Virus record (IMG/VR): IMGVR_UViG_3300032770_000009
Location: 32,001-96,000 of that record
Reading direction: 5' to 3' (one strand)
Length of the DNA stretch: 64,000 nucleotides
Origin: a virus
Part shown: positions 1 through 64,000 of the stretch, piece by piece
How the letters are laid out: each line of letters opens with the position of its first letter
Numbering within the stretch: position 1 is the stretch's first letter
The notes under the pieces: generated by a model
Database searches by the model: none
What the model saw: only the letters and a program-made list of their open reading frames with translations
What the model was told of the DNA's origin: nothing
Translations under genes and position numbers: made by a program

Positions 1-362
1 AATGCTGTCTTAGTAGGAGCATATGTGAGAGGAATGAAATCGCCGCTGGCATTATCTGACTGAGCGAATAAATCCGCTTCAGTAGCTTCTATATACGGAT
101 CACCGTAATACCTACTGTTAGGTATATTCTCAGAGTTAGGCAACGTTGATGCCCTGCCTGGTATAACACCCGGATATCCTCTAGTGGTTCCTTCTTTGTT
201 ACCAGTAGCCCACACACGCGCTCTGCCAGCTTGAATCGCAGACTGGTCATCATTTACCTGGTTAGGGTTAATAGCTTGCCTACGGGCCGCTCCGCGCTCT
301 ACACCAGCAGATATACGGGGCGCTGGCTTGTTAGTTATTTTAACGCGGCGCTTTGATGCCAT
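1..362 (-). CDS. Partial hypothetical protein (N-terminus MASKRRVKITNKPAPR...; runs off the window)
   Basis: ATG at 362 directly after the stop of the 363..860 gene, with an AGGAG RBS; frame read by eye and appears open towards the window edge. Confidence 0.55.
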   Translation of the reverse strand, partial: MASKRRVKITNKPAPRISAGVERGAARRQAINPNQVNDDQSAIQAGRARVWATGNKEGTTRGYPGVIPGRASTLPNSENIPNSRYYGDPYIEATEADLFAQSDNASGDFIPLTYAPTKTA

Positions 363-860
363 CTATGCTCCTGTAAAGAAATTCGGCAGCAAAGTTGACT
401 GGTCTAGATTTTTTCCTAAAGCCATGTCAGTCCATTGCGTGCCGTCTACTGAGGTTTGTGTTTCAGTGCATGTATTAGGACCGCAAAGGTGATCTCCTCT
501 GCCGTAGTGAGCTGACCACAGCCGGTACTGGGAACGTTTGAATCCGTTAGCATTCATAGTCAGCATCAGACGATCTAAGTTAGACGCCTGAGTATAGATA
601 ACCGGCCTTACAACTTTACGGGCCATCTGCCGGTTAAGCCAGGCATATACATCTGCTATAGTTGCGTCTCCGGTTTCCACATCTAAGCACTCGGCATTTT
701 CTGACGAATTAATAGCTATAGATAAGATTGTAGCATGAGGAAATTCTTTTTGCAGGGTAGAATATGTAGGCCAGTAACCGCCGACATACCCAGCTACATA
801 CTGAGCGTTTTTAGGTATCTGGCTAACGTTAATGCTGTCGTACATTACGAGATTTGCCAT
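363..860 (-). CDS. GH25/DUF1906-like glycoside hydrolase (possible lysin catalytic domain)
   Basis: 165 aa; motifs YDS, LDVETGD, PVIYT, LWSAHY, GTQWT..NLDQS resemble GH25-type muramidase barrels. Confidence 0.5.
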   Translation of the reverse strand: MANLVMYDSINVSQIPKNAQYVAGYVGGYWPTYSTLQKEFPHATILSIAINSSENAECLDVETGDATIADVYAWLNRQMARKVVRPVIYTQASNLDRLMLTMNANGFKRSQYRLWSAHYGRGDHLCGPNTCTETQTSVDGTQWTDMALGKNLDQSTLLPNFFTGA

Positions 861-899
861 GTTATCTCCTTAGATAGTATTTTTTACTATCTAAGTCTA

Positions 900-1148
900 T
901 CAGATGACTTTATGAAACCTCTTCGGGCGGCGCTGCTTGTAAAACAACCAGGTATTGTGAATGTTCGCTATGTGTTCTGCTGCTTCCTGAGAAATGAAAC
1001 AAGCCACTTCACCTTCATAAGATTCACTAGGAGGTATTTCATTAGTCTTAACACACCATCCGCCGATAGTATCTTCCGGCATAGCGAACCATTCTTTATT
1101 TAGATAATCAGGCATGGATCTCCACCGTAAACTGATTCTCGTCTTCAT
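900..1148 (-). CDS. Hypothetical phage protein (probable start MPDYL at about 1115)
   Basis: ORF track; GGAG RBS before the internal ATG. Confidence 0.45.
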   Translation of the reverse strand: MKTRISLRWRSMPDYLNKEWFAMPEDTIGGWCVKTNEIPPSESYEGEVACFISQEAAEHIANIHNTWLFYKQRRPKRFHKVI

Positions 1149-1252
1149 CAGTCCATCTATAATGTAATGGCTGTCCTAGTGGAGTTTTTACTTCTCTTCC
1201 GCCAGGGAACCTAACCATGTAAGCATCTCTTCCAGCTTGAATGGAAACGCTG

Positions 1253-1540
1253 TTATCTCCTGTCTTGCTGTACTGTCCAGTTTGGACGGATGCGCGGACC
1301 TTCTTCATCCGAGACATTATAGTGCGGGCAATGTTTCCCAGCCTGAACATGCCTTCCCCTTTCATCAAACCTGCATATGTCAACTTCAAAAGAATTATGG
1401 TAACTAGTATCATCTGGTCTTCGACGTATCTGTGAATGAAAAACTCTTCGTCTCTCATCCATAGGATCAATGTCCTCTTCTACTTCTTCAAGCGGAGGCT
1501 CTACACCTAAAGTTAACTCCCACGGATCATTAACGCCCAC
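1253..1540 (-). CDS. Hypothetical protein
   Basis: ORF track; tightly packed minus-strand operon. Confidence 0.35.
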   Translation of the reverse strand: MGVNDPWELTLGVEPPLEEVEEDIDPMDERRRVFHSQIRRRPDDTSYHNSFEVDICRFDERGRHVQAGKHCPHYNVSDEEGPRIRPNWTVQQDRR

Positions 1541-1733
1541 GGTACCTTTTACCTTCTATAGTAAAATCCGGCTGGCTGCCAGTACCGCACTCAGCGGTCC
1601 ATTCTTTACCGCATTTATCACACTTCCAGTCACAATACCAAGTGCCGAATCTCAACCTTGTATTACTATGGTGCGGACTCTGATGCTGAGACTGCTTTAT
1701 GCTACTACTTACACAGCCTACTAGATTACCCAT
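1530..1733 (-). CDS. Small Cys/His-rich hypothetical protein
   Basis: 67 aa with CDKCG; overlaps the stop of the upstream gene. Confidence 0.45.
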   Translation of the reverse strand: MGNLVGCVSSSIKQSQHQSPHHSNTRLRFGTWYCDWKCDKCGKEWTAECGTGSQPDFTIEGKRYRGR

Positions 1734-2094
1734 TTCTGAAACCTTTCAGTCGCCAGTTCCACAGTTGCCAGTATTTCTGTCCTTCTTCTGTACTGTCCCA
1801 GTCTGTTATTCTTCTGACGTTATCGACATCCATAAAGTTCCACGGTTTATCCATAGTGACAGCAATAGCAATACGATGAATGCCGTCGCGCAAACGAGTA
1901 AAATCCCTGTTAACATAAAGAGGAATAAGTTGACCGTTGTCATGTAATGATTTACGTAGAATAGCATACTGAGTAGAAATGTCCGCATTAACTTCCTCTA
2001 TCACTTGAGGAAGGAAATCTCCTACTTTCACAAACCCGGTAGGAGAAGGAAAATCTAATTGTTTAATTTTATCGATATGCCATAACTGCTTCAT
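1726..2094 (-). CDS. ParB/Srx-like domain protein
   Basis: GQLIPLYV...RDGIHRIAIA motif; likely start MKQLW at 2094 with GGAG RBS. Confidence 0.55.
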   Translation of the reverse strand: MKQLWHIDKIKQLDFPSPTGFVKVGDFLPQVIEEVNADISTQYAILRKSLHDNGQLIPLYVNRDFTRLRDGIHRIAIAVTMDKPWNFMDVDNVRRITDWDSTEEGQKYWQLWNWRLKGFRNG

Positions 2095-2378
2095 TAACTC
2101 CCCTGTAAAATCTTTTCTGCTATTACAGACATAGTGCAAGAATACTTGCCCTTGCTGCTGTTGTATGAATCTACAATACAAAGCCTGTCTTCGTCTTTAA
2201 TACTGAAATCGTAATCATACCCAAAAAACTCCTCAGCCGCTATGAACGCTTTTCTCTTCATATCATTAAACGTGTCACCATACACATGGACACTTAATCT
2301 TAGTCTCTCAGGCTCTCTAGGTGTACTCGGAATTGAGCTAGGAATGTACCTGTAACTATTAGAACTTAAAAGATCCAT
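2094..2378 (-). CDS. Hypothetical protein
   Basis: ORF track; translationally coupled on both sides. Confidence 0.55.
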   Translation of the reverse strand: MDLLSSNSYRYIPSSIPSTPREPERLRLSVHVYGDTFNDMKRKAFIAAEEFFGYDYDFSIKDEDRLCIVDSYNSSKGKYSCTMSVIAEKILQGS

Positions 2379-2929
2379 TATTTTCCTCCATTAGCTAGAA
2401 TATTTAGTGCTTCGAACATTGCTATTTTTTCTCTCATCCATTTAACTTCTCTAGCATCTGCTAGTGCGTTATGCTTGCTGTCATTTTTTCTGCCGGGATT
2501 ATAACCTAGTCGTTCCATCTCTTGAGCGACATCGTTAGTCCGCTGAACAAACGGCATATCAATCATACGGCCGTAAAGCTGAGCTAGCACAACATGATCA
2601 TATGCGGCAAAGTAAGCCCACAGAGAAGGATTAGCGTATTCGACTACAAAATCTAGAACTTCCTTAGCAATCTCTGAACGGCTCTTAACATTAGCATAAT
2701 CAGGATGACTTTCATCCCATACCGGGAACTTTGGATCTATAGGCTGTGCTAGCGGAAGATAAGGAAGAACGTTAGCTCTAATCCACATATTCTTAGCGGC
2801 GTCCTTGATTAGTTCAAGGTCGTCAACCACAGCATAATATTCCTGATTGTCTTCTCTCACCATACCTATTGAAATAAGCCTTATAGTTTCACCGTTCTCA
2901 AGAAACTCCGTATCATAATATATTTCCAT
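2378..2929 (-). CDS. DEDDh 3'-5' exoribonuclease, RNase AS (Rv2179c)-like
   Basis: YYDTEFLENG..LISIGMVREDN..EYYAV, WAYFAAYDHVVLAQLYGRM and HNALADA motifs. Confidence 0.85.
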   Translation of the reverse strand: MEIYYDTEFLENGETIRLISIGMVREDNQEYYAVVDDLELIKDAAKNMWIRANVLPYLPLAQPIDPKFPVWDESHPDYANVKSRSEIAKEVLDFVVEYANPSLWAYFAAYDHVVLAQLYGRMIDMPFVQRTNDVAQEMERLGYNPGRKNDSKHNALADAREVKWMREKIAMFEALNILANGGK

Positions 2930-2947
2930 TTAACCTCCTTAAATGCA

Positions 2948-2971
2948 TATAGCCACCTTAAGGTGGCTATA
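2948..2971. terminator. Hairpin (putative terminator or processing site)
   Basis: Perfect inverted repeat ATAGCCACC-TTAA-GGTGGCTAT. Confidence 0.4.
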
Positions 2972-2977
2972 GTTACG

Positions 2978-3050
2978 TAGGTACTGACGGAATTGAACCG
3001 CCGACCTGTTGTTTGTAAGACAACCGCTCTCCCAACTGAGCTAAGCACCC
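2978..3050 (-). tRNA. tRNA-Val(UAC)
   Basis: Cloverleaf on minus strand; anticodon arm GTTGT-CTTACAA-ACAAC. Confidence 0.9.
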
Positions 3051-3051
3051 G

Positions 3052-3123
3052 TGATCCTAGAAGGAATCGAACCTTCACCGCCAGAATGAGAATCTGACAT
3101 CCTAGCCGTTAGACGATAGGACC
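3052..3123 (-). tRNA. tRNA-Glu(CUC)
   Basis: Cloverleaf; anticodon loop TTCTCAT; T-loop TTCGATT. Confidence 0.9.
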
Positions 3124-3402
3124 GTTATTTAGTGTTGTCTACAAGAAAACTTTTCTTGCAAGAATTACAGTAGAACACTGATTTAGTAGTATCTTTGTCG
3201 TAAATATAAAAAAACGTGGTGTTTTTCTTACCGCAGTGGGTACATTTCTCACCAAACTTTTTTACCATAGTTGCTTCCTTACTTTGCGAAGTAAGACTCA
3301 CACGAATTACAGAACCACACTTCTTCTCTGTAACGCTCGTCCCATTCTTTGTATCTTGTCTCACTGCTGCCACAGTCTGGACATATCAGCGTCTCACACA
3401 TG

Positions 3403-3475
3403 TGCCGCCAGTAGGACTCGAACCTACGACCCGATCTTTAAGAGAGACCTGCTCTACCAACTGAGCTATGGGGGC
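3403..3475 (-). tRNA. tRNA-Lys(CUU)
   Basis: Cloverleaf; anticodon loop CTCTTAA. Confidence 0.9.
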
Positions 3476-3521
3476 GGGTGGTCCAGTATTATTAGCGTCC
3501 CCTGAACCAAGGGAGGTTTGA

Positions 3522-4451
3522 TTAAGCGGTTGTTACTACGTCAATGAAGCCTGTTGCCTGTCCGTTAGGATCAGGAACACGATTACTGTAGCTAGCTCCT
3601 GCTGCTGCCGGAATAACTAGCATTGAGTATGTGTGGCCAGGTGAAAGACCCCATAGATAACCAACGCCTGAACATGTGTAACCGTAGTGAGGCTGGCCTG
3701 ATGGCGATGTCATACCGTAACCGAATGTTTCGGTTACAACGCAAGAACCATCTGCTGAGTTAACTGGGGGGATATCCCAGCCTACTGTTGCTGTTGAACG
3801 ACCGTCAGTGATGACATGTCCGCCTTCAACGTACGAACGAGTAGAAATCACAGGACTAGTTGTACTTGTGTCATCCCATGTTACAGAACCTTCTACAGGG
3901 TCATTCGTAGTGTTCGTAAACGTTAGTGGTGAGCCGCTAATAGTTGTCGATACTTCAAATGTCGCCGCTGTTACATTCGATGCGGTATTTACATTTGAAT
4001 CTACAACATATAGAGATACGGTTGTGTCTGAAGACGGTAGTACATAGGTGCTTGTATTACCGGGAGTCTGTTCCTGGGGCACGTTATCAAAGTTGTTAGC
4101 TGTTGCATTAGGTGCATTAACAGATAGCCCTGTAGCTGGTGTGTATGTTCCACCAGTTACTAGAGTGTTAACTGCACTAGCAATATCTGCCGCTAGTGTG
4201 GTACCAGTAGCATTTGGATTCTGCTGCTGAACAAACTGCTCTAGATCATAAGTTACGATGGTACCGTTTGATGGTACCGGGCTCTTGTTTGTGACACTCA
4301 GTGTTGACGGTAGCGTGCTACCAATAGGGAATGTAAAGTTAGTGGTTTCTGTAGTTGCGGCATGAGCTGTACTAGCAAAGCCAGCACCCATACCCATAGT
4401 CGCAACAGCGGCAACGCCTACGACTAGTGCTGCGAATTTTGTTCTAAACAT
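3522..4451 (-). CDS. Secreted Thr/Ser-rich beta-rich protein
   Basis: N-terminal signal peptide ending AHA-A; 309 aa. Confidence 0.65.
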   Translation of the reverse strand: MFRTKFAALVVGVAAVATMGMGAGFASTAHAATTETTNFTFPIGSTLPSTLSVTNKSPVPSNGTIVTYDLEQFVQQQNPNATGTTLAADIASAVNTLVTGGTYTPATGLSVNAPNATANNFDNVPQEQTPGNTSTYVLPSSDTTVSLYVVDSNVNTASNVTAATFEVSTTISGSPLTFTNTTNDPVEGSVTWDDTSTTSPVISTRSYVEGGHVITDGRSTATVGWDIPPVNSADGSCVVTETFGYGMTSPSGQPHYGYTCSGVGYLWGLSPGHTYSMLVIPAAAGASYSNRVPDPNGQATGFIDVVTTA

Positions 4452-4480
4452 GATTTTCTTGTTATCCGTTTCGTTTAGGG

Positions 4481-4505
4481 AATATTACTAGCCACAGTAT
4501 ACACT
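4481..4505 (-). promoter_or_regulatory. Putative late promoter motif AGTGTATACTG-N5/6-GTAATATT, copy 1
   Basis: Same motif at 12233-12256 and 14340-14363, and core only at about 56628-56638; always just upstream of a gene start. Confidence 0.5.
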
Positions 4506-4563
4506 GTGGGTCGTGCAAGTAGCCTTCCCGAAAGGGATAGACTCTTATTCGGCGAGAAATTTC

Positions 4564-4624
4564 GGACAATCAACGGGATCTGCCGTGCCGCTTAAGGGAT
4601 AGGTTGTGCCACTGTTAATTATCC
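4564..4624 (-). ncRNA. Stem-loop carrying 2 x GGCAC-N5-AUCCC (copy A)
   Basis: 11-bp closing stem with G-U pairs only on the minus strand; near-identical loop at 9999-10056. Confidence 0.55.
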
Positions 4625-4627
4625 TTG

Positions 4628-4712
4628 AGGAAGCGGTGGGACTCGAACCCACACGGGACGCAATGCCCGTACGCTTTTCAAGAGCGTTCCACACCAGCCA
4701 TGTTAGCGCTTC
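4628..4712 (-). tRNA. tRNA-Ser(UGA)
   Basis: Cloverleaf with long variable arm; loop CTTGAAA. Confidence 0.85.
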
Positions 4713-4729
4713 CATATTTAATTGTTACG

Positions 4730-4818
4730 CGGAGACAGAAGGATTTGAACCTTCGTGAGACGCAATGCTCAACGATATTAGCAGTATCGCGCAATCGACC
4801 AGACTATGCGATGTCTCC
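4730..4818 (-). tRNA. tRNA-Ser(GCU)
   Basis: Cloverleaf with long variable arm; loop CTGCTAA. Confidence 0.9.
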
Positions 4819-4972
4819 ATGTTATTTAATTGTTATCATAGTACAGTCTGCCGCAGCAAATACATCTGTCATTCACCAATCGACAAGTACAGCCGCAGCA
4901 TGTTTCCGGACTCATGTGGTCGCAATTGCATTTACATTTATCGGGTTTCATTTAGTTATTTCCTCCTGTAAG

Positions 4973-5046
4973 AGCGCCCGACCGGACTTGAACCGGCAAA
5001 CCTCTAACTTGGCAAGCTAGCATTCTACCAATTGAACTACGAGCAC
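4973..5046 (-). tRNA. tRNA-Gly(GCC)
   Basis: Cloverleaf; loop TTGCCAA. Confidence 0.9.
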
Positions 5047-5092
5047 ATAAAGCGGAGACTGACGGAATTAACGATCAGCATCTCCGTTTAAG

Positions 5093-5167
5093 CGAGACCA
5101 ACGGGATTTGAACCCGTGACCACTACCTTGACAGGGTAGCGCTCTATCCGGACTGAGCTATGGCCCC
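5093..5167 (-). tRNA. tRNA-Asp(GUC)
   Basis: Cloverleaf; loop CTGTCAA. Confidence 0.9.
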
Positions 5168-5199
5168 ATGACTGCCTCAGAAGAGAGGCAGGTAAATCT

Positions 5200-5228
5200 A
5201 GTCTACACTATAATCGTGCGGATGTCAA
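5200..5228 (-). promoter_or_regulatory. Sigma70/HrdB-type promoter
   Basis: TTGACA-N17-TAGACT on the minus strand, upstream of tRNA-Asp. Confidence 0.55.
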
Positions 5229-5229
5229 G

Positions 5230-5835
5230 CTACTTACCTGTAGCACTCGCCTTGAGAATATCAGGAGAACCTAGTAGCTGAACCTGGTGAGTGCTCTCGT
5301 TCCATGTAGCCGAACCAGAGACAGCATCCACGAAACCCTCCCAGTATTGGATGTACTGCTGACCCTTGCTATTGACACAAAGGACGTTAGTACCTGTAGA
5401 ATCACCAGTGTAAACGCCAGTTGGGTCCATCTGACCGATAACATTATCGCCTTGATTTTCCTGGTAACCGCCACCGTCAGGCTGTGCAACCTGCTGGTCA
5501 GGGTTAGTAAGCTGATCAGAAGATGCGACCGGCATACCGATAGAAGCACACGAAGAGATGGGATTCTGAATTCCTTGATTGAAGAAGAACGTTGTAGTGT
5601 TCTCTCCCTGGGCTTCGATGTCTTCAACATTCTGAAGAGTAGCGCGCTGCTGTGAATAGTTGTAGATATGAACAGGCTGGTTATTAAGTAGATTGTTACT
5701 GTCCTGCTGCTGTGCCTGGCTTTCTTGCTGCTGTGCACTAGGCGGCGTAGAAGCTGAGCTGTCAGAACTGCACCCAGTCATAAAAGCTGCCAGAAGAATC
5801 GCAGCCGATACCCCACCGACGATAAACTTGTTCAT
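5230..5835 (-). CDS. Putative lipoprotein
   Basis: Signal peptide with lipobox-like MTG-C; Gln-rich linker. Confidence 0.65.
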   Translation of the reverse strand: MNKFIVGGVSAAILLAAFMTGCSSDSSASTPPSAQQQESQAQQQDSNNLLNNQPVHIYNYSQQRATLQNVEDIEAQGENTTTFFFNQGIQNPISSCASIGMPVASSDQLTNPDQQVAQPDGGGYQENQGDNVIGQMDPTGVYTGDSTGTNVLCVNSKGQQYIQYWEGFVDAVSGSATWNESTHQVQLLGSPDILKASATGK

Positions 5836-5858
5836 TTGTTTCCTCCTAGATTTTCTTC

Positions 5859-6380
5859 CTAATTGCCCATGTAGTAATACGTTGAGCTTGGGTTCAGACT
5901 ACCATCTGAACAATTTGTGTTGATCCACTTGGTATCGACGTTAGCGGCCGGAAGGGAACCGTTAACTTGAGTAGCCAGATAACAAACCTGACCGGCATCA
6001 TACTCGCGCTGGGACTTAAGCTGATTAGCATAAGTAGTGTCTCCCTGCTGCTGAGCAGAAATGATATCCGTAGAATCGCCATTGACACTCTGAATACCTG
6101 TAACAATTCGCTCACCTAGCGCGGACTGAAAGCTGAAAGACCCCTCAGCAATCTGACCTTCACCATTAGTGATTTGCTTCTGAATTTGTAGCTGGTGCTG
6201 AGTAACGCTCTTTGTTAGTGTCCACGATCCTTCGTAGATAGCGAAGATCCCGTAAACAATTGCGAAGACTACGATAACAGCAGCTACAAAGCCACCTAGA
6301 ATCTTCACCCTACCTCCTAGAGATTCTATAATTCTTTGCCACCGTGTCATATGTGGCGTTAACAAAATCGATCTGGTCAT
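5859..6380 (-). CDS. Membrane-anchored protein (probable GTG start near 6308)
   Basis: Single hydrophobic N-terminal helix; GGAGG RBS before GTG. Confidence 0.6.
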   Translation of the reverse strand: MTRSILLTPHMTRWQRIIESLGGRVKILGGFVAAVIVVFAIVYGIFAIYEGSWTLTKSVTQHQLQIQKQITNGEGQIAEGSFSFQSALGERIVTGIQSVNGDSTDIISAQQQGDTTYANQLKSQREYDAGQVCYLATQVNGSLPAANVDTKWINTNCSDGSLNPSSTYYYMGN

Positions 6381-6552
6381 CTGTATCAGCTTGTTCTAGC
6401 TGAACCATTCTGAGCATTTCAATTTCTTCCATCTTACGTTTCCAGGCTATCGGCGATAGTTTAGTCTTAGCCTGATATTTGAAGCAGTACCTTACGAAAG
6501 GCACGCCTACTGCCGTTGATATCAGCAGAGCAACCCCTAGTATTACTAGCAT
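6310..6552 (-). CDS. Small membrane protein
   Basis: N-terminal TM helix; first gene after the promoter at 6608-6636. Confidence 0.55.
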   Translation of the reverse strand: MLVILGVALLISTAVGVPFVRYCFKYQAKTKLSPIAWKRKMEEIEMLRMVQLEQADTDDQIDFVNATYDTVAKNYRISRR

Positions 6553-6607
6553 GTTAGACCCTTTAGTGTAGGGGGCGAGTTTCCCCGCCCCCTTGCTGTG
6601 TAACTAC

Positions 6608-6655
6608 AAACTACCAGACCCACGGGCATCTGTCAAATCCGGCAAACCGGACATT
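6608..6655 (-). promoter_or_regulatory. Sigma70-type promoter with upstream GGACA box
   Basis: TTGACA-N17-TAGTTT on the minus strand; CCGGACATT (plus-strand reading) upstream of the -35. Confidence 0.65.
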
Positions 6656-8287
6656 CTAGACATCCCAGGGCCAACGACCATCTGAAGAATCTTCTATCAT
6701 TGGTATTAGTTTGAATGTAGCATCTGAAAGACCGCCAAGCTGGTACTTACGGTCCTTACCTACAGGAAGATCAGTAACTTTATAGCCTGCAAGATCGAAT
6801 GCATACACGTAAGCACTGCCAAAGTTGAAGTTAGCGACACCATAGCCATAGCCGTAGTAGCCATGGCCAGGGAAAGATTGTCCATCAGTGAAGATAAACA
6901 CTCTCTTGTGCTTATTCGGATCGAAGTGCTTCTGTAGTGCGTCTAGTGTTTGAGTACCATGTCCTACTTCACCGTTACGACGGTTAACTTCCTCCACTAT
7001 CTTAAGCACAGAAGTACCTGGCTTAACGGTTAGCTTCTTAGAAGAAGAAGCGAACATAACGATATCCACGTTACCTGGAGACTTAGCAGCCACAGCAGCA
7101 CCGAATAGAGCCGCTGCACCAGCACGTGACATCTTGCTCTTGTCAGATATAGGGGCATCCATTGAACCAGATGTGTCTACAAGCACCAAAGTTGAACTGT
7201 CGAACACCGGAATATTCTGAGTAGAATATTCTAGTGCCTGCTCAAGTGCCGCATGGTAGATAAGACTATTAGTCTCATTGAACGCAGAAAGGAATCTGAA
7301 CGGGAACTGTCTTGACTTCTCTATAACCTCCTTGTTGGTCAGTTTGTTGACAACAAGATCACGCACAGCAGTAGAAATACCTGCCTGCTCGAAATTGCGA
7401 AGGTTACGGATAAGAGCCATAATACCCATTGAAGGAATAACTGACTCCCACAACTTGTTCTTAGCCACTTTGGTACCGGCTAGAGAAAGAACATCTTCCC
7501 ATGTAAGACCAGCAGCCTTAACACGATCAGAGTCAAGAAGAGCCTTGACATCCTTAGCCGCATCAGCCCTCAATGACTGGTTAGCTGAAATCATAGGCAG
7601 CAAACTTGTGTCAGTATCAGAGCCATAACGCTTGCTGATTATAAACGAGAACAAAGCACCTTGCCATGGCTTAGAAGGCTTAACGTGAGTCAAATTCAAT
7701 ACATCAGAGAACTTAACTGAATATGCATCGGTGTTGTACTTAAGAACACTGTACTCGTTGTACAACTTAAGTACAGAATCAGAAATACCCCTCTTAACAG
7801 GCTTAGGTAGTTTACCAAACTTAGAAAGCCAGTAAGACACAAACTCGCCTGGTTCGTCAGCACGTGAAAGAACTTCAGAAATGATATGGCGATTCATGCC
7901 CTTCATGCCCATTGACGAAAGCAGCTCGTCTTCCGCTACAGCACCCTTGTTGTTAAGGCGAGCATACACAAAGTGAGCCGCACCTACTACAGACGCGGTA
8001 CGGATGTTAGCTTCTGATCTAAGCCAGATCAGAAACTTCATAGTCCATATAGGATCATAAACAGCTAGTGTCTCTACTAGATCGGTGAACCGCTTGTTAC
8101 GGTCATCACCCTTCTCATAGTAGGTCTTCTCACCGTAAAAGAGGTTTGCACCCAGACGGAAAAGCTCTGTCCTTTTGTCAGAAACAGCACCCTGACCGCC
8201 GCCGTAAGTACGAACACCCGGAACTACTGTTGAAGTCATTGGTGAGACTGGGCCACGGTTTACGGTCTTAGTGTTGATCTTTGACAT
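6656..8287 (-). CDS. rsr: Ro60/Rsr ribonucleoprotein (TROVE domain plus C-terminal vWA)
   Basis: TYGGG..ELFRL..FYGEKTYYE, WLRSEANIRT, RADEPGE, TWEDVLS, MALIRNLRNF, SRQFPFRFLSA and vWA MIDAS LVDTSGSM...FTDGQ; ATG at 8287 with GGAGG RBS. Confidence 0.93.
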   Translation of the reverse strand: MSKINTKTVNRGPVSPMTSTVVPGVRTYGGGQGAVSDKRTELFRLGANLFYGEKTYYEKGDDRNKRFTDLVETLAVYDPIWTMKFLIWLRSEANIRTASVVGAAHFVYARLNNKGAVAEDELLSSMGMKGMNRHIISEVLSRADEPGEFVSYWLSKFGKLPKPVKRGISDSVLKLYNEYSVLKYNTDAYSVKFSDVLNLTHVKPSKPWQGALFSFIISKRYGSDTDTSLLPMISANQSLRADAAKDVKALLDSDRVKAAGLTWEDVLSLAGTKVAKNKLWESVIPSMGIMALIRNLRNFEQAGISTAVRDLVVNKLTNKEVIEKSRQFPFRFLSAFNETNSLIYHAALEQALEYSTQNIPVFDSSTLVLVDTSGSMDAPISDKSKMSRAGAAALFGAAVAAKSPGNVDIVMFASSSKKLTVKPGTSVLKIVEEVNRRNGEVGHGTQTLDALQKHFDPNKHKRVFIFTDGQSFPGHGYYGYGYGVANFNFGSAYVYAFDLAGYKVTDLPVGKDRKYQLGGLSDATFKLIPMIEDSSDGRWPWDV

Positions 8288-8307
8288 TTTTACCTCCAAA
8301 AATATAA

Positions 8308-8385
8308 AGCCCCAAGTTTACATTCGCTTAATCATTTGTTGCAGTGGAAGAACACATGATTTCGATAGGTCGTAAACCTGGAGCG
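8308..8385 (-). ncRNA. Structured RNA or leader hairpin immediately 5' of rsr (possible second Y-RNA class)
   Basis: GCUCCAGGUUUAC/GUAAACUUGGGGC terminal stem with G-U pairs and an inner AAUCAU/AUGAUU stem. Confidence 0.4.
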
Positions 8386-8401
8386 GTTTTTATAGAAACT
8401 G

Positions 8402-8531
8402 TTACCTTGAGAATAAGATTAAGTCAGCATTTGGGATTATGAGTCCCAGTTCCCGCCATGGGAACCCGGGATGTGGCCCCGGGTAATAGAGTCGAACTAT
8501 TGAAGTATCTGACTAAAATGCACCAAAGTAA
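8402..8531 (-). ncRNA. Y-RNA-like unit 1: permuted tRNA(CAU) module, order T-acceptor-D-anticodon
   Basis: Scaffold GGUGCA...AUACUUC...UAUUCUC; insert AAUAG-UUCGACU-CUAUU, ACCCGGG/CCCGGGU, UCCC/GGGA, UGGGA-CUCAUAA-UCCCA. Confidence 0.75.
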
Positions 8532-8540
8532 GTTTATAAA

Positions 8541-8649
8541 TCCTGAGAATAATACATAAACAGCAAGGGAGCCATCCCATACGGCAAGGAATCGAACCTT
8601 AGCCCTGCGAATTGTTGGAGCAGAAGTAGCTGTTTATTTTGCACCAGGA
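8541..8649 (-). ncRNA. Y-RNA-like unit 2: T-arm-containing module
   Basis: Scaffold conserved; insert contains AAGG-UUCGAUU-CCUU. Confidence 0.7.
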
Positions 8650-8662
8650 ATATGAAGTTGTG

Positions 8663-8811
8663 TTGCCTAGAGTATACTGCGGTCACAGTATAGTTTCGTA
8701 AAGCTCTACCATTAAGCTACACCGGGAAGAAGCCCCGGCGTCAGGATTCGAACCTGAATCTCTTGATTAACAGTCAAATTGAAGTAACTGTGTACCTTTG
8801 CACCTAGGCAA
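8663..8811 (-). ncRNA. Y-RNA-like unit 3: permuted tRNA-Asn(GUU) module, order anticodon-T-acceptor-D
   Basis: UUGA-CUGUUAA-UCAA, CAGG-UUCGAAU-CCUG, CGCCGGG/CCCGGUG closed by a loop, GCUU-AAUGGUA-GAGC. Confidence 0.8.
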
Positions 8812-8817
8812 AGCTTA

Positions 8818-8980
8818 TTAATCCAGAGTTTAGGGCGACGACAGATGGCTTGTTATTTTATTTCGCGTCTTTCCAGTTAAACGACAGCCGCATGATTGAG
8901 CGGCCGACAGGATTCGAACCTGTATGACGGTCTCCGCATGACATATTTTGAAGTAACTGTAGTCTTTGCACCTGGATTAA
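8818..8980 (-). ncRNA. Y-RNA-like unit 4: YrlA-type T-acceptor-D module with no anticodon arm
   Basis: ACAGG-UUCGAAU-CCUGU, CGGCCGC/GCGGCUG closed by a loop, GUUU-AACUGGAA-AGAC. Confidence 0.8.
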
Positions 8981-8987
8981 GTTGTGT

Positions 8988-9114
8988 AGTCAAGAGTAAG
9001 AAACGATCTCGGAGTTTGAATCTTCAACAGGACTTGAACCTGTAACATTTTCTTTTAAAGAGAAACTATCTGCCATTGATATATGAAGTAACCGAAATCA
9101 AACGCACCTTGACT
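8988..9114 (-). ncRNA. Y-RNA-like unit 5: non-permuted tRNA module with UUA anticodon
   Basis: CUUCA/UGAAG acceptor-like stem, UAUC-AAUGGCA-GAUA, UUUCU-CUUUAAA-AGAAA, ACAGG-UUCAAGU-CCUGU. Confidence 0.75.
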
Positions 9115-9117
9115 TAG

Positions 9118-9190
9118 AGGTCCATGCCGGATTCGAACCGGATAAAGTGAGGTTGCAACTCACCGCCTAAGCCTTTTCAGCCACAGGACC
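9118..9190 (-). tRNA. tRNA-Cys(GCA)
   Basis: Cloverleaf; GTGAG-TTGCAAC-CTCAC; U73. Confidence 0.9.
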
Positions 9191-9195
9191 ATTAA

Positions 9196-9348
9196 ATTCC
9201 TAGAGATTGAGCACCTTACGGGTTAAAATATTTTATTTCACCATCAGCAGTTTAAGAGCTGCTGACTAGGATTTGAACCTAGAATCTCAAAATTGATAGT
9301 TTTGTGTGTTTACCTTTGAAGTAGCCGTTAGGTAGTGCACCTAGGAAT
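9196..9348 (-). ncRNA. Y-RNA-like unit 6: tRNA(AUC) module permuted in the D-loop
   Basis: GGUAAACAC, CAAAA-CUAUCAA-UUUUG, CUAGG-UUCAAAU-CCUAG, UCAGCAG/CUGCUGA closed by a loop, then UGGUG. Confidence 0.78.
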
Positions 9349-9387
9349 GTCCACAACACTAGGAGGTACAGTATGGTGGAATTTACT

Positions 9388-9519
9388 GTTCAGAGAATAA
9401 GTTAGACTCAGTGACGATTTCAACCTCCACACCCGCGTGTGGCGCTCTCTAGCTTGAGCTATAACGCAAGGACTTAACCTTTGCTGCATTAGAAGTAACT
9501 GTGTCTTTTGCACCTGAAC
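9388..9519 (-). ncRNA. Y-RNA-like unit 7: acceptor-D-anticodon-like module apparently opened at the T-arm
   Basis: UAAUGC/GCGUUA stem, UA-GCUC-AAGCUAGA-GAGC D-arm, CCACAC/GUGUGG hairpin. Confidence 0.65.
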
Positions 9520-9522
9520 TAG

Positions 9523-9595
9523 TAGTGATAACTGGATTTGAACCAGTGACCGGCAGGATATGAATCTGCTGCTCTACCAACTGAGCTATACCACT
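9523..9595 (-). tRNA. tRNA-Met or Ile2 (CAU)
   Basis: Cloverleaf; loop TTCATAT. Confidence 0.85.
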
Positions 9596-9635
9596 AGGTG
9601 TGGGACTTGCACCCACTAGTTATCCCAACTCTGTA

Positions 9636-9717
9636 AATCTGGAGTATAAATCGGCTACTGTGTCTTTTGGATAACTATAGCGTTGTTTGAAGTATCAGTG
9701 ACCTTCGCACCCAGATT
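9636..9717 (-). ncRNA. Y-RNA-like unit 8: minimal scaffold
   Basis: AAUCUGGGUGCGAAGG...AUACUUC...UAUACUCCAGAUU with a short insert and no tRNA arm. Confidence 0.7.
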
Positions 9718-9725
9718 AAGATTAC

Positions 9726-9820
9726 TGTTCTAGAATATATAACGCATCACGGTCGGTTTCTACCATGGTGGCTTAAAAGGCTACTGTTTGAAGTAACCGT
9801 AATGCTTTGCACCTAGAACA
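9726..9820 (-). ncRNA. Y-RNA-like unit 9: isolated Lys(UUU)-like anticodon stem-loop
   Basis: Scaffold conserved; insert GUAGC-CUUUUAA-GCCAC (one mismatch). Confidence 0.68.
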
Positions 9821-9823
9821 TAG

Positions 9824-9899
9824 ACGCGGGAGTGAGATTCGAACTCACGTAGAACGGCTTATGAGACCGTGCTGGAACCGAACTCCAGTCTATCCCGCA
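9824..9899 (-). tRNA. tRNA-Met(CAU), initiator-like
   Basis: Cloverleaf; weak 1:72 pair; loop CTCATAA. Confidence 0.8.
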
Positions 9900-9908
9900 G
9901 TGTTTAAA

Positions 9909-9990
9909 ACTCAGAGAATAATTTGAAAACAGCGCATTTACAGACCAATGTGAATAGTGTTTGAAGTAACTGTCTTCTTTGCACCTGAGT
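9909..9990 (-). ncRNA. Y-RNA-like unit 10: minimal scaffold
   Basis: ACUCAGGUGCAAAG...GUUACUUC...UAUUCUCUGAGU. Confidence 0.7.
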
Positions 9991-9998
9991 AGTATTTT

Positions 9999-10056
9999 GG
10001 AATTAACTGGGATCTGATGTGCCGCTTAAGGGATGGGTTGTGCCACTGTTAATTCC
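9999..10056 (-). ncRNA. Stem-loop carrying 2 x GGCAC-N5-AUCCC (copy B)
   Basis: GGAAUUAAC/GUUAAUUCC closing stem; loop almost identical to 4564-4624. Confidence 0.55.
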
Positions 10057-10059
10057 TTG

Positions 10060-10130
10060 TAGCCCTACAGGGACTCGAACCCTGTTTACAAGATTGAAAG
10101 TCTTGTTTCCTACCTATAGAAGATAGGGCC
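10060..10130 (-). tRNA. tRNA-Glu(UUC)
   Basis: Cloverleaf; CAAGA-CTTTCAA-TCTTG. Confidence 0.9.
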
Positions 10131-10197
10131 ACGATCAGCAAGACTGCTGTGTCACTTAGCTAGCTTCGTTTCGTGTCTCTGCCTTGCTGATGTAACC

Positions 10198-10250
10198 ATC
10201 CTACCAGACCCGCGCCCCTTTGTCAAATCGGGGCGAATCGGACATTTCGG
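10198..10250 (-). promoter_or_regulatory. Sigma70-type promoter plausibly driving tRNA-Glu, the Y-RNA array and rsr
   Basis: TTGACA-N17-TAGGAT; AATCGGACATTTC box upstream. Confidence 0.65.
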
Positions 10251-10403
10251 GCTACTCTCGAAGCTCTGCTAACTTATCGTGAGCTTCTTTAAAATCATTT
10301 GTGATTAACTCAACTTCAGCAGTAACAGGAACATCTTCCGAATCATCAGTGATTTCCACTTTACCGAATCTATCAGTGTAGACGTAATAAGTCATTGTAC
10401 ACC

Positions 10404-11417
10404 CTAATTAATAAGAAGAAGAGAAGTGCCGCCGATAAGTTTACGGTTCAAAGCAGTAGACTGCACAAAGATAGTATAGTTAGCGTACTGTGTACTAGAT
10501 GGATCTACATCTACTGTGTGATCAGGCAGGCCAAGCAACTGCCTAGCTTGAGGACCAGTGTAGATCTTCCCCCCGAAACCAATAGCGATATTCTTTTGCG
10601 GCTGAATTGTTTCCTTCTTAGTAAGTTGATAGTAAGCTTTACCGATAATAAGCTTCCTTCCAGTGTGGTCGTAGACGAATTCGTCTACTCTCTGGTCAAA
10701 AGGCACCGCTATAAGCTGGTGTGTTCCTGGTGACAAAGCATTAAGAGACAACTTAATGTCCGACTCTGTTACCCTATTAAGACTAAACAGGTTCTTACTG
10801 CTTCTGATACCCATAGACCTGTTAGTCATAAAGGTAGTAGAAGCTTGACGAACAATATGTCCTACTGTTTCAAGTCCCTTAGCAGATGTTGTATCCCAGA
10901 TTATTACGTTTTCTTTAGGGAATCCGTACTTTACAGCATAGTTAACACCTGTCTGGTTAGGTACGAAACAAGCATAAGACCAGTTTCCCTTGCCGTCAAG
11001 GACAGAAAAGTTTGACTTTAGAGTCAATGCACTGTGTGAAGAACTGTTTTCGTCACCATCAGTAATCACGTACATTAGGAAAGCGTGCTCACCGTATAGT
11101 GTAGCGGTCTTATCAAGGTCTTCCATTGCCTTAATGGTGGCGTCAATAAGAGCTGTACCACCAGAAGCACGGTACATTCCCTTAATAGACTGCATTCTCA
11201 GCACATCCATATCGTATGCAAGGCACTTGATATGATTGTATCCGGAAGAGAATGTGTATACAGTAACTCTTGTTTCCTGTTCCTGAGCTATAGATTGCTC
11301 AGCTAAGTGCTTTACTGTGTCATCTACTACACTAACTACAGTATTTGTTAAGTAATTCATGCTGCCTGATGCGTCTATAACTAAGACAACATGGTTAATA
11401 AAGTTTTTAAGTGCCAA
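10404..11417 (-). CDS. von Willebrand factor A domain protein
   Basis: VVLVIDASGSM MIDAS, GGTALIDA and VITDGDENSS; extra C-terminal domain. Confidence 0.85.
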   Translation of the reverse strand: MALKNFINHVVLVIDASGSMNYLTNTVVSVVDDTVKHLAEQSIAQEQETRVTVYTFSSGYNHIKCLAYDMDVLRMQSIKGMYRASGGTALIDATIKAMEDLDKTATLYGEHAFLMYVITDGDENSSSHSALTLKSNFSVLDGKGNWSYACFVPNQTGVNYAVKYGFPKENVIIWDTTSAKGLETVGHIVRQASTTFMTNRSMGIRSSKNLFSLNRVTESDIKLSLNALSPGTHQLIAVPFDQRVDEFVYDHTGRKLIIGKAYYQLTKKETIQPQKNIAIGFGGKIYTGPQARQLLGLPDHTVDVDPSSTQYANYTIFVQSTALNRKLIGGTSLLLIN

Positions 11418-11637
11418 AATACCCTCCTAGATAGTGAAAATAGGGTCTAAATGACCCTATTTTCAGTTAAATATAGACAAAAACGGTCAGTTAGTCAAAC
11501 GTGCCGCCTGTATTTGTTACTTCTGTAGCTGAAACAAGCTTCTGAGAAGTCCAGCCTAGTGCCCAGCCTTCATTAGCAACAGGAACACCCCATAAAAAGT
11601 ACATGTTATTCTGCTCATGTGCTGAAATTTGCATAAT

Positions 11638-12213
11638 TTAACCAACGTTTGTAGAAGCAATAATCAAAAGTGCGTTCATTGTTACATAGAAACGCATCTG
11701 AGGGTTAGGATAAGCAACTGTAACACCGTTTGTGTTGTAGTTTCCGCCCTGAGAAGTCCAGCCAGGAACGTTAGCGTGACTTAATGTCGCGTTATCGTAG
11801 CCTAATGGGTATACGCCATCATCAGATGTGCCCAAAGCAGCATTAAGTACGATCTGGAAACCCGCATAACCAACCGCGTTAGCATACTCATTGTAAGAAA
11901 CAGAGTTAGAATAGTTAGAAGCAAGCTCCTGTAGTGACTGCCCGTTAGCTGAAACTTGAGTAATAGACACAAGAGTAGGCAAAATCACCGTTGAACCAGT
12001 AGAACCGCCACCTGTACCGTTGTCAGAGAAGAAAATCCTTGACGGATTAACGCCTTGCTGGTCTAAAATACCGGCTACATAAACTGTAGAGCCTGGTGTG
12101 TACACGCCGTTAGTGAAAGAATAAGTTGCAGCATCGGTTGGAGTACCCGCGCTACGTTGAAATGTAGTGTTAATAACAGGAAACCCTGCTAGATTTGCTA
12201 CTGAAAGAGCCAT
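11638..12213 (-). CDS. Hypothetical protein, possibly virion-associated; paralog of 13943..14314
   Basis: Shares LSVxNLxGxP, FTNGV, YxAGxLD, LPTL..QVS and C-terminal LLI motifs. Confidence 0.6.
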   Translation of the reverse strand: MALSVANLAGFPVINTTFQRSAGTPTDAATYSFTNGVYTPGSTVYVAGILDQQGVNPSRIFFSDNGTGGGSTGSTVILPTLVSITQVSANGQSLQELASNYSNSVSYNEYANAVGYAGFQIVLNAALGTSDDGVYPLGYDNATLSHANVPGWTSQGGNYNTNGVTVAYPNPQMRFYVTMNALLIIASTNVG

Positions 12214-12259
12214 GTTAACTCCCTAATGGAATAATATTACTCTCACAGTATACACTAAG

Positions 12260-12331
12260 AGCGAATGACGAGACTCGAACTCGCAGTCATAGCTTGGAAG
12301 GCTATTGGTTTAACCGTTAACCAACATTCGC
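12260..12331 (-). tRNA. tRNA-Gly(UCC)
   Basis: Cloverleaf; ATAGC-CTTCCAA-GCTAT. Confidence 0.9.
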
Positions 12332-12332
12332 A

Positions 12333-12417
12333 TGGTGCCCCCACTCAGATTCGAACTGAGACGCAATAAAGCACGGGGTTTAAATCCGTTGGATAGACCT
12401 GATTCTCCTATAGGGGC
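12333..12417 (-). tRNA. tRNA-Leu(UAA) with encoded CCA
   Basis: Cloverleaf with long variable arm; loop TTTAAAC. Confidence 0.8.
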
Positions 12418-12440
12418 TTTAGAGAAACAGAGTAACGCAC

Positions 12441-12815
12441 CTATTTCATTGTTTCATCCGACTGAATGTCGGAAGTTTTGTCTAGCCTCGGCACTTTGAA
12501 GGCCAGAATACCTTCCCTAACCATAGCATCTACTACGTCTTGCCTGTCATCATAGAAAATATGAAGGTCAAGTGCCTTAGCTTGTGCCACCTTAAGGGCT
12601 GGTGCCTCTCTTGGATGCCTGAAAGCAACCTCATACACACCATCAACATAAGGTGTGTATGAAAGCACCTGCTCCATTATGGTACCCTTACGCCTCGGTC
12701 CAATAGCAGAGATGACATATACTTTGTCACCGTAAGAAATATGACGTCGCATAAGATTAACTATCTGATTAGGCCATGCGTCTAGAACATTATGGTAGTC
12801 GAATCCTACTCTCAC
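12441..12815 (-). CDS. HAD-superfamily phosphatase-like protein
   Basis: VGFDYHNVLD, VYVISA, K, FYDDR motif pattern. Confidence 0.6.
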   Translation of the reverse strand: MRVGFDYHNVLDAWPNQIVNLMRRHISYGDKVYVISAIGPRRKGTIMEQVLSYTPYVDGVYEVAFRHPREAPALKVAQAKALDLHIFYDDRQDVVDAMVREGILAFKVPRLDKTSDIQSDETMK

Positions 12816-13001
12816 TTAATGGTCCCTCCTATGTGCGGGTACAGGACAGTGACGAATATGATTACTGCACGCAAGTTCGTCACAGTGAATTTTCAGTATA
12901 CCTACTTTAGCGTGGTCACACTTTGTACTTGTGCAAACCGGATCGCCTTTTCTGTGCTTACCCCGCACGGCCATTATCCTTTTTCCTCCTATTTGATTAC
13001 G

Positions 13002-13074
13002 TGCCCGTCCTGGGATTTGAACCCAGACTGTATAAGGTTTGAGCTTATTATCTCTACCGTTGGAATAGGCGGGC
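13002..13074 (-). tRNA. tRNA-Leu(CAA) with short variable region
   Basis: Cloverleaf; ATAAG-CTCAAAC-CTTAT; no long variable arm. Confidence 0.8.
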
Positions 13075-13197
13075 TTACGTGAGAGAAAAGAGCATTTATA
13101 GGCTATCTTCAGCTCTTACTCTGCTAGTATTTCTCAGACAGCCCGCGAATACTATGCAATAGCCTCTCACTGAGCACAGTTAGCAAGACTGTACTTG

Positions 13198-13269
13198 TGG
13201 TTCAGTCTGGAATCGAACCAGCGCCCATTGCTTTTCAGGCAATCGCTCTACCGACTAAGCTACAGAACC
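13198..13269 (-). tRNA. tRNA-Phe(GAA)
   Basis: Cloverleaf; loop CTGAAAA. Confidence 0.9.
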
Positions 13270-13442
13270 ATTTTTTCTAATACCACTGGTGACTATCATT
13301 GTTAGTGCAAACATGCTCTTGCAACATAGCATGTCCTCTTGTCAGATCACATGACCCGTCACATCGTGGACATTTTGCAGGACAAGGGTCTTTGCCTCTG
13401 TAAACTATATTAAGTCCCATTTAATCCTCCTTATCATAACAG

Positions 13443-13525
13443 TACCCCGCAAGGGATTTGAACCCTCACACCGTCACCGATACTAGATCCTAAGTCTAGC
13501 GCGTCTGCCATTCCGCCAACGGGGC
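13443..13525 (-). tRNA. tRNA-Leu(UAG)
   Basis: Cloverleaf with variable arm; loop CTTAGGA. Confidence 0.9.
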
Positions 13526-13731
13526 ATTGTGGCCGTATTTGACAGGTTCGGCTTCCTGATTTACGGTTTTGCTTCCGCTCTCCCCGTACTAGCCTCATAC
13601 GGATTATCAAGTTTATCAGAACAGTGATTATCTCAGCAAGTCTCCTAGACAAATTTGTACTTGCGCCAGACTATACTTCGCGTTTGCCACATTGCTGTAT
13701 AGCCGAACTGTCCTGTTCCTGTAGCACTACG

Positions 13732-13811
13732 TGGGCCGCCTAGGGATCGAACCTAGCATGTCAAAGACGGCAGGGTTACAGCCTGCTTTCCCACCTTGGG
13801 AATTCCGACCC
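13732..13811 (-). tRNA. tRNA-Tyr(GUA)
   Basis: Cloverleaf with variable arm; loop CTGTAAC. Confidence 0.85.
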
Positions 13812-13888
13812 AAAACCTAGGCAATCCGGAGAAAACCTAGGAGTAATCTTAGATGACGACGTTACCGCCGCCCTGAGTTGATATTTAA

Positions 13889-13940
13889 AGCCTACCAGAC
13901 CCAACGTCCGATGTCAAATCGGACATTCAGGACAAACCGG
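13889..13940 (-). promoter_or_regulatory. Sigma70-type promoter with GGACA repeats
   Basis: TTGACA-N17-TAGGCT; CGGACATTCAGGACA upstream. Confidence 0.65.
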
Positions 13941-13942
13941 GA

Positions 13943-14314
13943 TTAACCGTAAGCTGTACCAGCAGTGATAAGCAAGCCGAATTCATCAAGATAAATCTGA
14001 GAATTGGCCGAAGTAGCGTCTGGAGAACCAGCAGAATAAGACAAAGTAACATAGTAAGCACCAGTCTTAGTGTTTCCTGCTGAATCAACAACACTTACCT
14101 GCTGTACTTGTGTCAGTGTCGGTAACGCTATGGATGTTCCGTCAGTGTAAAAGAACTTAGCTCTGTTCTCGCCGTCAAGATAACCGGCAATATAAGCACC
14201 CGCGTGTGTTGTAGAAACACCGTTAGTGTAAGTAAAGCTCGATGCGTCAACGTTAGTAGCTCCGCCCCACGCAGGGTAGCCACCTAAATTGTAAACTGAT
14301 AAACCTGCTGACAT
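13943..14314 (-). CDS. Hypothetical protein, possibly virion-associated; paralog of 11638..12213
   Basis: Shared motifs and the same upstream AGTGTATACTG..GTAATATT element. Confidence 0.6.
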   Translation of the reverse strand: MSAGLSVYNLGGYPAWGGATNVDASSFTYTNGVSTTHAGAYIAGYLDGENRAKFFYTDGTSIALPTLTQVQQVSVVDSAGNTKTGAYYVTLSYSAGSPDATSANSQIYLDEFGLLITAGTAYG

Positions 14315-14361
14315 ATTAGCAGCCTCTCATGAGAGAAATAATATTACAATGACAGTATACA

Positions 14362-14823
14362 CTAGGCTAGCAAGTAGTTCTCCGCTTGCTGTATATGAGA
14401 TCTTTGCAGTCCGTCAACATAATCAACAATTACCTGGTACCCGTTACTTTCGTACAAGTGATGCTGAAAGTCCCATTCGTCTTCTAGAGCTGCAAACTTG
14501 CGCCCATCAGCATATTTCTTTGCTGAGTAAGCCTTGTCTGCACCGACAGACGATGAAAACTTCCAAGGTTTCACCTGTATAAAGGGCAGTTCGGGCAATC
14601 CGACTTTTGGTGCTATATGTACTGGCGCTTGTGCACCCCACATAGTACACCATACAAGTTCAGAATCGGTTTTATCGGCTAGATCTAGCAGCCATGATCC
14701 GTGATTAGGATTCAAATGGACAGTAAAACCATTTATTTCGTATGTTACATGGTCTTTAGACGGACGGACGGGGTTAAGCACCCCGTCCACGTCTATCAGT
14801 ATCAAGTTACTTTTGATGGACAT
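14362..14823 (-). CDS. HAD domain protein, Swiss-Army-knife RNA-repair (HAD_SAK)-like
   Basis: LILIDVDGVLNP, ELVWCTMWG, FAALEDE, VDYVDGL; probable start MSIKS at 14823. Confidence 0.75.
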   Translation of the reverse strand: MSIKSNLILIDVDGVLNPVRPSKDHVTYEINGFTVHLNPNHGSWLLDLADKTDSELVWCTMWGAQAPVHIAPKVGLPELPFIQVKPWKFSSSVGADKAYSAKKYADGRKFAALEDEWDFQHHLYESNGYQVIVDYVDGLQRSHIQQAENYLLA

Positions 14824-15094
14824 AGTAGCCACCGTCAGCCCTGCGAGCACTCTTCGCCTTGCCACCGGAGTCTAGGAATTGCTGGTATTGTCTAGCAGTC
14901 ATGAATACTTCTCCAGAATGATCATGTCCCACATCGATAGGCTTACCGTGATTCTCAGCTTTGCCATTGCAGCCTTGCTTAATATGATCAATCTCTATAG
15001 GAAGACCACAGCATCCCCATGTTTTTCCAGACTTCTTCTTAAGACCGGCCGCCAAAGCCATTGCAGCCCTGAAAGCTGACTTGCTGATAGCCAT
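14807..15094 (-). CDS. Hypothetical protein
   Basis: ORF track; AGGAGG RBS. Confidence 0.55.
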   Translation of the reverse strand: MAISKSAFRAAMALAAGLKKKSGKTWGCCGLPIEIDHIKQGCNGKAENHGKPIDVGHDHSGEVFMTARQYQQFLDSGGKAKSARRADGGYYVHQK

Positions 15095-15120
15095 TGTTTC
15101 CTCCTTGTTTGTTTGTGCTA

Positions 15121-15198
15121 TGGTCTAGATAGAGGGATTCGAACCCCCGTTATGCCTGACCCCAAATCAGGTGCCATACCAAGCTAGGCGATATCTAG
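15121..15198 (-). tRNA. tRNA-Pro(UGG) with encoded CCA
   Basis: Cloverleaf; CCTGA-TTTGGGG-TCAGG. Confidence 0.9.
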
Positions 15199-15202
15199 AA
15201 AC

Positions 15203-15272
15203 CGGGAGGTTCTTCCATTAAACTACCATACCCATGAATAGTGGATATGACCGGAGTCGAACCGGATTCCCC
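15203..15272 (-). ncRNA. Free-standing circularly permuted tRNA-like RNA (T-acceptor-D, opened at the anticodon loop)
   Basis: CGGGG...UCCCG closing stem; CCGG-UUCGACU-CCGG; CAUAUCC/GGGUAUG closed by a 9-nt loop; GUUU-AAUGGAA-GAAC. Confidence 0.65.
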
Positions 15273-15275
15273 GTG

Positions 15276-15348
15276 TGGACAGTAAGGGATTCGAACCCTT
15301 ATTCGCTTGCTTGCAAAGCAAGTGCCTTACCAGTCGTGCCAACCGCCC
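15276..15348 (-). tRNA. tRNA-Ala(UGC)
   Basis: Cloverleaf; G3:U70; CTTGC-TTTGCAA-GCAAG. Confidence 0.9.
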
Positions 15349-15701
15349 ATTGTGCCGCTTACGCGGCGGTACTACTAGAAAACCATGTCGATAAACGCAT
15401 CGAATTCTGCGTCTAGGATATCCTGCTGTGCTCTTTGCATTTCATAAGCAGCAGCACGGCGATTACCCATAGCCAGATCCATCTGTGCTCTTTGCTGAGC
15501 CATCTGAGCATCTTCCAGATCCATAATTTCATCGAACTCAATAAAATCCATTAGTCCTCCTAAAACTTGTTACCGTAGTCTGATGGCATTACAATCCAGT
15601 TTCCGCCATCCCAGTATCTTACTACACCATCCATGTCAACCCATTGCTCATACGTATAAGGGTTATCTGGCGGATCTTGTGTTCTTATTGATTTATTCAC
15701 G

Positions 15702-15731
15702 TTGGGCGACTGGGACTTGAACCCAGGACTA
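15702..15731 (-). pseudogene. 3' half (variable loop, T-arm, acceptor) of a split tRNA
   Basis: UAGUC-CUGGG-UUCAAGU-CCCAG-UCGCCCA-A; acceptor strand pairs with 16491-16497. Confidence 0.75.
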
Positions 15732-15956
15732 TGAAGCAGTAGACATCTTTACGATATAAATTCCCATAGCAACAGCAGCAAAGAAAGATACTGTGCCCAA
15801 AGCTGGGTACTTCTTTATAAGAGCATGGGAACCTGCTATTGCAAGATAAGTCCCTGTAACCATAACAACAGCAGCTTGTTCCTCTGGTGTCATTGCTGAT
15901 ACTACATTTTCATAGTCTTGCATACTAGAGAAGCCCATAAATTCTGTTTCATTCAT
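15729..15956 (-). CDS. Small membrane protein inside the split tRNA
   Basis: 75 aa with two hydrophobic segments; its TAG stop lies in the variable loop of the 3' tRNA half. Confidence 0.6.
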   Translation of the reverse strand: MNETEFMGFSSMQDYENVVSAMTPEEQAAVVMVTGTYLAIAGSHALIKKYPALGTVSFFAAVAMGIYIVKMSTAS

Positions 15957-15987
15957 TTAATTCTCCGAATCTGTAAAATTGTTAAAG

Positions 15988-16061
15988 TTGGGATAGAAGG
16001 AATTGAACCTTCTCAAAGTGTTTATAAGACACTTTCCGTCAAACCGTTCGGACCTACCCCA
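15988..16061 (-). tRNA. tRNA-Ile(UAU)
   Basis: Cloverleaf; AGTGT-CTTATAA-ACACT; overlapped by the end of the endonuclease ORF. Confidence 0.8.
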
Positions 16062-16456
16062 ATGCTAAGAATCTCGTAATCCTCAGCCCAGTTGATATTG
16101 GGAGAAGCTTTGAAAGGATTTTTGACTCTTAAACGCATACTACCTGCTGGTGCGTCATCAACTGGAATCCAGTATACCTTGTTTAAGTCAGGCGAGTACA
16201 CGGCAAACAAATCAGCTTCACCTTTGTAACCCTTGTGGACATTTGTGAAAGGACTAATGCTAACAGTGTTGAATACAACACAGCCGTTATCAATTCTGCC
16301 AGTTTTGACTTGGATTCGTGTGAAGTTATTGTTTTCTTCAACAACCATATCATATCGCTGGTTGTCTCCAAACGGCAGCAGAACTGTTTTTCCCTGCTTG
16401 ATTAGCTCGGCTAAGACAACAGCTTCACTTATTTCTCCGACTGCTTTGCTATTCAC
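16022..16456 (-). CDS. PD-(D/E)XK homing endonuclease (I-Ssp6803I-like family)
   Basis: SKAVGEISEAVV..LLPFGDNQRYDMVVE..RIQVKTGR..YKGEADLFAVYSP. Confidence 0.85.
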   Translation of the reverse strand: MNSKAVGEISEAVVLAELIKQGKTVLLPFGDNQRYDMVVEENNNFTRIQVKTGRIDNGCVVFNTVSISPFTNVHKGYKGEADLFAVYSPDLNKVYWIPVDDAPAGSMRLRVKNPFKASPNINWAEDYEILSIGVGPNGLTESVL

Positions 16457-16465
16457 TAATCTCCT

Positions 16466-16497
16466 TGTGCTGCTCTAACCGACTGAACTACCGCCCA
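16466..16497 (-). pseudogene. 5' half (acceptor, D-arm) of a split tRNA
   Basis: UGGGCGG-UA-GUUC-AGUCGGUUA-GAGC-A-GCAC followed at once by the AAGGAG RBS of the endonuclease. Confidence 0.75.
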
Positions 16498-16822
16498 ATG
16501 ATTACTAAGATTCTTTTTCTGCTTTCTCGACAAGAATCTTAGCAGCGGCAAGCGCGGCCAATTCTGTCTTAGTAAGAGTCTTAGGATCTCTCTTTTCAAG
16601 TTCTTTAATCACCTTAAGAGCCCTTGCAAGAGCATCTTCCACTACAGTCCACCTACTTTCCATCCACGGTTAGGTACAGTATCTACAGGTTCACTAACCC
16701 ACAATACATCCCATAATACAGCAGGTGCATGCTTTAAAGTTACCCTGTCACCTATTTTAACATCTTTATCAACCCAGCATGTAAGATGGGTGTCGTGTGC
16801 TTTTAACTTGACTTGTATCATG

Positions 16823-16895
16823 TGAGTCCCGTGGGATTTGAACCCACAACTCCCAACTTAAAAGGATGGTACTCTGCCAATTGAGTTAGAGACTC
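16823..16895 (-). tRNA. tRNA-Lys(UUU)
   Basis: Cloverleaf; loop CTTTTAA. Confidence 0.85.
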
Positions 16896-17218
16896 ATTTT
16901 CCCTGAGCCGTACTGATTTTTCCAACCTCGAATAGCCAACTGCTCAAGGTTATCGGCTTTCGATTTCTGAGTATGATGAACTGCGCATAGAAGTTGGCAC
17001 TTTTCAAGTTCAGCTAGAAATCTTACTTTAGCTATAGACCACATTTTGTTGACAGGAACCTCTTTGTAAACCCAGTCTATGTGGTCTATTTGCAAGTTTT
17101 CCGTTGTTTCACATATCGCACACACTCCACCTAGCAGTTTTTTAGCAAGAGCCATTCGCTCCGCATAGCGTCTTTGCATGTATGTATTCATGTAATTGTT
17201 ATAGTCTTTAGAAGGCAT
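16886..17218 (-). CDS. HNH endonuclease
   Basis: GGVCAIC..NLQIDHID..ELEKCQLLCAVHH; 3' end overlaps tRNA-Lys. Confidence 0.85.
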   Translation of the reverse strand: MPSKDYNNYMNTYMQRRYAERMALAKKLLGGVCAICETTENLQIDHIDWVYKEVPVNKMWSIAKVRFLAELEKCQLLCAVHHTQKSKADNLEQLAIRGWKNQYGSGKMSL

Positions 17219-17483
17219 ATTTAGTTGTTTTTCTTTTTTGGCTGCATATGTTCTGGAGCAGGTTTCTTACACAAAGAACATCTAAGGACGCCTGTCACTC
17301 TGTCTTTAATATAAAAATGTTTACCATTCTGGCAATTACTGTTACCCATACTACTTCACTTTTTTCCAAATGTCAACTAGAAGATTAACGCAGGCTATAA
17401 TAGCTATTCCTGTACCTAGTCCGCTACCAAAAAATACCTCAAATCCGTGTTCCCAACCCATCTGTCCCTCCTAATATAGAAAG

Positions 17484-17556
17484 TACCCTGAGAGGGATTC
17501 GAACCCCCGACCTTATGCTTAGAAGACATTAGCTCTATCCACTGAGCTATCAGGGC
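17484..17556 (-). tRNA. tRNA-Arg(UCU)
   Basis: Cloverleaf; loop CTTCTAA. Confidence 0.85.
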
Positions 17557-17769
17557 TTGGTTTAGCAACGACACTATTAAGCCGCCGTATGCTAAACGGT
17601 ATACGCATGTTTACAGGCTGCAGTCCTAATATCTAGAATTTTGCTGTCAGAACCTCAAGTCCAATAAGTCATGCCTGACTTTATGCTCCGCACCGTCAAG
17701 GACTCAAGACGGTGCAACCTTCTATATACAGAAGACCTTTCATCCGGATTTCATATCTGTACGGGAGCG

Positions 17770-17842
17770 CGCCCTGACCTGGACTCGAACCAGGGACCGT
17801 CACTTTAGGAAAGTGTTATTCTATCCTCTGAACTACCAGGGC
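17770..17842 (-). tRNA. tRNA-Arg(CCU)
   Basis: Cloverleaf; loop TTCCTAA. Confidence 0.85.
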
Positions 17843-18070
17843 GTAAAACTATTTTTCCTTCTGCTCTTTCTCTAGCTTAACTACTTCCCTTGTACGACGA
17901 AGCACTTCAGCCTTAAGCTTTTTAACCATAGCATAACTATCCGGGTTTCCGCCATTGCGGTCTTTGATTAGTTGTATAGCCTCAGCCAAATCGGATTCAG
18001 CATCCGCTAGAAGCATCTTAGCCAAACCTAGAGTATCAGCCATTCTTTCCTCCATCTCTTGTTTTCTATG

Positions 18071-18144
18071 TTGGGGAAGAGGGACTTGAACCCTCGGTCT
18101 TTTCCTTATCAGAGAAACGATTTCACCAGCTAATCTACTCCCCA
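18071..18144 (-). tRNA. tRNA-Ile(GAU)
   Basis: Cloverleaf; loop CTGATAA. Confidence 0.85.
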
Positions 18145-18153
18145 TTGTTACTG

Positions 18154-18215
18154 TGGAGTCAAGAGATTTGAACTCTCCACCCATAGTGGCCAATTACGGG
18201 TTACACCATTACCCC
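18154..18215 (-). ncRNA. D-armless tRNA-like RNA with G3:U70
   Basis: GGGGUAA...UGACUCC-A acceptor, AGAG-UUCAAAU-CUCU T-arm, CCGUA/UAUGG hairpin, no D-stem. Confidence 0.45.
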
Positions 18216-18217
18216 AG

Positions 18218-18289
18218 TACACCCAGAGGGAGTCGAACCCCCATTCCTAGATCCGTAGTCTAGTGCCCTGTCCATTGAACGATGGGTGC
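18218..18289 (-). tRNA. tRNA-Arg(ACG)
   Basis: Cloverleaf; CTAGA-CTACGGA-TCTAG. Confidence 0.9.
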
Positions 18290-18369
18290 ATGTACTAAAT
18301 TTGACGAATGAGACTTTACTTATCAGTGTATTCTATGATTCTCTTGTACGGGCTTTAGTACGTGCCCTT

Positions 18370-18442
18370 GGGCGAACATCGAGAATTGAACTCGAATATT
18401 TGGTTCCACAGACCAATGTTCTACCATTGAACTATATCCGCC
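18370..18442 (-). tRNA. tRNA-His(GUG)
   Basis: Cloverleaf; G-1:C73; loop CTGTGGA. Confidence 0.9.
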
Positions 18443-18568
18443 ATGGGTCACGCAATTTTATGCTTCTTGCGTGGAACAGCTTCTGTATTTACAGCTACAG
18501 ATCAGCAGGAGCCCTTTTGTTCCGACATCTTGTAAAGCGCGCCCGGAACGGGTAATGCTCATACCTAG

Positions 18569-18639
18569 CAGGGCGACAGGGACTCGAACCCCAAACTGCG
18601 GTTTTGGAGACCGCTGTTTTACCATTAAACTATCTCCCC
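18569..18639 (-). tRNA. tRNA-Trp(CCA)
   Basis: Cloverleaf; GCGGT-CTCCAAA-ACCGC. Confidence 0.9.
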
Positions 18640-18783
18640 AAGTGAGAAACGCACTTACCTATGCGCAGAATTAACGCCGCCTTCCCCATCCGGCATTATT
18701 GCGTTAAGCATAACCACCCATGCGATAGCCGCCGATATCGCCCTAGAACCCTCAGCGCATCTCTCTTTGTTGTTATGTCTAAT

Positions 18784-18812
18784 ACCCTACCACACGTCCG
18801 GCCCTTTGTCAA
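18784..18812 (-). promoter_or_regulatory. Sigma70-type promoter
   Basis: TTGACA-N17-TAGGGT; AAATCGGACATTCGGGAC box further upstream at about 18877-18895. Confidence 0.6.
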
Positions 18813-18813
18813 A

Positions 18814-19125
18814 TCAAGTGACTGAGACAAAAATCCGCGTATCGTCACCCTTCGGGCGAACCACCGTACCCTGGGGCAAATCGGACATTCGGGACGTAAC
18901 TAGTTTTCCAGACGTCCCTCGAAGATCCATCTCATGCATGTGATAGCGTTTGCAGAAACATTCATCCCAGTCAGATCCACCGGGGAGGTAAGCCTTGCAC
19001 TCAGGATCGTGCTTAGCATTAAAAGCATTAACCGTTTTGTCAGCCTCTTGTTTATCAAGAGTAGTCATAATACACTGATGGTAACTATCCCACGGAACTT
19101 CAGCGCATACTACGTAGCAGATCAC
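18814..19125 (-). CDS. Hypothetical protein
   Basis: ORF track; coupled to 19122..19394. Confidence 0.5.
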   Translation of the reverse strand: MICYVVCAEVPWDSYHQCIMTTLDKQEADKTVNAFNAKHDPECKAYLPGGSDWDECFCKRYHMHEMDLRGTSGKLVTSRMSDLPQGTVVRPKGDDTRIFVSVT

Positions 19126-19541
19126 TTAAGGAATGTTTCTATCTTGCCGCGCTTCATGAATTTTTCCATGTCAACTTCACCAAGTACGTTGGCTTCTATA
19201 AGTTCAACCTTGACATCGTATTTTCTTGGCTCATCGAACCCCGCGTAAACATATGTCTGCACAGCCATTTGCAAACCACCATAACGCACTCTTGGCTTGC
19301 TTGCCCATCTAAACCTAGGGTTTATCTCTGTTCTCGTAACCCTGAACAGATGACGCTTATTGTTATCGTACATTAATCCTCCTGATTGAGCCATTCAAAG
19401 TCAGCTTCGCTAAGCTGGCCGCCAGTAGACGGTGATACATATATTTTAGGATGGCGCGGCCTGTACTGACAACGATACACCCATATACCAAACACTTCAG
19501 CATGTACCATAGGTACACCACAGCATTCAAATGTCATTACG

Positions 19542-19612
19542 CTTCCCCCCAAAGATTCGAACTTCGATTCATGGTTCCAAAGACCACTGTCCTGCCATTA
19601 GACGAAGGGGAA
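19542..19612 (-). tRNA. tRNA-Gln(UUG)
   Basis: Cloverleaf; loop CTTTGGA. Confidence 0.9.
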
Positions 19613-19617
19613 TAGAG

Positions 19618-19690
19618 CTTCCGCCCCAAGATTCGAACTTGGAACCACATGGTTCAGAGCCATGTACTCTGCCAGTTGAGCTAGACGGAA
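19618..19690 (-). tRNA. tRNA-Gln(CUG)
   Basis: Cloverleaf; CATGG-CTCTGAA-CCATG. Confidence 0.9.
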
Positions 19691-20381
19691 ATATGCCGCT
19701 TACGCGGCTGTTGTATTTAACTCGATAATACCATTTATGTCAAGTGCTTCAGTTTGAACAGCTAGCATCTGACTATTTTTCATGTAGCGCTTCTGCCTGT
19801 CCTGAGCTTCCTGGCGTTTACGTGCCTTTTCTGCTTGCATAACACCTTTGTTAGGACCATATTTACGTGGCGGTCCTTGCGGGCCTGTGAATTTATACCA
19901 CTTATCCAAAACTCTTCTCCCACCATTCGGCGAATACAGGACCGTTGAACTTCAGAACATGGCGAAGCTTGTTACGCTTGCGGTGACCCTCAGCATTATA
20001 ACGCATATGCGACGGCTTCTTGCGCTTATTACCTGTTTTGCTATGTGCCATCATACCCCCTTAAGCTTCGCTGTGGTCGTACGTAACTCCCTTATTAGCA
20101 CATTTAACACAAATATGTAGATTAGCTTGTGCGTCACTCATAAGTTTGTTAAATCTCATTTTATATTCGCAGTGCTTGCACCTGTAAACGTATGTCACTT
20201 TCCCTCCAGCCACAACTTCCAGAAATCGTCGAGAAGTTGCTTCTTTATGTCTTCTGCCATTTCTTCCGCTAGATTCCATTCCTCTATAGGAATGCTATGT
20301 TTCACACGAAATTCTTCGGCATGGCGTTTAGCATCTTCTAGAGCTTTAGCCTCAGCTTTAGCATCCATTTTCCTCCTGTCG

Positions 20382-20454
20382 AGCCAGATATCGGATTTGA
20401 ACCGATGACCGCATTCTTACCATGAATGTGCTCTACCGACTGAGCTAATCCGGC
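20382..20454 (-). tRNA. tRNA-Thr(GGU)
   Basis: Cloverleaf; loop ATGGTAA. Confidence 0.9.
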
Positions 20455-20545
20455 TTGTGGCGTCAGTAGAAATGCTAGTTTAAAGCGCTACTATATCTAG
20501 TATTTCTTGGGGCTGCTGTCGGCCGCACCAGTTATTCCCCTTTAG

Positions 20546-20619
20546 AGCCACCTAACGGATTCGAACCGTTGACCTGCTCATTACAAGTGAGCTGCTCTGG
20601 CCATCTGAGCTAAGGGGGC
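20546..20619 (-). tRNA. tRNA-Thr(UGU)
   Basis: Cloverleaf; GCTCA-CTTGTAA-TGAGC. Confidence 0.9.
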
Positions 20620-20749
20620 GTATTTCTAATTGTCCTTACGGTACAAGTAAGTTGTAGTACGACAAGCAGGGCATTCTTTCCTGATAACTTTGTCAGTGTA
20701 CTTAAGTTCTGATATTTCTTCGCAAAGAAGACATTTGTATTTATTCACG

Positions 20750-20822
20750 CTCTCACATCAGGACTCGAACCTGAAACCTATCGGTTAACAGCCGAACGCT
20801 CTGCCAATTGAGCTATGCGAGA
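20750..20822 (-). tRNA. tRNA-Asn(GUU)
   Basis: Cloverleaf; loop CTGTTAA. Confidence 0.9.
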
Positions 20823-20978
20823 TTGATGGGGTGGGCTTTTTCCTGTATCCCTTGCAACAGTGCGGTGCCCACTTGAACCATTAGGTGCCATTAGCGGTTA
20901 TTGGTTTTTACTGCCATCGATTTTGATTGATTTGAGACTTAGAAAAGAGACTGTCAGGTAGTCCGCCTGACAGAAAGA

Positions 20979-21035
20979 ACACTACCAGGCCAGGGATCGC
21001 TTGTCAAATCGGACATTTCAGGACAGGTCGGACAA
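20979..21035 (-). promoter_or_regulatory. Sigma70-type promoter with three phased GGACA repeats
   Basis: TTGACA-N17-TAGTGT; GGACA at 21011, 21021 and 21030. Confidence 0.65.
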
Positions 21036-21195
21036 AGCGTAGGAAATCTCGTTGTACGCTGAATCTATGGCAATCAAAAGATCATGAAACTTACCATCAG
21101 GATCAGGCACTTCTTCTATATCATTTGTTATATCGGTTAGGGTTAATAGCAGCCCTTTAACTAAATCTTGTACTTGTTTCATATATATTATACTC

Positions 21196-21660
21196 CTAAA
21201 AGTCGATCCATGGTGTGCCCACAGCGAAAGTAGGTATACCGAGGGACTGCCACATTCTCAGAACTTGCGGTCTGTCGTCTATAGCGAACTGAATATCGTA
21301 TTTCGGTTCTATATGATTACGGTAAATTTCTTCCTTCACTATGTAGTCTTTCCTGTAATCAGGCAGACCGTTAGCCAGCCAGTCAGGACGCATAAACAGC
21401 TCATTGTCGTAAGGCGTGAAAACATTCTTACCGAGCCATTCCTTTGTGTCGTCACGGCTTCTCTCCGGTCTTCCTGATACAAAGACGCAGGTAACGTTAT
21501 CTGGTTCTGAAGGAGACAGAATAAGACTAGTTACGACATGGATGACATGAGGATTAGGTTTGTCAAGCATAACTTTATCGTAATCGAGATGTCCCCTGAT
21601 GCCTTCGTGGTCCGCCACTGTGCCATCTATATCACATATGAATGCTTTTATTTTATTCAT
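21196..21660 (-). CDS. Polynucleotide kinase/phosphatase (PseT)-type 3'-phosphatase HAD domain, stand-alone
   Basis: AFICDIDGTVA, FVSGRPE, LFMR, D..VKEEIY, FAIDDRPQVLRMW. Confidence 0.85.
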   Translation of the reverse strand: MNKIKAFICDIDGTVADHEGIRGHLDYDKVMLDKPNPHVIHVVTSLILSPSEPDNVTCVFVSGRPERSRDDTKEWLGKNVFTPYDNELFMRPDWLANGLPDYRKDYIVKEEIYRNHIEPKYDIQFAIDDRPQVLRMWQSLGIPTFAVGTPWIDF

Positions 21661-22225
21661 TACCCTCCAAGCAACAGCCGTCGCATCCGTGAACAGATAC
21701 GTCTCTTTTAATTGTCTTGTTGAATGCTACATCATCAGGGTCAGGGTGACCAACACCGTGAGGACACAGCCTTTCCATCTTCTTAGCATCTGCTCTCCAA
21801 TTCTGCGGCCATGCAGTCATATGATGATCGGAAGGGTTATGAATGCAGCAGTTACGTCCCTGGCACATTTTACTGTTATGCACTCTAAGAGTCTGGCCGC
21901 CGACAAGGGTAACATCTTCCATGTCAAGTATCTTCTCTGCTGAATCCCAGAAAGCATCCCATTCGTACTCTTCCATAGACCTGCCGACATGCCATGTGTA
22001 GGTGGCGTTGTTAATGTCAGGAGAACAGAAGTAGCACGGGTAAGCTTCAAATGACTTTTTCCTGGATTTCATCAGTGAAGCAGCGTGCTTGTGTGCTGTC
22101 AGGAAATCAGAGTGCTTAACCTTGGTGCCGCATGTTGAATCTCTGCCGTAGTATCTTCCCGCTGCAAGGTGTACTTTTATTTCCTTATCGGTAGGATAGA
22201 TTAGTTCCAGCGGAAGGTCTATCAT
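21653..22225 (-). CDS. Cys/His-rich hypothetical protein
   Basis: CCIHNPSDHHM..MERLCPHGVGHPDPD..HGCDGCC. Confidence 0.6.
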   Translation of the reverse strand: MIDLPLELIYPTDKEIKVHLAAGRYYGRDSTCGTKVKHSDFLTAHKHAASLMKSRKKSFEAYPCYFCSPDINNATYTWHVGRSMEEYEWDAFWDSAEKILDMEDVTLVGGQTLRVHNSKMCQGRNCCIHNPSDHHMTAWPQNWRADAKKMERLCPHGVGHPDPDDVAFNKTIKRDVSVHGCDGCCLEGNE

Positions 22226-22378
22226 CTCTTCCTAATATCGTATGTGCGTCCGGTTACTTTGCGGTTTGACATTGACTCGTTAAGCATAACAGCACGTCTA
22301 GATGCTGATGACTTGAACAGGAAACGGTGAGCGTTATATGCTAGCTCCTCTGTTTCCTTGATGTAAATTTCCCATTTC

Positions 22379-22642
22379 TTAAGCACTTATAACCTCAAAC
22401 TGCTGTGTGTGAGCCGCTACTGATGTTCTTACAGATTTCTTAGCCTTGGCGATTAGGTGCTTCGGCGGAGTTGTCCGTGTAGCAGTAACAGGGGTAGGCT
22501 CATTGCTTACCTGGTTCCAGGTAGTCATCTCTACTTTGTCGAAATGTTTCGGGTGTACCATGTCATGACCTTCATCAAGGTCGCACACAAGTATAACTTT
22601 TCCTGTCACAGCACTTCTCTTGTTTGACTTGCAACGAGCCAT
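22379..22642 (-). CDS. Hypothetical protein
   Basis: ORF track; GGAG RBS. Confidence 0.5.
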   Translation of the reverse strand: MARCKSNKRSAVTGKVILVCDLDEGHDMVHPKHFDKVEMTTWNQVSNEPTPVTATRTTPPKHLIAKAKKSVRTSVAAHTQQFEVISA

Positions 22643-22650
22643 GATTCTCC

Positions 22651-22965
22651 CTACCTGTTGAAGATTATGTTAGCCGCGTATACCAGTGACATTCCGTATG
22701 TCATCAGAATTGAGTCTAGCCGGTCTGGTGCTTCTTTGTCTGACGTGATTTCCCTTCCAACTTCAGCCAGTAGCCTGCCTGCCGTGTACAGTGCGGTTGC
22801 GGCGCTGTTCTTGTCTAGTTCGTCACCCAAGGCTGTTGCGAAAGAAGAACCTCCCGTGCGTACTAATGACATATCCGTACTATTAGTATTACTGTCTACT
22901 ATTGCAGCTAATTCCTTAGAAGCGTTTACTGCTTCTTCTAGACTACAAGTATCTTCACTACTCAA
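22651..22965 (-). CDS. Hypothetical protein
   Basis: ORF track; AGGAGG RBS. Confidence 0.55.
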   Translation of the reverse strand: MSSEDTCSLEEAVNASKELAAIVDSNTNSTDMSLVRTGGSSFATALGDELDKNSAATALYTAGRLLAEVGREITSDKEAPDRLDSILMTYGMSLVYAANIIFNR

Positions 22966-23045
22966 TATATCCTCCTATATTACGACTGTATGTGTATGAC
23001 CAGTGGTGACCACTGGTACCATGTCTCTGTGCTATGTGTGGTATG

Positions 23046-23152
23046 AGGCTACCACAGACATCGGCATTTGTCAAATCGGACATTTCGGGACATACGCGCA
23101 TATAAAGGTGCGAAAATCTGGACTTGACAAGACGGCCGGTCCATGATAGTCT
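23046..23152. promoter_or_regulatory. Divergent promoter pair at the strand switch
   Basis: Minus: TTGACA(23069-74)-N17-TAGCCT; plus: TTGACA(23124-29)-N17-TAGTCT; CGGACATTTCGGGACA between them. Confidence 0.7.
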
Positions 23153-23195
23153 GATGACATGATCGTACACGTGGACACATGGAGGGAATCGACAC

Positions 23196-23636
23196 ATGGA
23201 ATTTGAGAACGGAACAAGGGTATCGTTCGAAGTAACAGGAACAGTCATCAGTGACGAGTCGTTCCTAGACAAGATGGAAGAAATCTACGGGCCTGTAGCT
23301 AAGAGTATGGACATAACGATGTCAGGACGTGACTTCACCAACATACTTCTTGACAACGGAGTTGTTACCCGGATTGATACAACAGAAGACGAACTGGGTA
23401 TAGCAGTTAGCAGGGTAAAGCCTCGCTACTGGCCTCCTAAGAGAGATGATGTATGGAGAGACGACCATGACGGATCTTGGTATGTAACCGAAATGGATTT
23501 CGGTAACCGTAAGGGAACACGTATGAAGCAGTTTACAGGAGACGGAGAAGTTGTCCGCAGTTCTGTTGTTTTCTTGCAGGAAAACGTGCACCCTTACCTG
23601 CTTATAAGAGACGGAGAGTACCTAGGTGTTAGTTAA
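23196..23636 (+). CDS. Hypothetical protein, WPP-x-x-x-D-V-W paralog family
   Basis: First gene of the plus-strand island; similar to 25929..26306 and 28163..28558. Confidence 0.65.
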   Translation: MEFENGTRVSFEVTGTVISDESFLDKMEEIYGPVAKSMDITMSGRDFTNILLDNGVVTRIDTTEDELGIAVSRVKPRYWPPKRDDVWRDDHDGSWYVTEMDFGNRKGTRMKQFTGDGEVVRSSVVFLQENVHPYLLIRDGEYLGVS

Positions 23637-25203
23637 AGGCAAGCCGCTTAAGCTTACATATGCTGGATCTGTAATATCTGTCAACTCCGACAGAAAAGCA
23701 ACAATAGCCAATATAACCGTTATGCTGAACGGAACTTACTACGTGGCTACCGGAAGTAGCTGGAGAGACAGTGGAGACCCTTACGACAAGACTAAGGGAG
23801 ATCTTATCGCATTCAGCCGGGCTGTTGAAGAACTAAGAGACGTTCTGAAAGAAGAAGTAAGGAAACTAGGAGACTAATGGAGACATTCAACTTCACCAAA
23901 GCCGGTTACGCATATCACTTAGGGAATTTCCAGTTCTACTGGATTTCCAAGGACACCTACTATGAAGTAACACATTACGGCAGGACTGGAATTATATGTC
24001 AGGTGCATCCGTACAAAGGAGAAGAAGGCACTCTAGGGCAAGACAGTAAAATGTTCACCGTAATAGCTCACGACTATCCCGGTGTAGGAAAACTTGAGCA
24101 GATGGTGAAAGGCGCGGATCTTCTGGAATACATAGATTCAATTCGCATGGGAAGAGGAATGTAAAATGGCAATGGCGGCTCTAATTGCGGCGAACGTGGT
24201 AAATCAGTCGGCGGCAACTACAGCCGCTAAAGTCAGATCAAGATACGCTAAGTTCGATACTAGTCTTCTGTACACTGTTAACGACGATTACTCCACCCAC
24301 CCGTATCCTACTAACGAGGAACTGGGGATACAAGATGTTACTCGTACTACTCTAGGTCAGCCGGTACTTAAGGAGGACAAGGATGTCTACGGTCTTCCTA
24401 AAGCTGAGACAAGGTGGGAAGTATTCAAGAAGATGTGGATTCCCAACTTCAAGTACAAGGGCAGGAGACGTAAATGATAGAAATATCAGAAGGTCTAGTC
24501 AAGGTAAATTACGTAGAAGCATTACACGAAACAGACGAGTTTGTTGTCTACATGGTCAATACTGCTACTAAGAGACCTGAAGTCATAAGCTGGAATAGCT
24601 CTATTGTTACCCTTCTTCCTGCTGACAAAGACTGGGGCATGATTCGTCCCATGGACTACACGGTTATCCGGTTTCCTGAGAAATTTGGATATACATCAGT
24701 GTACCAAGAGGAGCGGTACTGCGTGTTCTTCATACAGTTCAAGACAGAGCACGGTACGATAGTATGGGAGAAGGATGACACAGGTAGTTAACAGCATAGG
24801 ATACGGAGACGGCTTCCAGTACAATTTATCATCTCCGGTGGTAGTGAACACCGGAGATACTATGCTGGTAAACGGCACTCCGTTGACATATGACGGACGT
24901 GGATGGAATTACGGTTATAACACGATTTCATCAGGATCAGCAAACGGAACATGGAATGAGGAAAATATGAATAACGTGGCAAATGTTTACGACAACCTTA
25001 TCTTTACAAGAAACTGGTGCTACGAGCCGTGGTCGGTTACCAATATCAAGACCGGCAAGGAAGTAGGTAAGGTCTACGAGGTTAAGAGAGGTAGTCACGT
25101 AGGACTGAACAACAACAGCAGTTTTTACAGTGTCCTGGCTGACGGAAAGATCACTTACCCTCTTCTTAGCTGGAATGCGCTTCTGGAGAAGCTTGGGGGA
25201 TAA
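23626..25203 (+). other. Run of five translationally coupled hypothetical genes (23626, 23877, 24166, 24474, 24775)
   Basis: ORF track; stop/start overlaps and RBSs. Confidence 0.6.
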
Positions 25204-25233
25204 GAATGCCATTCTGGCACGAATGGTAGTAAA

Positions 25234-25473
25234 ATGATAGTAGTCACAACTACTATCACAGGAGCTTTAATGGCAACTATGTACTCACCAAGGCATTCAG
25301 CTAACTCAATGCCAAGGGTGCAGCCCTTTGCCGGGAACAACACCAGGAACTTACAGCCACAGCAGTTTGGTACCGGAACAAGGTCAAGCGGTAATGTCAA
25401 TACAGGATTCAATCCACTGACATATCAGGGCGGTGCTCACAGAGCAGGATCAGGCGGCATATTCAACATGTAA
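25234..25473 (+). CDS. Small Gly/Asn-rich protein (probable start MATMYS)
   Basis: GGAG RBS; followed by a terminator. Confidence 0.55.
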   Translation: MIVVTTTITGALMATMYSPRHSANSMPRVQPFAGNNTRNLQPQQFGTGTRSSGNVNTGFNPLTYQGGAHRAGSGGIFNM

Positions 25474-25474
25474 A

Positions 25475-25500
25475 TGAAAGGGACTTCGGTCCCTTTCAGT
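25475..25500 (+). terminator. Intrinsic terminator-like hairpin
   Basis: TGAAAGGGAC-TTCG-GTCCCTTTCA. Confidence 0.65.
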
Positions 25501-25928
25501 ATTTTAGGAGGAAAGTGGGACTTTACTGCATAGAGAAATGCCCTAAGTGCAGAAAGAACGTGTGTAAGTTCACCAGTAATCATGGTCACAACCTAAGTAA
25601 ATGGCAACACGAATGCAAGGGCTGCGGAGGAAAATGGGATGTCTCGTTTGTTCCGGGGAAAGACTAGAGTAAAACTTTCAGTAGTAGAAGATCACTGGCC
25701 GGAAATTCGTATAGTAGAAGATATACCTGTAGAAGGTATTACGCCGCAGGCTCTTATAATCCGCGTAGGGAGTGTCTTCACTTACGATTCAGATCCGAAG
25801 GCAAGAACAGGAATATGGGTAAATTACGATTCTGGCGACGGAGACAATCTCTACGGGCCGGTACTGATGGATTACGAAAGCTGGAAAAAAGTAAACAAGC
25901 ACGTAAAGAAGCGATGGAGGGACAGAAC

Positions 25929-26306
25929 ATGGCCAATCTACATCTGGTTCGACAAGATGACGGCGAAATTGTCCGCGTTGGACATACAGTTGAGATAAGC
26001 AAAGTCATAGAAATTACAGATATACTCAGCACCAATTCTTACAAAGGTAGTGCCTTTGTAAAAGGCGATGACGGAAAGCGCTATCTAGTAGGAACAGAAT
26101 GGGACTTCAAGTTCGCTACTCCTAAGACATGGCCTCCGAGACCTGGGGATGTATGGAAGACCAACGATGTTAAATACGCCGCTATAGCACGCGGTGACAT
26201 TATAGTGCTAGAACCAATGACAACCAATGACAGGAATGTCGTACTTCCTTCAGATTTCGGTTCGTTCCTCGCGCAGAACCCAATACTAGTCTACCGCGAA
26301 AGGTAA
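25929..26306 (+). CDS. Hypothetical protein, WPP paralog family
   Basis: Start MANLH with GGAGG RBS; WPPRPGDVWK..PILVYR. Confidence 0.6.
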   Translation: MANLHLVRQDDGEIVRVGHTVEISKVIEITDILSTNSYKGSAFVKGDDGKRYLVGTEWDFKFATPKTWPPRPGDVWKTNDVKYAAIARGDIIVLEPMTTNDRNVVLPSDFGSFLAQNPILVYRER

Positions 26307-28162
26307 GCTATGGACATCATAAAAGGAAGTAATGTAAAAGTTACCCTTAAAGGTATCGTGACGGAAGTAGTTCAGGGAGGATTTTGGATCAAGCACCCAG
26401 ATAGTCCTAACTCAAGTTTCATCTACACGGGTCATGGGGTCACTGTAGAAGACATGCCCCTAGAAAGCCCAGAGAGCCAATCTGGGAGGGTTTATAAGCT
26501 AGACGAGTCCGGGGCAGCAGTTAGGGCTTAAAGTCGATCAGCGTGGCTGTACGGGCCTTACAGGAGGTACTATGAACAAGGAAGAGATCGTAGATGAGAT
26601 ACATAAAAAATTTTATTCCGAAACTAGCCTTGAGCCGCTTCGCCAGGCATATGATTTCGGTTACGAAGAAGGCTACCGTGACGGCTTCAAAGATGGTCAG
26701 TACGAAGCGGATCACGGATACCGGGAATGAAATAGACCAGGTGTGGTCGGACGCTGAGATAGGATACTATCTAAGGCAGATAGCTGACAAGATAGACCCT
26801 AATCCTCAGTTCAAGGAGATTTAATGAAATGCGGTTTCAAATGCCCCTCATGCGGTGGAAATTGCAGTAAGGACTCGGTATCCGGTCTGCACTACTGTAA
26901 AACTCACGGCTTGTGGCCTAAGATGAAGTAGGCGGCAAATGCGAGCTAATCTTATAAAACTTATGATACCGAAACAGTGCCCGGAAGAATGCGGCACATG
27001 TCATCATCAGTGCATACAAGACAAAGGTCATAATGTAAAAAAGAAAAAACATATATGCTTCTACGGCCATGAGTGGCAGTAATGGAAAAATTCTGCATGA
27101 TGCCGTGTCCTTACTGTGATAGCTGCTGTCAGTTGCTGTGGCTGCACATACCAATGGTTGTAGAGCATGTATGCGCTAGAAGGCACAGGTACACAAACGA
27201 TGACGTGCTCAAGCCAGTGTGAAAAATGCGAAGGTATATGCACTCAGCTCAGCAAACATGAAATGCACAAGTGCCCTGTAGGACACAAATGGAAAAACGA
27301 ATGGTGGGAAGAATAATTTCCAAGATAGAGGACTAAATTTGCGTAGGTCCATACTGAAAACGCCGTGCTCTAAATGCGGATGCTGGCATGACATAAGAGG
27401 CGCAAGACCTCACTGTGAAAATTGCAACTGCAATCATGTAGGAGCGGGCAGCCGTGTAAACGGTAAATGCCCGTGCTGCGGATACTGATGCCAAGGCTTA
27501 AACTACCGCCTGGAATACCCGACCAGTGCGAAGAAACAAACAGATGCCCTGTATGCGGCGATGACTGTATAGAATACAAAGGGCACAGACCGAAAATAAA
27601 ACATCTGTGCATTAAATGGCATGAATGGGAGTAGAAAATGGCAAGAAAACCGTGTCCTGAAAAATGCCCTGTATGCGGAGGACAATGCCGGTGGACAGCG
27701 GGACATGTGATACTGGACAACACATGGCACCAGTGCTATGTCAACGTTACGCATCCATGGCCTAAAACAGAAGACTAAATAAGAAGGGAGGATGAAATGA
27801 GAAAATACGTGATGCTTTACCTGTTCGGGGTTGTCATGTTCTACGTGTTGCAGTCAGTAAGCCCCGCACTTGGTTTCATGACTATGGCTGCTTCATTTAG
27901 TCTTCCCTTCCTTAAATACTCACTGCGGGCAGCCAGAATAGAAGACGAAAGATGCAGGAGTGAAAATCTCAGGGGAATACGCTGATGGTTGACTGCAACT
28001 ACAAGTGGACTAATACTGACCCCAACGCAGAAAGAGGACCCGACGGCAAGAAACTGCACCCTTTTCACATATGCACTAACTTGGCTCACGCTTTGGGAAC
28101 GCACAAATGCAAATGCGGTGTAATCAAAGTTAAAGACAAAAGAAATTGAAAAAGGAGGAGAC

Positions 28163-28558
28163 ATGGATTATTTCCACAAAGGCGATCTTGTTACGGTCAC
28201 TATCAGGAACTTTAAGGTTATGGAAGACGACAGTCTGAGAGGTGTTCACGACGGCATAGCATATTCAACAAGAGCAGGAAGAATATCTGACGAAATTTTC
28301 CTGTCACAGTACAGCGGAGAAATCTCAGCTGTCAAGGAAACACGTGCCAGCGATTTCCGTCCGAAGGTAGGAGATATCTATAAGGCAGACGGCAAGATCT
28401 GGTATGTCAGGAAATACAACGGTTACAGCGGCACAGTAGTAATCGAAGACGGAGAAGGAAACTCTTACTCTGACGACAAGTACAACTTGAGCAACGAACT
28501 GGAAAGTTTCGGAAGGAAAATGCCCAGGCTACTGGTAAGAGACGGCAAGGAGGTTTAA
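28163..28558 (+). CDS. Hypothetical protein, WPP paralog family
   Basis: FRPKVGDIYK..WYVR..PRLLVRDG. Confidence 0.6.
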   Translation: MDYFHKGDLVTVTIRNFKVMEDDSLRGVHDGIAYSTRAGRISDEIFLSQYSGEISAVKETRASDFRPKVGDIYKADGKIWYVRKYNGYSGTVVIEDGEGNSYSDDKYNLSNELESFGRKMPRLLVRDGKEV

Positions 28559-29437
28559 TGAGCAGTCACAGATGCCAGGAAAAATGCTGCAAATGCGATT
28601 ATCAGTGCTGTCTTCTGAAAGACCACGCAGGGTACGAGTTCATAAAGAAGCACTATTGCTCAGTGCATTTCTACATGGTAGATCCAAGACCGTCTGAGTA
28701 AAAGGAAACATGTCGAAACTAAGCAGAGAACAGCAGGCATCAAAAAACGGGGGATGGTATTCCTGCACTTCCAAATGCCCTAAATGCGGCAGGGAATGCA
28801 GCACGTTCACAGGAAGAACTCCCTCCGCTGAACATGAAAAGCACATGTACTCCTCTATGCCAGCGCACTCTAAAATAAGAGGCGGCGACAATCACAAGTG
28901 CACTAGCTGCTGGGTGTACTGGGCATAGTCTAGCAAAGGAAAAATACAATGGGTATGAGAAAAAACAACAACGGCCGGTGCCCTTCACGATGTGACAGAG
29001 GGAAACTTACCGACAGATGCACAAACCAGTGCAATCTACAGATCAACCATCACCGTGATTTCTATTACGATGACGATGATAACAAGATTCCGCAGACACC
29101 AAAGAAAATGCACGACTGCGGCAAGCACTAATGGCTAATATTGACCCAGACTGCACTTATCAGCAGTGCGGGCACAGAAGAGGCAGCACTACAGGACCGC
29201 ACTGTATTGACGAAAAATGCCCCAACTGGGTTAACAAATGCGAGAAACACCGTACAGACGGCAAGAATGGAAGTACAATGCCATGGAGATCAAGGAAGCC
29301 TGACAAGTGAGTAACGTATGCGGGATACAGTGCCCTTACTGCGAAGGGCACTGTAAAATTAAACACAAATACAAGCCGCAGCATCATATATGTGATACGA
29401 ATGATTTCCATACATGGACAACTAGTTAGGAGCAGCA

Positions 29438-29968
29438 GTGACTGACGTGGTACTTTGCGAAAACAAATGGGTTTCGCTTATAGAAAGAACACTAGACGGA
29501 CATGACCCTTACGTGTACTCCCATGAAACCAGATGCCAGGGAAGAATAGTCGCGCTGCTTCCTTACAGGGTTAAAGTTGTCAAAGGCATCTGGGAAAACA
29601 CAGAATACAGGGAATATCTAGTTAAAAGCGAGATGACCCCGTGCTGGACCCCGGAAAGGATATACAGTGCTATCACAGGAGGATACGAAGGCGGTGACAT
29701 AGCCGATGACGCTGTTAAGGAAATGCTAGAAGAAACCGGCTATGTTATAGACAAAGACGAACTAATAAGTCTGGGGACAAGTTACGCCAGCAAAAGCTCT
29801 GACACCGTATACAGCCTGTTTACCGTAGATCTTACCGACAAGCAACCGGGAGATGCTAACGGAGACGGAACCGAAGAAACACAGCAGTCAGTATGGATCA
29901 GCGGCGAGGAAATAAAAATGATACAAGACCCGCAAGTATCCGTTATGTACATCCGGTTGCAGCACTGA
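29438..29968 (+). CDS. NUDIX hydrolase
   Basis: GGYEGGDIADDAVKEMLEETGY Nudix box. Confidence 0.75.
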   Translation: MTDVVLCENKWVSLIERTLDGHDPYVYSHETRCQGRIVALLPYRVKVVKGIWENTEYREYLVKSEMTPCWTPERIYSAITGGYEGGDIADDAVKEMLEETGYVIDKDELISLGTSYASKSSDTVYSLFTVDLTDKQPGDANGDGTEETQQSVWISGEEIKMIQDPQVSVMYIRLQH

Positions 29969-30958
29969 AATAAAGGAGGAACAATGGGACTTATAATGTG
30001 CGATGCGAAATGCCCGTCATGCGGAGACAAATGCCAGTGGACAAAATCATGGCACGCCAGATATCCGGGTGACGGTCATGTATGCAAGAGATACAAGCAT
30101 TTGTGGCCGAGATAGGAAAATCAGATGACTGAAGAAATACAGCAAGCCTACCGTGATCTAGACGCGGCGCTCACACGTATCAAAAACACCAAGCCGGGAA
30201 AAACAACTAGCGGACTGGAAGCACTGTACGGCAACGCATACTCCAGACTAGTACGACTCGGTGAGCGGCCTAAACTAAGAGGAAAATACAGGATTCAGTA
30301 AATGGCTGAAGAAATGTTCAGCAGCGAAGAAATCCGTACAATAATGTATGAAGTTAACGCTCCAGGAATGCTGAAAGTAAAAGACAGATACGGGATGCCG
30401 GTACTAATACCCGCCCAGTCAGTCACAGAAATATTCCCTAACTGGGAAGGTAAAATACACTACAAAACAGCAGGCGGCTCATACTACACCGGCCCCTACA
30501 GGCATACCTACGAAATACGAAACGAACTGGAACGAGTAGCAACACTAATAGCTTAAGACTCCAGCAAGGAAAAACAATGACACTTAAACCAGGAAACAGA
30601 ATAGGCATCCCCAAATGTACCTGTCAGTGGACAGACAGAGGCGACTACGAAGGGCAAGGCGGAAAAGGGCCAAAAGATTCTGATATGGAAAGAAGAGAGT
30701 GGATGGGCAAAACATACTATCGTCTGATAACTAGTCATGACTGCCCAGTACACAGTTAGGAAAATTCATGAAAATAAAACAGCGCTTCAGTGAACTGATG
30801 ACGGTATTAATGGTCATAGGAGACCAGATTATGGGCTTGAGGCAGGATATAACAGAACTTAGGAAAGAGCTGGCGGAATACAACGGCAGAGAAGCTAAAG
30901 ATATTACGATGCGCTGGGAGTAAACAGGCTCGCCGCCACCTAAATAGAAAGAAGGAAC

Positions 30959-31276
30959 ATGGAACAACTAAAACCAGTAGTACAAACTAATGATGTAAAT
31001 TTTGGATACAAGCTGAAAAGGCTGCTGGAACTAAACCCAGGTAAGCTAATCAGAAACACTAGTCTATCAACAGCGCTATCTTGTGCTACAAGTCAAATCA
31101 CAGGAGCTATAACACATCTAAATAGAAGACTAGACACGGACGTGCATTTCGTAGCTCAGGAAATACCAGGAGCACCAAGAGGACTGTACTACTATGGCCC
31201 GAAAATTCAGCAGGATGAACTACTAAAGATGCTGGATACATATACAGGTGTAGATGACCTAGAGATTCCCTGGTAA
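30959..31276 (+). CDS. Hypothetical protein, possible HTH DNA-binding
   Basis: LSTALSCATSQITGAITHL helix-turn-helix-like segment; last plus-strand gene. Confidence 0.45.
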   Translation: MEQLKPVVQTNDVNFGYKLKRLLELNPGKLIRNTSLSTALSCATSQITGAITHLNRRLDTDVHFVAQEIPGAPRGLYYYGPKIQQDELLKMLDTYTGVDDLEIPW

Positions 31277-31880
31277 TGTGCTACAACCAAATTTAAGCTA
31301 AAAACCAGCCGATTATCACTTATGGTAGTCGGTTTTGGTGTTTCTAAGGCAAAAGCAAGTGTTTAACGTATGTAAAAATCAAACACTTTTCCTTCCACTG
31401 GCTACTGAGAGTGACAATGATAGTAGTCTGAATGTGCTACATATAATGCCATACCACCCTTATGTACTGTCTAACTGAGTCTAAAATCCCTGCGTCTCTA
31501 AAAATTTTACGACCCTATCTACTGTTTTACTGTAAAATTGCTAAAACATTCAACTCAGATCTGGTCTCCCCCACTCTCAGAAACGGACATTAAGGATGGG
31601 GGGGTACATAACGGACATTAACTGTAACGGGATGATAACGAAATGGATGTGTGACTTGACAATGCAATACTTGTATGAATGTGAATGTGTGCAGAGTATG
31701 TATGCATGTCTATGTCGTCATGTTTCACGTGAAACTTGGAGGAAATTGCTGCCTGGCTATATTACGTGTGTATACGCATATATCTATGTTGTGTTAATCA
31801 TACTCATGTTAGTTACTGGTTATATTTAAGGGTATTAATAATTCTAGTGGGCGGCGGCAGAGAGTAACGGGTTATTGCTA
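31277..31880. other. Long AT-rich non-coding region at the convergence of transcription (candidate genome end or origin)
   Basis: No credible ORF; hairpin at about 31305-31338; composition shifts to higher GC to the right. Confidence 0.4.
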
Positions 31881-32139
31881 AAAGTAACTCCCCTCTGTAC
31901 GGGGCAGAGGGGAGGCTAGGAGCGGCTGAACTAGTGGGGGGTTGTCCGGGTACCTAGGGACTGGTCTAGATGGCTTAGCGTGTCTCTGCGGCCCATCCAA
32001 GGGGTAACAGGGACAGTGAAGCCCTTGCATATCCACCATGGGCAAAGCTGACGGAAAATGGCCTCCCCGCAAATGCATTTAGCGGCTTGCCAGTAACCAG
32101 CGGTAGAGACTGGCTTATTGGCGTTAACGTGAAAATGCA

Positions 32140-32484
32140 TTAGCTGATAACCAGCGCTGTGATTACGGAGATACCGGCCATGGCGAGGATAGAGAGAGTG
32201 ATAGCCGTTTCGTCGTTAATAGTTGGGCGGGGAAAACTCAAGCTCCGGATAAAGCGACTGGCCTTATTGCGGAGCTTGATTAGCGGGGTAAACAGGTTAT
32301 CGTCAGCCGTTACCTCTGCCATACGGTACGAATAAGGCATTCCGTCATAGATAACGGGTAGCAGTGTGGTTTCAGTAATCGATGCTTTACGCGGCATGGT
32401 CTTGGTGTGCTTAGGCGCGCGGGTGTTAACGGGCATAGTAGGAGCATGCATTTCCAGAGTCCTTAAATGAAAAGAGGGGGGCAT
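32140..32484 (-). CDS. Hypothetical protein with C-terminal TM helix
   Basis: ORF track. Confidence 0.45.
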   Translation of the reverse strand: MPPSFHLRTLEMHAPTMPVNTRAPKHTKTMPRKASITETTLLPVIYDGMPYSYRMAEVTADDNLFTPLIKLRNKASRFIRSLSFPRPTINDETAITLSILAMAGISVITALVIS

Positions 32485-32508
32485 TTAGCCCCCCTCTGCC
32501 GGATTTGG

Positions 32509-33099
32509 TTACTTGGCTTCGGTAGCGGGGATAACAGCACGCTCGCCAGCGTTGAATTTATCCGGGGTAATGCCGGTAGCGGTTTGGAACTTGATAACCA
32601 CATCCTGAGACATCTTGCCCTGGTTGCCGATGGGGTTGCCGTTAGCACCCTTCCAGCCCATCGCAGACGCATAGGCGCGTACATGCTTCGTGTATGCGTT
32701 GCCCTTACCGGAGTTAGCGTTGGAATTGGCTTGAGGCTTCGGACGCGCGCCTAGGAGTGAGAGAAGTTCAGCGACCGGGCCGCCACGAAGGAAAGACCAA
32801 AGTGCGGTGATGGTGGCGAGCGGAACCGAGGAAAGCGACGCGATGACGAAAAACAGGTTGCGGTGATCGTTGTCCATAAAGAACGACTCAAGTGCAGTGA
32901 ACGTGTCATTGTGCATGTCCACGTCCTTCGTGAACGCGGTGGCGAATATCTCTCCGTTAGCGTCGATACGGGAGACAGTTACGCGGTAGGAGTTAACGTC
33001 AATCCATTCGCCGAGGTCATCGGTAACGCCACTGTAAACCTTCCCGGTGATGTCATCGGTAACGGTGATGGACTCGATAACCTTAACCGTGCGTGCCAT
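32509..33099 (-). CDS. Lsr2-like nucleoid-associated protein
   Basis: N-terminal V..DDITG..DVDM dimerisation-like part; C-terminal VRAYASAMG..IGNQGKMSQDVVIKF resembles the Lsr2 DNA-binding domain. Confidence 0.6.
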   Translation of the reverse strand: MARTVKVIESITVTDDITGKVYSGVTDDLGEWIDVNSYRVTVSRIDANGEIFATAFTKDVDMHNDTFTALESFFMDNDHRNLFFVIASLSSVPLATITALWSFLRGGPVAELLSLLGARPKPQANSNANSGKGNAYTKHVRAYASAMGWKGANGNPIGNQGKMSQDVVIKFQTATGITPDKFNAGERAVIPATEAK

Positions 33100-33149
33100 T
33101 TTCGTTTCCTCTTTCTGAGTTGGTTTTGCGGTGTTTGCGGGTGGCTGGT

Positions 33150-33431
33150 TTAAATGGAATCGGCGAGGATATGGTTAGTGCCCCATCGGTAACAGTTGAC
33201 AAGAGCCATTTTGCCGACGAAAACAGGCCCCTCTGTAACCGTCTCGAATACGCACTTGGTGAGCGTTTCAGCCTTGATTTCCCTGATCTGATAGAAGCCC
33301 TGAGAATCACGGATGATGTCCCCCACCTTGAAGTCAGTGGGACGCGCACCGTATACGCGCCAAAACCCCATGGTGCCAGGCTGTATACATTCCTGCTCCA
33401 AAAGGGCATCTATGTCCGTTCGGATGATCAT
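33150..33431 (-). CDS. Hypothetical protein
   Basis: ORF track; follows a candidate promoter region. Confidence 0.5.
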   Translation of the reverse strand: MIIRTDIDALLEQECIQPGTMGFWRVYGARPTDFKVGDIIRDSQGFYQIREIKAETLTKCVFETVTEGPVFVGKMALVNCYRWGTNHILADSI

Positions 33432-33549
33432 TCTGTCTCACTCCGTTTCGTTTCGATCGGGCCTTACGGCAGTAAGCCTAGTCGGTTTCAGGGGTCGAAA
33501 CCAAACTTTTGAGGGTTTTGATGGTCACAGGTTGATAACGCTTCTGAGG

Positions 33550-33867
33550 CTAGAAACGTGACGCCGTTATAGCTTTAGCCATGGCATCGCCGAAAACGGA
33601 GCCGTCCGTCTTATTGCGAAACAGAGTTGAGAAGTAAGAGCCGTTATCCCACTCATACAGTCCACGTGCAACCGTGTGCTCCCATATACGCCCGACCACG
33701 TATTCGTGCTTTCTGGGGTCGTAACCCACGAATACAACATACTCCAGCATCGAGTTACTGAATGGCGGGACCACGGTCACACTCTCGGAATACTGCGGAA
33801 TCAGCGTAACCAAGTTATAGCCGTTAATCGTCTGCCGTGCGAGTATAGAGCTAATCCATTCCTGCAT
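33550..33867 (-). CDS. Hypothetical protein
   Basis: ORF track. Confidence 0.5.
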   Translation of the reverse strand: MQEWISSILARQTINGYNLVTLIPQYSESVTVVPPFSNSMLEYVVFVGYDPRKHEYVVGRIWEHTVARGLYEWDNGSYFSTLFRNKTDGSVFGDAMAKAITASRF

Positions 33868-33928
33868 TTCGAGTGCCTTTCACGTGATGTTCGTTTTGGA
33901 GAGAGTTAATTTTAGGTTTACTCTGGAA

Positions 33929-33960
33929 TTAAGGGGGAGGATAAATATCCTCCCCCTTAA
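33929..33960 (-). terminator. Terminator-like hairpin after the helicase
   Basis: TTAAGGGGGAGGATA..TATCCTCCCCCTTAA inverted repeat. Confidence 0.6.
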
Positions 33961-33963
33961 TCG

Positions 33964-35424
33964 TTAAGCAGCTACGTCAGTAAGCCAGTCGGACGCCTCT
34001 CCTAGACCGATACCGTACTTTGCACGGGTAATAGCAGTGTAAAGCAGCATTGCGAATTCGGGGGAAATAGCATCCTCCAAATCCACATCTTTATCTTCAG
34101 CGGGGTTTTTGAATCCCACTAGCTGAACATAATCGAATTCTTGGCCCTTGGTGCGGTGTGCAGTAGTAATCTTTACATCTGCGTTTTCGTTTGTTACCTT
34201 GGAAAGCAGGTCTAGAATGCTTTGCGGCCCGTGTTCATCGATTAGCTTAACGCTAATCGCGTAATCTTCCCCCTCTGGATCTTCTTTAACCCACGTCTTG
34301 AATTGACCCCACGATGTGATACCAGCGAAATCAGGATTAGTGGGAATCATACCAGCCATCAGTTGACCGGATGTTTCCGCTAGGCTTTTCAGTTCTTCTA
34401 CCTGATTTTCAGGCATAGAAACGGAGCGGCCTTTTTCTAGCTCCGAAATAGCACGCGCTAGAACATCGCTGTTAGTACGGCAGAGAATAGCCGTAGGGTT
34501 ATCGATTGTCCTACGGATTTCGGAGGTAATAGCAGGATTGCCGATAATTGGGCTGACATTCTTACCGCTGAACGGCTGTAGGACATTTGCCAGCTCTGCG
34601 ATTTCCTGACCGAAACGATAAGTTTGGTCAAGAGAAAGATAAAGAGCGTTTCTCAGGAATTCGGCGAACATGGCGTCTTTTGCACCAGTCCAGCCGTTTA
34701 TTTCCTGGCACGGGTCTCCGATTAGTGCGATTGGTACCGTTTGCACACGAAGCCAGTATTCAAGTACCTTGAAAAGGTCTTGCCCTTCATCTACCACGCC
34801 ACGCTTTGTGGTTTTAGCCATTTTCCGCCACGAAAACAGCTTAATGCAGTAGTTGAGAATGAAATTAAGCTGGCCGTTGTATGACTTAATGTCATCCCAT
34901 GCTTTAGGCAGATAGTCATTAAGCTCACTACGGAGCACTTTCATATCGGTTGGCGTGTAACCACGAATGCCCTGAATATTCCATGGGCCGATATCACGGG
35001 AGTCTGAAAGTGCGTATTGCCTAAGCGCACGGGTAATGATTCGTGCCTGGGCAGTACGTGAAACGAAATTGCCGGACTCAGGCAGTTCGATTTCGGAATT
35101 GATTCCCAGATATGATGCCATCCTTTCAGAAGACATACCGTAGCGGTTATTAAGACGTGCTTCGTATTTCCCGCTGGACAGACCACGAAAATAGCCGTGG
35201 AAAGTAGAAACAGAGTTGCCCGTAAGGATTTCCTTAGCTTCCCCTACGATTGCCTTGTTAAAGGCAAAGTATTTGTATTCGGTACCGCCACCTTGGAAAG
35301 CGTTGGCGATAACACCTTTAGTCTTACCAGTGCCAGGACCAGCCTTTATAACCACGTGCTTAATCGACGGGTCTTTAAGGGCATTTACCGCATCCTGCTG
35401 CTGAGCATTTGGCTTGTGTGCCAT
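33964..35424 (-). CDS. UvrD/Rep-like superfamily 1 helicase
   Basis: AGPGTGKT, AFNKA, STFH, VDEGQD, IGDPCQEI, TYRFG, CRTN, TAHRTKGQEFD, YTAITRAK. Confidence 0.9.
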   Translation of the reverse strand: MAHKPNAQQQDAVNALKDPSIKHVVIKAGPGTGKTKGVIANAFQGGGTEYKYFAFNKAIVGEAKEILTGNSVSTFHGYFRGLSSGKYEARLNNRYGMSSERMASYLGINSEIELPESGNFVSRTAQARIITRALRQYALSDSRDIGPWNIQGIRGYTPTDMKVLRSELNDYLPKAWDDIKSYNGQLNFILNYCIKLFSWRKMAKTTKRGVVDEGQDLFKVLEYWLRVQTVPIALIGDPCQEINGWTGAKDAMFAEFLRNALYLSLDQTYRFGQEIAELANVLQPFSGKNVSPIIGNPAITSEIRRTIDNPTAILCRTNSDVLARAISELEKGRSVSMPENQVEELKSLAETSGQLMAGMIPTNPDFAGITSWGQFKTWVKEDPEGEDYAISVKLIDEHGPQSILDLLSKVTNENADVKITTAHRTKGQEFDYVQLVGFKNPAEDKDVDLEDAISPEFAMLLYTAITRAKYGIGLGEASDWLTDVAA

Positions 35425-35574
35425 TTTCTTATTCCCTCTCCGTTAAGGATTTAGCGGGCTGGTTTTTGACTGTAAAGCCATACTATGACAATAAAGGGAG
35501 TGGCAGACGCCACTCCCTTGTATCGTGACCATCTTGTGACTAAGTTGTGATCTTTGGGACTGATAACAGCATGA

Positions 35575-36416
35575 TCAGTGAGTGACAGTCACTCTGTGAT
35601 ACGTAACGGCTACCCGGAAAGTATGCGGCTCACTCTCTGACTTACGAGCATTTGGGATAATGGAAATGCTTTTATGAGCATTTCCAACGCGCCATATCCC
35701 GTATTTGATTGCTTTGTCCAGTATTTCAGTGATACCCGTTTCGTAATCACCGTAGTAACATGCGGCTATCCAAAAGCGTGTCCGGTTGTATGAAACATTG
35801 CGCAAGATAACACGCTTTTGCGGGAAAACGCGTCGCATGACTATCCCTTAATGATGTAAGTACCGCAGATAACCATGTATTCGCCATCGATATCTGTCAG
35901 GTTAAACAAGATACCAAATCCGAACGACTGAGATACGTACCACCATTTGTTATCGTGAGGAAACGTTCCCTCAGTGTCGTTAAGATCGTAGTATTCCCCT
36001 TTGTACTTAACGAACGATACGGACTCCCGACCGTGCATAACAGCAATCCAGTCGATATAATCGAAATCATGCTGAGCGTATTCAGGAATCCAGCTAAGGA
36101 TCTCGCGCGGCTGGTGATTAGTGGTAATAATAACTGGCACTTAATTACCCTTTTATCGTGAGATGTCTGTTTCGGAAATGTAGGAAGGTGTGGAGATAAC
36201 GCGAAGTGTTTCAATTCGCGTAACATGCATTCCCTTGTCAGTGAAGTATTTTTTAGCATCTTCGATTGACAAGGCATTGACAGCTAGCGAATGGTGTTCA
36301 CCTGTCGCATCTGTGCATTCCCCATGGCCCGTAGCGGGACAGTAATTAGTTTGCTTGTTATGAGGATTATGGAACGGGTTCTTTGGAGTTTTTATTGTCA
36401 CTATGAACGATTGCAT
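35575..36416 (-). other. Three small hypothetical genes (35575, 35841, 36153)
   Basis: ORF track; RBSs and close packing. Confidence 0.5.
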
Positions 36417-37530
36417 TTAACTACCTCCCCTTTGAAATCTTAACTCCGTAGGCCCAGTAAGAGATTTCCGGAGTGAAAGGCTCATGGCATCTGTCACACA
36501 TCCACGACAGGAATGTACCCATAGAGAAATGCCCTTTAACGCGGCAGGTAACATGCTTGTGAAAGAATCTCATTTAATTACCTCCGTAAAGATCTTCTGG
36601 GCTAACATAAGCAGGAGTTAGAATCGCTGCCATTTTGTCACGCCACGTTTCCGGCAGAACATAATGAGGATTAGCAGGAGCATTTAGAATAGCTTCTACT
36701 CTGGCTTTCCTTGCCGTTTCTTCTGCATCTTCCATCTGATTTGCCATACCTAGACCCTACCACAGCTACAGGGCAGACGCAACAGGTAGATTACCTGCTC
36801 TTATAGACAGATATCTATAAGCTAGAGGCGTGTCTTGTAATCTGTAACCTGACTGGCTCTACTGAACCTTTAGCGATTAGCACGTCATAAAGGTTACGGC
36901 CGCAATCACATTTGGATGTGAAACCGAATCCGGCAACGGTATGCATTTTACCGCAAAAGCATCTGAAAAATCCTCTGATGATCATTATTCTCCACTAAAA
37001 TAAGGAGCCAGAATCTTTTCAAGCGCATTATGCGCTTGTTCCTGAATTTCTATTGCCTGATCTTCAGTCCAAGGTATAACTATTCCATAGTTCACTGATA
37101 TTTTCAGGGCACGGTCGTTAACCGTAGTATGATAAATAGCTCCAGGAGTCTTGCATTCTTCTGATGCCTTATACCTGTCTTCCATTTCCATGTTTGTTTC
37201 CTATACAGTCGATAGTTACTTGTTTTTAATGAGATTTGAGGCAGTTACGGATGCCAGCCGTAATACTAACCGAGCCAGTGAGCAAAACTTGGGCTGATAA
37301 TTGCCCCGATAATACAGGCAACTATAATAACCAGCCAGAAAAGGCCCCAGCCGTTACGGTCTAGGTATTCCCAGATATTCACTCTGATGTCTCCATAGCG
37401 ATTGTATTAGCGTTTTCCTCTGATGCACCTTGGAATCTAGCTTCAAGGTATTTCTCTGCGCTCATGCCCTTAACGGTATTGTCGTTATAATACCGCAGTT
37501 GGTAAAGGGCGCTGGCATCTGTCCAGTACA

Positions 37531-38253
37531 CTACTCTAGTGCCCTTCTAGTTGTGCTTACCTGGTTTCTGCTGTAAAGATCAGCATTAAGTCCGTCTGAT
37601 TTACCGTCACTGTAACCGGCATAATCCGTAACCGGCCTTCTGACAAACTTGACGTGTGGGTATTTCTCCCGCATAAGTTTATCTACTTCTGAGCGCATAT
37701 CACGGAGAACTAGAGCAGTACCCGCTTGCTTGTTTTCTGCTTCTGTTTCCGCTTGCTGAGTAGCGGCTTTAAGTTGTTCGTTAATCCCAGACGCGAAACC
37801 ACCCCAGTAAGATGTCTGGTATTTCTTGCTTGTGTTTCCCTGCTTACGTCGGCGAGCAGAACCAAGCTCGCCGACCACTACAGCAGAAATATACAGCGTT
37901 TGAGTTGCTTCGATTTCATTCTCGAAACCGAAAACATCGCATTCTGCTACTCCGTCGTTTTTAGCTGCACTTTTTCCTCTACCAGTAATTACCTGGCATC
38001 CGAAAGAGCGTGCTATTACAGCCAGAAGAGTTATCTTCTGAGTAACAAACGGCGGGACGATATAGAATTGCCTGACATCGGGCGCTAGCTTAACCTGCGC
38101 TTTGAGGGAAAGCAGTTTAGCGTCGATATTGTAAGTGTGCATGATCTCTGCGGCTTTTTGCAGACACCATTCCGCTTCTGATTCCGGTGTGTCTTCCCTT
38201 TGTGCGCGGGCCAGTAGCTTTTCTACTCTGTCCGCGTGGTCAGTGACTGGCAT
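37531..38253 (-). CDS. DUF2786 domain protein
   Basis: RVEKLLARAQ..PESEA..KAAEIMHTYNID; SYWGGFASGI; GYSDGKSDGLNADL. Confidence 0.8.
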   Translation of the reverse strand: MPVTDHADRVEKLLARAQREDTPESEAEWCLQKAAEIMHTYNIDAKLLSLKAQVKLAPDVRQFYIVPPFVTQKITLLAVIARSFGCQVITGRGKSAAKNDGVAECDVFGFENEIEATQTLYISAVVVGELGSARRRKQGNTSKKYQTSYWGGFASGINEQLKAATQQAETEAENKQAGTALVLRDMRSEVDKLMREKYPHVKFVRRPVTDYAGYSDGKSDGLNADLYSRNQVSTTRRALE

Positions 38254-39321
38254 TTAATCCAACTCCACTAGCATAGTCAGCAGTTCATTTTCACGTATGA
38301 AAATAGTTTCTCCGCGCATAGCTGCCTGAGTTGTGTTAACTGCTGCTATTTCCTCTGTGCGTATTTCCGCAGATTTGGTGTTAAGGAAAGTAGCGGTGTA
38401 AAGCCTCTTCATCTAATCCTCCGTTCCACCTAAAACTTACCACCACCTACGTAGCCAAGTCAAGTCACAACTTGATAACGCAGATGATAGTAAATCTTGG
38501 TTTAACGGGTAAGACTCTCTATAAGAGTTGATGATTCTAGAGCATACATCCTAACCCTGAAACGAACATCATCACCAGCACGTGTATTTACATGAGTACC
38601 GCAAGTGACATCTAGCTTCACAATAATCTGGCCGTTTCCGTTATACTGCGAAACGATTTCCACGATTGAGTTGTCACCAGCCGTATGACTGCACCTGAAA
38701 CCGTCTCGGGTAATACGATTGCATCGCAGATTCGACGGATCGATGGTGATGTCATTTACCCTGAGAAGCATTTGTTATCCCTAAAAGTAGTTAACTTGGA
38801 TATTGTTATTGCCTACCTGATGGCCTTTTCTAGGCACGTTGACAGTAACGTCGGTAATATGCAGAGCTGTACCGTCGTACCTGCTGATTATCGATTCTTT
38901 TACAGAAGTCAGCATGCCTATATCCATCGGCTGGACATCAGCAGTTATAATGATCTGAATCTGTTCCATTTTGTTTAACCTTAACCTCTCCTATTTCGTA
39001 AACGTTCGGGTCGCGGTCTGGGAAGACGGAGATCCTAAACTCTTCGTCTTCGTTTTTAAGGATGTAAGGTGCGTTAATTCTCGGCTGCCTGAAATACTGC
39101 ACCACAGACATAGCGTGATAATCAGTCTTGCCCATGTAAACCGTGATGAAGATAATCAGTTCTTTAAGATTCAGTTTCACTCTCTGCTACTTCTACGGAT
39201 TTAACATGCAAAGCCGTGCCGTCGAACCTGTCTAGGATGGCAGACTTTACAAGTCCTTTGATTACGGGTTTGTCATGTGGAGTGACTTCCGCTGTGATCG
39301 TTATTATTATCTTTTCCACGT

Positions 39322-39399
39322 TGTCTAGTCAGGATTCGAACCTGAATTGTGGTAGCTAACCACTGAGCCATGCTGTAATTCTTTCATACAGCCCTAGAC
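39322..39399 (-). ncRNA. Atypical tRNA-like RNA in the early region
   Basis: GUCUAG/CUAGAC acceptor-like stem and UCAGG-UUCGAAU-CCUGA T-arm, with two non-canonical inner hairpins. Confidence 0.45.
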
Positions 39400-39447
39400 A
39401 CCAGGTAGTTTATTCAAAGGTAACTACTCCCCTGAAAACCCTTTAAA

Positions 39448-40029
39448 TCACTCGCTGTCGGTTACGGAATCAGTGTCTTCCGTCTGGCCGCGAGTAAGAA
39501 GAACATTGTAAACCATCTTCTTACCCTTGTTCTCTGATGTCTTCTTAGGGTCATAACCGACCGGGGAAACCGCGTGCTTAACCCAACTAGCCTTAACCGG
39601 GATTTCAGTGATGTTCTTGGCCCTAAGCCACGTGTTAACGCGGTTCTTAAGGTTAACGAAATCCTCATGCATAACCCAGGTAACATAACCGAATTCTGCA
39701 CCCGCCTCTTCACCTTCCGGCCCGGTGATCTTGGTGAGGCATTCGGTAAGGTTGTTTGCGTCACGCTCAGAAAGAGGCTTAGCCTTGCCCTTTCCAGCGC
39801 TGTTGAATGCCTTGGTAGCCTTGGTGATCGTGGCGTTCGGGTCGTATACCGTGCCAGCGAAAAGCGTCTTGATGTCGTCAGGCATATCACCGGGAACCGA
39901 AGGACCACCCGTGTTGTTCGCGTTAAGGGTTTCCTGGTCGGTGTTGTCGGTAACGATTGGCGTTTCGTTCTGCTCGGCAAGCTTGGCAGCAGAAGCAGCA
40001 GCAGCACGCTCACGGGATGCAGTGGGCAT
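39448..40029 (-). CDS. Hypothetical early protein
   Basis: ORF track; downstream of the promoter at 40175-40203. Confidence 0.6.
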   Translation of the reverse strand: MPTASRERAAAASAAKLAEQNETPIVTDNTDQETLNANNTGGPSVPGDMPDDIKTLFAGTVYDPNATITKATKAFNSAGKGKAKPLSERDANNLTECLTKITGPEGEEAGAEFGYVTWVMHEDFVNLKNRVNTWLRAKNITEIPVKASWVKHAVSPVGYDPKKTSENKGKKMVYNVLLTRGQTEDTDSVTDSE

Positions 40030-40174
40030 TTTCTTTTTCCTTTTCTTGTTTGGCCGTCTTGGCTAAAGCCTACTTGGTGTTGCCTTGTCTGTCAACTCCG
40101 GATCTTGGATCACAACGCTTGGTGCTCTACGGCTACTCAGTGGCTTGTGTCCGTGTTCCTTGCTGACAGTCGTA

Positions 40175-40228
40175 AATCTATATCCTTGCAAGCTTCCTGT
40201 CAACCGATCTAGGTCACAGGATGGTAAC
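40175..40228 (-). promoter_or_regulatory. Sigma70-type promoter with GTCAC-N6-GTAAC box
   Basis: TTGACA-N17-TAGATT; direct repeat at 40213-40228. Confidence 0.55.
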
Positions 40229-40724
40229 GACTGATATGTCCGATTTGTACTAGTTTATGCAACCATGTTTACAGCAAGAATAAACGCTGGTATTGCGAAT
40301 ACATAAAAACTAGCGAGAGCCAGTAGTATAAGTGTGTCTCTTTTCTTAAGACAAGCGAATATGAGAGCGGTTGTCATAGACGCAACCGCCAGTGAATCTA
40401 GTGCGAGTAGTACATATGGCATGATTATCCTTAAATGAATATAGCCAGCCCTAGGGCTGGCTATATTCTAGTAACCGTTGTTATGCCAGTCTTTACGCCA
40501 TATCCTTTTTTCTCTAGCACGTTGTGCTGATTTGTGTAGTTTAACGTAAATATTAGGCATACCATCATGGCTAGGGCAGCAGTACCACAGCCAACGGTGG
40601 TTTTTCATTGATGCTTTTCCCAGCATATTGGCCAAAAATTACTCCATTATGACGTGAGTAGTTTCGCATTCCTCGCAGAAATAGGTAGTTTCTTCGTCTT
40701 CCATGTTACACCTTGCCTATTGTA

Positions 40725-41300
40725 TTAGGGTTTGTCAACCCATTTCCTAGACCAGTTAGGGACCTTGCCTGTTTGTCCTGATATACGACGCTTTACGAGA
40801 TACGTTCCTACCATGTCAGCCGCTAGCTGGTCATTACTAGACAAAGTAGGATAAAGCGCACCGAAAAGATTCCACCACAAATCATCAGTGATTATAGCGC
40901 CGGTAGTAACGAATTCATGAACTCCTGGCATGTTGTCATCGAATTGAGATGCGATGGCGTGTGCTGTTCCGTCACTGATTTCGTTTCCAGCATGCTGTGC
41001 TTTACGGCAGGCTTCGTGGATCTTGTAATCGTCCGTGTAATTCTCTGACTGAATGCTGAGAACAGGAATAAGAACACGGATAAACGCAGCCTGTTCGTGA
41101 ATCGGAACATCAGGCATTTCTGTTACCTGCCGTTCCTCAGACATACCGTGATTTGATGACCACTTACGGAACCACACACTACGGTCAGAGTGTATTTCCA
41201 GTGCCCCGCCGTTAAGTGGCGTGGTGAGGTAAAATTCGTCGTCTATGGCCGCTAGGGTCATCGCTCCGTTAAGAAGAACTGAAAGCTCTGATATATCCAT
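40725..41300 (-). CDS. Hypothetical protein
   Basis: ORF track. Confidence 0.55.
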   Translation of the reverse strand: MDISELSVLLNGAMTLAAIDDEFYLTTPLNGGALEIHSDRSVWFRKWSSNHGMSEERQVTEMPDVPIHEQAAFIRVLIPVLSIQSENYTDDYKIHEACRKAQHAGNEISDGTAHAIASQFDDNMPGVHEFVTTGAIITDDLWWNLFGALYPTLSSNDQLAADMVGTYLVKRRISGQTGKVPNWSRKWVDKP

Positions 41301-42005
41301 TGCTCACCTGTAACTAAGAGTGAATAGTTCTACGGGTGTGGAATGATTCACGCATTTAACTACAAGCCAAGTAGCCGCGCCTTTACGCCTTGATGCTGAT
41401 CTCTGCTCTGTTTCTATAGCAGGATTATCACAGCAGTCATCGATAAGCGTTTGTTTAGTAGTTTGATGCAGTGGATTTTTTGTCAGACGGAGTATCATTA
41501 TTTCTCCGTTATTACGCGCGGCGTGCTGGCTTATGCAAGCAGCAAGCTTATACACCAAGCTGTAATCTTTCGAAAGATTACATGACTCTTCCGCGCTTGT
41601 GATAGTTGGATAAAAGGCTCGCGTGGTTATCCTATCGTCGCTTGCACCAGCCCGCTTAGCATAGCCGATTTTGTTCTGCTAAGGTGTTAGTTTAGAACAG
41701 CGGTGCGGTACCCATTGTGAAAATGAAACCCACATCCGAATTGTAGGACAGGATCTTGTATTCGAGAGTGAAATTGCTGATGTTAATGCTCTCCTTGGTA
41801 AGCCCGAAATCCGGGTTAAGGATAAGCTGGAGAAGCATAGTAGCGGCCTGCATTTCATCGGCACCATCCTTAAGAAGGACAGTCTGCGCTTCCACCACCG
41901 AAACTACCCCGGAAACAGTACTCACGTCTCCCGACACTACTACAACCATTGGGCGGTCAGTCATCTTTCTACCTCCTGTTTGGTGCCCGTTGGGCTCATG
42001 TCTAC

Positions 42006-42058
42006 AAGCTACACCATGGGGGAGAAGCTTGTCAAATCTTGGTGTAAAATCGGACATT
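42006..42058 (-). promoter_or_regulatory. Sigma70-type promoter with GGACA box
   Basis: TTGACA-N18-TAGCTT; AAATCGGACATT upstream. Confidence 0.55.
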
Positions 42059-42073
42059 AGGTAGTATTGCAGG

Positions 42074-42409
42074 TCAGACCATGAACGGGCGGTAAGACAA
42101 GGTGTAGAAGTCATAGCCTACGGCCTTTACTTCTTCTACAGTCAGAATCTTACCCTCTGGTGGCCTGCCCTTAAGTTTGAAGCACAAGCACACATCTTCT
42201 AGCTTGTGGCTGTACTCTATGCGGTTAACTGGCACCGTGATGCCTAGCAGTTCAGTTAGTATCTGTGCTGTGGACTCATGTCCTATAGCGGAGATGATGT
42301 CATCACTGTAGATCTCGACAAGAGTTAGCGCATCTGCTAGAGTCCTGTCTAGTAGCCAGTACCTACCTGGTACGGTTACGATGGTGGTGTTAAGTAGAAC
42401 TAGAGCCAT
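42074..42409 (-). CDS. DUF1874/YddF family protein (AcrIII-1-like cA4 ring nuclease)
   Basis: LLNT..SAIGHESTAQILTELLG..VPVNRI..LCFKLKGRPPEGKILT..E signature including the catalytic GH. Confidence 0.85.
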   Translation of the reverse strand: MALVLLNTTIVTVPGRYWLLDRTLADALTLVEIYSDDIISAIGHESTAQILTELLGITVPVNRIEYSHKLEDVCLCFKLKGRPPEGKILTVEEVKAVGYDFYTLSYRPFMV

Positions 42410-42692
42410 GTCACTCTCTTACTGGTAGGCGTAGCGGCTGAGACTGTAATCGTAGTCGCCGTATTCGTCGTAGAAATCACTAGGACCATGACTACTGGAG
42501 TTAATTCCTATATTAAATTCCGTGGTTCGGTTGTTACGCTGATGATTCACACCTTGCCTTGTTCGTCTTCTGGAGTTGAAACGCACCTTGCCGTTATAAG
42601 CGCGGTGCGGGTTTTCAGGGTCGAACTTAAAGCTTTTTGACATTAACTAGATTATCCGATCTTGAGATTTTTATTTCTCTTTTTATTATAAG

Positions 42693-42738
42693 CTCCCGCC
42701 GCTGGATTGAACCAGCGCAAATGCATTCCTTCGCGGGA
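42693..42738 (-). ncRNA. tRNA minihelix-like element (acceptor plus T-arm only)
   Basis: UCCCGC/GCGGGA and GCUGG-UUCAAU-CCAGC. Confidence 0.35.
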
Positions 42739-43221
42739 TAACCATTTACTACTTGATGCAATTGCCCTTTTCATCATGCTCATGGCCGGTAATAGTTTCC
42801 ATTAGCGTTTCTTGTGGCAAACCTAGAATCCCCGCTATAATCTCGATGATGATGGACATCTGCACACCCTGAATGATGTCTAGTGACTCCTCGTCACCAT
42901 CAAGGTTTGTTTCGTCATCGCGTGTGATATCCGAAACAGTGACCTGGAAGTCACGCAGAGACGGAGACGAAAGAAGCTCGTTAGCAACGAACTCCAGTGT
43001 GTCATTTCTAAGCACTTCATCAGGAACATTATCGTTGAAGCTACTTAGGTACGAGAGCGTAACCTTGCGCTTAGCCATTTTGCTGTACCTCCGGTCGTGT
43101 TTCGCGTACTATAATTTAATTTCTGAATTAACTTTTACGTTATTGGCTGTGGCGGGTTTTGTCCTGGTTTGTCCCGCCTTACCGTCATTTTCTCAGGGAC
43201 GGCGTTCACCAGATCTAAAAA

Positions 43222-43608
43222 TTAGATTTCCTGGTCGTCGTCAACCGGCCTGTCAGAGTTAAGCTCACGCTCCGCGCGCTCCGCACGGCTCATGGCGTCG
43301 ATTGCCTGGTAACGTGAATCCTCACCATAACGCTTAACGTAGCTAAGCGCGTCATGAAGCGGGGTAAGATTGATAACCGACAGAGACTCGTCAGCTTCAA
43401 GAGTAGTGATAAGACCACGCAGAGCATTCGCCACGGTCTTGTAGGCATCTACCTTAGCCAGGTTCTTCTGCTCGTTGTCACGGTAAGACTTGACGCTAGC
43501 CTGGCTAGTAGCAAGGCGCTCGGCTTCCTTCTTAGCCTTGCGGTCAGCAGTGAAGTCAGTGTGAGTAACAGGGGCGAAAGCGATCTTGGCAGAAGCAGTA
43601 GCAGTCAT
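43222..43608 (-). CDS. Hypothetical coiled-coil protein
   Basis: ORF track; AGGAGG RBS. Confidence 0.6.
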   Translation of the reverse strand: MTATASAKIAFAPVTHTDFTADRKAKKEAERLATSQASVKSYRDNEQKNLAKVDAYKTVANALRGLITTLEADESLSVINLTPLHDALSYVKRYGEDSRYQAIDAMSRAERAERELNSDRPVDDDQEI

Positions 43609-43805
43609 TTGTTGTTTTCCTCCTAGGAATCGGGGTTTGTTATTTGTTGCTTGTCACATGTGGCTAGTCTAGTCACTTCGGGTAACTTCTCTAGCTAGAG
43701 AGTCAGTGAGCGTTCTGTCTTTTGAACTATAAGTACAATTCCCGGCTGACTAACGGTTACTCGTTGAAGGATTCGAACCTTCCTAGTTTCTCGCTGACAG
43801 AAAGA

Positions 43806-43870
43806 ACACTACAGGGTTGACGGCCGTTTGTCAAATCCGACTTTCAGGGCAAATCGGACATTTCGGACTG
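43806..43870 (-). promoter_or_regulatory. Sigma70-type promoter with GGACA repeats
   Basis: TTGACA-N17-TAGTGT; GGCAAATCGGACATTTCGGAC upstream. Confidence 0.65.
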
Positions 43871-44375
43871 AAAATCGGTATGGCCCTGTACGGGGCAGAG
43901 AGCCAATCTAAGACAGGAAAGGGTCTAGGTCATGGAATTTGACCTAGACCCCCCTTTAAAGCCTTGTACGTGGCGCTGTGAGCCGTACAGAGCCTAATCC
44001 TGCTGATCGAAGACATACACTTCGTCTGAGTCGTCAAATTCGTAAGATTGGAGTGTACCGGGAATAACTTTGAATTCTAGCCTGTTAATAAAATTGGGAT
44101 GCTGCACCGCCTCTACACGCACTACCGGAATCGTGGTATTATAACCGTCCGACTCAGGCTGACCTAGTGACTTGTACACTACAGTGTCCTCTATATTCAG
44201 TGAAAACACAGAGTAAGGCTGGAGTTCTTCTATTCCAGTTAGTGTTACGTCGATCATTATTCCTCCTTGTGTTGTTATATTGTCTGCTGTAAAGTTAAAG
44301 CCCCTAAGTTACTTGTTTTCACTTAGGGGCCTGCGCGGTTAATGCCCAATATAGCTTAAGTAAGTTTCAGGGAGA

Positions 44376-45113
44376 TTAGTACCATCCGTTGGCTAGGTGG
44401 AACGTCCACGCTCCACATGCTGAGCCGTATGTTGGATTAACATAATCTTCTACCATCCACTTTAGCTGTGTTTCACCGTTTGTTGCCCAATCTGCGCCTG
44501 CTACAGACATTTTGGACCCAGGAAGTGCCTGGGGAATTCCGTATGCTCCTGAAGAGGGATTGGCGGCGTAAATATTCCAGCTAGATTCTGAATTGATTAT
44601 TGAATTAAGGCAGCTAAACTGCTGCTGATTACCTCCGACAAGTTCCAGCGCGTAACTTTGCAATGAGCCGTTCGCTTGTGACGTATAACTCGTTACGCTT
44701 GCTTCTGTAGCGGGTGCACTTGTCTTCGGTGCTGTATAAGGTGTTACATTTTCCACTGCGGGTAGAACTATCTTGCAGGTCATATTCTCAGATGGTATCT
44801 GCATCCTCTCGCCAGGAGAGATAGCATTAGGATTTGACCCTATCAGCTTCCTGTTGTCACAGTACATGGATTGCCATGTAAGATGGTAAACAGGAGCTAT
44901 CGTAGCCAGGCTGTCACCCTTCTTTACTACATAAGTGACTGGCATGTGCGCTGCAACTTGCTTTGATACTGCAACTGGACTGCTGTAGTAAACATGCGGT
45001 GTCACTTGCGCGCTTGCTGCCTGTGTTGGTTGTATAGCCACTAGCACTCCGACTAGGAGAGTCAGCACTAGTGTTAGTACCCGGATGAATCTCATGATTT
45101 CCTTTCCGGGCAT
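44376..45113 (-). CDS. Secreted LysM plus lytic transglycosylase (SLT-like) protein
   Basis: Signal peptide; YVVKKGDSLATIA..NPNAISPG LysM; ESSWN..NPSSGAYGIPQALP..YGSACGAW. Confidence 0.85.
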   Translation of the reverse strand: MPGKEIMRFIRVLTLVLTLLVGVLVAIQPTQAASAQVTPHVYYSSPVAVSKQVAAHMPVTYVVKKGDSLATIAPVYHLTWQSMYCDNRKLIGSNPNAISPGERMQIPSENMTCKIVLPAVENVTPYTAPKTSAPATEASVTSYTSQANGSLQSYALELVGGNQQQFSCLNSIINSESSWNIYAANPSSGAYGIPQALPGSKMSVAGADWATNGETQLKWMVEDYVNPTYGSACGAWTFHLANGWY

Positions 45114-45166
45114 CTTCCGCGAATGAGTAAGGGGGCTTTTACACCCCCTTACTCTGTAACGACAAT

Positions 45167-46686
45167 TTAGTATCTGACTGAATACGAGCCGTCTTCGGTT
45201 TCTTCACCGTCGTCGTTCCAGTCAGCATCCTCTTCGTCGTAATCTGCACCTTCATATCTTTCTTCATCAGGCAGATATGAAGTAAAATCATCGGAGCCGT
45301 TCCGTTCAATTAGGTATTCTTCAGGGTCGTAATGCACTACCCTATCGGCGTCACTAACTACAGTTAGTTCCTGCTCGATTTCCGCAAGTTCTTCTTTGGT
45401 TGGCTCTAGACCCACGAAGTCACCATCGAACTGAGACATTGCGATTGCCTGCCTTTTCATTTCGCTTCTTGTAGAACGGTGGTCGTGAATGCCTGCTGCG
45501 TTGCTACGTCTAAGTTCGGTAAGACGCCTGCCTACTTCGTTGTTATCGCGCCGCAGTGTTGGCATTTGAATCTTCCCTGAGATAATTCTATCACCGGCCC
45601 GTTACACACCATGCATACTTGGCTCGGGGTTCGGCAGTATAACCGCTGTAAGTCCGAGTGACGGGCAGGAGAAAAACGGGAAGTTACTGAGAGGATCGAC
45701 ATTTGCTGCCTTTACTTGTGGGTTAGGGTCCGGGTCATCATCATCATCATCGAATTCATCGTCGTCATCCCACTTTCCGTCATCCCATGTGATCAGGTAG
45801 ATTATGGAATGCTTGTACTTTCCATCATCGCTAGTCATATAACGGTGGATCTCGATTTCCAGTTCGTTTCCTGCATGATCTTCGCAGAACTCGAAATAAG
45901 TACCACCTAGCATAAGTGCATTCCGGTAATGATACTCGAAAGTACCTAGTGCCTGCGTTCCGTTGTATTCGACGGTGAAGGTGTGTCGCATTGCTTCTCC
46001 TTAATCGAGTTCGAATTCTTTGAATGTGTTAACTACCAGGAATTCTTCTATGTCCCAGGAATGCTCAATCATGTCATGTCTGGCACAATAAAGGGCCGCC
46101 ATGCTGCTATAGCTTTTGTGAGTGATTTCCTTCGAAACAGATGAATTCCATACCAAAAATGCTGCTATAGACCTGTTATTGCTGTATTCTTTTTGAAGTT
46201 TTTCCCTTAGCTCAGATGTTAGCACTGGCTTCGTTGCTGATGTCATGAGCAAGATCCTAGCACGCCTCCAGAGTGCCTGTCAAGTCGGACACGACGGGGC
46301 AAACAGGACATTTCAGGACATCAGGGAGATATGGGGTCAGCTTGGCATGTGCTGTCAGCGTAAACCGTTGAAAACATGATGGTGTTTGTTATCTTCGGGT
46401 TATCTGGGTAATAGTATGTCGCCTGAGTCTGATACCTTCCCGGCTTTACCTTTATGCACTGATACACAACTTCTGGCTCATTAGGCTGGTAGTTGTTGTA
46501 TCCGTAGAGTGGATAAGGTCCGTTTCCGTTGTTCATGCTGTCGTACTGGTTTTCAGCATGAGATGTGTTGTAGGCAGCATCAGATGCGGCTGTGACAACA
46601 GCGTAGGCAGTAACCGCAGTAAATGTCATCGCAGCTATGCAACTAGTAGTAACGATCATCCCACGCTGGTAACGAGTATTTTTCAT
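45167..46686 (-). other. Four hypothetical genes (45167, 45602, 46001, 46321), two very acidic and one secreted
   Basis: ORF track; promoters at 46254-46283 and 46693-46721. Confidence 0.5.
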
Positions 46687-46700
46687 GTCTCCAAACTACA

Positions 46701-47132
46701 TCACCGTTGCAGCCCTGTCAAGTCGGACAATTCGGACAAAACGGGCAGAACCGATTCGGCTTTTTCCTGATGTGGGCATACACCATTATTAAGTTGCCTA
46801 CCACAGTTACAATTAAAACACAAAATACGAAGGTCGTCAGGATAGTTATTGTCAACTATCCACTTGTATATAGATTTACCTATTTTATGCTCTCTACGTT
46901 GCACAGCACCATCGTCATTTATGTGGTCTATGGTTAGGAAGCGGTTTTCTTCCTCTCCACAGCACGCACAAAAAGCTCCGTAATGCTCTAGGACAGCGTT
47001 TCTTGTTCTTGCGGCTAATAAGCTGCGGCGCTTGTTTTCGCACTCTCTACAGCGAGAATAAGTTCCCTTAAGTTCTCCACCAGTGAAAGCTTCTAATGGT
47101 TTTATCTGTTTGCACACTCTACACAATCTCAT
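46701..47132 (-). CDS. HNH-like homing endonuclease
   Basis: CRVC..CREC Zn finger; CACCGE..FLTIDHINDDG..ILCFNCN; paralog of 51940..52344. Confidence 0.8.
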   Translation of the reverse strand: MRLCRVCKQIKPLEAFTGGELKGTYSRCRECENKRRSLLAARTRNAVLEHYGAFCACCGEEENRFLTIDHINDDGAVQRREHKIGKSIYKWIVDNNYPDDLRILCFNCNCGRQLNNGVCPHQEKAESVLPVLSELSDLTGLQR

Positions 47133-47332
47133 GTGTTACGCTTTCTACAAATTCTGGGGGAGGTAGTACACCCTCACCAAAACATGTTTCGCAATCGTAT
47201 TCTTCCCACTTGTCTAAGCCAGTACCTTTACATGAAGGGCATATTTCTTCTTCTGCGCTGTCCCATTCTTCAGTAAATTTATTTACGAGACTGGTTTCTT
47301 CATACTGGTCATTATCATAGTTGCTATTCATG

Positions 47333-48763
47333 TTAAATAACCAACTCAGCGTCAACTATGCCTGACTCAAGTATTAGTGAATCAGCTTGTAACGGCTGGT
47401 CTAACTGACGTGTTTTATCCGCTGCTGATTTGCCTAGGAACCGTTCCATAAATCCCTGTCTTGGTGCTTCTTCTGATGCTGTAACAGTCATAGAGAATGT
47501 ATTTTTGCTGTTGTCTTGCTTGTTTTTTATCAGACGTCCTAGTCGGTCAATTTCGCTTGAAAGGTTAGGATCAGAGTAGCCGCCGCTTAAATCCTCTGCC
47601 ATTTTCATGAAAAGTACCCTGTGAGTCTGCATTTCTATAAGTGCATCCTGTAGAGCTTCCAGTTGCGGCTTAGTTTTTACCTCAACCGGAATATTGTACA
47701 GACAAGTAGAATTAGGCTCAAACCCTGGGCATTTGTCCTTAAGAAAACATGTGTCGCATATTCTCATCGACTCAGAACGTATATTTATAACTGGCCTTGG
47801 CGGCTCGTCAGACATGAAATCTGAGTTTTTAGGAAGTATGTTTGTCATTATAGGCAGGGGTACCGCACTGCGTTCTACTGGTGGTTTCATTCGCAGTGAA
47901 ATATCCTGTGTGACAACTACAGGCACTATATTTTCCGGATCACTGCTATTCGTGTTCGCTGTGTTAGTAGTAACTCCATTGTTCAAAGACAATATATACT
48001 TGCTCCAAGACCAAGCTGAAAGTTTAAGCAACTCGTCCGCATCTCCGTCTTCTATCTTGGAGTAGTCGAATCCGTTATCGGTAAATAGTGTCCTGTGAGT
48101 TTTTGCAGCTCGGTCTTTATAAGATTTCGGATAGCGTTTAAGTTCTCTGCCGGTCCATACAAACAACTCACCGTAACGAGTAGTAGAAAGCCATGCGGTA
48201 GAAGACACTGAAGACCATCTGACCGCTTCTAAAAGTTTCTTAGATGTTATTCCTACGCCGTGCAGTTTAACGCCGTAGCGCTGAATCATCTGGTTAAACA
48301 AGGGAACGTTAGACATATCTCCGTGGATATCCTCTTGCGTTACTCCGACTAGAGTATAAGAAGAACACAAGTCTTCCAGTTCTTCATTACCGTAAGCAGG
48401 ATGCCATACCGGCATAAATTTGTCTTCCGGTAACGAGTTGTAAAATTCAGATCTTAACTGCTTTATAACTGGAAGAGTTAACTGCTGTGCATCAAATTCT
48501 GCTACTAAATCAACTTGAGAAATATTATTGTTAACAAAACTCATGTATTCTGCTGCTGATTCGTAAACTACCTCGAATACAGCGTCAGATTTAGATATAG
48601 ACATAGATCCTGAGTCGAGAAGTTTCTTACCCGGGTACGACGGTACTTTCTTCTCGTTGCGCATTAAGTTGAAATAAGATAAAGATATAGGTAAGTTTCC
48701 CTGTTCAGCTAAAATATTTCTGAATTTTGGTATCTCACCGCCGCCGAAATACAAATCAGTCAT
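47333..48763 (-). CDS. Queuine tRNA-ribosyltransferase/DpdA-like TIM-barrel protein with Cys-rich C-terminal extension
   Basis: LLDSGSMS, FMPVWH, KLHGVG and SVSSTAW motifs; C-terminal CDTC..KCP..C. Confidence 0.55.
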   Translation of the reverse strand: MTDLYFGGGEIPKFRNILAEQGNLPISLSYFNLMRNEKKVPSYPGKKLLDSGSMSISKSDAVFEVVYESAAEYMSFVNNNISQVDLVAEFDAQQLTLPVIKQLRSEFYNSLPEDKFMPVWHPAYGNEELEDLCSSYTLVGVTQEDIHGDMSNVPLFNQMIQRYGVKLHGVGITSKKLLEAVRWSSVSSTAWLSTTRYGELFVWTGRELKRYPKSYKDRAAKTHRTLFTDNGFDYSKIEDGDADELLKLSAWSWSKYILSLNNGVTTNTANTNSSDPENIVPVVVTQDISLRMKPPVERSAVPLPIMTNILPKNSDFMSDEPPRPVINIRSESMRICDTCFLKDKCPGFEPNSTCLYNIPVEVKTKPQLEALQDALIEMQTHRVLFMKMAEDLSGGYSDPNLSSEIDRLGRLIKNKQDNSKNTFSMTVTASEEAPRQGFMERFLGKSAADKTRQLDQPLQADSLILESGIVDAELVI

Positions 48764-49275
48764 TAGTCCCAGTCCCTGTCTTCGTCCAGTTTATCAAGTC
48801 TTCTGTCCATAGCCTTAAGCTGTGCCTGCTTTTCTGCTGCCTCCGCGAGCTGTGACCATTCGCTTTGTGCATGTTCAAAATCAGGACGCCATTTAGGCAT
48901 AGCATACTGAGCATGACTAAATGTCAGCACGTTGAATCCGTTATTAAGCATTGCTACAGACGCACTCGGAGACGGCTCTATAACTAACTCTATCTTGTAG
49001 CCTCTATTTCGCAGAGAATTAAGTTGCTGTATTTTCCTGTCAGAATCAGATAACCAGTGCCGTTGGCCGTCGTTGTATTCTACAGCGGTCTGTATATTAA
49101 GCGCTTCAATTGACAGCCAGTGATCAAGCTTCTTTCGATCTTGGTCAGAATAGAGAAGAATGTTGAAATTCTCTTTTAAAGAATGATACAAAGCTATTCC
49201 GGTATGAATAGGAACGGCGGCTAAAGGCTTCATTAGAACACCTTCAACCGCCATTGCAACCGATGATACTGGCAC
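48763..49275 (-). CDS. Degenerate HAD-like protein
   Basis: VAMAVEGVL..ILLYS..LVIEP pattern. Confidence 0.4.
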   Translation of the reverse strand: MPVSSVAMAVEGVLMKPLAAVPIHTGIALYHSLKENFNILLYSDQDRKKLDHWLSIEALNIQTAVEYNDGQRHWLSDSDRKIQQLNSLRNRGYKIELVIEPSPSASVAMLNNGFNVLTFSHAQYAMPKWRPDFEHAQSEWSQLAEAAEKQAQLKAMDRRLDKLDEDRDWD

Positions 49276-49873
49276 TACTTACCCTTAGATAGCATCTGCT
49301 GGATCTGAGCATTCTGCTGAGCATCAGTCATACGCTGTGCCATTTGCATCTGAAGAGACACAGTAGCATTAGCAGATAGCATAGCTGTTTCCTGAATCTG
49401 AATGTCCATAAGCAAAGTTGACAAAGATGATTTTATTTCCTGAGCAGTAGGCTTGCGTTTAGGATTAACAGGAACGTTTATATCCGCTTCTAGGGTATAG
49501 TTACCCTCTTCGTCTACAAGAACTAAGAAAGCAGTACGGTGAGTGAATTCCTCATCTGCCTTAGCTACCTCCTTTTTTGGTTCTTCTTTATTCTGTCCGA
49601 GTAAAACTGCGGCCATAACCGTATGTCTCCTTGTCTAGTGGTGTTCCGAACCTGCTGAAAGATCTTTCACGCATGTCATAGTGGTTCTGGGTTATATCTC
49701 TGAACATAGCATATTGGCTCATGTCAAAGTTCCTGATTTTAATTTCAGCTATATTATCAAACTTTTTTGAATGCTTGTCTAGAAATTTGAATAATTTGTT
49801 TCTGTTACTATCTAGTATCATGCGTGCTTTTAGATATAGATATGCTTCTAACACTTCAAGTGTGCGATACTGC

Positions 49874-50434
49874 TTATACATCATAGTTATATCCGAATGC
49901 TTCTGACGCCTTCTTTTGCTGTACGTGCTGATGGACGGGACAGAATTGGCAAAGATAGATGGAAGGTCGATGACGCGAATCCATTCCCTCTGCCTTACGC
50001 TCTGCTTTAGTATCTGGTTGCAGTCTTTTCTTTTCCGACATGTAATCTTCGCAGTTAAGACGGCGGCCATGGTCTACTCTCCAGCATTTCATGGCGTCAA
50101 CTGAGAAATTGTCTTTAGTGTCATAGAAAGTTTGACCGAAACCAGCACCTTCGCCGGGAGTAGTAAATTCTGATGCGAGTTTGTTAAGAATGTCATCTTT
50201 GTGCGCAATCCAGTCTGATTGCTCTATTCTTCCTACTCTGACGTCACCATGGAGCTTTTCACCAGAAGGAGTAAGATGCTCAGATTCTTTCATTCTGAGC
50301 CATGTATCACCACGTGGATCACCAGAGTAAGGAGGTAATTCTTCTACTGAACGGCAAGTAGAACATATTAGCAGTCGTATAGGCTGCTTCATGTCTTCCA
50401 TTAACTGTGCCTCGCTATAGAGCTGTTTGCCCAC
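49874..50434 (-). CDS. Hypothetical Zn-binding protein
   Basis: CSTC, CW..H..C and LCQFCPVH. Confidence 0.55.
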   Translation of the reverse strand: MGKQLYSEAQLMEDMKQPIRLLICSTCRSVEELPPYSGDPRGDTWLRMKESEHLTPSGEKLHGDVRVGRIEQSDWIAHKDDILNKLASEFTTPGEGAGFGQTFYDTKDNFSVDAMKCWRVDHGRRLNCEDYMSEKKRLQPDTKAERKAEGMDSRHRPSIYLCQFCPVHQHVQQKKASEAFGYNYDV

Positions 50435-50628
50435 ATAATGGCTTCTTCTACCTTCATGATAGCCAATGAACGCTCACGACCGTCAGGACAGCACTTAGCA
50501 ATAAGACTGGCTAATACAAGACCCATTTTACGAATAGACTGGTATTTTTCAGACTGGTCGCCTACAGGGGGATGATAAGTGAATCTGTTAAACAAATCAT
50601 CTTGTGATTCTTCTTTAGTTTGTTCCAT
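50401..50628 (-). CDS. Acb2/Tad1-hairpin-like small protein (candidate cyclic-nucleotide sponge)
   Basis: NRFTYHPP..YQSIR..CPDGRERSLAIMKVEEAIMWANSSIAR. Confidence 0.6.
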   Translation of the reverse strand: MEQTKEESQDDLFNRFTYHPPVGDQSEKYQSIRKMGLVLASLIAKCCPDGRERSLAIMKVEEAIMWANSSIARHS

Positions 50629-51027
50629 TTAATACTCCTTAATAGTAAACTTACTTTGTATCTGCTGCTGGTACTACAGGCTCTGGCTGAGTTGCTGTCT
50701 TTCCCTCAATCTTAAATTCTAAAGCCTTAAGATACGACAAGCCAGTTGCTACACGCTGCTTAGATGACTTGAGAAGTACCTCTTCGTCTGTCTGCACATC
50801 AGTGCCAAGATTAGCTACTCTCTGTCGCAACATGTATAGATCTTGCTTAGCATCAGATTCCTCTGCCAGTGCGTCAGCATACAAATTACGTAACTGTACT
50901 TCTGTCTTACCTTCCAAGTCCTTTAACATTGCTGCCATACCTGAAAGGTCATGTTCTGTAGTTGTTAACTGTGCTGGGGCGTCATGCGGAGTCCACAGTG
51001 AATTTGTTGCGTTTTCGTTTGTAGCCA

Positions 51028-51348
51028 TTATAGATAATCCCTTTCAATATAGTTATCTAGAATATCTCTGTGTGGTAAGTTTATATACCATTCTATATTT
51101 GTATTACATATGTAACAAAGTAAACCGCGAATACACTTTCCGCAAGTTTCTCTACCAGGACAACAAGCGTGGTCGTGGTCAACAGATAAACGTCTACCAT
51201 CTTCTTCTGGAGTTTTAGGGCATAAAGCGCAGTGGCCACCCTGAGATTCTAATATGGCGTCATATTCATCTAAAGTCATTTTATAAAAATTTTTGAGATA
51301 TTGCTTAGCGTGTTGTCTGTCTCTGTCTTCTTTAAGCTTATGAGGCAC
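51028..51348 (-). CDS. Endonuclease VII-like homing endonuclease
   Basis: YDAILESQGGHCALC..RLSVDHDH..IRGLLCYICN. Confidence 0.85.
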   Translation of the reverse strand: MPHKLKEDRDRQHAKQYLKNFYKMTLDEYDAILESQGGHCALCPKTPEEDGRRLSVDHDHACCPGRETCGKCIRGLLCYICNTNIEWYINLPHRDILDNYIERDYL

Positions 51349-51939
51349 TAGTGATAATCCTCATTATTCGCTCCTATTTCTTGTCCCCCTTTAGTACGAT
51401 AGCTTCTACCGTCTGGAAGATATTTTATATCAGCTTCATTGAAACCATGCCAAATTCTGTCCATCTGCTTTCGTACATTAGCAGTGTCAGCATCATCGAC
51501 ATTAGCCCAGTTAGGGGCGGTGTCTTTGTATACGCCATCGTTGATGCCGTACTTAAGTTCATCATTATTCGATCTGTGCGGGGCATATGTCATTGCTACC
51601 ACCACATCCCATTCGGTCTGTTAGTTGAGTTTATTTCTCCCTGTGAACCAGAGAAGTTATTCCATTCATCTGTATTTATTTCTGCGTCTTGCTGTAGCTT
51701 GTTTCCAAGTATGTCAACTACAGTTAATTCCTGATCACGATAACCGAATCTTGGAGGAAATTTTCTAGTAGTCATATTTCTCCGTATTTCAGAATCAGGA
51801 GTTAAAGGGTTTTGAGAGATCATAGCTTGAGCCTCTTTTTTGGCTTCTCCGTCTCCCTCTTGAAACATGCGCTGATAATCTACAAGATCATTTATATTCT
51901 GCTGCCAGGGACGCATTCCTGCATCGTATATTGTCTGAC

Positions 51940-52344
51940 TTACACGGTACATGGAATCCCCACTTCCTGATGCGGACAAACATCTAAAGTTCGTCTAGAG
52001 CAGTTACAGTTATAGCATTCTATAATTATATCGTCTGGTGCATTATCTCTAACCCATCGATACATGTTACGTCCCACTTCTTCTCTATGCTGTTTTCCAT
52101 CATTGTTCACATGAGAGATAGTTAAGAATGCAGGGTTATCTTCACCACAGCAAGCGCACTCTGAACCATACATTTCTAACACATCATATACAACATCAGC
52201 ATACAGGTCACTACTCTGAGAGCTTCTACATTCTTTACATCTAGACTGTACTCTCCCACGGTCGCCACGTCTGTCAAATGCTCCGATAGGTTTTTCAATT
52301 TTACACTTGGAACAGACCTTAGTGTCAGCAACACGTAAGTCCAT
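51940..52344 (-). CDS. HNH-like homing endonuclease
   Basis: CSKC..CKEC; CACCGE..FLTISHVNNDG..CYNCN. Confidence 0.8.
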   Translation of the reverse strand: MDLRVADTKVCSKCKIEKPIGAFDRRGDRGRVQSRCKECRSSQSSDLYADVVYDVLEMYGSECACCGEDNPAFLTISHVNNDGKQHREEVGRNMYRWVRDNAPDDIIIECYNCNCSRRTLDVCPHQEVGIPCTV

Positions 52345-55156
52345 CTACTTGTTCACCAGGCTCTCTATAACTTTCTTGTTGTTGCCTGCGTGCTCTCCAA
52401 GTAACTCCATCGCCCTTATAGTAGAGTGTATCAAGGAATGCCCCGGCTGTCCACTTGGAGCATTTCTTCCCCTCATGCTAACTGGAGATACAGCTTCTGG
52501 CCTGGTTGCTGCTGGCATATTCCTCATCCTAGCAGGCTGTCCGCCTGGAGCATTAGGCATAGCCATAGTCTTAGAGACTTCGTAAGCCTGTGTCTTGTCT
52601 CTTTTATAAGATTGAGTAGGAGCCCCGCTGGAAAGTGTATCTCCCCAGTTCTGAGTCCAGTTCTGACCCTTTTCAGCATTAAGGCGTTTAACCATGTCAC
52701 CTAGTTTTTCTCTAGGTGTCTGATCAGGAAGATGAGCCATGCCTTGAGTTACAGCAGAACCAGCCGCCAGTTCAGCATTTAGCTGGTTAGCAAGAGTAGA
52801 CGGCTGCTTATTCCTGGCCATTGTTATTCTCCCTTAAATTGCCTTGGATTGATGTTTCGATTGGACTGACCTTGAGGCTGCGGTGCCCTGCCCGATTCGA
52901 TAGACTTAGCTTCTTTATTTACAGCATAAGCCTTAGCAAGATTTTTTACTCCGCCAATCTCAGCTTTTCCTATAGCTACCGCTCCCTCAGCTAAAGTTTT
53001 CGTCCCCTTAGCTACAGTTCTCCCGGCAGCACCAGCTATAGCACCTATATTGCTGTTAGATCCTCTTCTGTTACCGGCCCGTATTTCATCGTGGTGTGTT
53101 TCTGCTGTTCCCTTAGCTTTTTCGTATTTAGACTGAGCTTTTCCCAGTCTTCTGTCAGAGTTAGCAGCACCAGCCGCACTTACAGCCTTTCTAGCAGCAT
53201 GACCAACCGGACCCAGCCTCTTATCTGGCTTTTCTTTAGGTCCGTTAACTAGTCTATCCAGTGGTCCCTGCCTTTTAGAAGCATCTCTGGTTTCCTGCCA
53301 CTGCGCTTCTTTTTTAGCTCTGAACTTAGCACTGCTGGCATGTGTTTTTTCCGCAACATCTAAGTTACGTGCCGCTTTGACAGCTTTTCTCTTAGCTCTA
53401 CTTGGTTCTAAACCAGACACAGCGTCAACGTTAGCCGATTCTACACTTTTAGCAGGTGCAGCAGATCTGCCTGATGTTCGTGACTGCTCCCTTTGACCTG
53501 CTATATCAGCTTTTGAATTGACTTTTACAGAACCAGATGGTTCTGATTTAGGTGCAGATGATTTAGATGGTACTTTTGCACTTTGAGCCGATGGTCTTTC
53601 CCTGCCAGAATTAGCTACAGACAACGCTTCACTAGCATGCTGGTCAAATGATTTACCAACTGCAGGCTGCGGTCTTGTCGGTGCTGAAAACTGACGTGAA
53701 TTTACAGGTGCTTCATGCGATGTCTCTCTAGCGCTAGAAATAGGACCAGCAGGGTAATCTGTAGTAAAACTGACTCTTGATTTAGGCTGTGCGAAAGCTG
53801 GCCCCTTCTTACCAGAAGCTACTCCAGACTTAGCACTCTGCTGTCTAGGCGGTGTATCCCTTGGTGCCGCACTTTTAGTTCTGGCATCAGCGTCGTTGTT
53901 AGTGCTTGCTCCATGTATAGCGCTTTTAACACCATGCGATGTCATCTCTATAGCATAAGATTTAGCAGCAGATGGCTTCGCATCAGAAGCCGATGAACTT
54001 TTCCACTGAACTTTAACATTATTTTTTTCTGAAGGATTAGCAGTAAAACTAGGCTCAGATCTTGGCTGCTCAGCTCGCTTTTGCTTAGTTCTAACCGCCT
54101 TGTGAGATGACGCTATTTCTTTAGTATTAGCGCGGCTACGTGCTCTTTCACTTGGTGTCTGTGAATTAGCAGCCATTATTTCATTCCTACTTTAGCTCTA
54201 ACAGCTTTTCTTTCAGCGATCTTAGATTTCATGACGCCCAGTGCTGTATGCTTACCTTTAGACGGAGCATTAGAAGAGGTAGTCATATTCTTTGCTACAC
54301 TTGCCTTTGTTGCCGGTGCAGCATGCTTACCTGTAGCAGCACCCTTTGAATGCTTGCCGCCGAATTCATATCTACCAGGGCCAGTATCAGTTTTACCTGC
54401 TGCTCTGTGCTTGCCGCTGTATAATTCATTTTTTGGCTTAGCTGGTGCGCTGCCCTTTAATTTGTTTGCTGCCGCTCTTGCCTTAGCACCTATTTTTGAC
54501 GGGCCACTTGCTAAAGCCTTCTGTGCTTTACTTTTTGCCATTGTATCTCCCTGCTACATCACATACGAAGGTAGCATCTTATATAGTCTAGCCTTGGCGT
54601 CTGGATCTGTAAGAACCACTGGATTCTTAGCAGGATCAACGCCGTAGTATCTTGCTTCGTTCATTTGCTGTGGTGCCCCAGCAGCACCAGTAAGTTTGCC
54701 TTGGTGTGCTAGTCTTTCAATAGGAGATCCACGGAAAACAGCACGTTTAACATCCATAGTGACAACCCCGTCGTGATGTGATGAAACATACTTAGCTTCT
54801 GCTTTCAGTCTCATGTCAGGCTGGAAATCAACAGGCCAGAAATAGTCCTTTCCGTCAATCTTAGACCCTTTGTGAACACCACGTTGATAAGGTCTCTTGT
54901 TAAGTTGATTACCCAGAGCCTCAAGTAGTTTATCTTGCTGCCGGTCCCATGACATAGACCCTAGATATCCGTCTGGATACTGAGCGTCATTAGTAGCCAT
55001 GGAACGTCGAGCATCTAACTGGTCATGATACCGTATAGCATTACGTGCGTAAAGACCGCCACCCGCACCCATAGCATGACTGTACGGCTGGTTGTATCCC
55101 TCATTAGGCACATACCAATTAGAATTATTTCCTGGTCCGCCACCCATAGTAGCCAT
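52345..55156 (-). other. Basic low-complexity proteins (52345, 52824, 54176, 54554), putative internal virion proteins
   Basis: Ala/Lys/Ser-rich, apparently disordered, translationally coupled. Confidence 0.45.
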
Positions 55157-55665
55157 TATCTGTACACATTCTGTGATTTGTCTCCTTGACGCTGTGGTCC
55201 TGTCCCCTCTTTGTATTGGTAATCATGCACCACGTCCCATGGACCCTTAGATTTCCCAGGGAATCCAAGCCATGCGTAAATAGGTCTATCTAATTCTTTA
55301 TAGGCTAAAGCTCTATGATGTCCGTCCATAATCATAGCTGTCTTATTAGAACGCTGTATCATGACAACCGGCTTTATGCCTTCACCTTTTTTATCAGCCT
55401 GCTTGATTCTTCTCTTGAATAAGTTAACCTTCTCTGGCTGATGTGATGCTCTCCAAGAATTCTTTTCGTCAAAATCAGTTCTCTGCAAGGGAACTTCTAC
55501 AGGACCCTTCCACTTGACACCGTGAACCCAGTCAACGGCGTCTTTAGGATAATCTTCAGTTAACTGGTCGTAAACGGCATCAGCTACTTTTTTGGCTGGT
55601 TTTCTGCGCATGCTTGAAGAGCTGCTGTTACTTTTAAACTGCGGGCCTAGTAGCTGTGATTTCAT
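55156..55665 (-). CDS. ParB-like nuclease domain protein
   Basis: IKPVVMI..IMDGHHRALA. Confidence 0.7.
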   Translation of the reverse strand: MKSQLLGPQFKSNSSSSSMRRKPAKKVADAVYDQLTEDYPKDAVDWVHGVKWKGPVEVPLQRTDFDEKNSWRASHQPEKVNLFKRRIKQADKKGEGIKPVVMIQRSNKTAMIMDGHHRALAYKELDRPIYAWLGFPGKSKGPWDVVHDYQYKEGTGPQRQGDKSQNVYR

Positions 55666-56322
55666 TAGTTCAGGTAATCTACGATATTGCTGGTGTCATA
55701 GTTGAATGAACCAGACTTAGAACCAGCCTGGATTGATGAATTCTTGGTTGCATTAGTCGCTGCCTGTTCATGCTGGGAAGCGGCAGCATTGTAAAATTCC
55801 TGGCTCCTGTTCATCTGACCTTGGGCCTTAGATAACTGCTGATACTGATTTTTCTCGTTGGTATGCAGATCACTAAGAGAGTTGTTGTTCGCTGAAATAG
55901 AAAGAGACTCAGGAGTTGTAAAGTGCGTATTAACAGAGTCGTTAAAGTCACTGAGTGCCATTTAAGCTCCTAGTATGATTGTCCCTGTCTTGCCTTCTCT
56001 GACCAAAAATCACCAACACCAGCTTTAGAAGGTACAAGATAAGTGTTGCGCTGTGTAGCCGATGCCTCTGCCGCGTTAGCCTTGTACAGTGAAGCTACGA
56101 TAGTGCATTTAGGACCGTCGCCCTCATTTAACTTGACATTAGAGCGCGATGCCATCTTACCTGTAGGAGACGCGCCACGGCCCATTGTGCCCTTTGCTAC
56201 TGATTTAGTGTACTTAGAATTTGGATGGGCGGCACCACTACCCACGAAAGAGAAAACGTTGTCGCCAACGGTGTCGAAATCTGATTTGCAAGCTTCGCAC
56301 ATGATGTTTCCTTAAAATAAAG

Positions 56323-56592
56323 TTATTCGACCTTTAGTCTGAAAGTAAGAGCGGTTACTATTCCGTCATCCATCTCAACATCCGCGAAACCCGGAATAAC
56401 CAGCAGTCGCATACCTTTAGCACCCACATACGACTGAGCTATAGCTACAGCTTTCATAGCTTGATTAACAGCGGCAGCACCTATGGCGCGTATGGAAACT
56501 TGCTCATTGTTATACACGCTGTGTGCGATTGTAGACGCTAGACTTATTGAAGAAGTAGAACCTTTTACCCTTAATATTTTTGTATTTTCCAT
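56323..56592 (-). CDS. spoVS: Stage V sporulation protein S family
   Basis: ILRVKGST..LASTIA..IRAIGAAAVNQAMKAVAIA..IPGFADVE. Confidence 0.9.
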   Translation of the reverse strand: MENTKILRVKGSTSSISLASTIAHSVYNNEQVSIRAIGAAAVNQAMKAVAIAQSYVGAKGMRLLVIPGFADVEMDDGIVTALTFRLKVE

Positions 56593-56636
56593 ATTGTGTT
56601 CCTAATTTGAGTATAGTTTTACTTGTCCAGTATACA

Positions 56637-57143
56637 CTATACCTTAGCCTTCTTAGGACGATTTCTCCTTGGCTTGCGTGGAGCTATACGTGGTACGTCA
56701 AACACTTCATCGGAAGGGTTGAACTCCATGTAATCAACCATCTTCTTTAGAAGAGAGAGGTTGTCCCTTATTGGACCAAGTAGCTTGTGGTTGCAATAAT
56801 TGCACAGAAGACCACGGATCTTGCCCGTGCTATGATCATGATCTACTGATAATTTTCTACCAGTAGCACATGACTTACCGCATATAGCGCAAACCCCCTC
56901 TTGAAATTCCAGTAAGTTATCATAGTCTTCATCGGTAATTCCGTATTCCCTGATCAGAGCATAAGTCCGCCTTTTTGTTCCAGTGCATTCTTTACACCAA
57001 CTAGACCTGCCATCTCTTGTATGAGAATTAGTATAGAAATCCTCCATTGATTTCTCTTTTCCGCAAATCTTACAAACTTTTGTAGCCGGTATGGTTAATT
57101 CCATACCGGCTGTCTGTAATTCTCCCTGTTTTGCCTTACTCAC
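56637..57143 (-). CDS. Endonuclease VII-like homing endonuclease
   Basis: YGIT..QEGVCAICG..KLSVDHDHSTGKIRGLLCNYCN. Confidence 0.88.
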   Translation of the reverse strand: MSKAKQGELQTAGMELTIPATKVCKICGKEKSMEDFYTNSHTRDGRSSWCKECTGTKRRTYALIREYGITDEDYDNLLEFQEGVCAICGKSCATGRKLSVDHDHSTGKIRGLLCNYCNHKLLGPIRDNLSLLKKMVDYMEFNPSDEVFDVPRIAPRKPRRNRPKKAKV

Positions 57144-57779
57144 CAGCGTGTTACTCCTAGTAGTTGAAGAATAAGATTTATGAACACCACAAATGCTAGT
57201 ATCTGCGTGTACCTTAGTACAGGATTGAAAGACTTAACTGCTACTTCCTCTTTTTTAGGTTCTTCTACCCAGGAAGCCATTCCTTCTGCTGGCTCCATGT
57301 CAAGAGTTACCTTATCTAGCATTTTACTGAAGTTCTCAGCGGCTTCGTAAGTATCCTTTGAATTCACGAAACCCCAGTAGTAATCTTTGTATGTCTTGTT
57401 ATCGGGATAGATGTAAGTAGTAACACCATTGGATTCATATCTGGCTGCTGCTCTAGTTACAGCATTGTCTTGTTCTTTCTTGATTACAGATTGCATAGTA
57501 TTGTAGCCGGTGTCATCAGGAGTTGCCACAGTATAGGTGTGCCTTGAGAGTTCCCTGAATCTAGGATCGTTGCTCTGTCCCCACGCCTGCACAACCGATT
57601 CAGGATAGGAAAACGCAGCCGGGAACAAGAATCTAGCGGTGTCATCTACTCTTTCATTTAAATAACTAGTAGGATATGCATACTTTCCTATATTGGCCAC
57701 TGAGGATAGCATTCCTTAAATATAATCAATGACATTCCTATTAGTAGTCCTAGCAGTATTAACCACGTCAGCATACTGC

Positions 57780-58193
57780 TTATTCTCTCAATGTAGCTAT
57801 AGGTACGGCCCATCTATGCCAGTCCTCAATCTCAGGAAAATAAACAGGAATATTAAGTGACTTAGCATAAGTGGCACATTGCCTTGTTCCCTTAGATCCG
57901 TTTTCGGGAAAAGCTATTAGTAACTCAGCGCCGTAATCTATCATGTCCATGTTACGATACGGCCCAGCCTTCTTACCATATTTTTCCCAGTCAGCAAAAA
58001 ATTCTTTAAAATCCCATCCCGCTGTTTCTAAGAAAGACTTCGTGATGCTATCGACTCCTGTTGGGCAGTCGCCAACGAGGAATAAAATCTCGCCGTTACA
58101 CCGTCTGTACTCGGTGGCAATGCACTGCTGAACCAGCCAAGATTTTCCGCTTGGGTAATTTCTGCTTCCTGAGATTGCGACTTTACGTGCCAT
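57780..58193 (-). CDS. SLOG/YspA-like (DUF2493) protein
   Basis: VAISGSRNY, GDCPTGVD, ADWEKYGKKAGPYRNMDM, IAFP..SKGT; start MARKV at 58193. Confidence 0.8.
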   Translation of the reverse strand: MARKVAISGSRNYPSGKSWLVQQCIATEYRRCNGEILFLVGDCPTGVDSITKSFLETAGWDFKEFFADWEKYGKKAGPYRNMDMIDYGAELLIAFPENGSKGTRQCATYAKSLNIPVYFPEIEDWHRWAVPIATLRE

Positions 58194-58489
58194 TCTACCT
58201 CCGTGTCTCCTAGATGACAACATGTTCCTGACAAATGGAACACAGCACAACTTATATTCCCCGATATAAACCATCTTTCACATACAGGGCACTGTCGTGG
58301 TTCATTTCTTATAAATACCTGCATTATTTTACCTCGCGTAGATATGAACCAGAGGAGTATTTCCTATATTCCAGCAGACATCGTAGACAGTAAAATCCCC
58401 TTCATCTAACCATATTGTTTCTCCTTTATGGGGTACAGCAGTCCAATTTTGGAAACAATAAGATTTACCAGGCACATCTATGGTGACTG

Positions 58490-64000: not shown

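Follow-up and report, generated by a model that had tools for sequence, protein, structure and literature searches.

We analysed a window of 64,000 nucleotides (64 kb) from an uncultured phage genome of 116,568 bp, in which ten small Y-RNA-like genes stand in one array. On the minus strand, tRNA genes and the ten units (U1 to U10) come first and the Ro60 gene follows. The gene at 6656-8287 had been read as Ro60 from its sequence, and domain searches agreed, with TROVE matched at E 1.2e-20 together with a vWA domain; the protein also matched PHROG 850, 'RNA-binding protein', at 2.7e-41. Units were placed with two covariance models, R1, built from the ten window units, and R2, built from 150 non-window R1 matches. 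Since R2 descends from R1 matches, it is only partly independent. All ten units lie on the minus strand, as the sequence-only reading had it, and the R1 edges fell no more than 6 bases from the boundaries given there. In minus-strand order the features are:

10198..10226, minus: promoter-like site, TTGACA-17-TAGGAT with a TG
10059..10130, minus: tRNA-Glu(ttc), 58.8 bits, first gene of the probable transcription unit
9909..9990 (R1: 9904-9995), minus: U1, short Y RNA unit (R1 74.9 bits, R2 50.1 bits)
9823..9899, minus: tRNA-Met(cat), called by ARAGORN
9726..9820 (R1: 9723-9823), minus: U2, short Y RNA unit (R1 69.0 bits, R2 42.0 bits)
9636..9717 (R1: 9632-9721), minus: U3, short Y RNA unit (R1 69.2 bits, R2 53.7 bits)
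9522..9595, minus: tRNA-Met(cat), 65.6 bits
9388..9519 (R1: 9383-9524), minus: U4 (R1 and R2 matches, fold)
9196..9348 (R1: 9193-9351), minus: U5 (R1 and R2 matches, fold)
9119..9190, minus: tRNA-Cys(gca), weak score, 34.8 bits
8988..9114 (R1: 8984-9118), minus: U6 (R1 placement; ARAGORN and RF00005 matches)
8818..8980 (R1: 8816-8982), minus: U7, top R1 and R2 match (101.3 and 76.3 bits)
8663..8811 (R1: 8660-8814), minus: U8 (Rfam YrlA 26.9 bits at 8700-8764; fold)
8541..8649 (R1: 8535-8655), minus: U9 (R1 and R2 matches, fold)
8402..8531 (R1: 8399-8534), minus: U10 (R1 and R2 matches, fold)
8288..8401, minus: Ro60 leader, GGAGG ribosome site in a long hairpin predicted by a single-sequence fold only (-28.2 kcal/mol)
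6656..8287, minus: Ro60 gene, 543 aa, TROVE ring and vWA domain (Pfam)
6611..6636, minus: next promoter motif copy, exact match, start of the following transcription unit

The real tRNAs said to be interleaved with the units were found as four genes (Glu, Met, Met and Cys); the region is rich in tRNAs, ARAGORN making 33 calls over the window. The tRNA-Met gene at 9823..9899 lies below the Rfam tRNA cut-off, its sole clan match being tRNA-Sec at 24.4 bits. At the position proposed for a promoter there is a promoter-like site that agrees at 10 of 12 positions and has a TG. It belongs to a phage-wide motif, TTGACA-N10-GGTCTGGTAG, of which the window has seven copies where 0.53 would be expected. 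All seven are on the minus strand, and three, this one and that at 6611-6636 among them, match exactly. Because a copy of the motif marks either end and no minus-strand terminator-like site was found between the two copies (10226 to 6611), the stretch from 10226 to 6656 is probably one minus-strand transcription unit.

The ten units share a covarying scaffold

Each unit reads stem1, GGUGCR, stem2, YUACUUC, a variable insert, stem2', an AU-rich linker, CUC and stem1'. The regular expression GGTGC[AG].{5,20}[TC][AT]CTTC matched ten times on the minus strand of the 64-kb window and not once on the plus strand. A slightly stricter pattern gave 10 reverse and 0 forward matches over the whole 116,568-bp genome, all in the array, while a control pattern (the motif read backwards) gave 0 and 0 over the same genome. 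In the resulting putative docking module a terminal stem of 6-9 bp is followed by an asymmetric internal loop and then by a second stem of 8-9 bp; the 5' strand of the loop, (G)GUGCRAA, is conserved, and its 3' strand ends in CUC. As expected of Y RNAs, the 5' and 3' ends thus pair into a stem that bears a conserved motif on its 5' strand. This motif is GGUGCAAAG in four window units, and GGUGCGAAG is found in U3 only; eight of the ten have GCA where most relatives have GCG (family consensus GGUGCG.AGG..GG.UACUUC). The junction YUACUUC leads into the insert, and its YUAY is literal in 8/10 units (UUAC six times, CUAC twice), the junction of U3 and U10 being AUAC.

A common scaffold with covarying stems had been claimed for the units, and it was borne out by RNAalifold on a plain alignment and by a shuffle test; the stem pairs quoted in support (GCCUAG/CUAGGC and others) are correct. 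On the plain MAFFT alignment, which was fitted to no structure, RNAalifold predicted both helices, with compensatory changes in 12 of 16 pairs. In the model-fitted alignment of the ten units, which includes one spurious eleventh row (13 bits), 90.3% of cells were paired, compared with 27-44% when the partner was slid by 1 to 3 columns, and the observed score was reached by none of 500 shuffles. Two large alignments, also fitted to the model, behaved in the same way. For 150 phage matches, 92.1% of cells were paired (30-52% with the partner slid), with 654 double changes against 70-175 and 0/500 shuffles reaching the observed score; for 150 bacterial matches the paired share was 91.1% (32-54% slid).

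Many inserts carry parts of tRNA

The sequence-only reading described the inserts as tRNA-derived cargo. This holds for six or seven of them, which contain tRNA parts, but not for those of U1-U3, which are short and nearly unstructured and show no tRNA part in folds (29 nt and unstructured in U1, 39 nt in U2). A strict T arm is present in 6/10 units, a closed 7-bp acceptor-like stem in 4/10, a D arm in two of ten and a whole tRNA-like fold in one. U8 alone has the complete canonical YrlA layout, that is V hairpin, T arm, closed acceptor-like stem and D arm, in YrlA order. A V hairpin, a T arm and a closed 7-bp acceptor-like stem are present in both U5 and U7, and in both the D arm is degenerate. 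The V hairpin of U5 is anticodon-like, and the U5 insert also has an AU hairpin and gives a partial tRNA match of 24.8 bits; the U7 insert also has a D-like hairpin. Other arrangements are seen in U4 (hairpin with a loose T-like loop, D arm, 6-bp hairpin then AGGUU), U9 (T arm between two small hairpins, without a D arm), U10 (T arm first, then a 7-bp acceptor-like stem whose loop starts GCCA, a hairpin, and an anticodon-like hairpin with loop CUCAUAA) and U6.

In U6 the scaffold encloses a whole, unpermuted tRNA-like fold, which ARAGORN calls 'tRNA-Stop(tta)' at 9018-9090, its fifth call in this stretch. Against RF00005 the core reaches 50.8 bits, where the cut-off is 29, the match being limited to model positions 3-68. 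For its acceptor stem of 5 bp it draws on the CUUCA of UACUUC, and at the top of the acceptor there are two mismatches, U-U and A-A. Both ends continue into the scaffold with no CCA after them, and the anticodon-like loop is CUUUAAA. The counterpart of U6 in a related locus (L020:5106-5254) also has a tRNA-like fold, at 63.4 bits, with the full tRNA model covered, a 7-bp acceptor stem and the loop CUGUAAA.

Gene order and cargo types are common to the window and three related loci, L020, L024 and L009, whose Ro60 proteins are 46-48% identical to that of the window. U4 has counterparts in all three, with UAGCUCA..AGAGCGCC kept and a covarying hairpin; U7 has one at L020:5411 and U9 one at L024:5262. 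That order and cargo are kept in these loci indicates that each unit is under selection.

Relation to YrlA

According to the definition in Chen et al. (2014, PMC4201824), a YrlA is encoded on the strand of a Ro60 ortholog and no more than 4 kb from it; the window units share the strand of Ro60 and are found from 115 to about 1,700 bases ahead of its start. The same definition includes the literal 5' motif GNCGAAN0-1G, which is found in none of the ten window units, the first G being U in all of them; GCGAAG is present in U3 only. It further asks for YUAY where the variable module begins, seen literally in the 8/10 units named above, and for a tRNA-like domain ordered V, T arm, closed acceptor-like stem, D arm, which U8 shows in full and the other units in part, in another arrangement or, for U1-U3, not at all. 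In the published YrlA seed alignment the corresponding stretch is GG(C/U)CGAA-G..GGUUAC (Chen et al., 2014). The window GGUGCRAA aligns with its GG(C/U)CGAA and is one base off the vertebrate GGUCCGA. The window motif is a variant of the published YrlA motif at a clearly homologous position, and not an absence of it.

A comparison with the Rfam YrlA model (RF02553, gathering cut-off 69 bits) had also been proposed. U8 matches model positions 24-84 at 26.9 bits, the best score among the ten units, but no unit reaches the cut-off. A chromosomal unit of Streptomycetaceae with the canonical layout matches the same positions and scores only 34.7 bits, and none of 28 related loci scanned with the model reaches the cut-off. 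Taken together, these scores indicate that the Rfam model misses this whole subtype.

The scaffold accompanies Ro60 in other genomes

The covariance-model search for co-occurrence with TROVE genes, suggested by the sequence-only reading, found the scaffold beside Ro60 in 80 of 83 phage loci, 80 actinobacterial loci and 19 metagenome loci. R1 gave 180 matches in the 83 phage loci and 127 in the 80 actinobacterial loci, every one of them on the strand of Ro60 and almost all immediately ahead of the gene. R2 recovered the ten units of the window at 39-76 bits and nothing else at E<=1, the E-values of both models being rough, and its matches elsewhere lie on the Ro60 strand in 275/275, 176/176 and 56/56 cases (507/507 together). 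Most loci were picked for holding Ro60, and these tallies of strand and position are conditional on that choice. In a reverse, pattern-first test, 80 loci were retrieved with nothing but a 14-base pattern, and 11 of them had units that R2 confirmed as real. Ro60 lies directly downstream on the same strand in 10 of these 11 loci; frequent scaffold homologues away from a TROVE gene, named beforehand as evidence against the link, were not seen in this sample of 11 loci only. The remaining confirmed unit (L253) comes from a contig of 59.9 kb whose completeness is 78% and which has no TROVE gene.

Arrays are usual in Ro60 loci. The 83 phage loci have a median of 3 copies and a maximum of 8, and actinobacterial chromosomes have up to 4, with the scaffold before Ro60 and no tRNA genes between units. 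The earlier suggestion that such arrays are out of the ordinary is not supported, as it stood, by these counts; the ten units of the window form the largest array among the loci examined here.

A proposed docking module with interchangeable effectors

The reading of the units as Y-RNA-like genes tied to Ro60 is upheld by the common scaffold and by the constant strand and position beside the gene. We consider it likely, on comparative sequence grounds, that this minus-strand unit encodes four tRNAs, ten different Y RNAs and Ro60, the RNAs sharing a docking module and differing in their effector modules. Each unit would present the same docking module, with its own effector module emerging from the junction. 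These effector modules would comprise one permuted tRNA mimic of the canonical YrlA type, forms that have only a T arm, one with a D arm and a hairpin, one complete tRNA-like fold and three short loops. By analogy with the Y RNAs of D. radiodurans, S. Typhimurium, M. smegmatis and phage phiLo, RNase P and 3' processing enzymes would cut the precursor at the tRNAs, trimming would follow, and Ro60 would bind the docking module. The effector modules might then yield a set of distinct Ro60 particles with different partners during infection, candidate partners being host PNPase and tRNA-binding enzymes. The roles suggested in the sequence-only reading, decoys for anticodon nucleases and tethers for repair enzymes, are conjectures.

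If the units instead worked without Ro60, as free tRNA mimics that act as sponges or decoys for host tRNA-cleaving defence nucleases or tRNA-modifying enzymes, with the scaffold as a stabilising clamp, then the T arms, the acceptor-like stems, the 7-nt anticodon-like loops of several units and the TROVE-free contig L253 would all find a place. We regard this as unlikely, since all 507 matches in Ro60-holding loci lie on the Ro60 strand next to the gene, ten of the eleven pattern-first loci have Ro60, the 5' motif corresponds by homology to the strand that contacts Ro60 in studied Y RNAs, and three units have no tRNA part. In addition, the anticodon-like loops vary from one relative to another, an observation that does not favour decoys with fixed targets. 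It is also conceivable, at quite low probability, that the units are cis-acting parts of the operon, such as processing or insulator structures or Ro60 leader elements, and not stable trans-acting RNAs. Their tight packing between tRNAs in one apparent transcription unit would suit that role, as would the Ro60 leader, which may fold over the ribosome site. Up to ten different, covarying copies with cargo-specific structure are hard to explain as spacers, however; the bacterial scaffold precedes Ro60 without intervening tRNA genes, and the M. smegmatis RNAs are described as stable and as co-precipitating with Rsr (Chen et al., 2014, PMC4201824).

The tRNA scores of U6 and its L020 counterpart, and the 7-bp acceptor stem of the latter, could be taken to mean that these two are precursors of working tRNAs, whose leader and trailer pair as a handle for Ro60, with Ro60 gating or chaperoning release. 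This is very doubtful given the mismatched top acceptor pairs of U6 and the missing CCA. Moreover, UAA, which its loop would read, ends more long ORFs here than any other stop (41/81), and reading through TAA opens frames no more than reading through TAG or TGA. That the units are decayed tRNA genes or selfish repeats without function is the sort of explanation that a tRNA-rich region and tRNA fragments inside units invite. It is extremely improbable, because the scaffold is not a tRNA part, covaries, and is conserved by Ro60 in phages and Actinomycetota, and because cargo types are kept in phages whose Ro60 is under 50% identical to that of the window.

Comparison with known systems

With the docking-module reading, the window array belongs to a kind of RNA-protein system already described and stands out by its size and variety. 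Among its closest described likenesses is the YrlA/YrlB pair of M. smegmatis (Chen et al., 2014, PMC4201824): the genes lie directly upstream of rsr on the same strand, both RNAs are processed from one precursor, one is long and tRNA-like with a 7-bp acceptor-like stem and the shorter has a T arm only, and a CGAA-type 5' motif is followed by GGUUAC. The differences are two RNAs against ten, GNCGAA against GGUGCRAA, and tRNA genes interleaved in the window array but not in that of M. smegmatis. Rsr binding and RNase P cleavage are shown there, and the corresponding steps are predicted for the window units. The YrlA of Salmonella Typhimurium (RF02553) mimics a tRNA in permuted form, its parts being a T arm, a closed acceptor-like stem and a D arm, although the scaffold halves of its model are not matched by U8; it lies in an rsr-rtcBA repair operon, and no RtcB was found in the genome of the window phage.

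Among phages, Thermus phage phiLo (PMC12135203; PDB 9L5Y, 9KOP) has the genes Yrl1 and Yrl2 upstream of its Ro60, to whose structures 9L5Y and 9KOP the window protein is related at E 3e-28. In these RNAs the 5'-3' stem flanks an internal loop with a CGAA motif. The two phiLo RNAs have no described tRNA-like cargo, unlike the ten-unit window array, and binding and a complex with host PNPase have been shown for phiLo (PMC12135203). Table S2 of Chen et al. (2014, PMC4201824) lists twenty-two phages in which YrlA shares the strand of Ro60 and is at most about 2 kb away, with one YrlA per phage and three in Caulobacter phage CcrColossus; that table reports no ten-unit array and no varied cargo. Unannotated units with the same scaffold are also present in Streptomyces phages LuckySocke and pSt2308 and Gordonia phage Rabbitrun, before a 'Ro-like RNA binding protein' gene and inside a tRNA array, with 4-5 units counted by eye, 3-4 by R2, and the motif variant GAUGCG(U/A)AG. 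One of the LuckySocke units overlaps a feature annotated as tRNA-Ser(gct).

Ten units share one covarying scaffold upstream of Ro60

The ten Y-RNA-like units of the window (U1 to U10 in transcription order, U10 being nearest the Ro60 gene) were found on the minus strand among four tRNA genes, Glu(ttc), Met, Met and Cys, upstream of the Ro60 gene, as the sequence-only reading had proposed. The pattern GGTGC[AG].{5,20}[TC][AT]CTTC matched the minus strand of the window ten times, always within 8502-9985, and the plus strand not at all. A stricter scaffold expression gave ten reverse and no forward matches over the whole genome, while its backwards control gave none on either strand. Two covariance models, R1 and R2, described below, both recovered all ten units.

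RNAalifold, given the ten units in a plain MAFFT alignment, returned two helices, namely a terminal stem closed by invariant G-C and G-U pairs and an inner stem of 8 pairs capped by an invariant UACUUC. The two stems are separated by an asymmetric internal loop with UGCRAA on its 5' strand and an AU-rich 3' strand ending in CUC. Compensatory changes were present in 12 of the 16 pairs. In the alignment fitted to R1, which includes one spurious 13-bit row, 90.3% of cells were paired as compared with 27-44% when the partner was slid, double changes occurred in 13 of the 16 pairs, and none of 500 shuffles reached the observed score. The claim of covarying stems in one constant scaffold was therefore borne out. 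A further pairing, GGUG with UACU, was dropped since UACUUC stays the same where GAUG or GAAG replaces GGUG, so that no covariation is seen.

Between tRNA-Glu and U1, a spacer of some 68 bases (9991-10058, minus strand) was considered as an eleventh unit and rejected, as it has neither motif and neither model detected it. A 9-bp stem, GGAAUUAAC/GUUAAUUCC, closes the hairpin into which it folds, and the spacer could be the remnant of a unit or a signal for processing. Two of the interleaved tRNA genes scored poorly against Rfam: tRNA-Cys (9119-9190, minus strand) reached 34.8 bits, and one tRNA-Met (9823-9899, minus strand) fell below the cut-off and was called by ARAGORN only.

The Ro60 gene and its transcription

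The source record is 116,568 bp long and complete according to CheckV. The gene and the promoter-like sites around it are as follows.

Ro60 gene and promoter-like motif copies in the window
6656-8287, minus strand: Ro60 gene, 543 aa, TROVE domain (E 1.2e-20) and vWA domain
6611-6636, minus strand: exact motif copy, just past the Ro60 stop (read 6636-6611)
10201-10226, minus strand: exact motif copy
13892-13917, minus strand: exact motif copy
18787, 20982, 23049 and 46696, minus strand: motif copies with 1-3 mismatches

Searches with the window Ro60 hit PHROG 850 ('RNA-binding protein') and, at E 3e-28, the Ro60 of Thermus phage phiLo, whose structure has been solved. Among 8,000 scored candidates, 3,032 were Ro60 relatives at E<=1e-10. 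Proteins 63-75% identical to the window Ro60 exist; relatives in the metagenome alignment scan were all at most 49% identical, and a scan of viral and metagenome contigs with the single Ro60 protein found nothing. The leader of the gene (8288-8401, minus strand) is predicted by a single-sequence fold to form a long hairpin (-28.2 kcal/mol) with the GGAGG ribosome site inside it, and such a hairpin could serve translation control.

A promoter had been placed at 10198-10226. A promoter-like site is indeed present there (10226-10198, minus strand), and it belongs to a recurrent phage motif, TTGACA-N10-GGTCTGGTAG, of which the window holds 7 copies against 0.53 expected, all on the minus strand. 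No minus-strand terminator-like site was found between the motif copies at 10226 and 6611. Within the tRNA region, the motif probably flags transcription units of the early or middle class. Just upstream of the array promoter lies a gene for another vWA-domain protein of 337 aa (10404-11417, minus strand; PHROG 26613, E 6e-94; Pfam VWA).

The scaffold accompanies Ro60 genes across phages and actinobacteria

DNA was fetched around Ro60 relatives in 80 IMG/VR loci, 3 cultured phages, 80 bacterial genomes (all Actinomycetota, by their titles) and 44 metagenome contigs. R1 was built from the ten units with 16 pairs. In the window it found only these units, at 69-101 bits, the next match lying at 13 bits. 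At E<=0.01 the 83 phage loci yielded 180 matches and the 80 bacterial loci 127, all on the Ro60 strand and most of them within 2 kb upstream of the Ro60 gene, with downstream matches in a few phage loci. R2 was then derived from 150 phage matches of R1 and contains no window sequence. In the window its only matches at E<=1 were the ten units, at 39-76 bits; elsewhere it matched 275 times in phage loci, 176 times in bacterial loci and 56 times in 19 metagenome loci, again always on the Ro60 strand. R2 descends from R1 matches, and the E-values of both models are rough.

The large alignments, which are model-fitted, showed the same covariation. The 150 phage matches had 92.1% of cells paired versus 30-52% with a slid partner, 654 double-change cells versus 70-175, and a covariation score of 0.708 versus less than 0.1, which none of 500 shuffles reached. 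For 150 bacterial matches, 91.1% of cells were paired versus 32-54%.

The association was also approached in reverse, by searching IMG/VR with a bare 14-base pattern regardless of Ro60 and fetching 80 loci. This pattern was mostly noise, 69 of the 80 loci being without an R2 match. Units were confirmed in the other 11, and in 10 of these a Ro60 gene stood directly downstream on the same strand. The exception (L253:2957-3033, minus strand, 49.4 bits) is a confirmed unit on a 59.9-kb viral contig, 78% complete, that has no TROVE match; it is a possible orphan Y RNA in an incomplete contig. Among these 11 loci, a scaffold without a TROVE gene, which if common would have spoken against the sequence-only reading, was thus the exception; the strand and position counts of R1 and R2 come mostly from loci selected for the presence of Ro60. 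Three Micromonosporaceae contigs (L096, L098 and L127) carry 14 to 23 tightly packed tRNA genes in bases 1-2500, before the Ro60 locus, and look like prophages or tRNA-array islands designed like the window phage.

A YrlA-related subtype missed by the Rfam model

YrlA, the published tRNA-mimic Y RNA, is described in the portions of Chen et al. 2014 (PMC4201824) used here as sharing the strand of Ro60 and lying no more than 4 kb from it, with a 5' motif GNCGAAN0-1G that resembles the Ro60-contacted vertebrate GGUCCGA, a YUAY that opens the variable module, and a tRNA-like domain arranged in the order V, T, acceptor-like stem, D. Its seed alignment there reads GG(C/U)CGAA-G..GGUUAC in Gordonia, Streptosporangium and mycobacteriophage ET08. 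The family consensus in the present survey was GGUGCG.AGG..GG.UACUUC...CUCGGG; in the window phage, which is AT-richer, the 5' motif is GGUGCA in 8 of the ten units. The literal GNCGAA of published YrlA does not occur in the window units.

Comparison with the Rfam YrlA model (RF02553) gave scores below its cut-off. U8 has the full YrlA layout, but it matched with only 26.9 bits over model positions 24-84, below the cut-off of 69. A chromosomal Streptomycetaceae unit reached 34.7 bits over the same positions. Since none of the 28 related loci scanned, nor the whole window genome, reached 69 bits, we take the units to be Y RNAs belonging to a subtype related to YrlA and missed by the Rfam model. 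None of the mycobacteriophages of Chen's list was among the matches listed by tblastn of the phage collection. A lone T-arm-like hairpin directly 5' of tRNA-Met (9596-9620, minus strand; GUGGG UGCAAGU CCCAC) combined with the D arm of that tRNA to give a weak false YrlA match of 21.9 bits.

Current annotation overlooks this subtype, and at least one GenBank phage record calls part of a unit a tRNA. In Streptomyces phage LuckySocke (L089), the R2 unit at 3765-3918 encloses a GenBank tRNA-Ser(gct), gene 36, at 3774-3847, which is probably a tRNA mimic under a wrong label. For this subtype there is now a working covariance model.

Cargo modules are varied and largely tRNA-derived

The cargo had been described as interchangeable and tRNA-derived. 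This was confirmed in part: the modules are varied and largely tRNA-derived, with a T arm in 6 of 10 units and a closed acceptor-like stem in 4 of 10 under a strict rule, but the inserts of U1-U3 are short (28-39 nt) and nearly unstructured in predicted folds. For the others, the predicted folds were as follows.

Predicted cargo folds of U4 to U10
U4: hairpin, D arm, 6-bp hairpin followed by AGGUU
U5 and U7: V hairpin, T arm, closed 7-bp acceptor-like stem, degenerate D arm
U6: whole, unpermuted tRNA-like fold (RF00005, 50.8 bits, model positions 3-68)
U8: layout of U5 and U7, with a good D arm
U9: two small hairpins flanking a T arm
U10: T arm first, 7-bp stem (loop starting GCCA), two hairpins, the last with loop CUCAUAA

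The 5-bp acceptor stem of U6 borrows CUUCA from the UACUUC motif. A working ochre suppressor in U6 was considered and is unlikely, because the top acceptor pairs are mismatched and because TAA ends 41 of 81 long ORFs, more than any other stop codon, and no sign of recoding was seen.

By a crude regular expression, the 275 phage units divided into 75 with T and D arms, 78 with T only, 8 with D only and 114 with neither. Phage units contain 116 closed acceptor-like stems; NCCA follows 11 of these at the tRNA position, compared with 1-3 at neighbouring offsets.

The array is old, and its size is unusual

In three phages (L020, L024 and L009) whose Ro60 is 46-48% identical to that of the window, the gene order is the same as in the window: tRNA-Glu(ttc), unit, tRNA-Met, units, tRNA-Cys, units, Ro60. 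Individual cargo types also recur.

Counterparts of window units in three phages
U4: L020:4448, L024:4898, L009:5387; UAGCUCA..AGAGCGCC invariant, hairpin covaries
U6: L020:5106; loop CUUUAAA in the window, CUGUAAA in L020
U7: L020:5411
U8: L024:5527, L009:5614
U9: L024:5262
U10: L020:5708, L009:5200

The shared gene order and recurring cargo types argue that the array is old and maintained and did not arise in a recent duplication burst.

For each of the 83 phage loci, units were counted as R2 matches at E<=5e-4.

Units per locus (number of phage loci)
0 (3), 1 (2), 2 (21), 3 (27), 4 (13), 5 (8), 6 (6), 7 (2), 8 (1)

The median was 3 and the maximum 8 (L020). The zero-unit loci L011, L038 and L073 start within about 125 bases of the Ro60 match and hence contain no upstream DNA. 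Bacterial loci held at most 4 units (L099, L123). Table S2 of Chen et al. 2014 (PMC4201824) gives one YrlA per phage, but three in CcrColossus, and two Y-like RNAs appear in the consulted part of the phiLo paper (PMC12135203). No paper describing larger phage Y RNA arrays was among those listed by full-text searching of the non-subscription literature. The suggestion that such a diversified array is undescribed holds for its size, ten being the largest of about 180 loci examined; arrays themselves are the rule in this lineage.

The system is thus of a known kind, and the core reading of Y RNAs with one scaffold and varied cargo is right. New are the array size of ten, the scaffold subtype and the range of cargo layouts.

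Possible function

Y RNA roles in bacteria and phages are poorly understood. The survey indicates that several Y RNAs usually accompany a phage Ro60 gene, with one docking module and different effector modules. By analogy with Mycobacterium smegmatis, where YrlA and YrlB are processed from a shared precursor and Rsr, the bacterial Ro60, binds both (PMC4201824, in part), and with phiLo, where Ro60, a Y-like RNA and the host PNPase form a complex (PMC12135203, in part), the window array would be transcribed as one precursor, which would be cleaved at its tRNAs and then trimmed back to the stems. The Ro60 docking site would consist of the conserved loop with its stems, and the varied modules would engage different partners. 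In a Listeria phage study, three RNAs of very high abundance are reported to lie upstream of an Rsr-like gene, at most 2 kb away.

A bolder reading, to which we give only a small chance, is that the scaffold is a portable Ro60 handle in phages and actinobacteria for changeable mimics of tRNA parts, and that the ten-member set intercepts or recruits several tRNA-recognising host factors at once. Candidate targets would be defence nucleases, RNase P, the CCA-adding enzyme and PNPase. This reading is allowed by the conservation of cargo types in distant relatives, by the NCCA ends, and by a preprint in which gp130 of phage Bas63, a Ro60-like protein, is reported to act against a defence system. 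Variation of the anticodon-like loops between relatives argues against fixed decoy targets. If the reading were true, Ro60 with its Y RNA array would be a multi-target counter-defence or RNA-turnover device, and if the modules address different host factors, this would account for the retention of Ro60 within the tRNA clusters of phages. The ten-member set is a natural experiment on the purpose of the effector modules, and the cultured Streptomyces phages LuckySocke and pSt2308 and Gordonia phage Rabbitrun carry the system with 3-5 units, making it amenable to experiment.

RNA ligase (PF09414), RtcB and CCA-adding enzyme families were not found in the genome. Three other genes for nucleic acid enzymes, all on the minus strand, were noted: a polynucleotide-kinase-like gene at the far end of the tRNA region (21196-21660; PHROG 505, E 2.3e-41), an HNH endonuclease gene within the tRNA cluster (16886-17218), and an RNase H gene farther downstream of it (2378-2929).

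What the first reader, a model, noticed from the sequence alone, without database searches (positions are those of the whole stretch)
8402..9519. The tRNA modules are circularly permuted at a different position in each unit
Seen (minus strand, 5' to 3'): unit 1 is T-arm, loop-closed acceptor, D-arm, anticodon arm (CAU), so the scaffold enters at the variable loop. Unit 3 is anticodon arm (GUU), T, loop-closed acceptor, D, entering between D and anticodon arms. Unit 4 is T, acceptor, D, with the scaffold replacing the anticodon arm (classic YrlA topology). Unit 5 is D, anticodon, T in normal order, with the scaffold extending the acceptor end. Unit 6 is 3' half of D-arm, anticodon (AUC), T, closed acceptor, 5' half of D-arm, entering at the D-loop. 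Unit 7 is acceptor, D, anticodon-like hairpin, entering near the T-arm (weakest call). Known: YrlA uses the unit-4 topology. Inference: the array samples nearly every attachment point so that a different tRNA face is exposed from the Ro ring in each RNP. None has a free CCA end, so none should be chargeable without processing.
Basis: partly seen in the sequence, partly recalled or inferred. Interest (0 to 1): 0.88.

Follow-up and report, generated by a model that had tools for sequence, protein, structure and literature searches.

The report
Phage Y RNAs with permuted tRNA modules
Upstream of a phage Ro60 gene lie ten small stem-closed RNA genes of the Y RNA kind, several of which carry a tRNA look-alike whose arms come in a different circular order from unit to unit.

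Summary
Window 8402..9990 (minus strand) carries ten units upstream of a Ro60 (TROVE+vWA) gene. Each has a unique closing stem and the motif GGUGC-N13/14-YACUUC (10 matches; 0.62 expected by chance). I circularised each apical module in silico and scored it with ARAGORN. Five modules scored like the phage's own tRNAs (100.6-123):

- Unit 1: Met-CAU, 104.6, opened in the variable loop.
- Unit 3: Asn-GUU, 122.6, opened at position 26/27.
- Unit 4: 115.1, opened two nucleotides into the anticodon stem.
- Unit 5: normal order, 111.6 (Rfam tRNA 50.8 bits).
- Unit 6: Asp-AUC, 117.6, opened in the D loop.

Unit 7 (acceptor-D-anticodon, no T arm) failed in the window, but its homologues pass. Controls reached 100 in 2 of 700 shuffles and 0 of 300 random genome segments.

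The same topologies recur in related phage contigs (L026, L113, L118, L104) with compensatory stem changes. Units 3 and 4 are nearly one class, so there are five classes, not six.

YrlA RNAs are already described as circularly permuted tRNAs. What is new is several opening points, some keeping an intact anticodon arm, in one conserved array. The "different face exposed" idea is untested. Verdict: a new variant of a known kind.

The parts
6656..8287 (-). Ro60 orthologue (TROVE + vWA), 543 aa from the ATG at 8287
   Evidence: ORF list. Pfam TROVE 1.2e-20 and VWA_2 6.6e-08. 3033 homologues at E<=0.001 among the 8000 candidates scored.
8402..8531 (-). Unit 1. Y-RNA-like scaffold with module order T arm (8501..8485), closed acceptor (8484..8464, loop GCCACAU), D-like hairpin (8461..8451), anticodon arm (8448..8432, CAU at 8441..8439). 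The scaffold enters in the variable loop.
   Evidence: ARAGORN after re-permutation: Met(cat) 104.6, junction after nt 43. Homologues L113:3729-3873 and L104:403-528 keep the loop CUCAUAA while the stems covary.
8541..8649 (-). Unit 2. Scaffold with a T-arm-like hairpin and one more hairpin; not a convincing tRNA permutation.
   Evidence: Best re-permuted ARAGORN score 100.2, with mismatched stems.
8663..8811 (-). Unit 3. Anticodon arm (about 8778..8762, GUU at 8771..8769), T arm (8757..8741), closed acceptor (8740..8720), D arm (8717..8703). The scaffold enters between the D and anticodon arms.
   Evidence: Rfam partial hits: tRNA 7-64 at 8740-8795 and YrlA 24-84 at 8700-8764. ARAGORN Asn(gtt) 122.6, junction at 26/27.
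8818..8980 (-). Unit 4. Hairpin with the 7-nt loop AUGCGGA (about 8942..8928), T arm (8923..8907), closed acceptor (8906..8885), D arm (8882..8867). This is the common YrlA arrangement.
   Evidence: ARAGORN 115.1 with the junction 2 nt into the anticodon stem. Homologues L113:3416, L118:2929 and L026:4413 have the same layout.
8988..9114 (-). Unit 5. tRNA-like module in normal order (9090..9018; D 9081..9067, anticodon arm 9065..9049 with UUA, T 9043..9027). Its acceptor 5' strand is the conserved ACUUCA of the scaffold.
   Evidence: Rfam tRNA 50.8 bits, model positions 3-68. ARAGORN tRNA-Stop(tta). R1 model 26.7 bits, E 0.0014.
9196..9348 (-). Unit 6. D-loop 3' part plus D-stem 3' strand (9314..9306), anticodon arm (9304..9288, AUC at 9297..9295), T arm (9282..9266), closed acceptor (9265..9244), D-stem 5' strand (9241..9234). 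The scaffold enters in the D loop.
   Evidence: Rfam tRNA 7-64 at 9265-9316. ARAGORN Asp(atc) 117.6, junction after nt 17. Shuffling the D halves reached the observed score in 1 of 100. Three homologues give Phe(gaa) with the junction after nt 13.
9388..9519 (-). Unit 7. Acceptor-like hairpin (9491..9462), D arm (9459..9444), anticodon-like arm with a 4-6-nt loop (9442..9427), no T arm. The scaffold takes the place of the T arm.
   Evidence: MFE fold. R1 model 13.8 bits, E 0.76 at 9427-9461. Homologues L118:2199-2234 score 24.3 bits and L026:3504-3538 score 18.8 bits, both with canonical CAU loops. ARAGORN found nothing in the window copy.
9636..9990 (-). Units 8-10 (9717..9636, 9820..9726, 9990..9909). 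Short scaffold-only units of 82-95 nt without a tRNA-like module; tRNA-Met-like 9899..9823 lies between units 10 and 9.
9119..9190 (-). Low-scoring tRNA-Cys(GCA)-like gene between units 6 and 5.
   Evidence: ARAGORN. Rfam tRNA 34.8 bits. Syntenic copies in L026, L113 and L118 score 32.5-35.1 bits.
9522..9595 (-). tRNA-Met(CAU) between units 8 and 7.
   Evidence: ARAGORN. Rfam tRNA 65.6 bits.
10198..10226 (-). Promoter-like site (TTGACA, 17 nt, TAGGAT, with TG) upstream of tRNA-Glu 10130..10059 and the array.
   Evidence: Consensus scan, 10 of 12 matches. The number of sites in the region (5) is not above shuffles (mean 3.7). L019 has a TTGACA...TATCAT site at the syntenic place, read from the sequence.

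Best explanation
The region is an array of ten paralogous Y-RNA-like genes of the YrlA/YrlB kind, encoded on the same strand directly upstream of a phage Ro60 gene.

**Scaffold.** Each RNA closes on itself through a terminal stem (P1). Then comes an internal loop that carries the conserved GUGCRAAG on the 5' side and AWWCU on the 3' side. A second stem (P2) follows, then the conserved GUUACUUC. This scaffold is the presumed Ro60-binding part.

**Module.** On top of it sits a variable module. In units 1 and 3-7 the module is a tRNA mimic made of real tRNA arms. The arms are taken as a window of about one tRNA length over a head-to-tail tRNA dimer, at different offsets:

- offset 0: unit 5, normal order;
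- D loop: unit 6;
- position 26-28: units 3 and 4;
- variable loop: unit 1;
- T arm: unit 7.

The scaffold therefore leaves the L-shaped fold at the acceptor end, the D loop, the top of the anticodon stem, the variable pocket or the T-arm position. From general tRNA knowledge, tRNAs tolerate extensions or length variation at most of these places: the acceptor end, the variable part of the D loop and the variable loop.

**Inferred, not shown.**
- The array is transcribed with its interleaved tRNAs and cut into single RNAs.
- Each RNA binds the phage Ro60.
- The tRNA mimic recruits host tRNA-binding or RNA-decay proteins (PNPase in the known cases) to Ro60.
- Different units offer different parts of the tRNA surface, including a free anticodon loop in units 1, 3, 5 and 6.
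For: **Array and scaffold.**
- The motif occurs 10 times against 0.62 expected.
- Each unit has its own P1, and a P2 formed by the middle of the motif.
- The same motif plus a closing stem (381 units) was found in 139 of 160 other Ro60 loci, usually 2-3 per locus.
- Published YrlA features match. They are encoded within 4 kb of Ro60 on the same strand, have a 5' motif GNCGAAN0-1G, a conserved YUAY before the variable region, and a T / closed acceptor / D domain (Chen 2014, sections read).

**tRNA likeness.**
- Re-permuted modules score 104.6-122.6. The phage's own tRNAs score 100.6-123.
- Controls reached 100 or more in 2 of 700 shuffles and 0 of 300 random segments.
- Rfam gives partial hits in native order.

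**Conservation of each topology** in L026, L113, L118 and L104, whose Ro60 is 46-52% identical. Stem positions with changes on both sides:

| Unit | Sequences | Acceptor | Anticodon stem |
|---|---|---|---|
| 1 | 3 | 7 of 7 | 5 of 5 |
| 6 | 4 | 7 of 7 | 3 of 5 |

- In the split D stem of unit 6, one pair changes G-C to U-A.
- These counts come from structures that ARAGORN fitted to each sequence separately, so they lean towards pairing.

**Dimer origin.**
- Closing loops start N-CCA in 20 of 108 cases in other loci and in unit 1 of the window.
- Several loops end in CAU, as do the leaders of several of the phage's own tRNAs.
- The dimeric-tRNA origin model is in print (Wang 2018 discussion).

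**Function by analogy.** Thermus phage phiLo Ro60 binds two phage Y-like RNAs and forms a complex with host PNPase (passages of PMC12135203).
Against: - No unit reaches the Rfam YrlA gathering score; the best is 26.9 bits against 69. None of 14 related loci did either.
- The ARAGORN score is carried mostly by the T/acceptor/D core. With the anticodon arm shuffled, units 3, 4 and 6 still score 100 or more in 100 of 100 trials. ARAGORN therefore distinguishes the opening points less sharply than the raw scores suggest.
- The D arm of unit 1 is atypical (4 bp, 5-nt loop). Its D+anticodon segment, and those of both homologues, give no hit with a model built from the phage's own tRNAs.
- Unit 7 in the window has a 4-6-nt anticodon-like loop and no ARAGORN hit.
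- For unit 6 in the relatives, a local hairpin (AAGUU/AACUU) competes with the trans D stem.
- Anticodons differ among homologues of units 5 and 6, so the triplet itself may not matter there.
- There is no evidence of expression, Ro60 binding or three-dimensional fold.
Confidence: 0.72

Rival explanations
1. There are fewer real topologies than claimed. The units are ordinary YrlA-type RNAs (T, closed acceptor, D) with extra hairpins. Some of the 'anticodon arm', 'split D arm' and 'T-arm replacement' readings are over-interpretation, so only two or three arrangements are real.
For: - With the anticodon arm shuffled, ARAGORN still gives 100 or more in 100 of 100 trials for units 3, 4 and 6. The same holds with the D halves of unit 6 shuffled.
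- Units 3 and 4 differ by about 2 nt in opening point. The hairpin of unit 4 can be drawn as Chen's V arm or as an anticodon arm.
- Unit 7 fails in the window.
- Unit 1 and its homologues fail the D+anticodon model.
Against: - The observed scores exceed nearly all partial shuffles: 0, 1, 0 and 0 of 100 reached them, and 1 of 100 for the D halves.
- The 7-nt loops have U at the second position and a purine after the triplet, and stand at the canonical spacing from the T or D arms.
- The loop CUCAUAA is identical in 3 of 3 unit-1 homologues while all 5 stem pairs change.
- The D-loop-like stretch before the anticodon arm of unit 6 is kept in 3 relatives and scores 17.0 bits with the D+anticodon model in two of them.
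- Unit-7 homologues score 24.3 and 18.8 bits.
Confidence: 0.15
2. They are true permuted or split tRNA genes. RNase P opens the acceptor loop, the 3' end is trimmed to CCA, and the scaffold is either removed and the ends ligated or simply kept as a helper helix. The result is working tRNAs (Met, Asn, Asp or Phe, suppressors).
For: - The acceptor stems are 7 bp.
- Unit 1 has G-CCA at the right place, and 20 of 108 closing loops elsewhere start N-CCA.
- The anticodon loops are canonical.
- M. smegmatis YrlA is cut by RNase P and receives CCA (Chen 2014 heading; Wang 2018 passage).
- Permuted tRNA genes exist in algae and an archaeon (Wang 2018 discussion).
Against: - No RtcB and no CCA-adding enzyme family were found in the 116,568-bp record.
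- No bacterial splicing endonuclease is known (Wang 2018 discussion).
- The phage already has ordinary tRNA-Met, Asn, Asp and Phe genes.
- Anticodons drift among homologues of units 5 and 6.
- Unit 6 has A at the first anticodon position, unit 1 has an atypical D arm, and unit 5 has only 5 acceptor pairs.
- Every unit keeps the Ro60-type scaffold.
Confidence: 0.07
3. The modules are non-functional debris: tRNA pseudogenes and recombination scars in a tRNA-rich island.
For: - The array lies among 33 ARAGORN-called tRNA genes.
- A lone T-arm-like remnant lies just 5' of tRNA-Met, at about 9596-9618.
Against: - The same unit order and topologies are kept in phages whose Ro60 is only 46-52% identical, with compensatory stem changes.
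- Every unit keeps P1, P2 and the conserved motif.
Confidence: 0.03

Closest known systems
YrlA RNAs (Y RNA-like A; Rfam RF02553; Chen et al. 2014, PMC4201824; crystal structure in Wang et al. 2018, bioRxiv 10.1101/312249)
   Same: Both are encoded next to Ro60 on the same strand. Both have a terminal stem with a Ro60-type motif near the 5' end, a YUAY element before the variable region, and a tRNA-like domain with T arm, loop-closed acceptor and D arm. YrlA is already described in print as resembling a circularly permuted tRNA and as possibly derived from a dimeric tRNA. Unit 4 has this arrangement.
   Different: The solved S. Typhimurium YrlA lacks an anticodon loop and is opened only at the anticodon end (Wang 2018). 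Here units 1, 3, 5 and 6 keep a full anticodon arm, and the opening point is the variable loop, position 26, the acceptor end or the D loop. Unit 7 lacks the T arm. There are ten units in a row rather than one to a few. None reaches the Rfam gathering score (best 26.9 bits against 69).
Deinococcus radiodurans Yrn1
   Same: It is a Ro60-bound Y RNA with tRNA-like features in another arm order. Chen 2014 notes that the orientation of its T and D arms, and the identity of the stem-loop between them, differ from YrlA (passage read).
   Different: Yrn1 is a single RNA in another organism, with a 6-nt 'anticodon' loop and no clear D arm. Here several orders coexist in one array and score as tRNA after re-permutation.
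Circularly permuted tRNA genes of red and green algae and one archaeon (Soma 2007; Maruyama 2010; Chan 2011, as cited in Wang 2018)
   Same: The 3' part of the tRNA lies upstream of the 5' part, the acceptor stem is closed by a loop, and opening points vary among genes.
   Different: Those are precursors of working tRNAs, matured through a circular intermediate by a splicing endonuclease and a ligase. Here the ends run into a Ro60-binding scaffold, and no such enzymes were found in the phage (for RtcB).
Thermus phage phiLo Ro60 with Yrl1 and Yrl2 (PMC12135203)
   Same: A phage Ro60 with Y-like RNA genes upstream. Binding to Ro60 and to host PNPase was shown there (passages read).
   Different: There are two RNAs, and they are not described as tRNA-like: a term search of that paper found 'tRNA-like' 0 times.
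Two-piece (permuted) tmRNA genes of some bacteria
   Same: A bacterial tRNA-like domain encoded in circularly permuted order and cut into two pieces that stay paired (recalled; the only trace in a call is ARAGORN's help text on permuted tmRNA).
   Different: Different RNA family and function (ribosome rescue), with a single opening point.

Membership tests
YrlA-type Y RNA (Chen et al. 2014) | Encoded within about 4 kb of a Ro60 (TROVE) gene and on the same strand | tested here: met
   The units lie at 8402..9990(-) and Ro60 at 6656..8287(-). The criterion is as stated in Chen 2014.
YrlA-type Y RNA (Chen et al. 2014) | The 5' and 3' ends pair into a long stem that holds the Ro60 site | tested here: met
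   P1 of 5-9 bp, different in each of the 10 units, plus P2. All 10 P1 scores are 7 or more, against 338 of 2000 random anchors.
YrlA-type Y RNA (Chen et al. 2014) | Motif GNCGAAN0-1G near the 5' end | tested here: inconclusive
   The units carry GGUGCRAAG or variants, which is close to but not identical with the published consensus. The same variant is common at other Ro60 loci.
YrlA-type Y RNA (Chen et al. 2014) | tRNA-like domain with T arm, loop-closed acceptor and D arm, in that order | tested here: met
   Units 1, 3 and 4 have this order. Unit 6 has T and closed acceptor but a split D arm. Units 5 and 7 do not have it. Units 8-10 have no module.
YrlA-type Y RNA (Rfam RF02553) | Score at or above the Rfam gathering threshold (69 bits) | tested here: not met
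   The best hit is 26.9 bits at 8700-8764. There were 0 YrlA hits at gathering in 14 related loci.
YrlA-type Y RNA | Bound by Ro60; carries tRNA modifications (pseudouridine 55, dihydrouridine) | not testable with these tools
   No RNA data; no RNA run holds the stretch.
Canonical tRNA (Rfam RF00005) | Contiguous cloverleaf above the gathering score (29 bits) | tested here: not met
   Only unit 5 passes (50.8 bits, model positions 3-68). Units 3 and 6 give partial hits of 25.6 and 24.8 bits, and units 1, 4 and 7 give none.
Canonical tRNA | Free 5' end and 3' NCCA end on a 7-bp acceptor stem | tested here: not met
   The acceptor stems are closed by loops of 7-8 nt in units 1, 3, 4 and 6. In unit 5, 5 pairs run on into the scaffold.
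Circularly permuted tRNA gene (algal/archaeal type) | 3' part upstream of 5' part, joined through the acceptor ends | tested here: met
   Units 1, 3, 4 and 6 score 104.6-122.6 after re-permutation.
Circularly permuted tRNA gene (algal/archaeal type) | Matured to a working tRNA through a bulge-helix-bulge cut, ligation and opening of the acceptor loop | not testable with these tools
   No RtcB family match in the phage record. I did not look for bulge-helix-bulge motifs.

The most novel reading that the evidence does not exclude
The units that keep a full anticodon arm and a 7-bp acceptor stem are opened by host RNase P in the closing loop and trimmed to CCA. The clearest case is unit 1, whose closing loop encodes G-CCA. 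This yields two-piece tRNA-like molecules with a free CCA end, held together by the acceptor stem and the Ro60 scaffold. They could then be recognised, and perhaps aminoacylated or cut, like real tRNAs while sitting on Ro60. Examples would be decoys or sensors for host anticodon nucleases, or a way to bring Ro60 and PNPase to tRNA-handling enzymes. The array would then be a set of Ro60-tethered tRNA surrogates of different identity (Met, Asn, Asp or Phe, stop-codon readers).
Probability: 0.1. Interest if true: 0.9.

Novelty: new variant of a known kind. Interest (0 to 1): 0.62.

Why it matters
Y RNAs are thought to tether Ro60 to an effector through their variable module. The published bacterial picture is one tRNA-mimic design, YrlA, opened at the anticodon end and lacking an anticodon loop.

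Here one conserved phage array holds five different ways of joining the same scaffold to a tRNA fold, and four of them keep a complete anticodon arm.

- **Natural experiment.** It shows which tRNA surfaces matter for Ro60 RNP function.
- **Support for an origin model.** The sequences fit the published idea that these RNAs arose from tRNA dimers: each module reads as a window over a dimer, and closing loops look like a CCA end plus a tRNA leader.
- **A pointer to function.** Phage Ro60 may work with tRNA-recognising host factors.
- **A practical point for annotation.** Such units are missed or mis-called by standard pipelines. In Streptomyces phage LuckySocke an annotated tRNA-Ser(gct) overlaps a Y-type unit.

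Tried and rejected
**My first reading of the motif was wrong.** I took it for a local hairpin (GGUGC pairing with ACUUC), or for long-range pairing between neighbouring motifs. I dropped both when each motif turned out to be bracketed by its own P1 and its middle pairs with a distal segment as P2.

**Searches that gave little or nothing.**
- Exact-pattern scan of viral contigs: 16 single hits, about chance level. Only L019 proved a relative (6 relaxed motifs).
- The search for related loci with the single Ro60 protein found nothing. The alignment-based scans worked.
- blastn of the array against cultured phages hit only tRNA-sized pieces.
- Rfam YrlA at gathering: no hit in the window or in 14 loci.
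- RtcB and CCA-adding enzyme families: no match in the phage record.

**Half-tRNA covariance model R1** (D+anticodon arms, built from 21 of the phage's tRNAs).
- It supports unit 5 and the homologues of unit 7.
- It is inconclusive for unit 7 of the window.
- It is negative for unit 1 and its homologues.
- A first alignment of 28 tRNA pieces was discarded because 7 rows were misaligned or forced gap columns. I kept 21 of the 28.

**Promoter and terminator scan.** The counts are not above shuffles. The one strong promoter-like site is only a lead.

**Expression.** No RNA holder is listed for the stretch.

**Literature.** Four searches found no paper describing several tRNA permutation points in Y RNAs, or permuted tRNA in bacteriophages. 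The library lacks many subscription papers.
- Sim and Wolin 2018 and Sim et al. 2020 were not held.
Chen 2014's Supplemental Tables S1/S2 and Fig. S1 list the phage YrlAs and may already show some of these forms.

**Rows dropped.**
- In the survey of other loci I left out L001-L007 (own genome) and L008-L023 (pattern hits, including L019, which is the same contig as L026).
- Units with a P1 score below 7.5 were dropped.
- Duplicate unit sequences were collapsed from 381 to 349.
- L026:4266 was left out of the unit-3 covariation count because its parse was irregular.


Full report
**What is there.** The window is bases 32001-96000 of a 116,568-bp virus record rated complete. A 543-aa ORF at 6656..8287 on the minus strand is a Ro60 orthologue: Pfam TROVE 1.2e-20 and VWA_2 6.6e-08, with thousands of homologues. 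The window carries 33 ARAGORN-called tRNA genes, all on the minus strand. Upstream of Ro60 on the same strand, between 8502 and 9985, the pattern GGTGC-N13/14-YACTTC occurs 10 times. Chance expects 0.62, and none of 100 shuffles reached 10. It occurs nowhere else in the 64 kb.

**Anatomy of a unit.** Each motif is bracketed by a closing stem, P1. The 5-9 bases just 5' of GUGC pair with bases just 3' of a conserved AWWCU, 80-165 nt downstream, and the stem sequence differs in every unit. All ten P1 scores are 7.0 or higher. Only 338 of 2000 random anchors reach 7 and 42 of 2000 reach 9. So single weak stems are not significant, but the set is. In the minimum-free-energy folds the variable middle of the motif pairs with a segment just before AWWCU, giving a second stem, P2. 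The conserved GUUACUUC then opens a multi-branched apical region. The layout is therefore:

- P1;
- an internal loop with GUGCRAAG on the 5' side and AWWCU on the 3' side;
- P2;
- GUUACUUC;
- the module.

This is the Y RNA plan. Chen et al. 2014 (sections read) describe YrlA RNAs as encoded within 4 kb of Ro60 on the same strand. They have a 5' motif GNCGAAN0-1G, a conserved YUAY before the variable region, and a T arm / closed acceptor / D arm domain. Here the motif is a near variant of theirs, and UUAC fits YUAY.

The same motif plus closing stem (381 units, 349 distinct) is present in 139 of 160 other Ro60 loci that I fetched from viral and metagenome contigs. There are usually 2-3 units per locus, and the 3' element is mostly GAUCU. 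Two cultured Streptomyces phages have 2 and 1 such units in the unannotated gap before Ro60: pSt2308 and LuckySocke, with Ro60 40% and 38% identical.

| Unit | Coordinates |
|---|---|
| 1 | 8531..8402 |
| 2 | 8649..8541 |
| 3 | 8811..8663 |
| 4 | 8980..8818 |
| 5 | 9114..8988 |
| 6 | 9348..9196 |
| 7 | 9519..9388 |
| 8 | 9717..9636 |
| 9 | 9820..9726 |
| 10 | 9990..9909 |

The near-normal tRNA genes lie between units, not inside them: 9190..9119, 9595..9522, 9899..9823 and 10130..10059. The only ARAGORN tRNA call that lies inside a unit is 9090..9018, which is the module of unit 5.

**Test of the permutation claim.** For each unit I took the sequence inside P1 and trimmed its two ends over a grid (up to 2520 trims per unit). 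I joined each trimmed piece to itself and ran ARAGORN, keeping hits that span the joint. The phage's own tRNAs score 100.6-123. Results:

| Unit | Best re-permuted hit | Score | Joint after tRNA nt | Place of the joint |
|---|---|---|---|---|
| 1 | Met(CAU) | 104.6 | 43 | variable loop |
| 3 | Asn(GUU) | 122.6 | 27 | between D and anticodon arms |
| 4 | "Arg(GCG)" | 115.1 | 28 | 2 nt into the anticodon stem |
| 5 | stop-reading UUA | 111.6 | normal order | acceptor end |
| 6 | Asp(AUC) | 117.6 | 17 | D loop |
| 2 | irregular structure | 100.2 | 36 | not credible |
| 7 | none | - | - | - |

Units 8-10 are too short to hold a tRNA-like module.

Rfam on the native sequence agrees where it can:

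- tRNA 3-68 at 9022-9088, 50.8 bits;
- tRNA 7-64 (anticodon plus T arm) at 8740-8795 and at 9265-9316;
- YrlA model positions 24-84 (T, closed acceptor, D) at 8700-8764.

**Controls.**

- Whole-module dinucleotide shuffles, 100 per unit for 7 units, reached 100 or more in 2 of 700.
- Random 135-nt pieces of the same genome did so in 0 of 300.
- Shuffling only the 17-nt anticodon arm reached the observed score in 0, 1, 0 and 0 of 100 trials for units 1, 3, 4 and 6.
- In that same test the score stayed at 100 or more in all 100 trials for units 3, 4 and 6. ARAGORN's verdict "tRNA-like" therefore rests mainly on the T, acceptor and D parts, and the placement of the anticodon arm adds a smaller margin.
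- Shuffling the two halves of the split D arm of unit 6 reached the observed score in 1 of 100.
- A covariance model of the D arm plus anticodon arm, built from 21 of the phage's own tRNAs, gave the following over the 64 kb: 26.7 bits (E 0.0014) for unit 5; 13.8 bits (E 0.76) for unit 7; 15.3 bits (E 0.37) at the D arm of unit 3; and no hit for unit 1.

The D arm of unit 1 is thus only a D-like hairpin: a 4-bp stem with a 5-nt loop containing GG.

**Relatives.** Four contigs share the gene order tRNA-Glu, short units, tRNA-Met, units, tRNA-Cys-like, units, Ro60. They are L026 (the same contig as L019 and L124), L113, L118 and the partial L104. Their Ro60 is 46-52% identical. The unusual topologies recur at the same places:

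- **Unit 6 type.** L113:3016-3175, L118:2501-2658 and L026:3818-3971 are all Phe(GAA), score 114.2-115.0, with the joint after nt 13.
- **Unit 1 type.** L113:3729-3873 (110.5) and L104:403-528 (103.5) are both Met(CAU).
- **Unit 5 type.** Found in L118, L026, L113 and L115.
- **Unit 4 type.** Found in L113, L118 and L026.
- **Unit 7 type.** L118:2146-2274 and L026:3453-3578 have canonical loops with CAU. They score 24.3 and 18.8 bits with the D+anticodon model.

Comparing ARAGORN's fitted stems among homologues gives many changes on both sides of a pair:

| Unit | Sequences | Acceptor | Anticodon stem |
|---|---|---|---|
| 1 | 3 | 7 of 7 | 5 of 5, with the loop CUCAUAA identical |
| 6 | 4 | 7 of 7 | 3 of 5 |

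One pair of the trans D stem of unit 6 changes G-C to U-A. These structures were fitted to each sequence separately, so the counts lean towards pairing. The independent point is that the same arm order returns with different stem sequences. In the relatives of unit 6 a local hairpin overlaps the 5' strand of the D stem and competes with it. Yet the stretch before the anticodon arm reads like the 3' part of a D loop plus a D-stem strand, and it scores 17.0 bits with the D+anticodon model in L113 and L118.

- 117 of 349 distinct units score 105 or more with the joint inside the anticodon arm.
- In 60 of those 117 the joint falls after 2 nt of the stem, exactly as in unit 4.
- ARAGORN reads the hairpin 5' of the T arm as an anticodon arm, whereas Chen et al. 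draw it as a variable arm with the scaffold as the anticodon stem. Both drawings describe the same order.
- Unit 3, with a fully local 5-bp stem and a canonical 7-nt loop, is a neighbour of this class.

I therefore count five classes in six units: normal (5), D loop (6), top of the anticodon stem (3 and 4), variable loop (1) and T-arm replacement (7). Minority classes also occur outside this phage family. Among distinct units scoring 105 or more there are 11 with the joint at position 26, 8 at the acceptor 5' end, 7 in the variable region and 4 in the D arm.

**Origin.**

- The loops that close the acceptor stems look like a tRNA 3' end followed by a tRNA leader. In other loci 20 of 108 loops of at least 4 nt start N-CCA, against about 1 in 64 by chance. 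Unit 1 of the window reads G-CCA-CAU.
- Several loops end in CAU, as do the leaders of several of the phage's own tRNAs.
- Every module can be described as a window of about one tRNA length over a head-to-tail tRNA dimer, at a different offset.
- This extends the dimeric-tRNA origin model cited by Wang et al. 2018 (discussion read).

From general tRNA knowledge, the offsets fall mostly where tRNAs tolerate extra sequence or extension: the acceptor end, the variable part of the D loop, the variable loop and the ends of stems.

**How it probably works.** What is shown is sequence, predicted pairing and conservation. The following is inferred.

- The array is probably transcribed together with its tRNAs. 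A promoter-like site lies at 10226..10198 and no terminator-like site was found on that strand, but the counts are not above shuffles.
- Each unit probably becomes a separate RNA bound by the phage Ro60 at the internal loop between P1 and P2.
- The tRNA mimic probably serves as the effector-binding part, as proposed for YrlA. For a Thermus phage, Ro60, two Y-like RNAs and host PNPase were shown to form a complex (PMC12135203, passages).
- Because the scaffold leaves the fold at different sites, the free surfaces differ. The anticodon loop is free in units 1, 3, 5 and 6. The D-loop/T-loop corner is intact in units 1, 3, 4 and 5, but it is occupied or missing in units 6 and 7.
- The anticodon is conserved in the unit 1 and unit 7 types (CAU), and the loop is conserved in the unit 4 type.
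- It varies in the unit 5 type (UUA, CUA, GUA, UUC, UCA) and the unit 6 type (AUC against GAA). This argues against a decoding role there.
- The phage has no RtcB or CCA-adding enzyme family match.

**Novelty.**

- YrlA as a circularly permuted tRNA mimic, its RNase P cleavage and CCA addition in M. smegmatis, and a different arm order in Yrn1 are all in print.
- Four searches of the held library found no description of several opening points, of modules with intact anticodon arms, or of 8-10-unit arrays.
- I rate the finding a new variant of a known kind.

**Limits.**

- There is no expression data.
- No Infernal scoring of re-permuted sequence was possible.
- There are only 2-4 homologues per unit type.
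- Closer relatives could not be fetched.

Noticed in passing
window 9018-9090 (-); L118:2814-2887; L115:3148-3220; L026:4139-4212; L113:2901-2973: The normal-order module of unit 5 and its homologues carry UUA (window), CUA (L118) and UCA (L115), which would read the three stop codons. L026 has GUA and L113 has UUC at the same place. Either the triplet is unconstrained, or these are stop-codon-reading mimics.
   Followed up: partly
window about 9596-9618 (-): A lone T-arm-like hairpin sits directly 5' of tRNA-Met 9595..9522. Together with the tRNA's acceptor and D arm it gives a weak Rfam YrlA hit (21.9 bits at 9571-9618). It looks like the remnant of a tandem tRNA, that is, the raw material of the dimer model.
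   Followed up: no
window 9119-9190 (-); L026:4033-4104; L113:3180-3251; L118:2714-2784: A low-scoring tRNA-Cys(GCA)-like gene (Rfam 34.8 bits, with mismatches in the acceptor stem) is kept between the D-loop-type and normal-order units in four phages, at 32.5-35.1 bits in the relatives.
   Followed up: no
window 9823-9899 (-): ARAGORN calls a 77-nt tRNA-Met(CAU) with score 103.1. It does not reach the Rfam tRNA gathering score, and its best weak hit is tRNA-Sec at 24.4 bits.
   Followed up: no
L185 (Streptomyces phage LuckySocke) 3774-3847 against Y-type unit 3767-3916: The GenBank record annotates a tRNA-Ser(gct) that lies inside a Ro60-linked Y-type unit: scaffold, anticodon-like hairpin, T arm, closed acceptor, D arm. 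It is probably a mis-call of a Y RNA.
   Followed up: partly
other Ro60 loci (L024-L183): In 20 of 108 cases the acceptor-closing loop of a Y-type tRNA mimic begins with N-CCA. This is far above chance, and I did not see it mentioned in the paper passages I read.
   Followed up: partly
L019 about 765-1100, 1341-1516 and 2331-2440 (+): In the relative, apparent small protein-coding stretches lie between Y units, read from the sequence. The first lies between the first unit and tRNA-Met. The window's array has no such inserts. They were not analysed.
   Followed up: no
window 10404-11417 (-): A 337-aa vWA-domain protein (VWA 2.8e-08) lies just upstream of the promoter-like site and the array. 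A similar coding stretch precedes the array in L019. Any link to Ro60's own vWA domain is unknown.
   Followed up: no

Follow-up and report, generated by a model that had tools for sequence, protein, structure and literature searches.

Why would a tailed phage keep a dozen copies of one tiny Cys/His-rich protein, and what could such proteins do? The window analysed here, a stretch of 64,000 nucleotides, belongs to the 116,568-bp genome of an uncultured tailed phage. An earlier note had described in it a hidden array of eleven zinc-finger-like microprotein genes and interpreted them as a diversified library of two-zinc scaffolds.

Census and coding status of the family

Between positions 25500 and 30200, the plus strand contains 11 matches to the motif C-x3-5-C-x2-C-x2-4-C, compared to a mean of 0.15 and a maximum of 1 (six frames combined) in 200 dinucleotide-preserving shuffles of this interval. 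The six frames of the whole genome contain 20 matches, 12 of which are family members; the family profile matched none of the other 8, which are read as Cys-rich off-frame strings. Searching the 116.6-kb genome with a family HMM at a cut-off of E <= 0.01 returned exactly 12 places, with E-values from 1e-15 to 9.5e-5 and gene sizes of 35 to 72 codons (Table 1). These comprise the eleven ORFs of the plus-strand island, all present with the peptides quoted before, and one minus-strand copy among the tRNA genes (13277-13420). Two of the eleven starts had been placed one base off (they lie at 27200 instead of 27199, and at 29984 instead of 29983). That this is the only plus-strand island agrees with the AT and GC skew, which are both positive only at ~22-34 kb, and with the ORF map.

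Judged from the sequence, the 12 ORFs are real, conserved protein-coding genes. Between ZF6 and its orthologue, pS is 0.78 and pN 0.18 (pN/pS ~0.23), and ZF11 gives a dN/dS of ~0.22 with its counterpart L020:407-553 (44% identity). As synonymous sites are saturated and amino-acid changes few, the genes are under protein-level (purifying) selection. The best codon score falls in the proposed frame for 9 of the 12 members (chance expectation 2 of 12), whereas three score better in another frame, and absolute codon scores are lower than those of long genes. Cys codons are mixed (37 TGC, 14 TGT), and repeats at the DNA level span no more than 18-29 nt. The claim that the ORFs have ribosome-binding sites or coupled starts is valid for 10 of the 11 island members, ZF3 having neither. 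SD-like 4-6-mers lie within 20 nt of the start in 8 of these 11, the 4-mer criterion being lenient on this purine-rich strand, and in two more, ZF4 and ZF6, the start shares one base with the preceding stop codon.

Purifying selection on orthologues is unlike an arms-race signature and counts against the binder function that we favour below.

Table 1. Family members (ZF1 to ZF12), neighbouring ORFs and putative regulatory elements, in coordinates of the window. E-values refer to the family HMM.
Feature	Position	Strand	Length (aa)	E-value	Remarks
ZF12	13277..13420	-	47	1e-13	absent from the earlier note; between tRNA-Leu (13442-13525) and tRNA-Phe (13197-13269); identical to P0001
Promoter-like site	13889..13917	-			same class as 23124..23152; upstream of tRNA-Tyr, tRNA-Leu, ZF12, tRNA-Phe
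Promoter-like site	23046..23074	-			divergent, same class; faces the tRNA side
Promoter-like site	23124..23152	+			TTGACA-N17-TAGTCT preceded by TG; 44 nt upstream of the first ORF (23196)
Island operon	23196-31276	+			densely packed; 11 family copies
Hairpin	25475..25498	+			10-bp stem, then T-rich tract; immediately precedes the ZF1 ribosome-binding site
ZF1	25515..25667	+	50	1.7e-11	GTG start; AGGAGG 5 nt upstream; Cys replaces His as last ligand (C-G-x-x-W); orthologue-like proteins P0011 (59% identity) and P0006 (57% identity)
ZF2	26824..26931	+	35	2.7e-10	shortest of the family; lacks the first His; start and upstream stop share 1 nt
ZF3	26939..27082	+	47	9.5e-13	7-nt gap from ZF2; no SD-like motif found
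ZF4	27082..27222	+	46	9.2e-13	TAATG stop-start overlap with ZF3; near-identical to P0002 of a 3.5-kb JGI contig (2 differences in 46 aa, read by eye)
ZF5	27200..27316	+	38	7.6e-11	from ATG 27200; an ATG further upstream (27167) is also open
ORF 27339	27339..27488	+	49		9 Cys; TTG start; non-member by profile comparison
ZF6	27488..27634	+	48	1e-13	from ATG 27488, which overlaps the upstream TGA; frame open from 27467; orthologues P0003 (83%) and L020:255-413 (71%)
ZF7	27638..27778	+	46	1e-15	top match to the family profile
ORF 27985	27985..28149	+	54		Cys/His-rich; non-member by profile comparison; conserved in a related array (L020:853-996, 37% identity)
ZF8	28558..28701	+	47	7.3e-10	AAGGAGG; 1-nt overlap with upstream gene; C-terminal H-x-Y in place of H-x-W
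ZF9	28710..28928	+	72	9.5e-5	weakest member; canonical N-terminal half, C-terminal half expanded and rearranged
Two coupled ORFs	28949..29310	+	60 and 59		Cys/His-rich; non-members by profile comparison
ZF10	29307..29429	+	40	2e-10	GTG start; 4-nt overlap with upstream gene
ZF11	29984..30115	+	43	4.4e-14	AAGGAGG upstream
Terminator-like hairpin	31307..31334	+			closes the plus-strand island

Four further small ORFs (at 27339, 27985, 28949 and 29131) had been considered looser relatives. They are Cys/His-rich, but their homology to the family was rejected on account of hhalign probabilities of only 0.1-11% against the family profile. The coding status of ORF 27339..27488 is doubtful, because its best codon score falls in another frame.

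The mini-domain and its homologues

The family is defined by a mini-domain of ~35-40 residues with the consensus C-x3-C-P-x-C-x3-C-x5-H-x4-9-H-x-C-x3-6-H-x-W. In the alignment of the twelve members, M1, four Cys and one His are invariant and the fifth Cys is present in at least 90%, while the mean column identity is 26%; the notion that ligands are conserved and the rest is variable is therefore correct among paralogues. Across 39 domain copies (12 from this phage and 27 external), the C, C, C, C, H, H, C and H positions and the Trp are conserved at 87-100%. The counts are 38/38, 38/38, 36/38, 39/39 and 38/39 for the five Cys columns, 33/38, 39/39 and 35/39 for the three His columns, 32/38 for Pro and 34/38 for Trp, with Tyr in the other 4. 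Five Cys and three His fit two tetrahedral metal sites. Most probably, these eight side chains coordinate a pair of metal ions, which in the cytoplasm would by default be expected to be zinc.

The original proposal of a paralogous family, in which the Cys/His scaffold stays constant and the surfaces vary, is borne out. The term diversified library, however, goes too far. The paralogues are old, as pairs share 22-50% identity and neighbours are no closer to each other than to distant copies. Orthologues, in turn, are conserved: ZF6, P0003 and L020:255-413 are invariant at 32 of 48 positions, including non-ligand residues, with the pN/pS given above. The array thus resembles an established set of specialised paralogues rather than a hypervariable repertoire. 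The parallel that the earlier note drew with the Y-RNA array is a rhetorical one.

The family is rare: 1.84 billion representatives yielded 23 matches, exported bacterial forms among them. Independent gene calls had placed homologues in other metagenomes and a bacterial MAG. L020, an independent 1.2-kb metagenome contig, carries a syntenic array in which orthologues of a TM protein, ZF6 and ORF 27985 and four more family members lie back-to-back. P0010 and a 123-aa protein in L023 are bacterial homologues with signal-peptide-like N-termini. They show that the domain is also able to function in extracytoplasmic surroundings, in which zinc-thiolate sites are less usual, and this counts against the reading favoured below.

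Searches of Pfam, PHROG, NCBIfam, PADLOC and PDB entries with the family gave no match, and Pfam FAM221 (PF14753), zf-HC3 (PF16827) and DUF3039 (PF11238) matched nothing in this genome at E <= 1. No characterised family was hit, whereas a match to a well-characterised family is what the earlier note had named as speaking against its proposal; the mini-domain is apparently undescribed. The AF2 model of ZF7 has a mean pLDDT of 82.5; that of ZF6 (68.4) is of moderate confidence only, with beta-bridges at the same aligned positions. Fold comparison of the models retrieved no known fold above noise. The weak structural neighbours (VIA), namely the topoisomerase I C-terminal domain, the PriA Cys-rich region (Z 2.3) and TFS4, are at noise level (Z 2.2-2.3). 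The domain most probably forms a small beta-rich, zinc-ribbon-like knot, with a tiny core that would be packed by the conserved Trp.

RING, PHD, B-box, MYND and the PriA Cys-rich region are classical two-zinc cross-braced mini-domains that typically serve as protein-interaction modules. The phage domain is similar to them in its ~40 residues, eight Cys/His ligands, two predicted metal sites and little regular secondary structure, but it differs from them in its ligand spacing, with only one C-x2-C pair and C-x3-C flanks, and it matches none of them in Pfam and no fold above noise. Haloferax volcanii has one-domain zinc-finger micro-proteins of the C(P)XCG type (PMC11241148), among them HVO_2753 (PDB 6ydh). 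The phage proteins share with these a size below 70 aa, a build of hardly more than a Cys-based metal knuckle, of the CPxC(G) type, and many paralogues per genome. HVO_2753 is the top small-protein Foldseek neighbour of the ZF7 model, although insignificant (TMq 0.41, E 8.9). In contrast to the 4+4 Cys of the archaeal proteins, the eight ligands of the phage domain come from a single CPxC knuckle, Cys that flank it at C-x3 spacing, an H-x-C element and three His. The archaeal genes are scattered over the chromosome and have no sequence homology to the phage family, which forms a tandem operon.

Operon context and predicted expression

The island holds ~33 ORFs in 8 kb, a third of them family members, and most junctions are 1- or 4-nt overlaps or gaps of <20 nt. 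The promoter-like site at 23124..23152 is the only plus-strand one of its class near the island. Sites of this class are enriched, with 29 observed versus 9.2 +/- 3.0 in shuffles; all but one of them (28) fall outside structural modules. The eleven island copies would form a translationally coupled operon under a host sigma-70-type promoter-like site, while ZF12 probably rides inside a tRNA transcription unit. Because the promoter class is confined to non-structural genes, including those for tRNAs and replication, production of the proteins probably falls into early or middle infection. The hairpin upstream of ZF1 may act as an internal attenuator or RNA-stability element.

The other island proteins are ORFans, except for one weak Nudix match, and a PADLOC search gave no match; thus, genomic context provides no functional anchor. 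Phages such as Bacillus phage SPO1, T4 and T5 encode host-takeover modules of many small early genes. The island is similar to such modules in being a dense cluster of tiny, mostly orphan genes with host-type promoters apart from the structural genes. However, those modules consist of unrelated small proteins, whereas here a third of the ORFs represent one paralogous family, and a search of PHROGs revealed no sequence relation to them.

Possible functions of the microproteins

The best reading, to which we assign an even chance, is that the family consists of mini-binders with two metals each, expressed early or in the middle of infection, whose targets differ from paralogue to paralogue; the identity and stoichiometry of the metal, transcription, translation, timing, binder function and targets are what we infer here. 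Alternatively, and with a rather low probability, the microproteins could be nucleic-acid-binding zinc ribbons that serve as small transcription or RNA-processing regulators instead of protein-directed inhibitors. Candidate targets would be, for example, DNA of the phage or its host, nucleic acid associated with RNA polymerase, or the phage's numerous tRNAs and tRNA-like RNAs. This reading would be in line with the clearly basic character of 5 of the 12 members (net charge +3.9 to +5.8), the position of ZF12 within a tRNA operon and the weak structural neighbours, which are zinc ribbons of the nucleic-acid machinery. Yet 7 of the 12 are neutral or slightly acidic, and the range over all members (-1.3 to +5.8) argues against a single shared nucleic-acid target. 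Moreover, the structural matches do not rise above noise, no DNA- or RNA-binding family was matched and exported bacterial homologues would not meet nucleic acids.

Another reading, an improbable one, places an iron-sulfur cluster or a different metal (Cu, Ni, Co) in the Cys4 block (C-x3-C-x2-C-x3-C). The proteins would then be redox-active or metal-handling, be it as metal chaperones, as a metal sink or as electron carriers resembling mini-ferredoxins. In favour of this, the block contains the Cx3Cx2C spacing of radical-SAM clusters. A table of PMC8928951 gives CX3CX2CX3C as the spacing of one half in two rare 2[4Fe-4S] ferredoxin subtypes, predicted zinc-finger micro-proteins were reported to carry non-zinc metals (PMC11241148), and exported bacterial homologues would fit metal handling in the envelope. 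On the other hand, neither Fer4-type nor other Fe-S Pfam families appeared even at E <= 1, the fourth Cys is not followed by Pro, and a single cubane leaves three conserved His, the fifth Cys and the Trp unexplained. A metal sink would require neither conserved non-ligand surfaces in each orthologue group nor 12 diverged paralogues.

Short, tandem, Cys-rich peptides with conserved Cys and variable loops, together with the signal peptides of the bacterial homologues, are also reminiscent of disulfide-rich or post-translationally modified peptides (RiPP-like, exported toxins or bacteriocins), as precursors or mature forms that act outside the producing cell. This is very improbable for the phage copies, which lack a signal or leader peptide and start their domain within 1-20 residues of the start codon. 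The conserved Cys are odd in number (5) and accompanied by three conserved His, none of the neighbours in the island looked like a maturase, and the NCBIfam SCIFF and ranthipeptide models gave no match. A last alternative is that these are not genes at all, but Cys/His-rich frames that arose by chance, or a repeat in DNA or RNA that does not code for protein. It is suggested by most ORFs being shorter than the usual gene-calling length and by the three members that are not best-scoring in their own frame. It is strongly disfavoured and hardly credible in view of the motif excess over shuffles, the independently called homologues, the protein-level constraint with synonymous sites saturated, the lack of a DNA-level repeat, and the synteny of the L020 array.

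Returning to mini-binders with paralogue-specific targets, surfaces differ strongly between paralogues but are conserved between orthologues. This makes it most likely that every paralogue has a macromolecular partner of its own, probably a host protein, which it would bind to inhibit it or to act as a small adaptor during host takeover or counter-defence.

A Twelve-Member Family of Cys/His Microprotein Genes

The island, an operon-like gene block on the plus strand, contains eleven Cys/His microprotein ORFs (ZF1 to ZF11), all of which are present as quoted in the earlier note, with two starts shifted by one base. Between 25500 and 30200, the plus strand contains 11 instances of the pattern C-x3-5-C-x2-C-x2-4-C, compared with a mean of 0.15 and a maximum of 1 in 200 dinucleotide-preserving shuffles of this stretch, read in six frames. 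Six-frame translation of the whole genome yields 20 matches to the pattern, 12 of which are family members; the other eight are read as off-frame Cys-rich strings, and none of them is matched by the family profile. The family HMM identifies exactly 12 places in the genome, with E values ranging from 1e-15 to 9.5e-5. The twelfth member (ZF12) is located within the tRNA block and had escaped the initial list. The four "looser relatives" on that list (27339, 27985, 28949 and 29131) are Cys/His-rich and do not belong to the family, as their hhalign probabilities against the family profile are 0.1-11%. ORF 27985 has a 37%-identical counterpart in L020, a metagenome contig with a related array, and so probably represents a genuine gene that belongs to a different small family. 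Two further Cys/His-rich ORFs of 190 and 87 aa, just left of the divergent promoter region, contain many C/H clusters, e.g., C-C-x-H-N-P-S-x-H-H and C-P-H-G-x-G-H-P-D-P-D-D, and neither ORF is matched by the family profile.

About 33 ORFs tile positions 23196-31276, and most junctions are stop-start overlaps of 1 or 4 nt or gaps of less than 20 nt. Eight of the eleven island members are preceded by an SD-like motif, two others are coupled through an overlap, and the last shows neither feature. A codon model, trained on the genome's 41 ORFs of at least 200 aa, ranked the proposed frame best of six for 9 of the 12 members; the training set contains little Cys and His, which keeps the absolute scores low. 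Between ZF6 and its L020 orthologue, synonymous differences are saturated (pS 0.78) and pN is 0.18, while dN/dS is about 0.22 for ZF11 and its best L020 match. In the ZF6 trio (window, the external homologue P0003 and L020), 32 of 48 positions do not vary, and many of these are not ligands; the ZF1 trio has 24 invariant positions. Judged by these comparisons of sequences, the family is under purifying selection. DNA repeats are confined to 18-29 nt at 63-83% identity over the stretch encoding K-C-P-x-C-G, and a DNA-level repeat as the origin of the pattern was rejected for this reason. The codons for the ligand cysteines are mixed (37 TGC, 14 TGT). Thus, the ORFs are genes by several independent lines, i.e., packing, codon model, level of conservation, homologues and the second array.

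The tRNA block includes a suppressor tRNA predicted by ARAGORN, with the anticodon TTA that reads UAA (Rfam tRNA, 50.8 bits). Among 73 ORFs of at least 150 aa, 52 stop with TAA, 18 with TAG and three with TGA. Either this tRNA is no functional suppressor, or read-through is tolerated or regulated. Read-through, or formation of a polyprotein, by means of this suppressor-like tRNA was set aside for the microproteins, whose ORFs are spread over all three frames and have starts of their own. In the island, the 119-aa and 163-aa ORFs share 184 nt that they read in different frames, and each scores as coding in its own frame; this overlap could reflect a later real start of the second ORF or a programmed frameshift.

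A Predicted Metal-Binding Domain

Domain statistics were derived from 39 copies: 12 in as many window proteins and 27 in 21 external proteins. The consensus is C-x3-C-P-x-C-x3-C-x5-H-x4-9-H-x-C-x3-6-H-x-W. The cysteines are conserved in 38/38 (C1), 38/38 (C2), 36/38 (C3), 39/39 (C4) and 38/39 (C5) copies, and the histidines in 33/38 (H1), 39/39 (H2) and 35/39 (H3). In ZF1 and the external homologues P0011 and P0019, H3 is replaced by a Cys two residues earlier. Pro follows C2 in 32 of 38 copies, and the final aromatic position is Trp in 34 of 38 and Tyr in the other four. The eight ligands would fit two tetrahedral sites.

The AlphaFold2 model of ZF7 (28-row alignment) has a mean pLDDT of 82.5 and contains only short beta-bridges; that of ZF6 (30-row alignment) reaches 68.4, with a disordered N-terminal extension and bridges at the same aligned positions as in ZF7. 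A study on zinc-finger micro-proteins (PMC11241148) cautions that AlphaFold2 cannot decide whether proteins of this kind bind metal, and reports that, of 14 predicted zinc-finger micro-proteins that were purified, 5 contained no zinc. Fold comparisons have little power for models of 46 residues, and returned HVO_2753 micro-protein as the best Foldseek match in the PDB (E 8.9, TMq 0.41), a best Z of 2.3 with 4 of 48,161 chains at Z >= 2 in the wide VIA-align search, and a best E of 1.4 in BFVD. The VIA-align neighbours topoisomerase I, PriA and TFS4 (Z 2.2-2.3) are at noise level, and the noise-level neighbours are all small zinc-ribbon-like modules. In the ESM Atlas, which holds no structure for the query protein, the best feature score was 0.83, below the level often reached by shuffled proteins. 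The weak or missing fold matches of predicted models would exclude no known fold and offer no evidence of a new one.

Profile searches place the family outside the collections that we compared. The best Pfam match of ten window members at E <= 1 was Zn_ribbon_Dof, with 18.7 bits against a cut-off of 26.6, and nine external homologues, including multi-domain ones, matched 0 Pfam families. The best PHROG match of family members had an E value of 0.036, NCBIfam gave 0 families for four submitted window members, PADLOC gave 0 for three, and the strongest hit of the profile among all PDB sequences had an E value of 0.81. FAM221 (PF14753), zf-HC3 (PF16827) and DUF3039 (PF11238) had no match at E <= 1 in six frames of the whole 116.6-kb genome. 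In contrast to the Haloferax C(P)XCG micro-proteins, the members have only one C-[PGEC]-x-C knuckle apiece, with Gly as the next residue in five of 12 (ZF2, 6, 7, 9 and 11), and their second knuckle is H-x-C. WhiB-like Fe-S proteins of actinobacteria and actinophages are about 80-120 aa long, with a C-Xn-C-X2-C-X5-C arrangement, a G[VI]WGG turn and a basic C-terminus. A WhiB-like identity was rejected, as the members comprise 35-72 aa with another Cys spacing and lack the G[VI]WGG turn; the Whib Pfam profile did not match any of ten scanned members at E <= 1. The literature searched for this motif family in phages contained no description of it. By its profile, the domain is new as a sequence family.

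Genome Setting, Transcription and Distribution

The 116,568-bp record is rated complete by CheckV and encodes a contractile-tailed phage, as recognized from PHROG matches. Among cultured phages, the Streptomyces phages BRock, GiJojo and pSt2308 (112-116 kb) come closest by DNA polymerase, with only about 42% identity. The matching sequencing runs listed included no RNA run; the single DNA run is a wetland metagenome and may be the source sample.

Location of genes, promoter-like sites and hairpins (window coordinates unless marked otherwise)
Feature	Position	Strand	Remarks
Tail sheath, tail spike, portal, tail protein, large terminase	genome, about 1-29.7 kb		PHROG matches
Baseplate wedge	genome, about 110.5-112 kb		PHROG match
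tRNA genes (33)	2977-20822	minus
Promoter-like sites, examples	5228, 6636, 10226 (site 10198-10226), 13917, 18812, 21007, 23074	minus
Other promoter-like sites	13539, 16305, 58867	plus
TTA-anticodon tRNA	9018-9090	minus
ZF12	13277-13420	minus	between tRNA-Leu and tRNA-Phe; promoter-like site 13889-13917 upstream
190-aa Cys/His-rich ORF	21653-22225	minus
87-aa Cys/His-rich ORF	22379-22642	minus
Promoter-like site	23046-23074	minus	divergent from 23124-23152
Promoter-like site	23124-23152	plus	44 nt before the first island ORF; back to back with 23046-23074
Island	about 23.2-31.3 kb	plus	between tRNA block and replication module; AT and GC skew turn positive
ORF 23196	23196-23636	plus	larger island ORFan
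Hairpin, strong, with T-rich tail	25475-25498		directly before the ZF1 ribosome-binding site
ZF1-ZF11	25515-30115	plus	within the island
119-aa ORF	25639-25998	plus
163-aa ORF (ORF 25815)	25815-26306	plus	larger island ORFan
62-aa hydrophobic protein	27797-27985	plus	mid-array
176-aa ORF	29438-29968	plus	inside the array
Hairpin	31307-31334		ends the island
Replication and nucleotide module	about 32 kb onward	minus	DNA polymerase A, helicase, UvsX-like recombinase, exonuclease
Queuine tRNA-ribosyltransferase-like gene	from about 32 kb	minus	part of the replication and nucleotide module
Related array in contig L020 (1216 bp)	L020, 76-1165	plus	orthologues of the 62-aa protein and ZF6 (71%), four further members and ORF 27985 counterpart, back to back

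Promoter-like sites of the form TTGAC[AT]-N16-18-TAnnnT occur 29 times in the genome, compared with 9.2 +/- 3.0 in 100 block shuffles, and mostly read TTGACA-N14-15-TGnTAGnnT, a host sigma-70 type motif with an extended -10 element. Of the 29 sites, 24 are on the minus strand, in agreement with the orientation of the genes, and 28 are located at genome positions 37,228-105,228, outside the structural modules. The motif may define the early or middle regulon of the phage, and its -10 element (TAnnnT) may hint at the type of promoter that the host prefers. No plus-strand site is present between 23153 and 31334. The promoter-like site upstream of the island, together with the hairpins, suggests that host polymerase transcribes the island, which would form an early or middle unit, possibly attenuated before ZF1.

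The other island proteins have no match in Pfam or PHROGs, except for a weak Nudix signal. The 176-aa ORF weakly matches a Nudix hydrolase (phrog_1185, E 1.4e-4; no Pfam match at E <= 1e-3) and contains the stretch G-x5-D-x7-K-E-x2-E-E-x-G-Y, which we take to be Nudix-box-like. Its homologues, 58-60% identical, are encoded by three IMG/VR contigs (L002-L004), all without the microprotein family. ORF 23196 and ORF 25815 have the motif P-x-x-W-P-P-x-x-x-D-V-W in common (15 aligned residues, E 2e-4), and ORF 28163 has no similarity to ORF 25815. The L020 array opens with a 44%-identical counterpart of the 62-aa hydrophobic protein, which is probably a membrane protein; the ZF6 orthologue follows directly downstream.

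Searching 1.84 billion representative proteins with the profile gave 23 hits at E <= 1e-3. One is ZF12 itself, and a 1060-aa hit with 19 partial stretches and scattered unrelated Pfam matches was treated as spurious; the other 21 carry the same ligand pattern. The external homologues are all singleton clusters (JGI, ENA, Logan or NCBI). P0002 is orthologue-like to ZF4, P0003 to ZF6, and P0011 and P0006 to ZF1. Besides these orthologue-like proteins, there are single-domain homologues of 40-72 aa. Four homologues are multi-domain proteins, with three domains each in P0004 and P0012 and two each in P0010 and P0014. A Candidatus Auribacterota MAG encodes P0010, annotated as hypothetical; the domain is matched three times in this MAG, twice in P0010 and once in a 123-aa protein (L023, 1225-1596) with a signal-peptide-like N-terminus, an Ala/Pro-rich linker and one domain copy. 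The two-copy protein, encoded at L021 8001-8447 of the same MAG, has 149 aa and a signal-peptide-like N-terminus, and its gene overlaps the end of the gene for an exported 204-aa protein. The neighbourhood of P0010, with an exported 204-aa protein upstream, followed by DNA-alkylation repair, patatin and EEP-family neighbours, gives no functional hint. As the homologues are singleton clusters and only one of 79 genomes of the phylum contains the domain, its distribution is rare and patchy, with a cytoplasmic type lacking signal peptides in phages and an exported type in a few bacteria. Order and content of the L020 array differ from those in the window, which indicates that copies are gained and lost between related phages.

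Searches in IMG/VR and cultured phages did not find relatives. The island (25000-31000) had no megablast match among 50,697 phage records, nor had the three-domain protein P0004 in tblastn. Contigs L002-L004, which are 70-95% complete, contained no member by regular expression within +/-8 kb or by HMM over the whole records (0/3), and the three complete Streptomyces phages nearest by DNA polymerase were likewise negative by HMM (0/3). Scans of viral_contigs with P0003, P0011, the ZF6 trio, P0008 and P0004 gave no relatives, and neither did a metagenome scan with the ZF1 trio; with P0008, the metagenome scan returned only L020 and missed a 30-kb contig on record for P0008. A homologue search with alignment A3 yielded five proteins, all within the 23. 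None of 3102 candidates in a longer-protein search matched at E <= 0.01, so no fusion partner is known, which is weak evidence.

Possible Roles of the Microproteins

The paralogues are 22-50% identical without a gradient along the array, and the expansion therefore appears to be old. A tandem-duplication gradient was rejected, with mean identities of 36% for adjacent and 37% for non-adjacent pairs. Non-ligand surfaces are kept among orthologues, and the window and L020 do not have the same array content. The most economical reading, to which we assign an even chance, is a metal-stapled scaffold with paralogue-specific surfaces, each directed at another partner, that serves host takeover or anti-defence. 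The stable scaffold would carry these surfaces, each surface would recognize its own partner, and the microproteins would be deployed before virion assembly as small inhibitors or adaptors of host functions. We infer the individual steps from scaffold to binder and from binder to host takeover or anti-defence. The earlier note had proposed a diversified two-zinc scaffold library of such binders; its observation is confirmed and extended by a twelfth copy, a related array, bacterial homologues and the promoter context, and its interpretation is partly supported.

Alternatively, the microproteins could act as nucleic-acid-binding regulators, which we regard as unlikely; the net charges of the members range from -1.3 to +5.8. 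Still less probable is a role in handling Fe-S clusters or other metals. As described in PMC8928951, the spacing CX3CX2CX3C constitutes one of the two halves in rare 2[4Fe-4S] ferredoxin subtypes, and a literature search for the exact Cys spacing, supplements aside, returned only two papers on ferredoxin classification and one unrelated methods example. However, Fer4 families did not match any of ten members at E <= 1 in Pfam, the spacing differs from the 4Fe-4S ferredoxin motif CX2CX2CX3CP and is not followed by Pro, and the His, Cys, Trp tail is foreign to ferredoxins. Moreover, in contrast to the alpha+beta fold of ferredoxins, the AlphaFold2 models of ZF7 and ZF6 contain no helices. Exported or modified peptides are very improbable products of these genes, and that the ORFs are non-genes is scarcely credible.

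Returning to the scaffold with paralogue-specific surfaces, the microproteins could form a repertoire of encoded mini-binders, in which a rigid 35-residue two-metal knot presents 12 conserved surfaces, each to another host protein; some bacteria would employ the same knot as an exported repeat-forming module. We consider this possible, yet rather doubtful. Targets might be, for example, proteins of defence, transcription, translation or tRNA processing.

Annotation usually overlooks genes of 35-50 codons, and a default ORF cut-off of 60 aa would retain only ZF9 among the eleven island members. About one third of a predicted early or middle operon of roughly 33 genes appears to consist of one undescribed domain family, probably metal-binding, that is maintained by purifying selection and recurs with copy gain and loss in a related contig. 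The domain now has a defined profile, built from 12 + 27 copies, and an exact ligand pattern, and ZF7, ZF12 and ZF6 with its orthologues are candidates for biochemical work. If a mini-binder repertoire exists, it would be part of a general layer of phage-host interaction proteins that annotation has so far missed, and the domain itself, a minimal binding scaffold made by nature, would be of interest to biotechnology. Microproteins that bind host factors specifically would provide new tools and new entries among phage takeover or anti-defence proteins. If the microproteins are not binders, they would still represent a new small, predicted metal-binding domain that is common to phages and a few bacteria.
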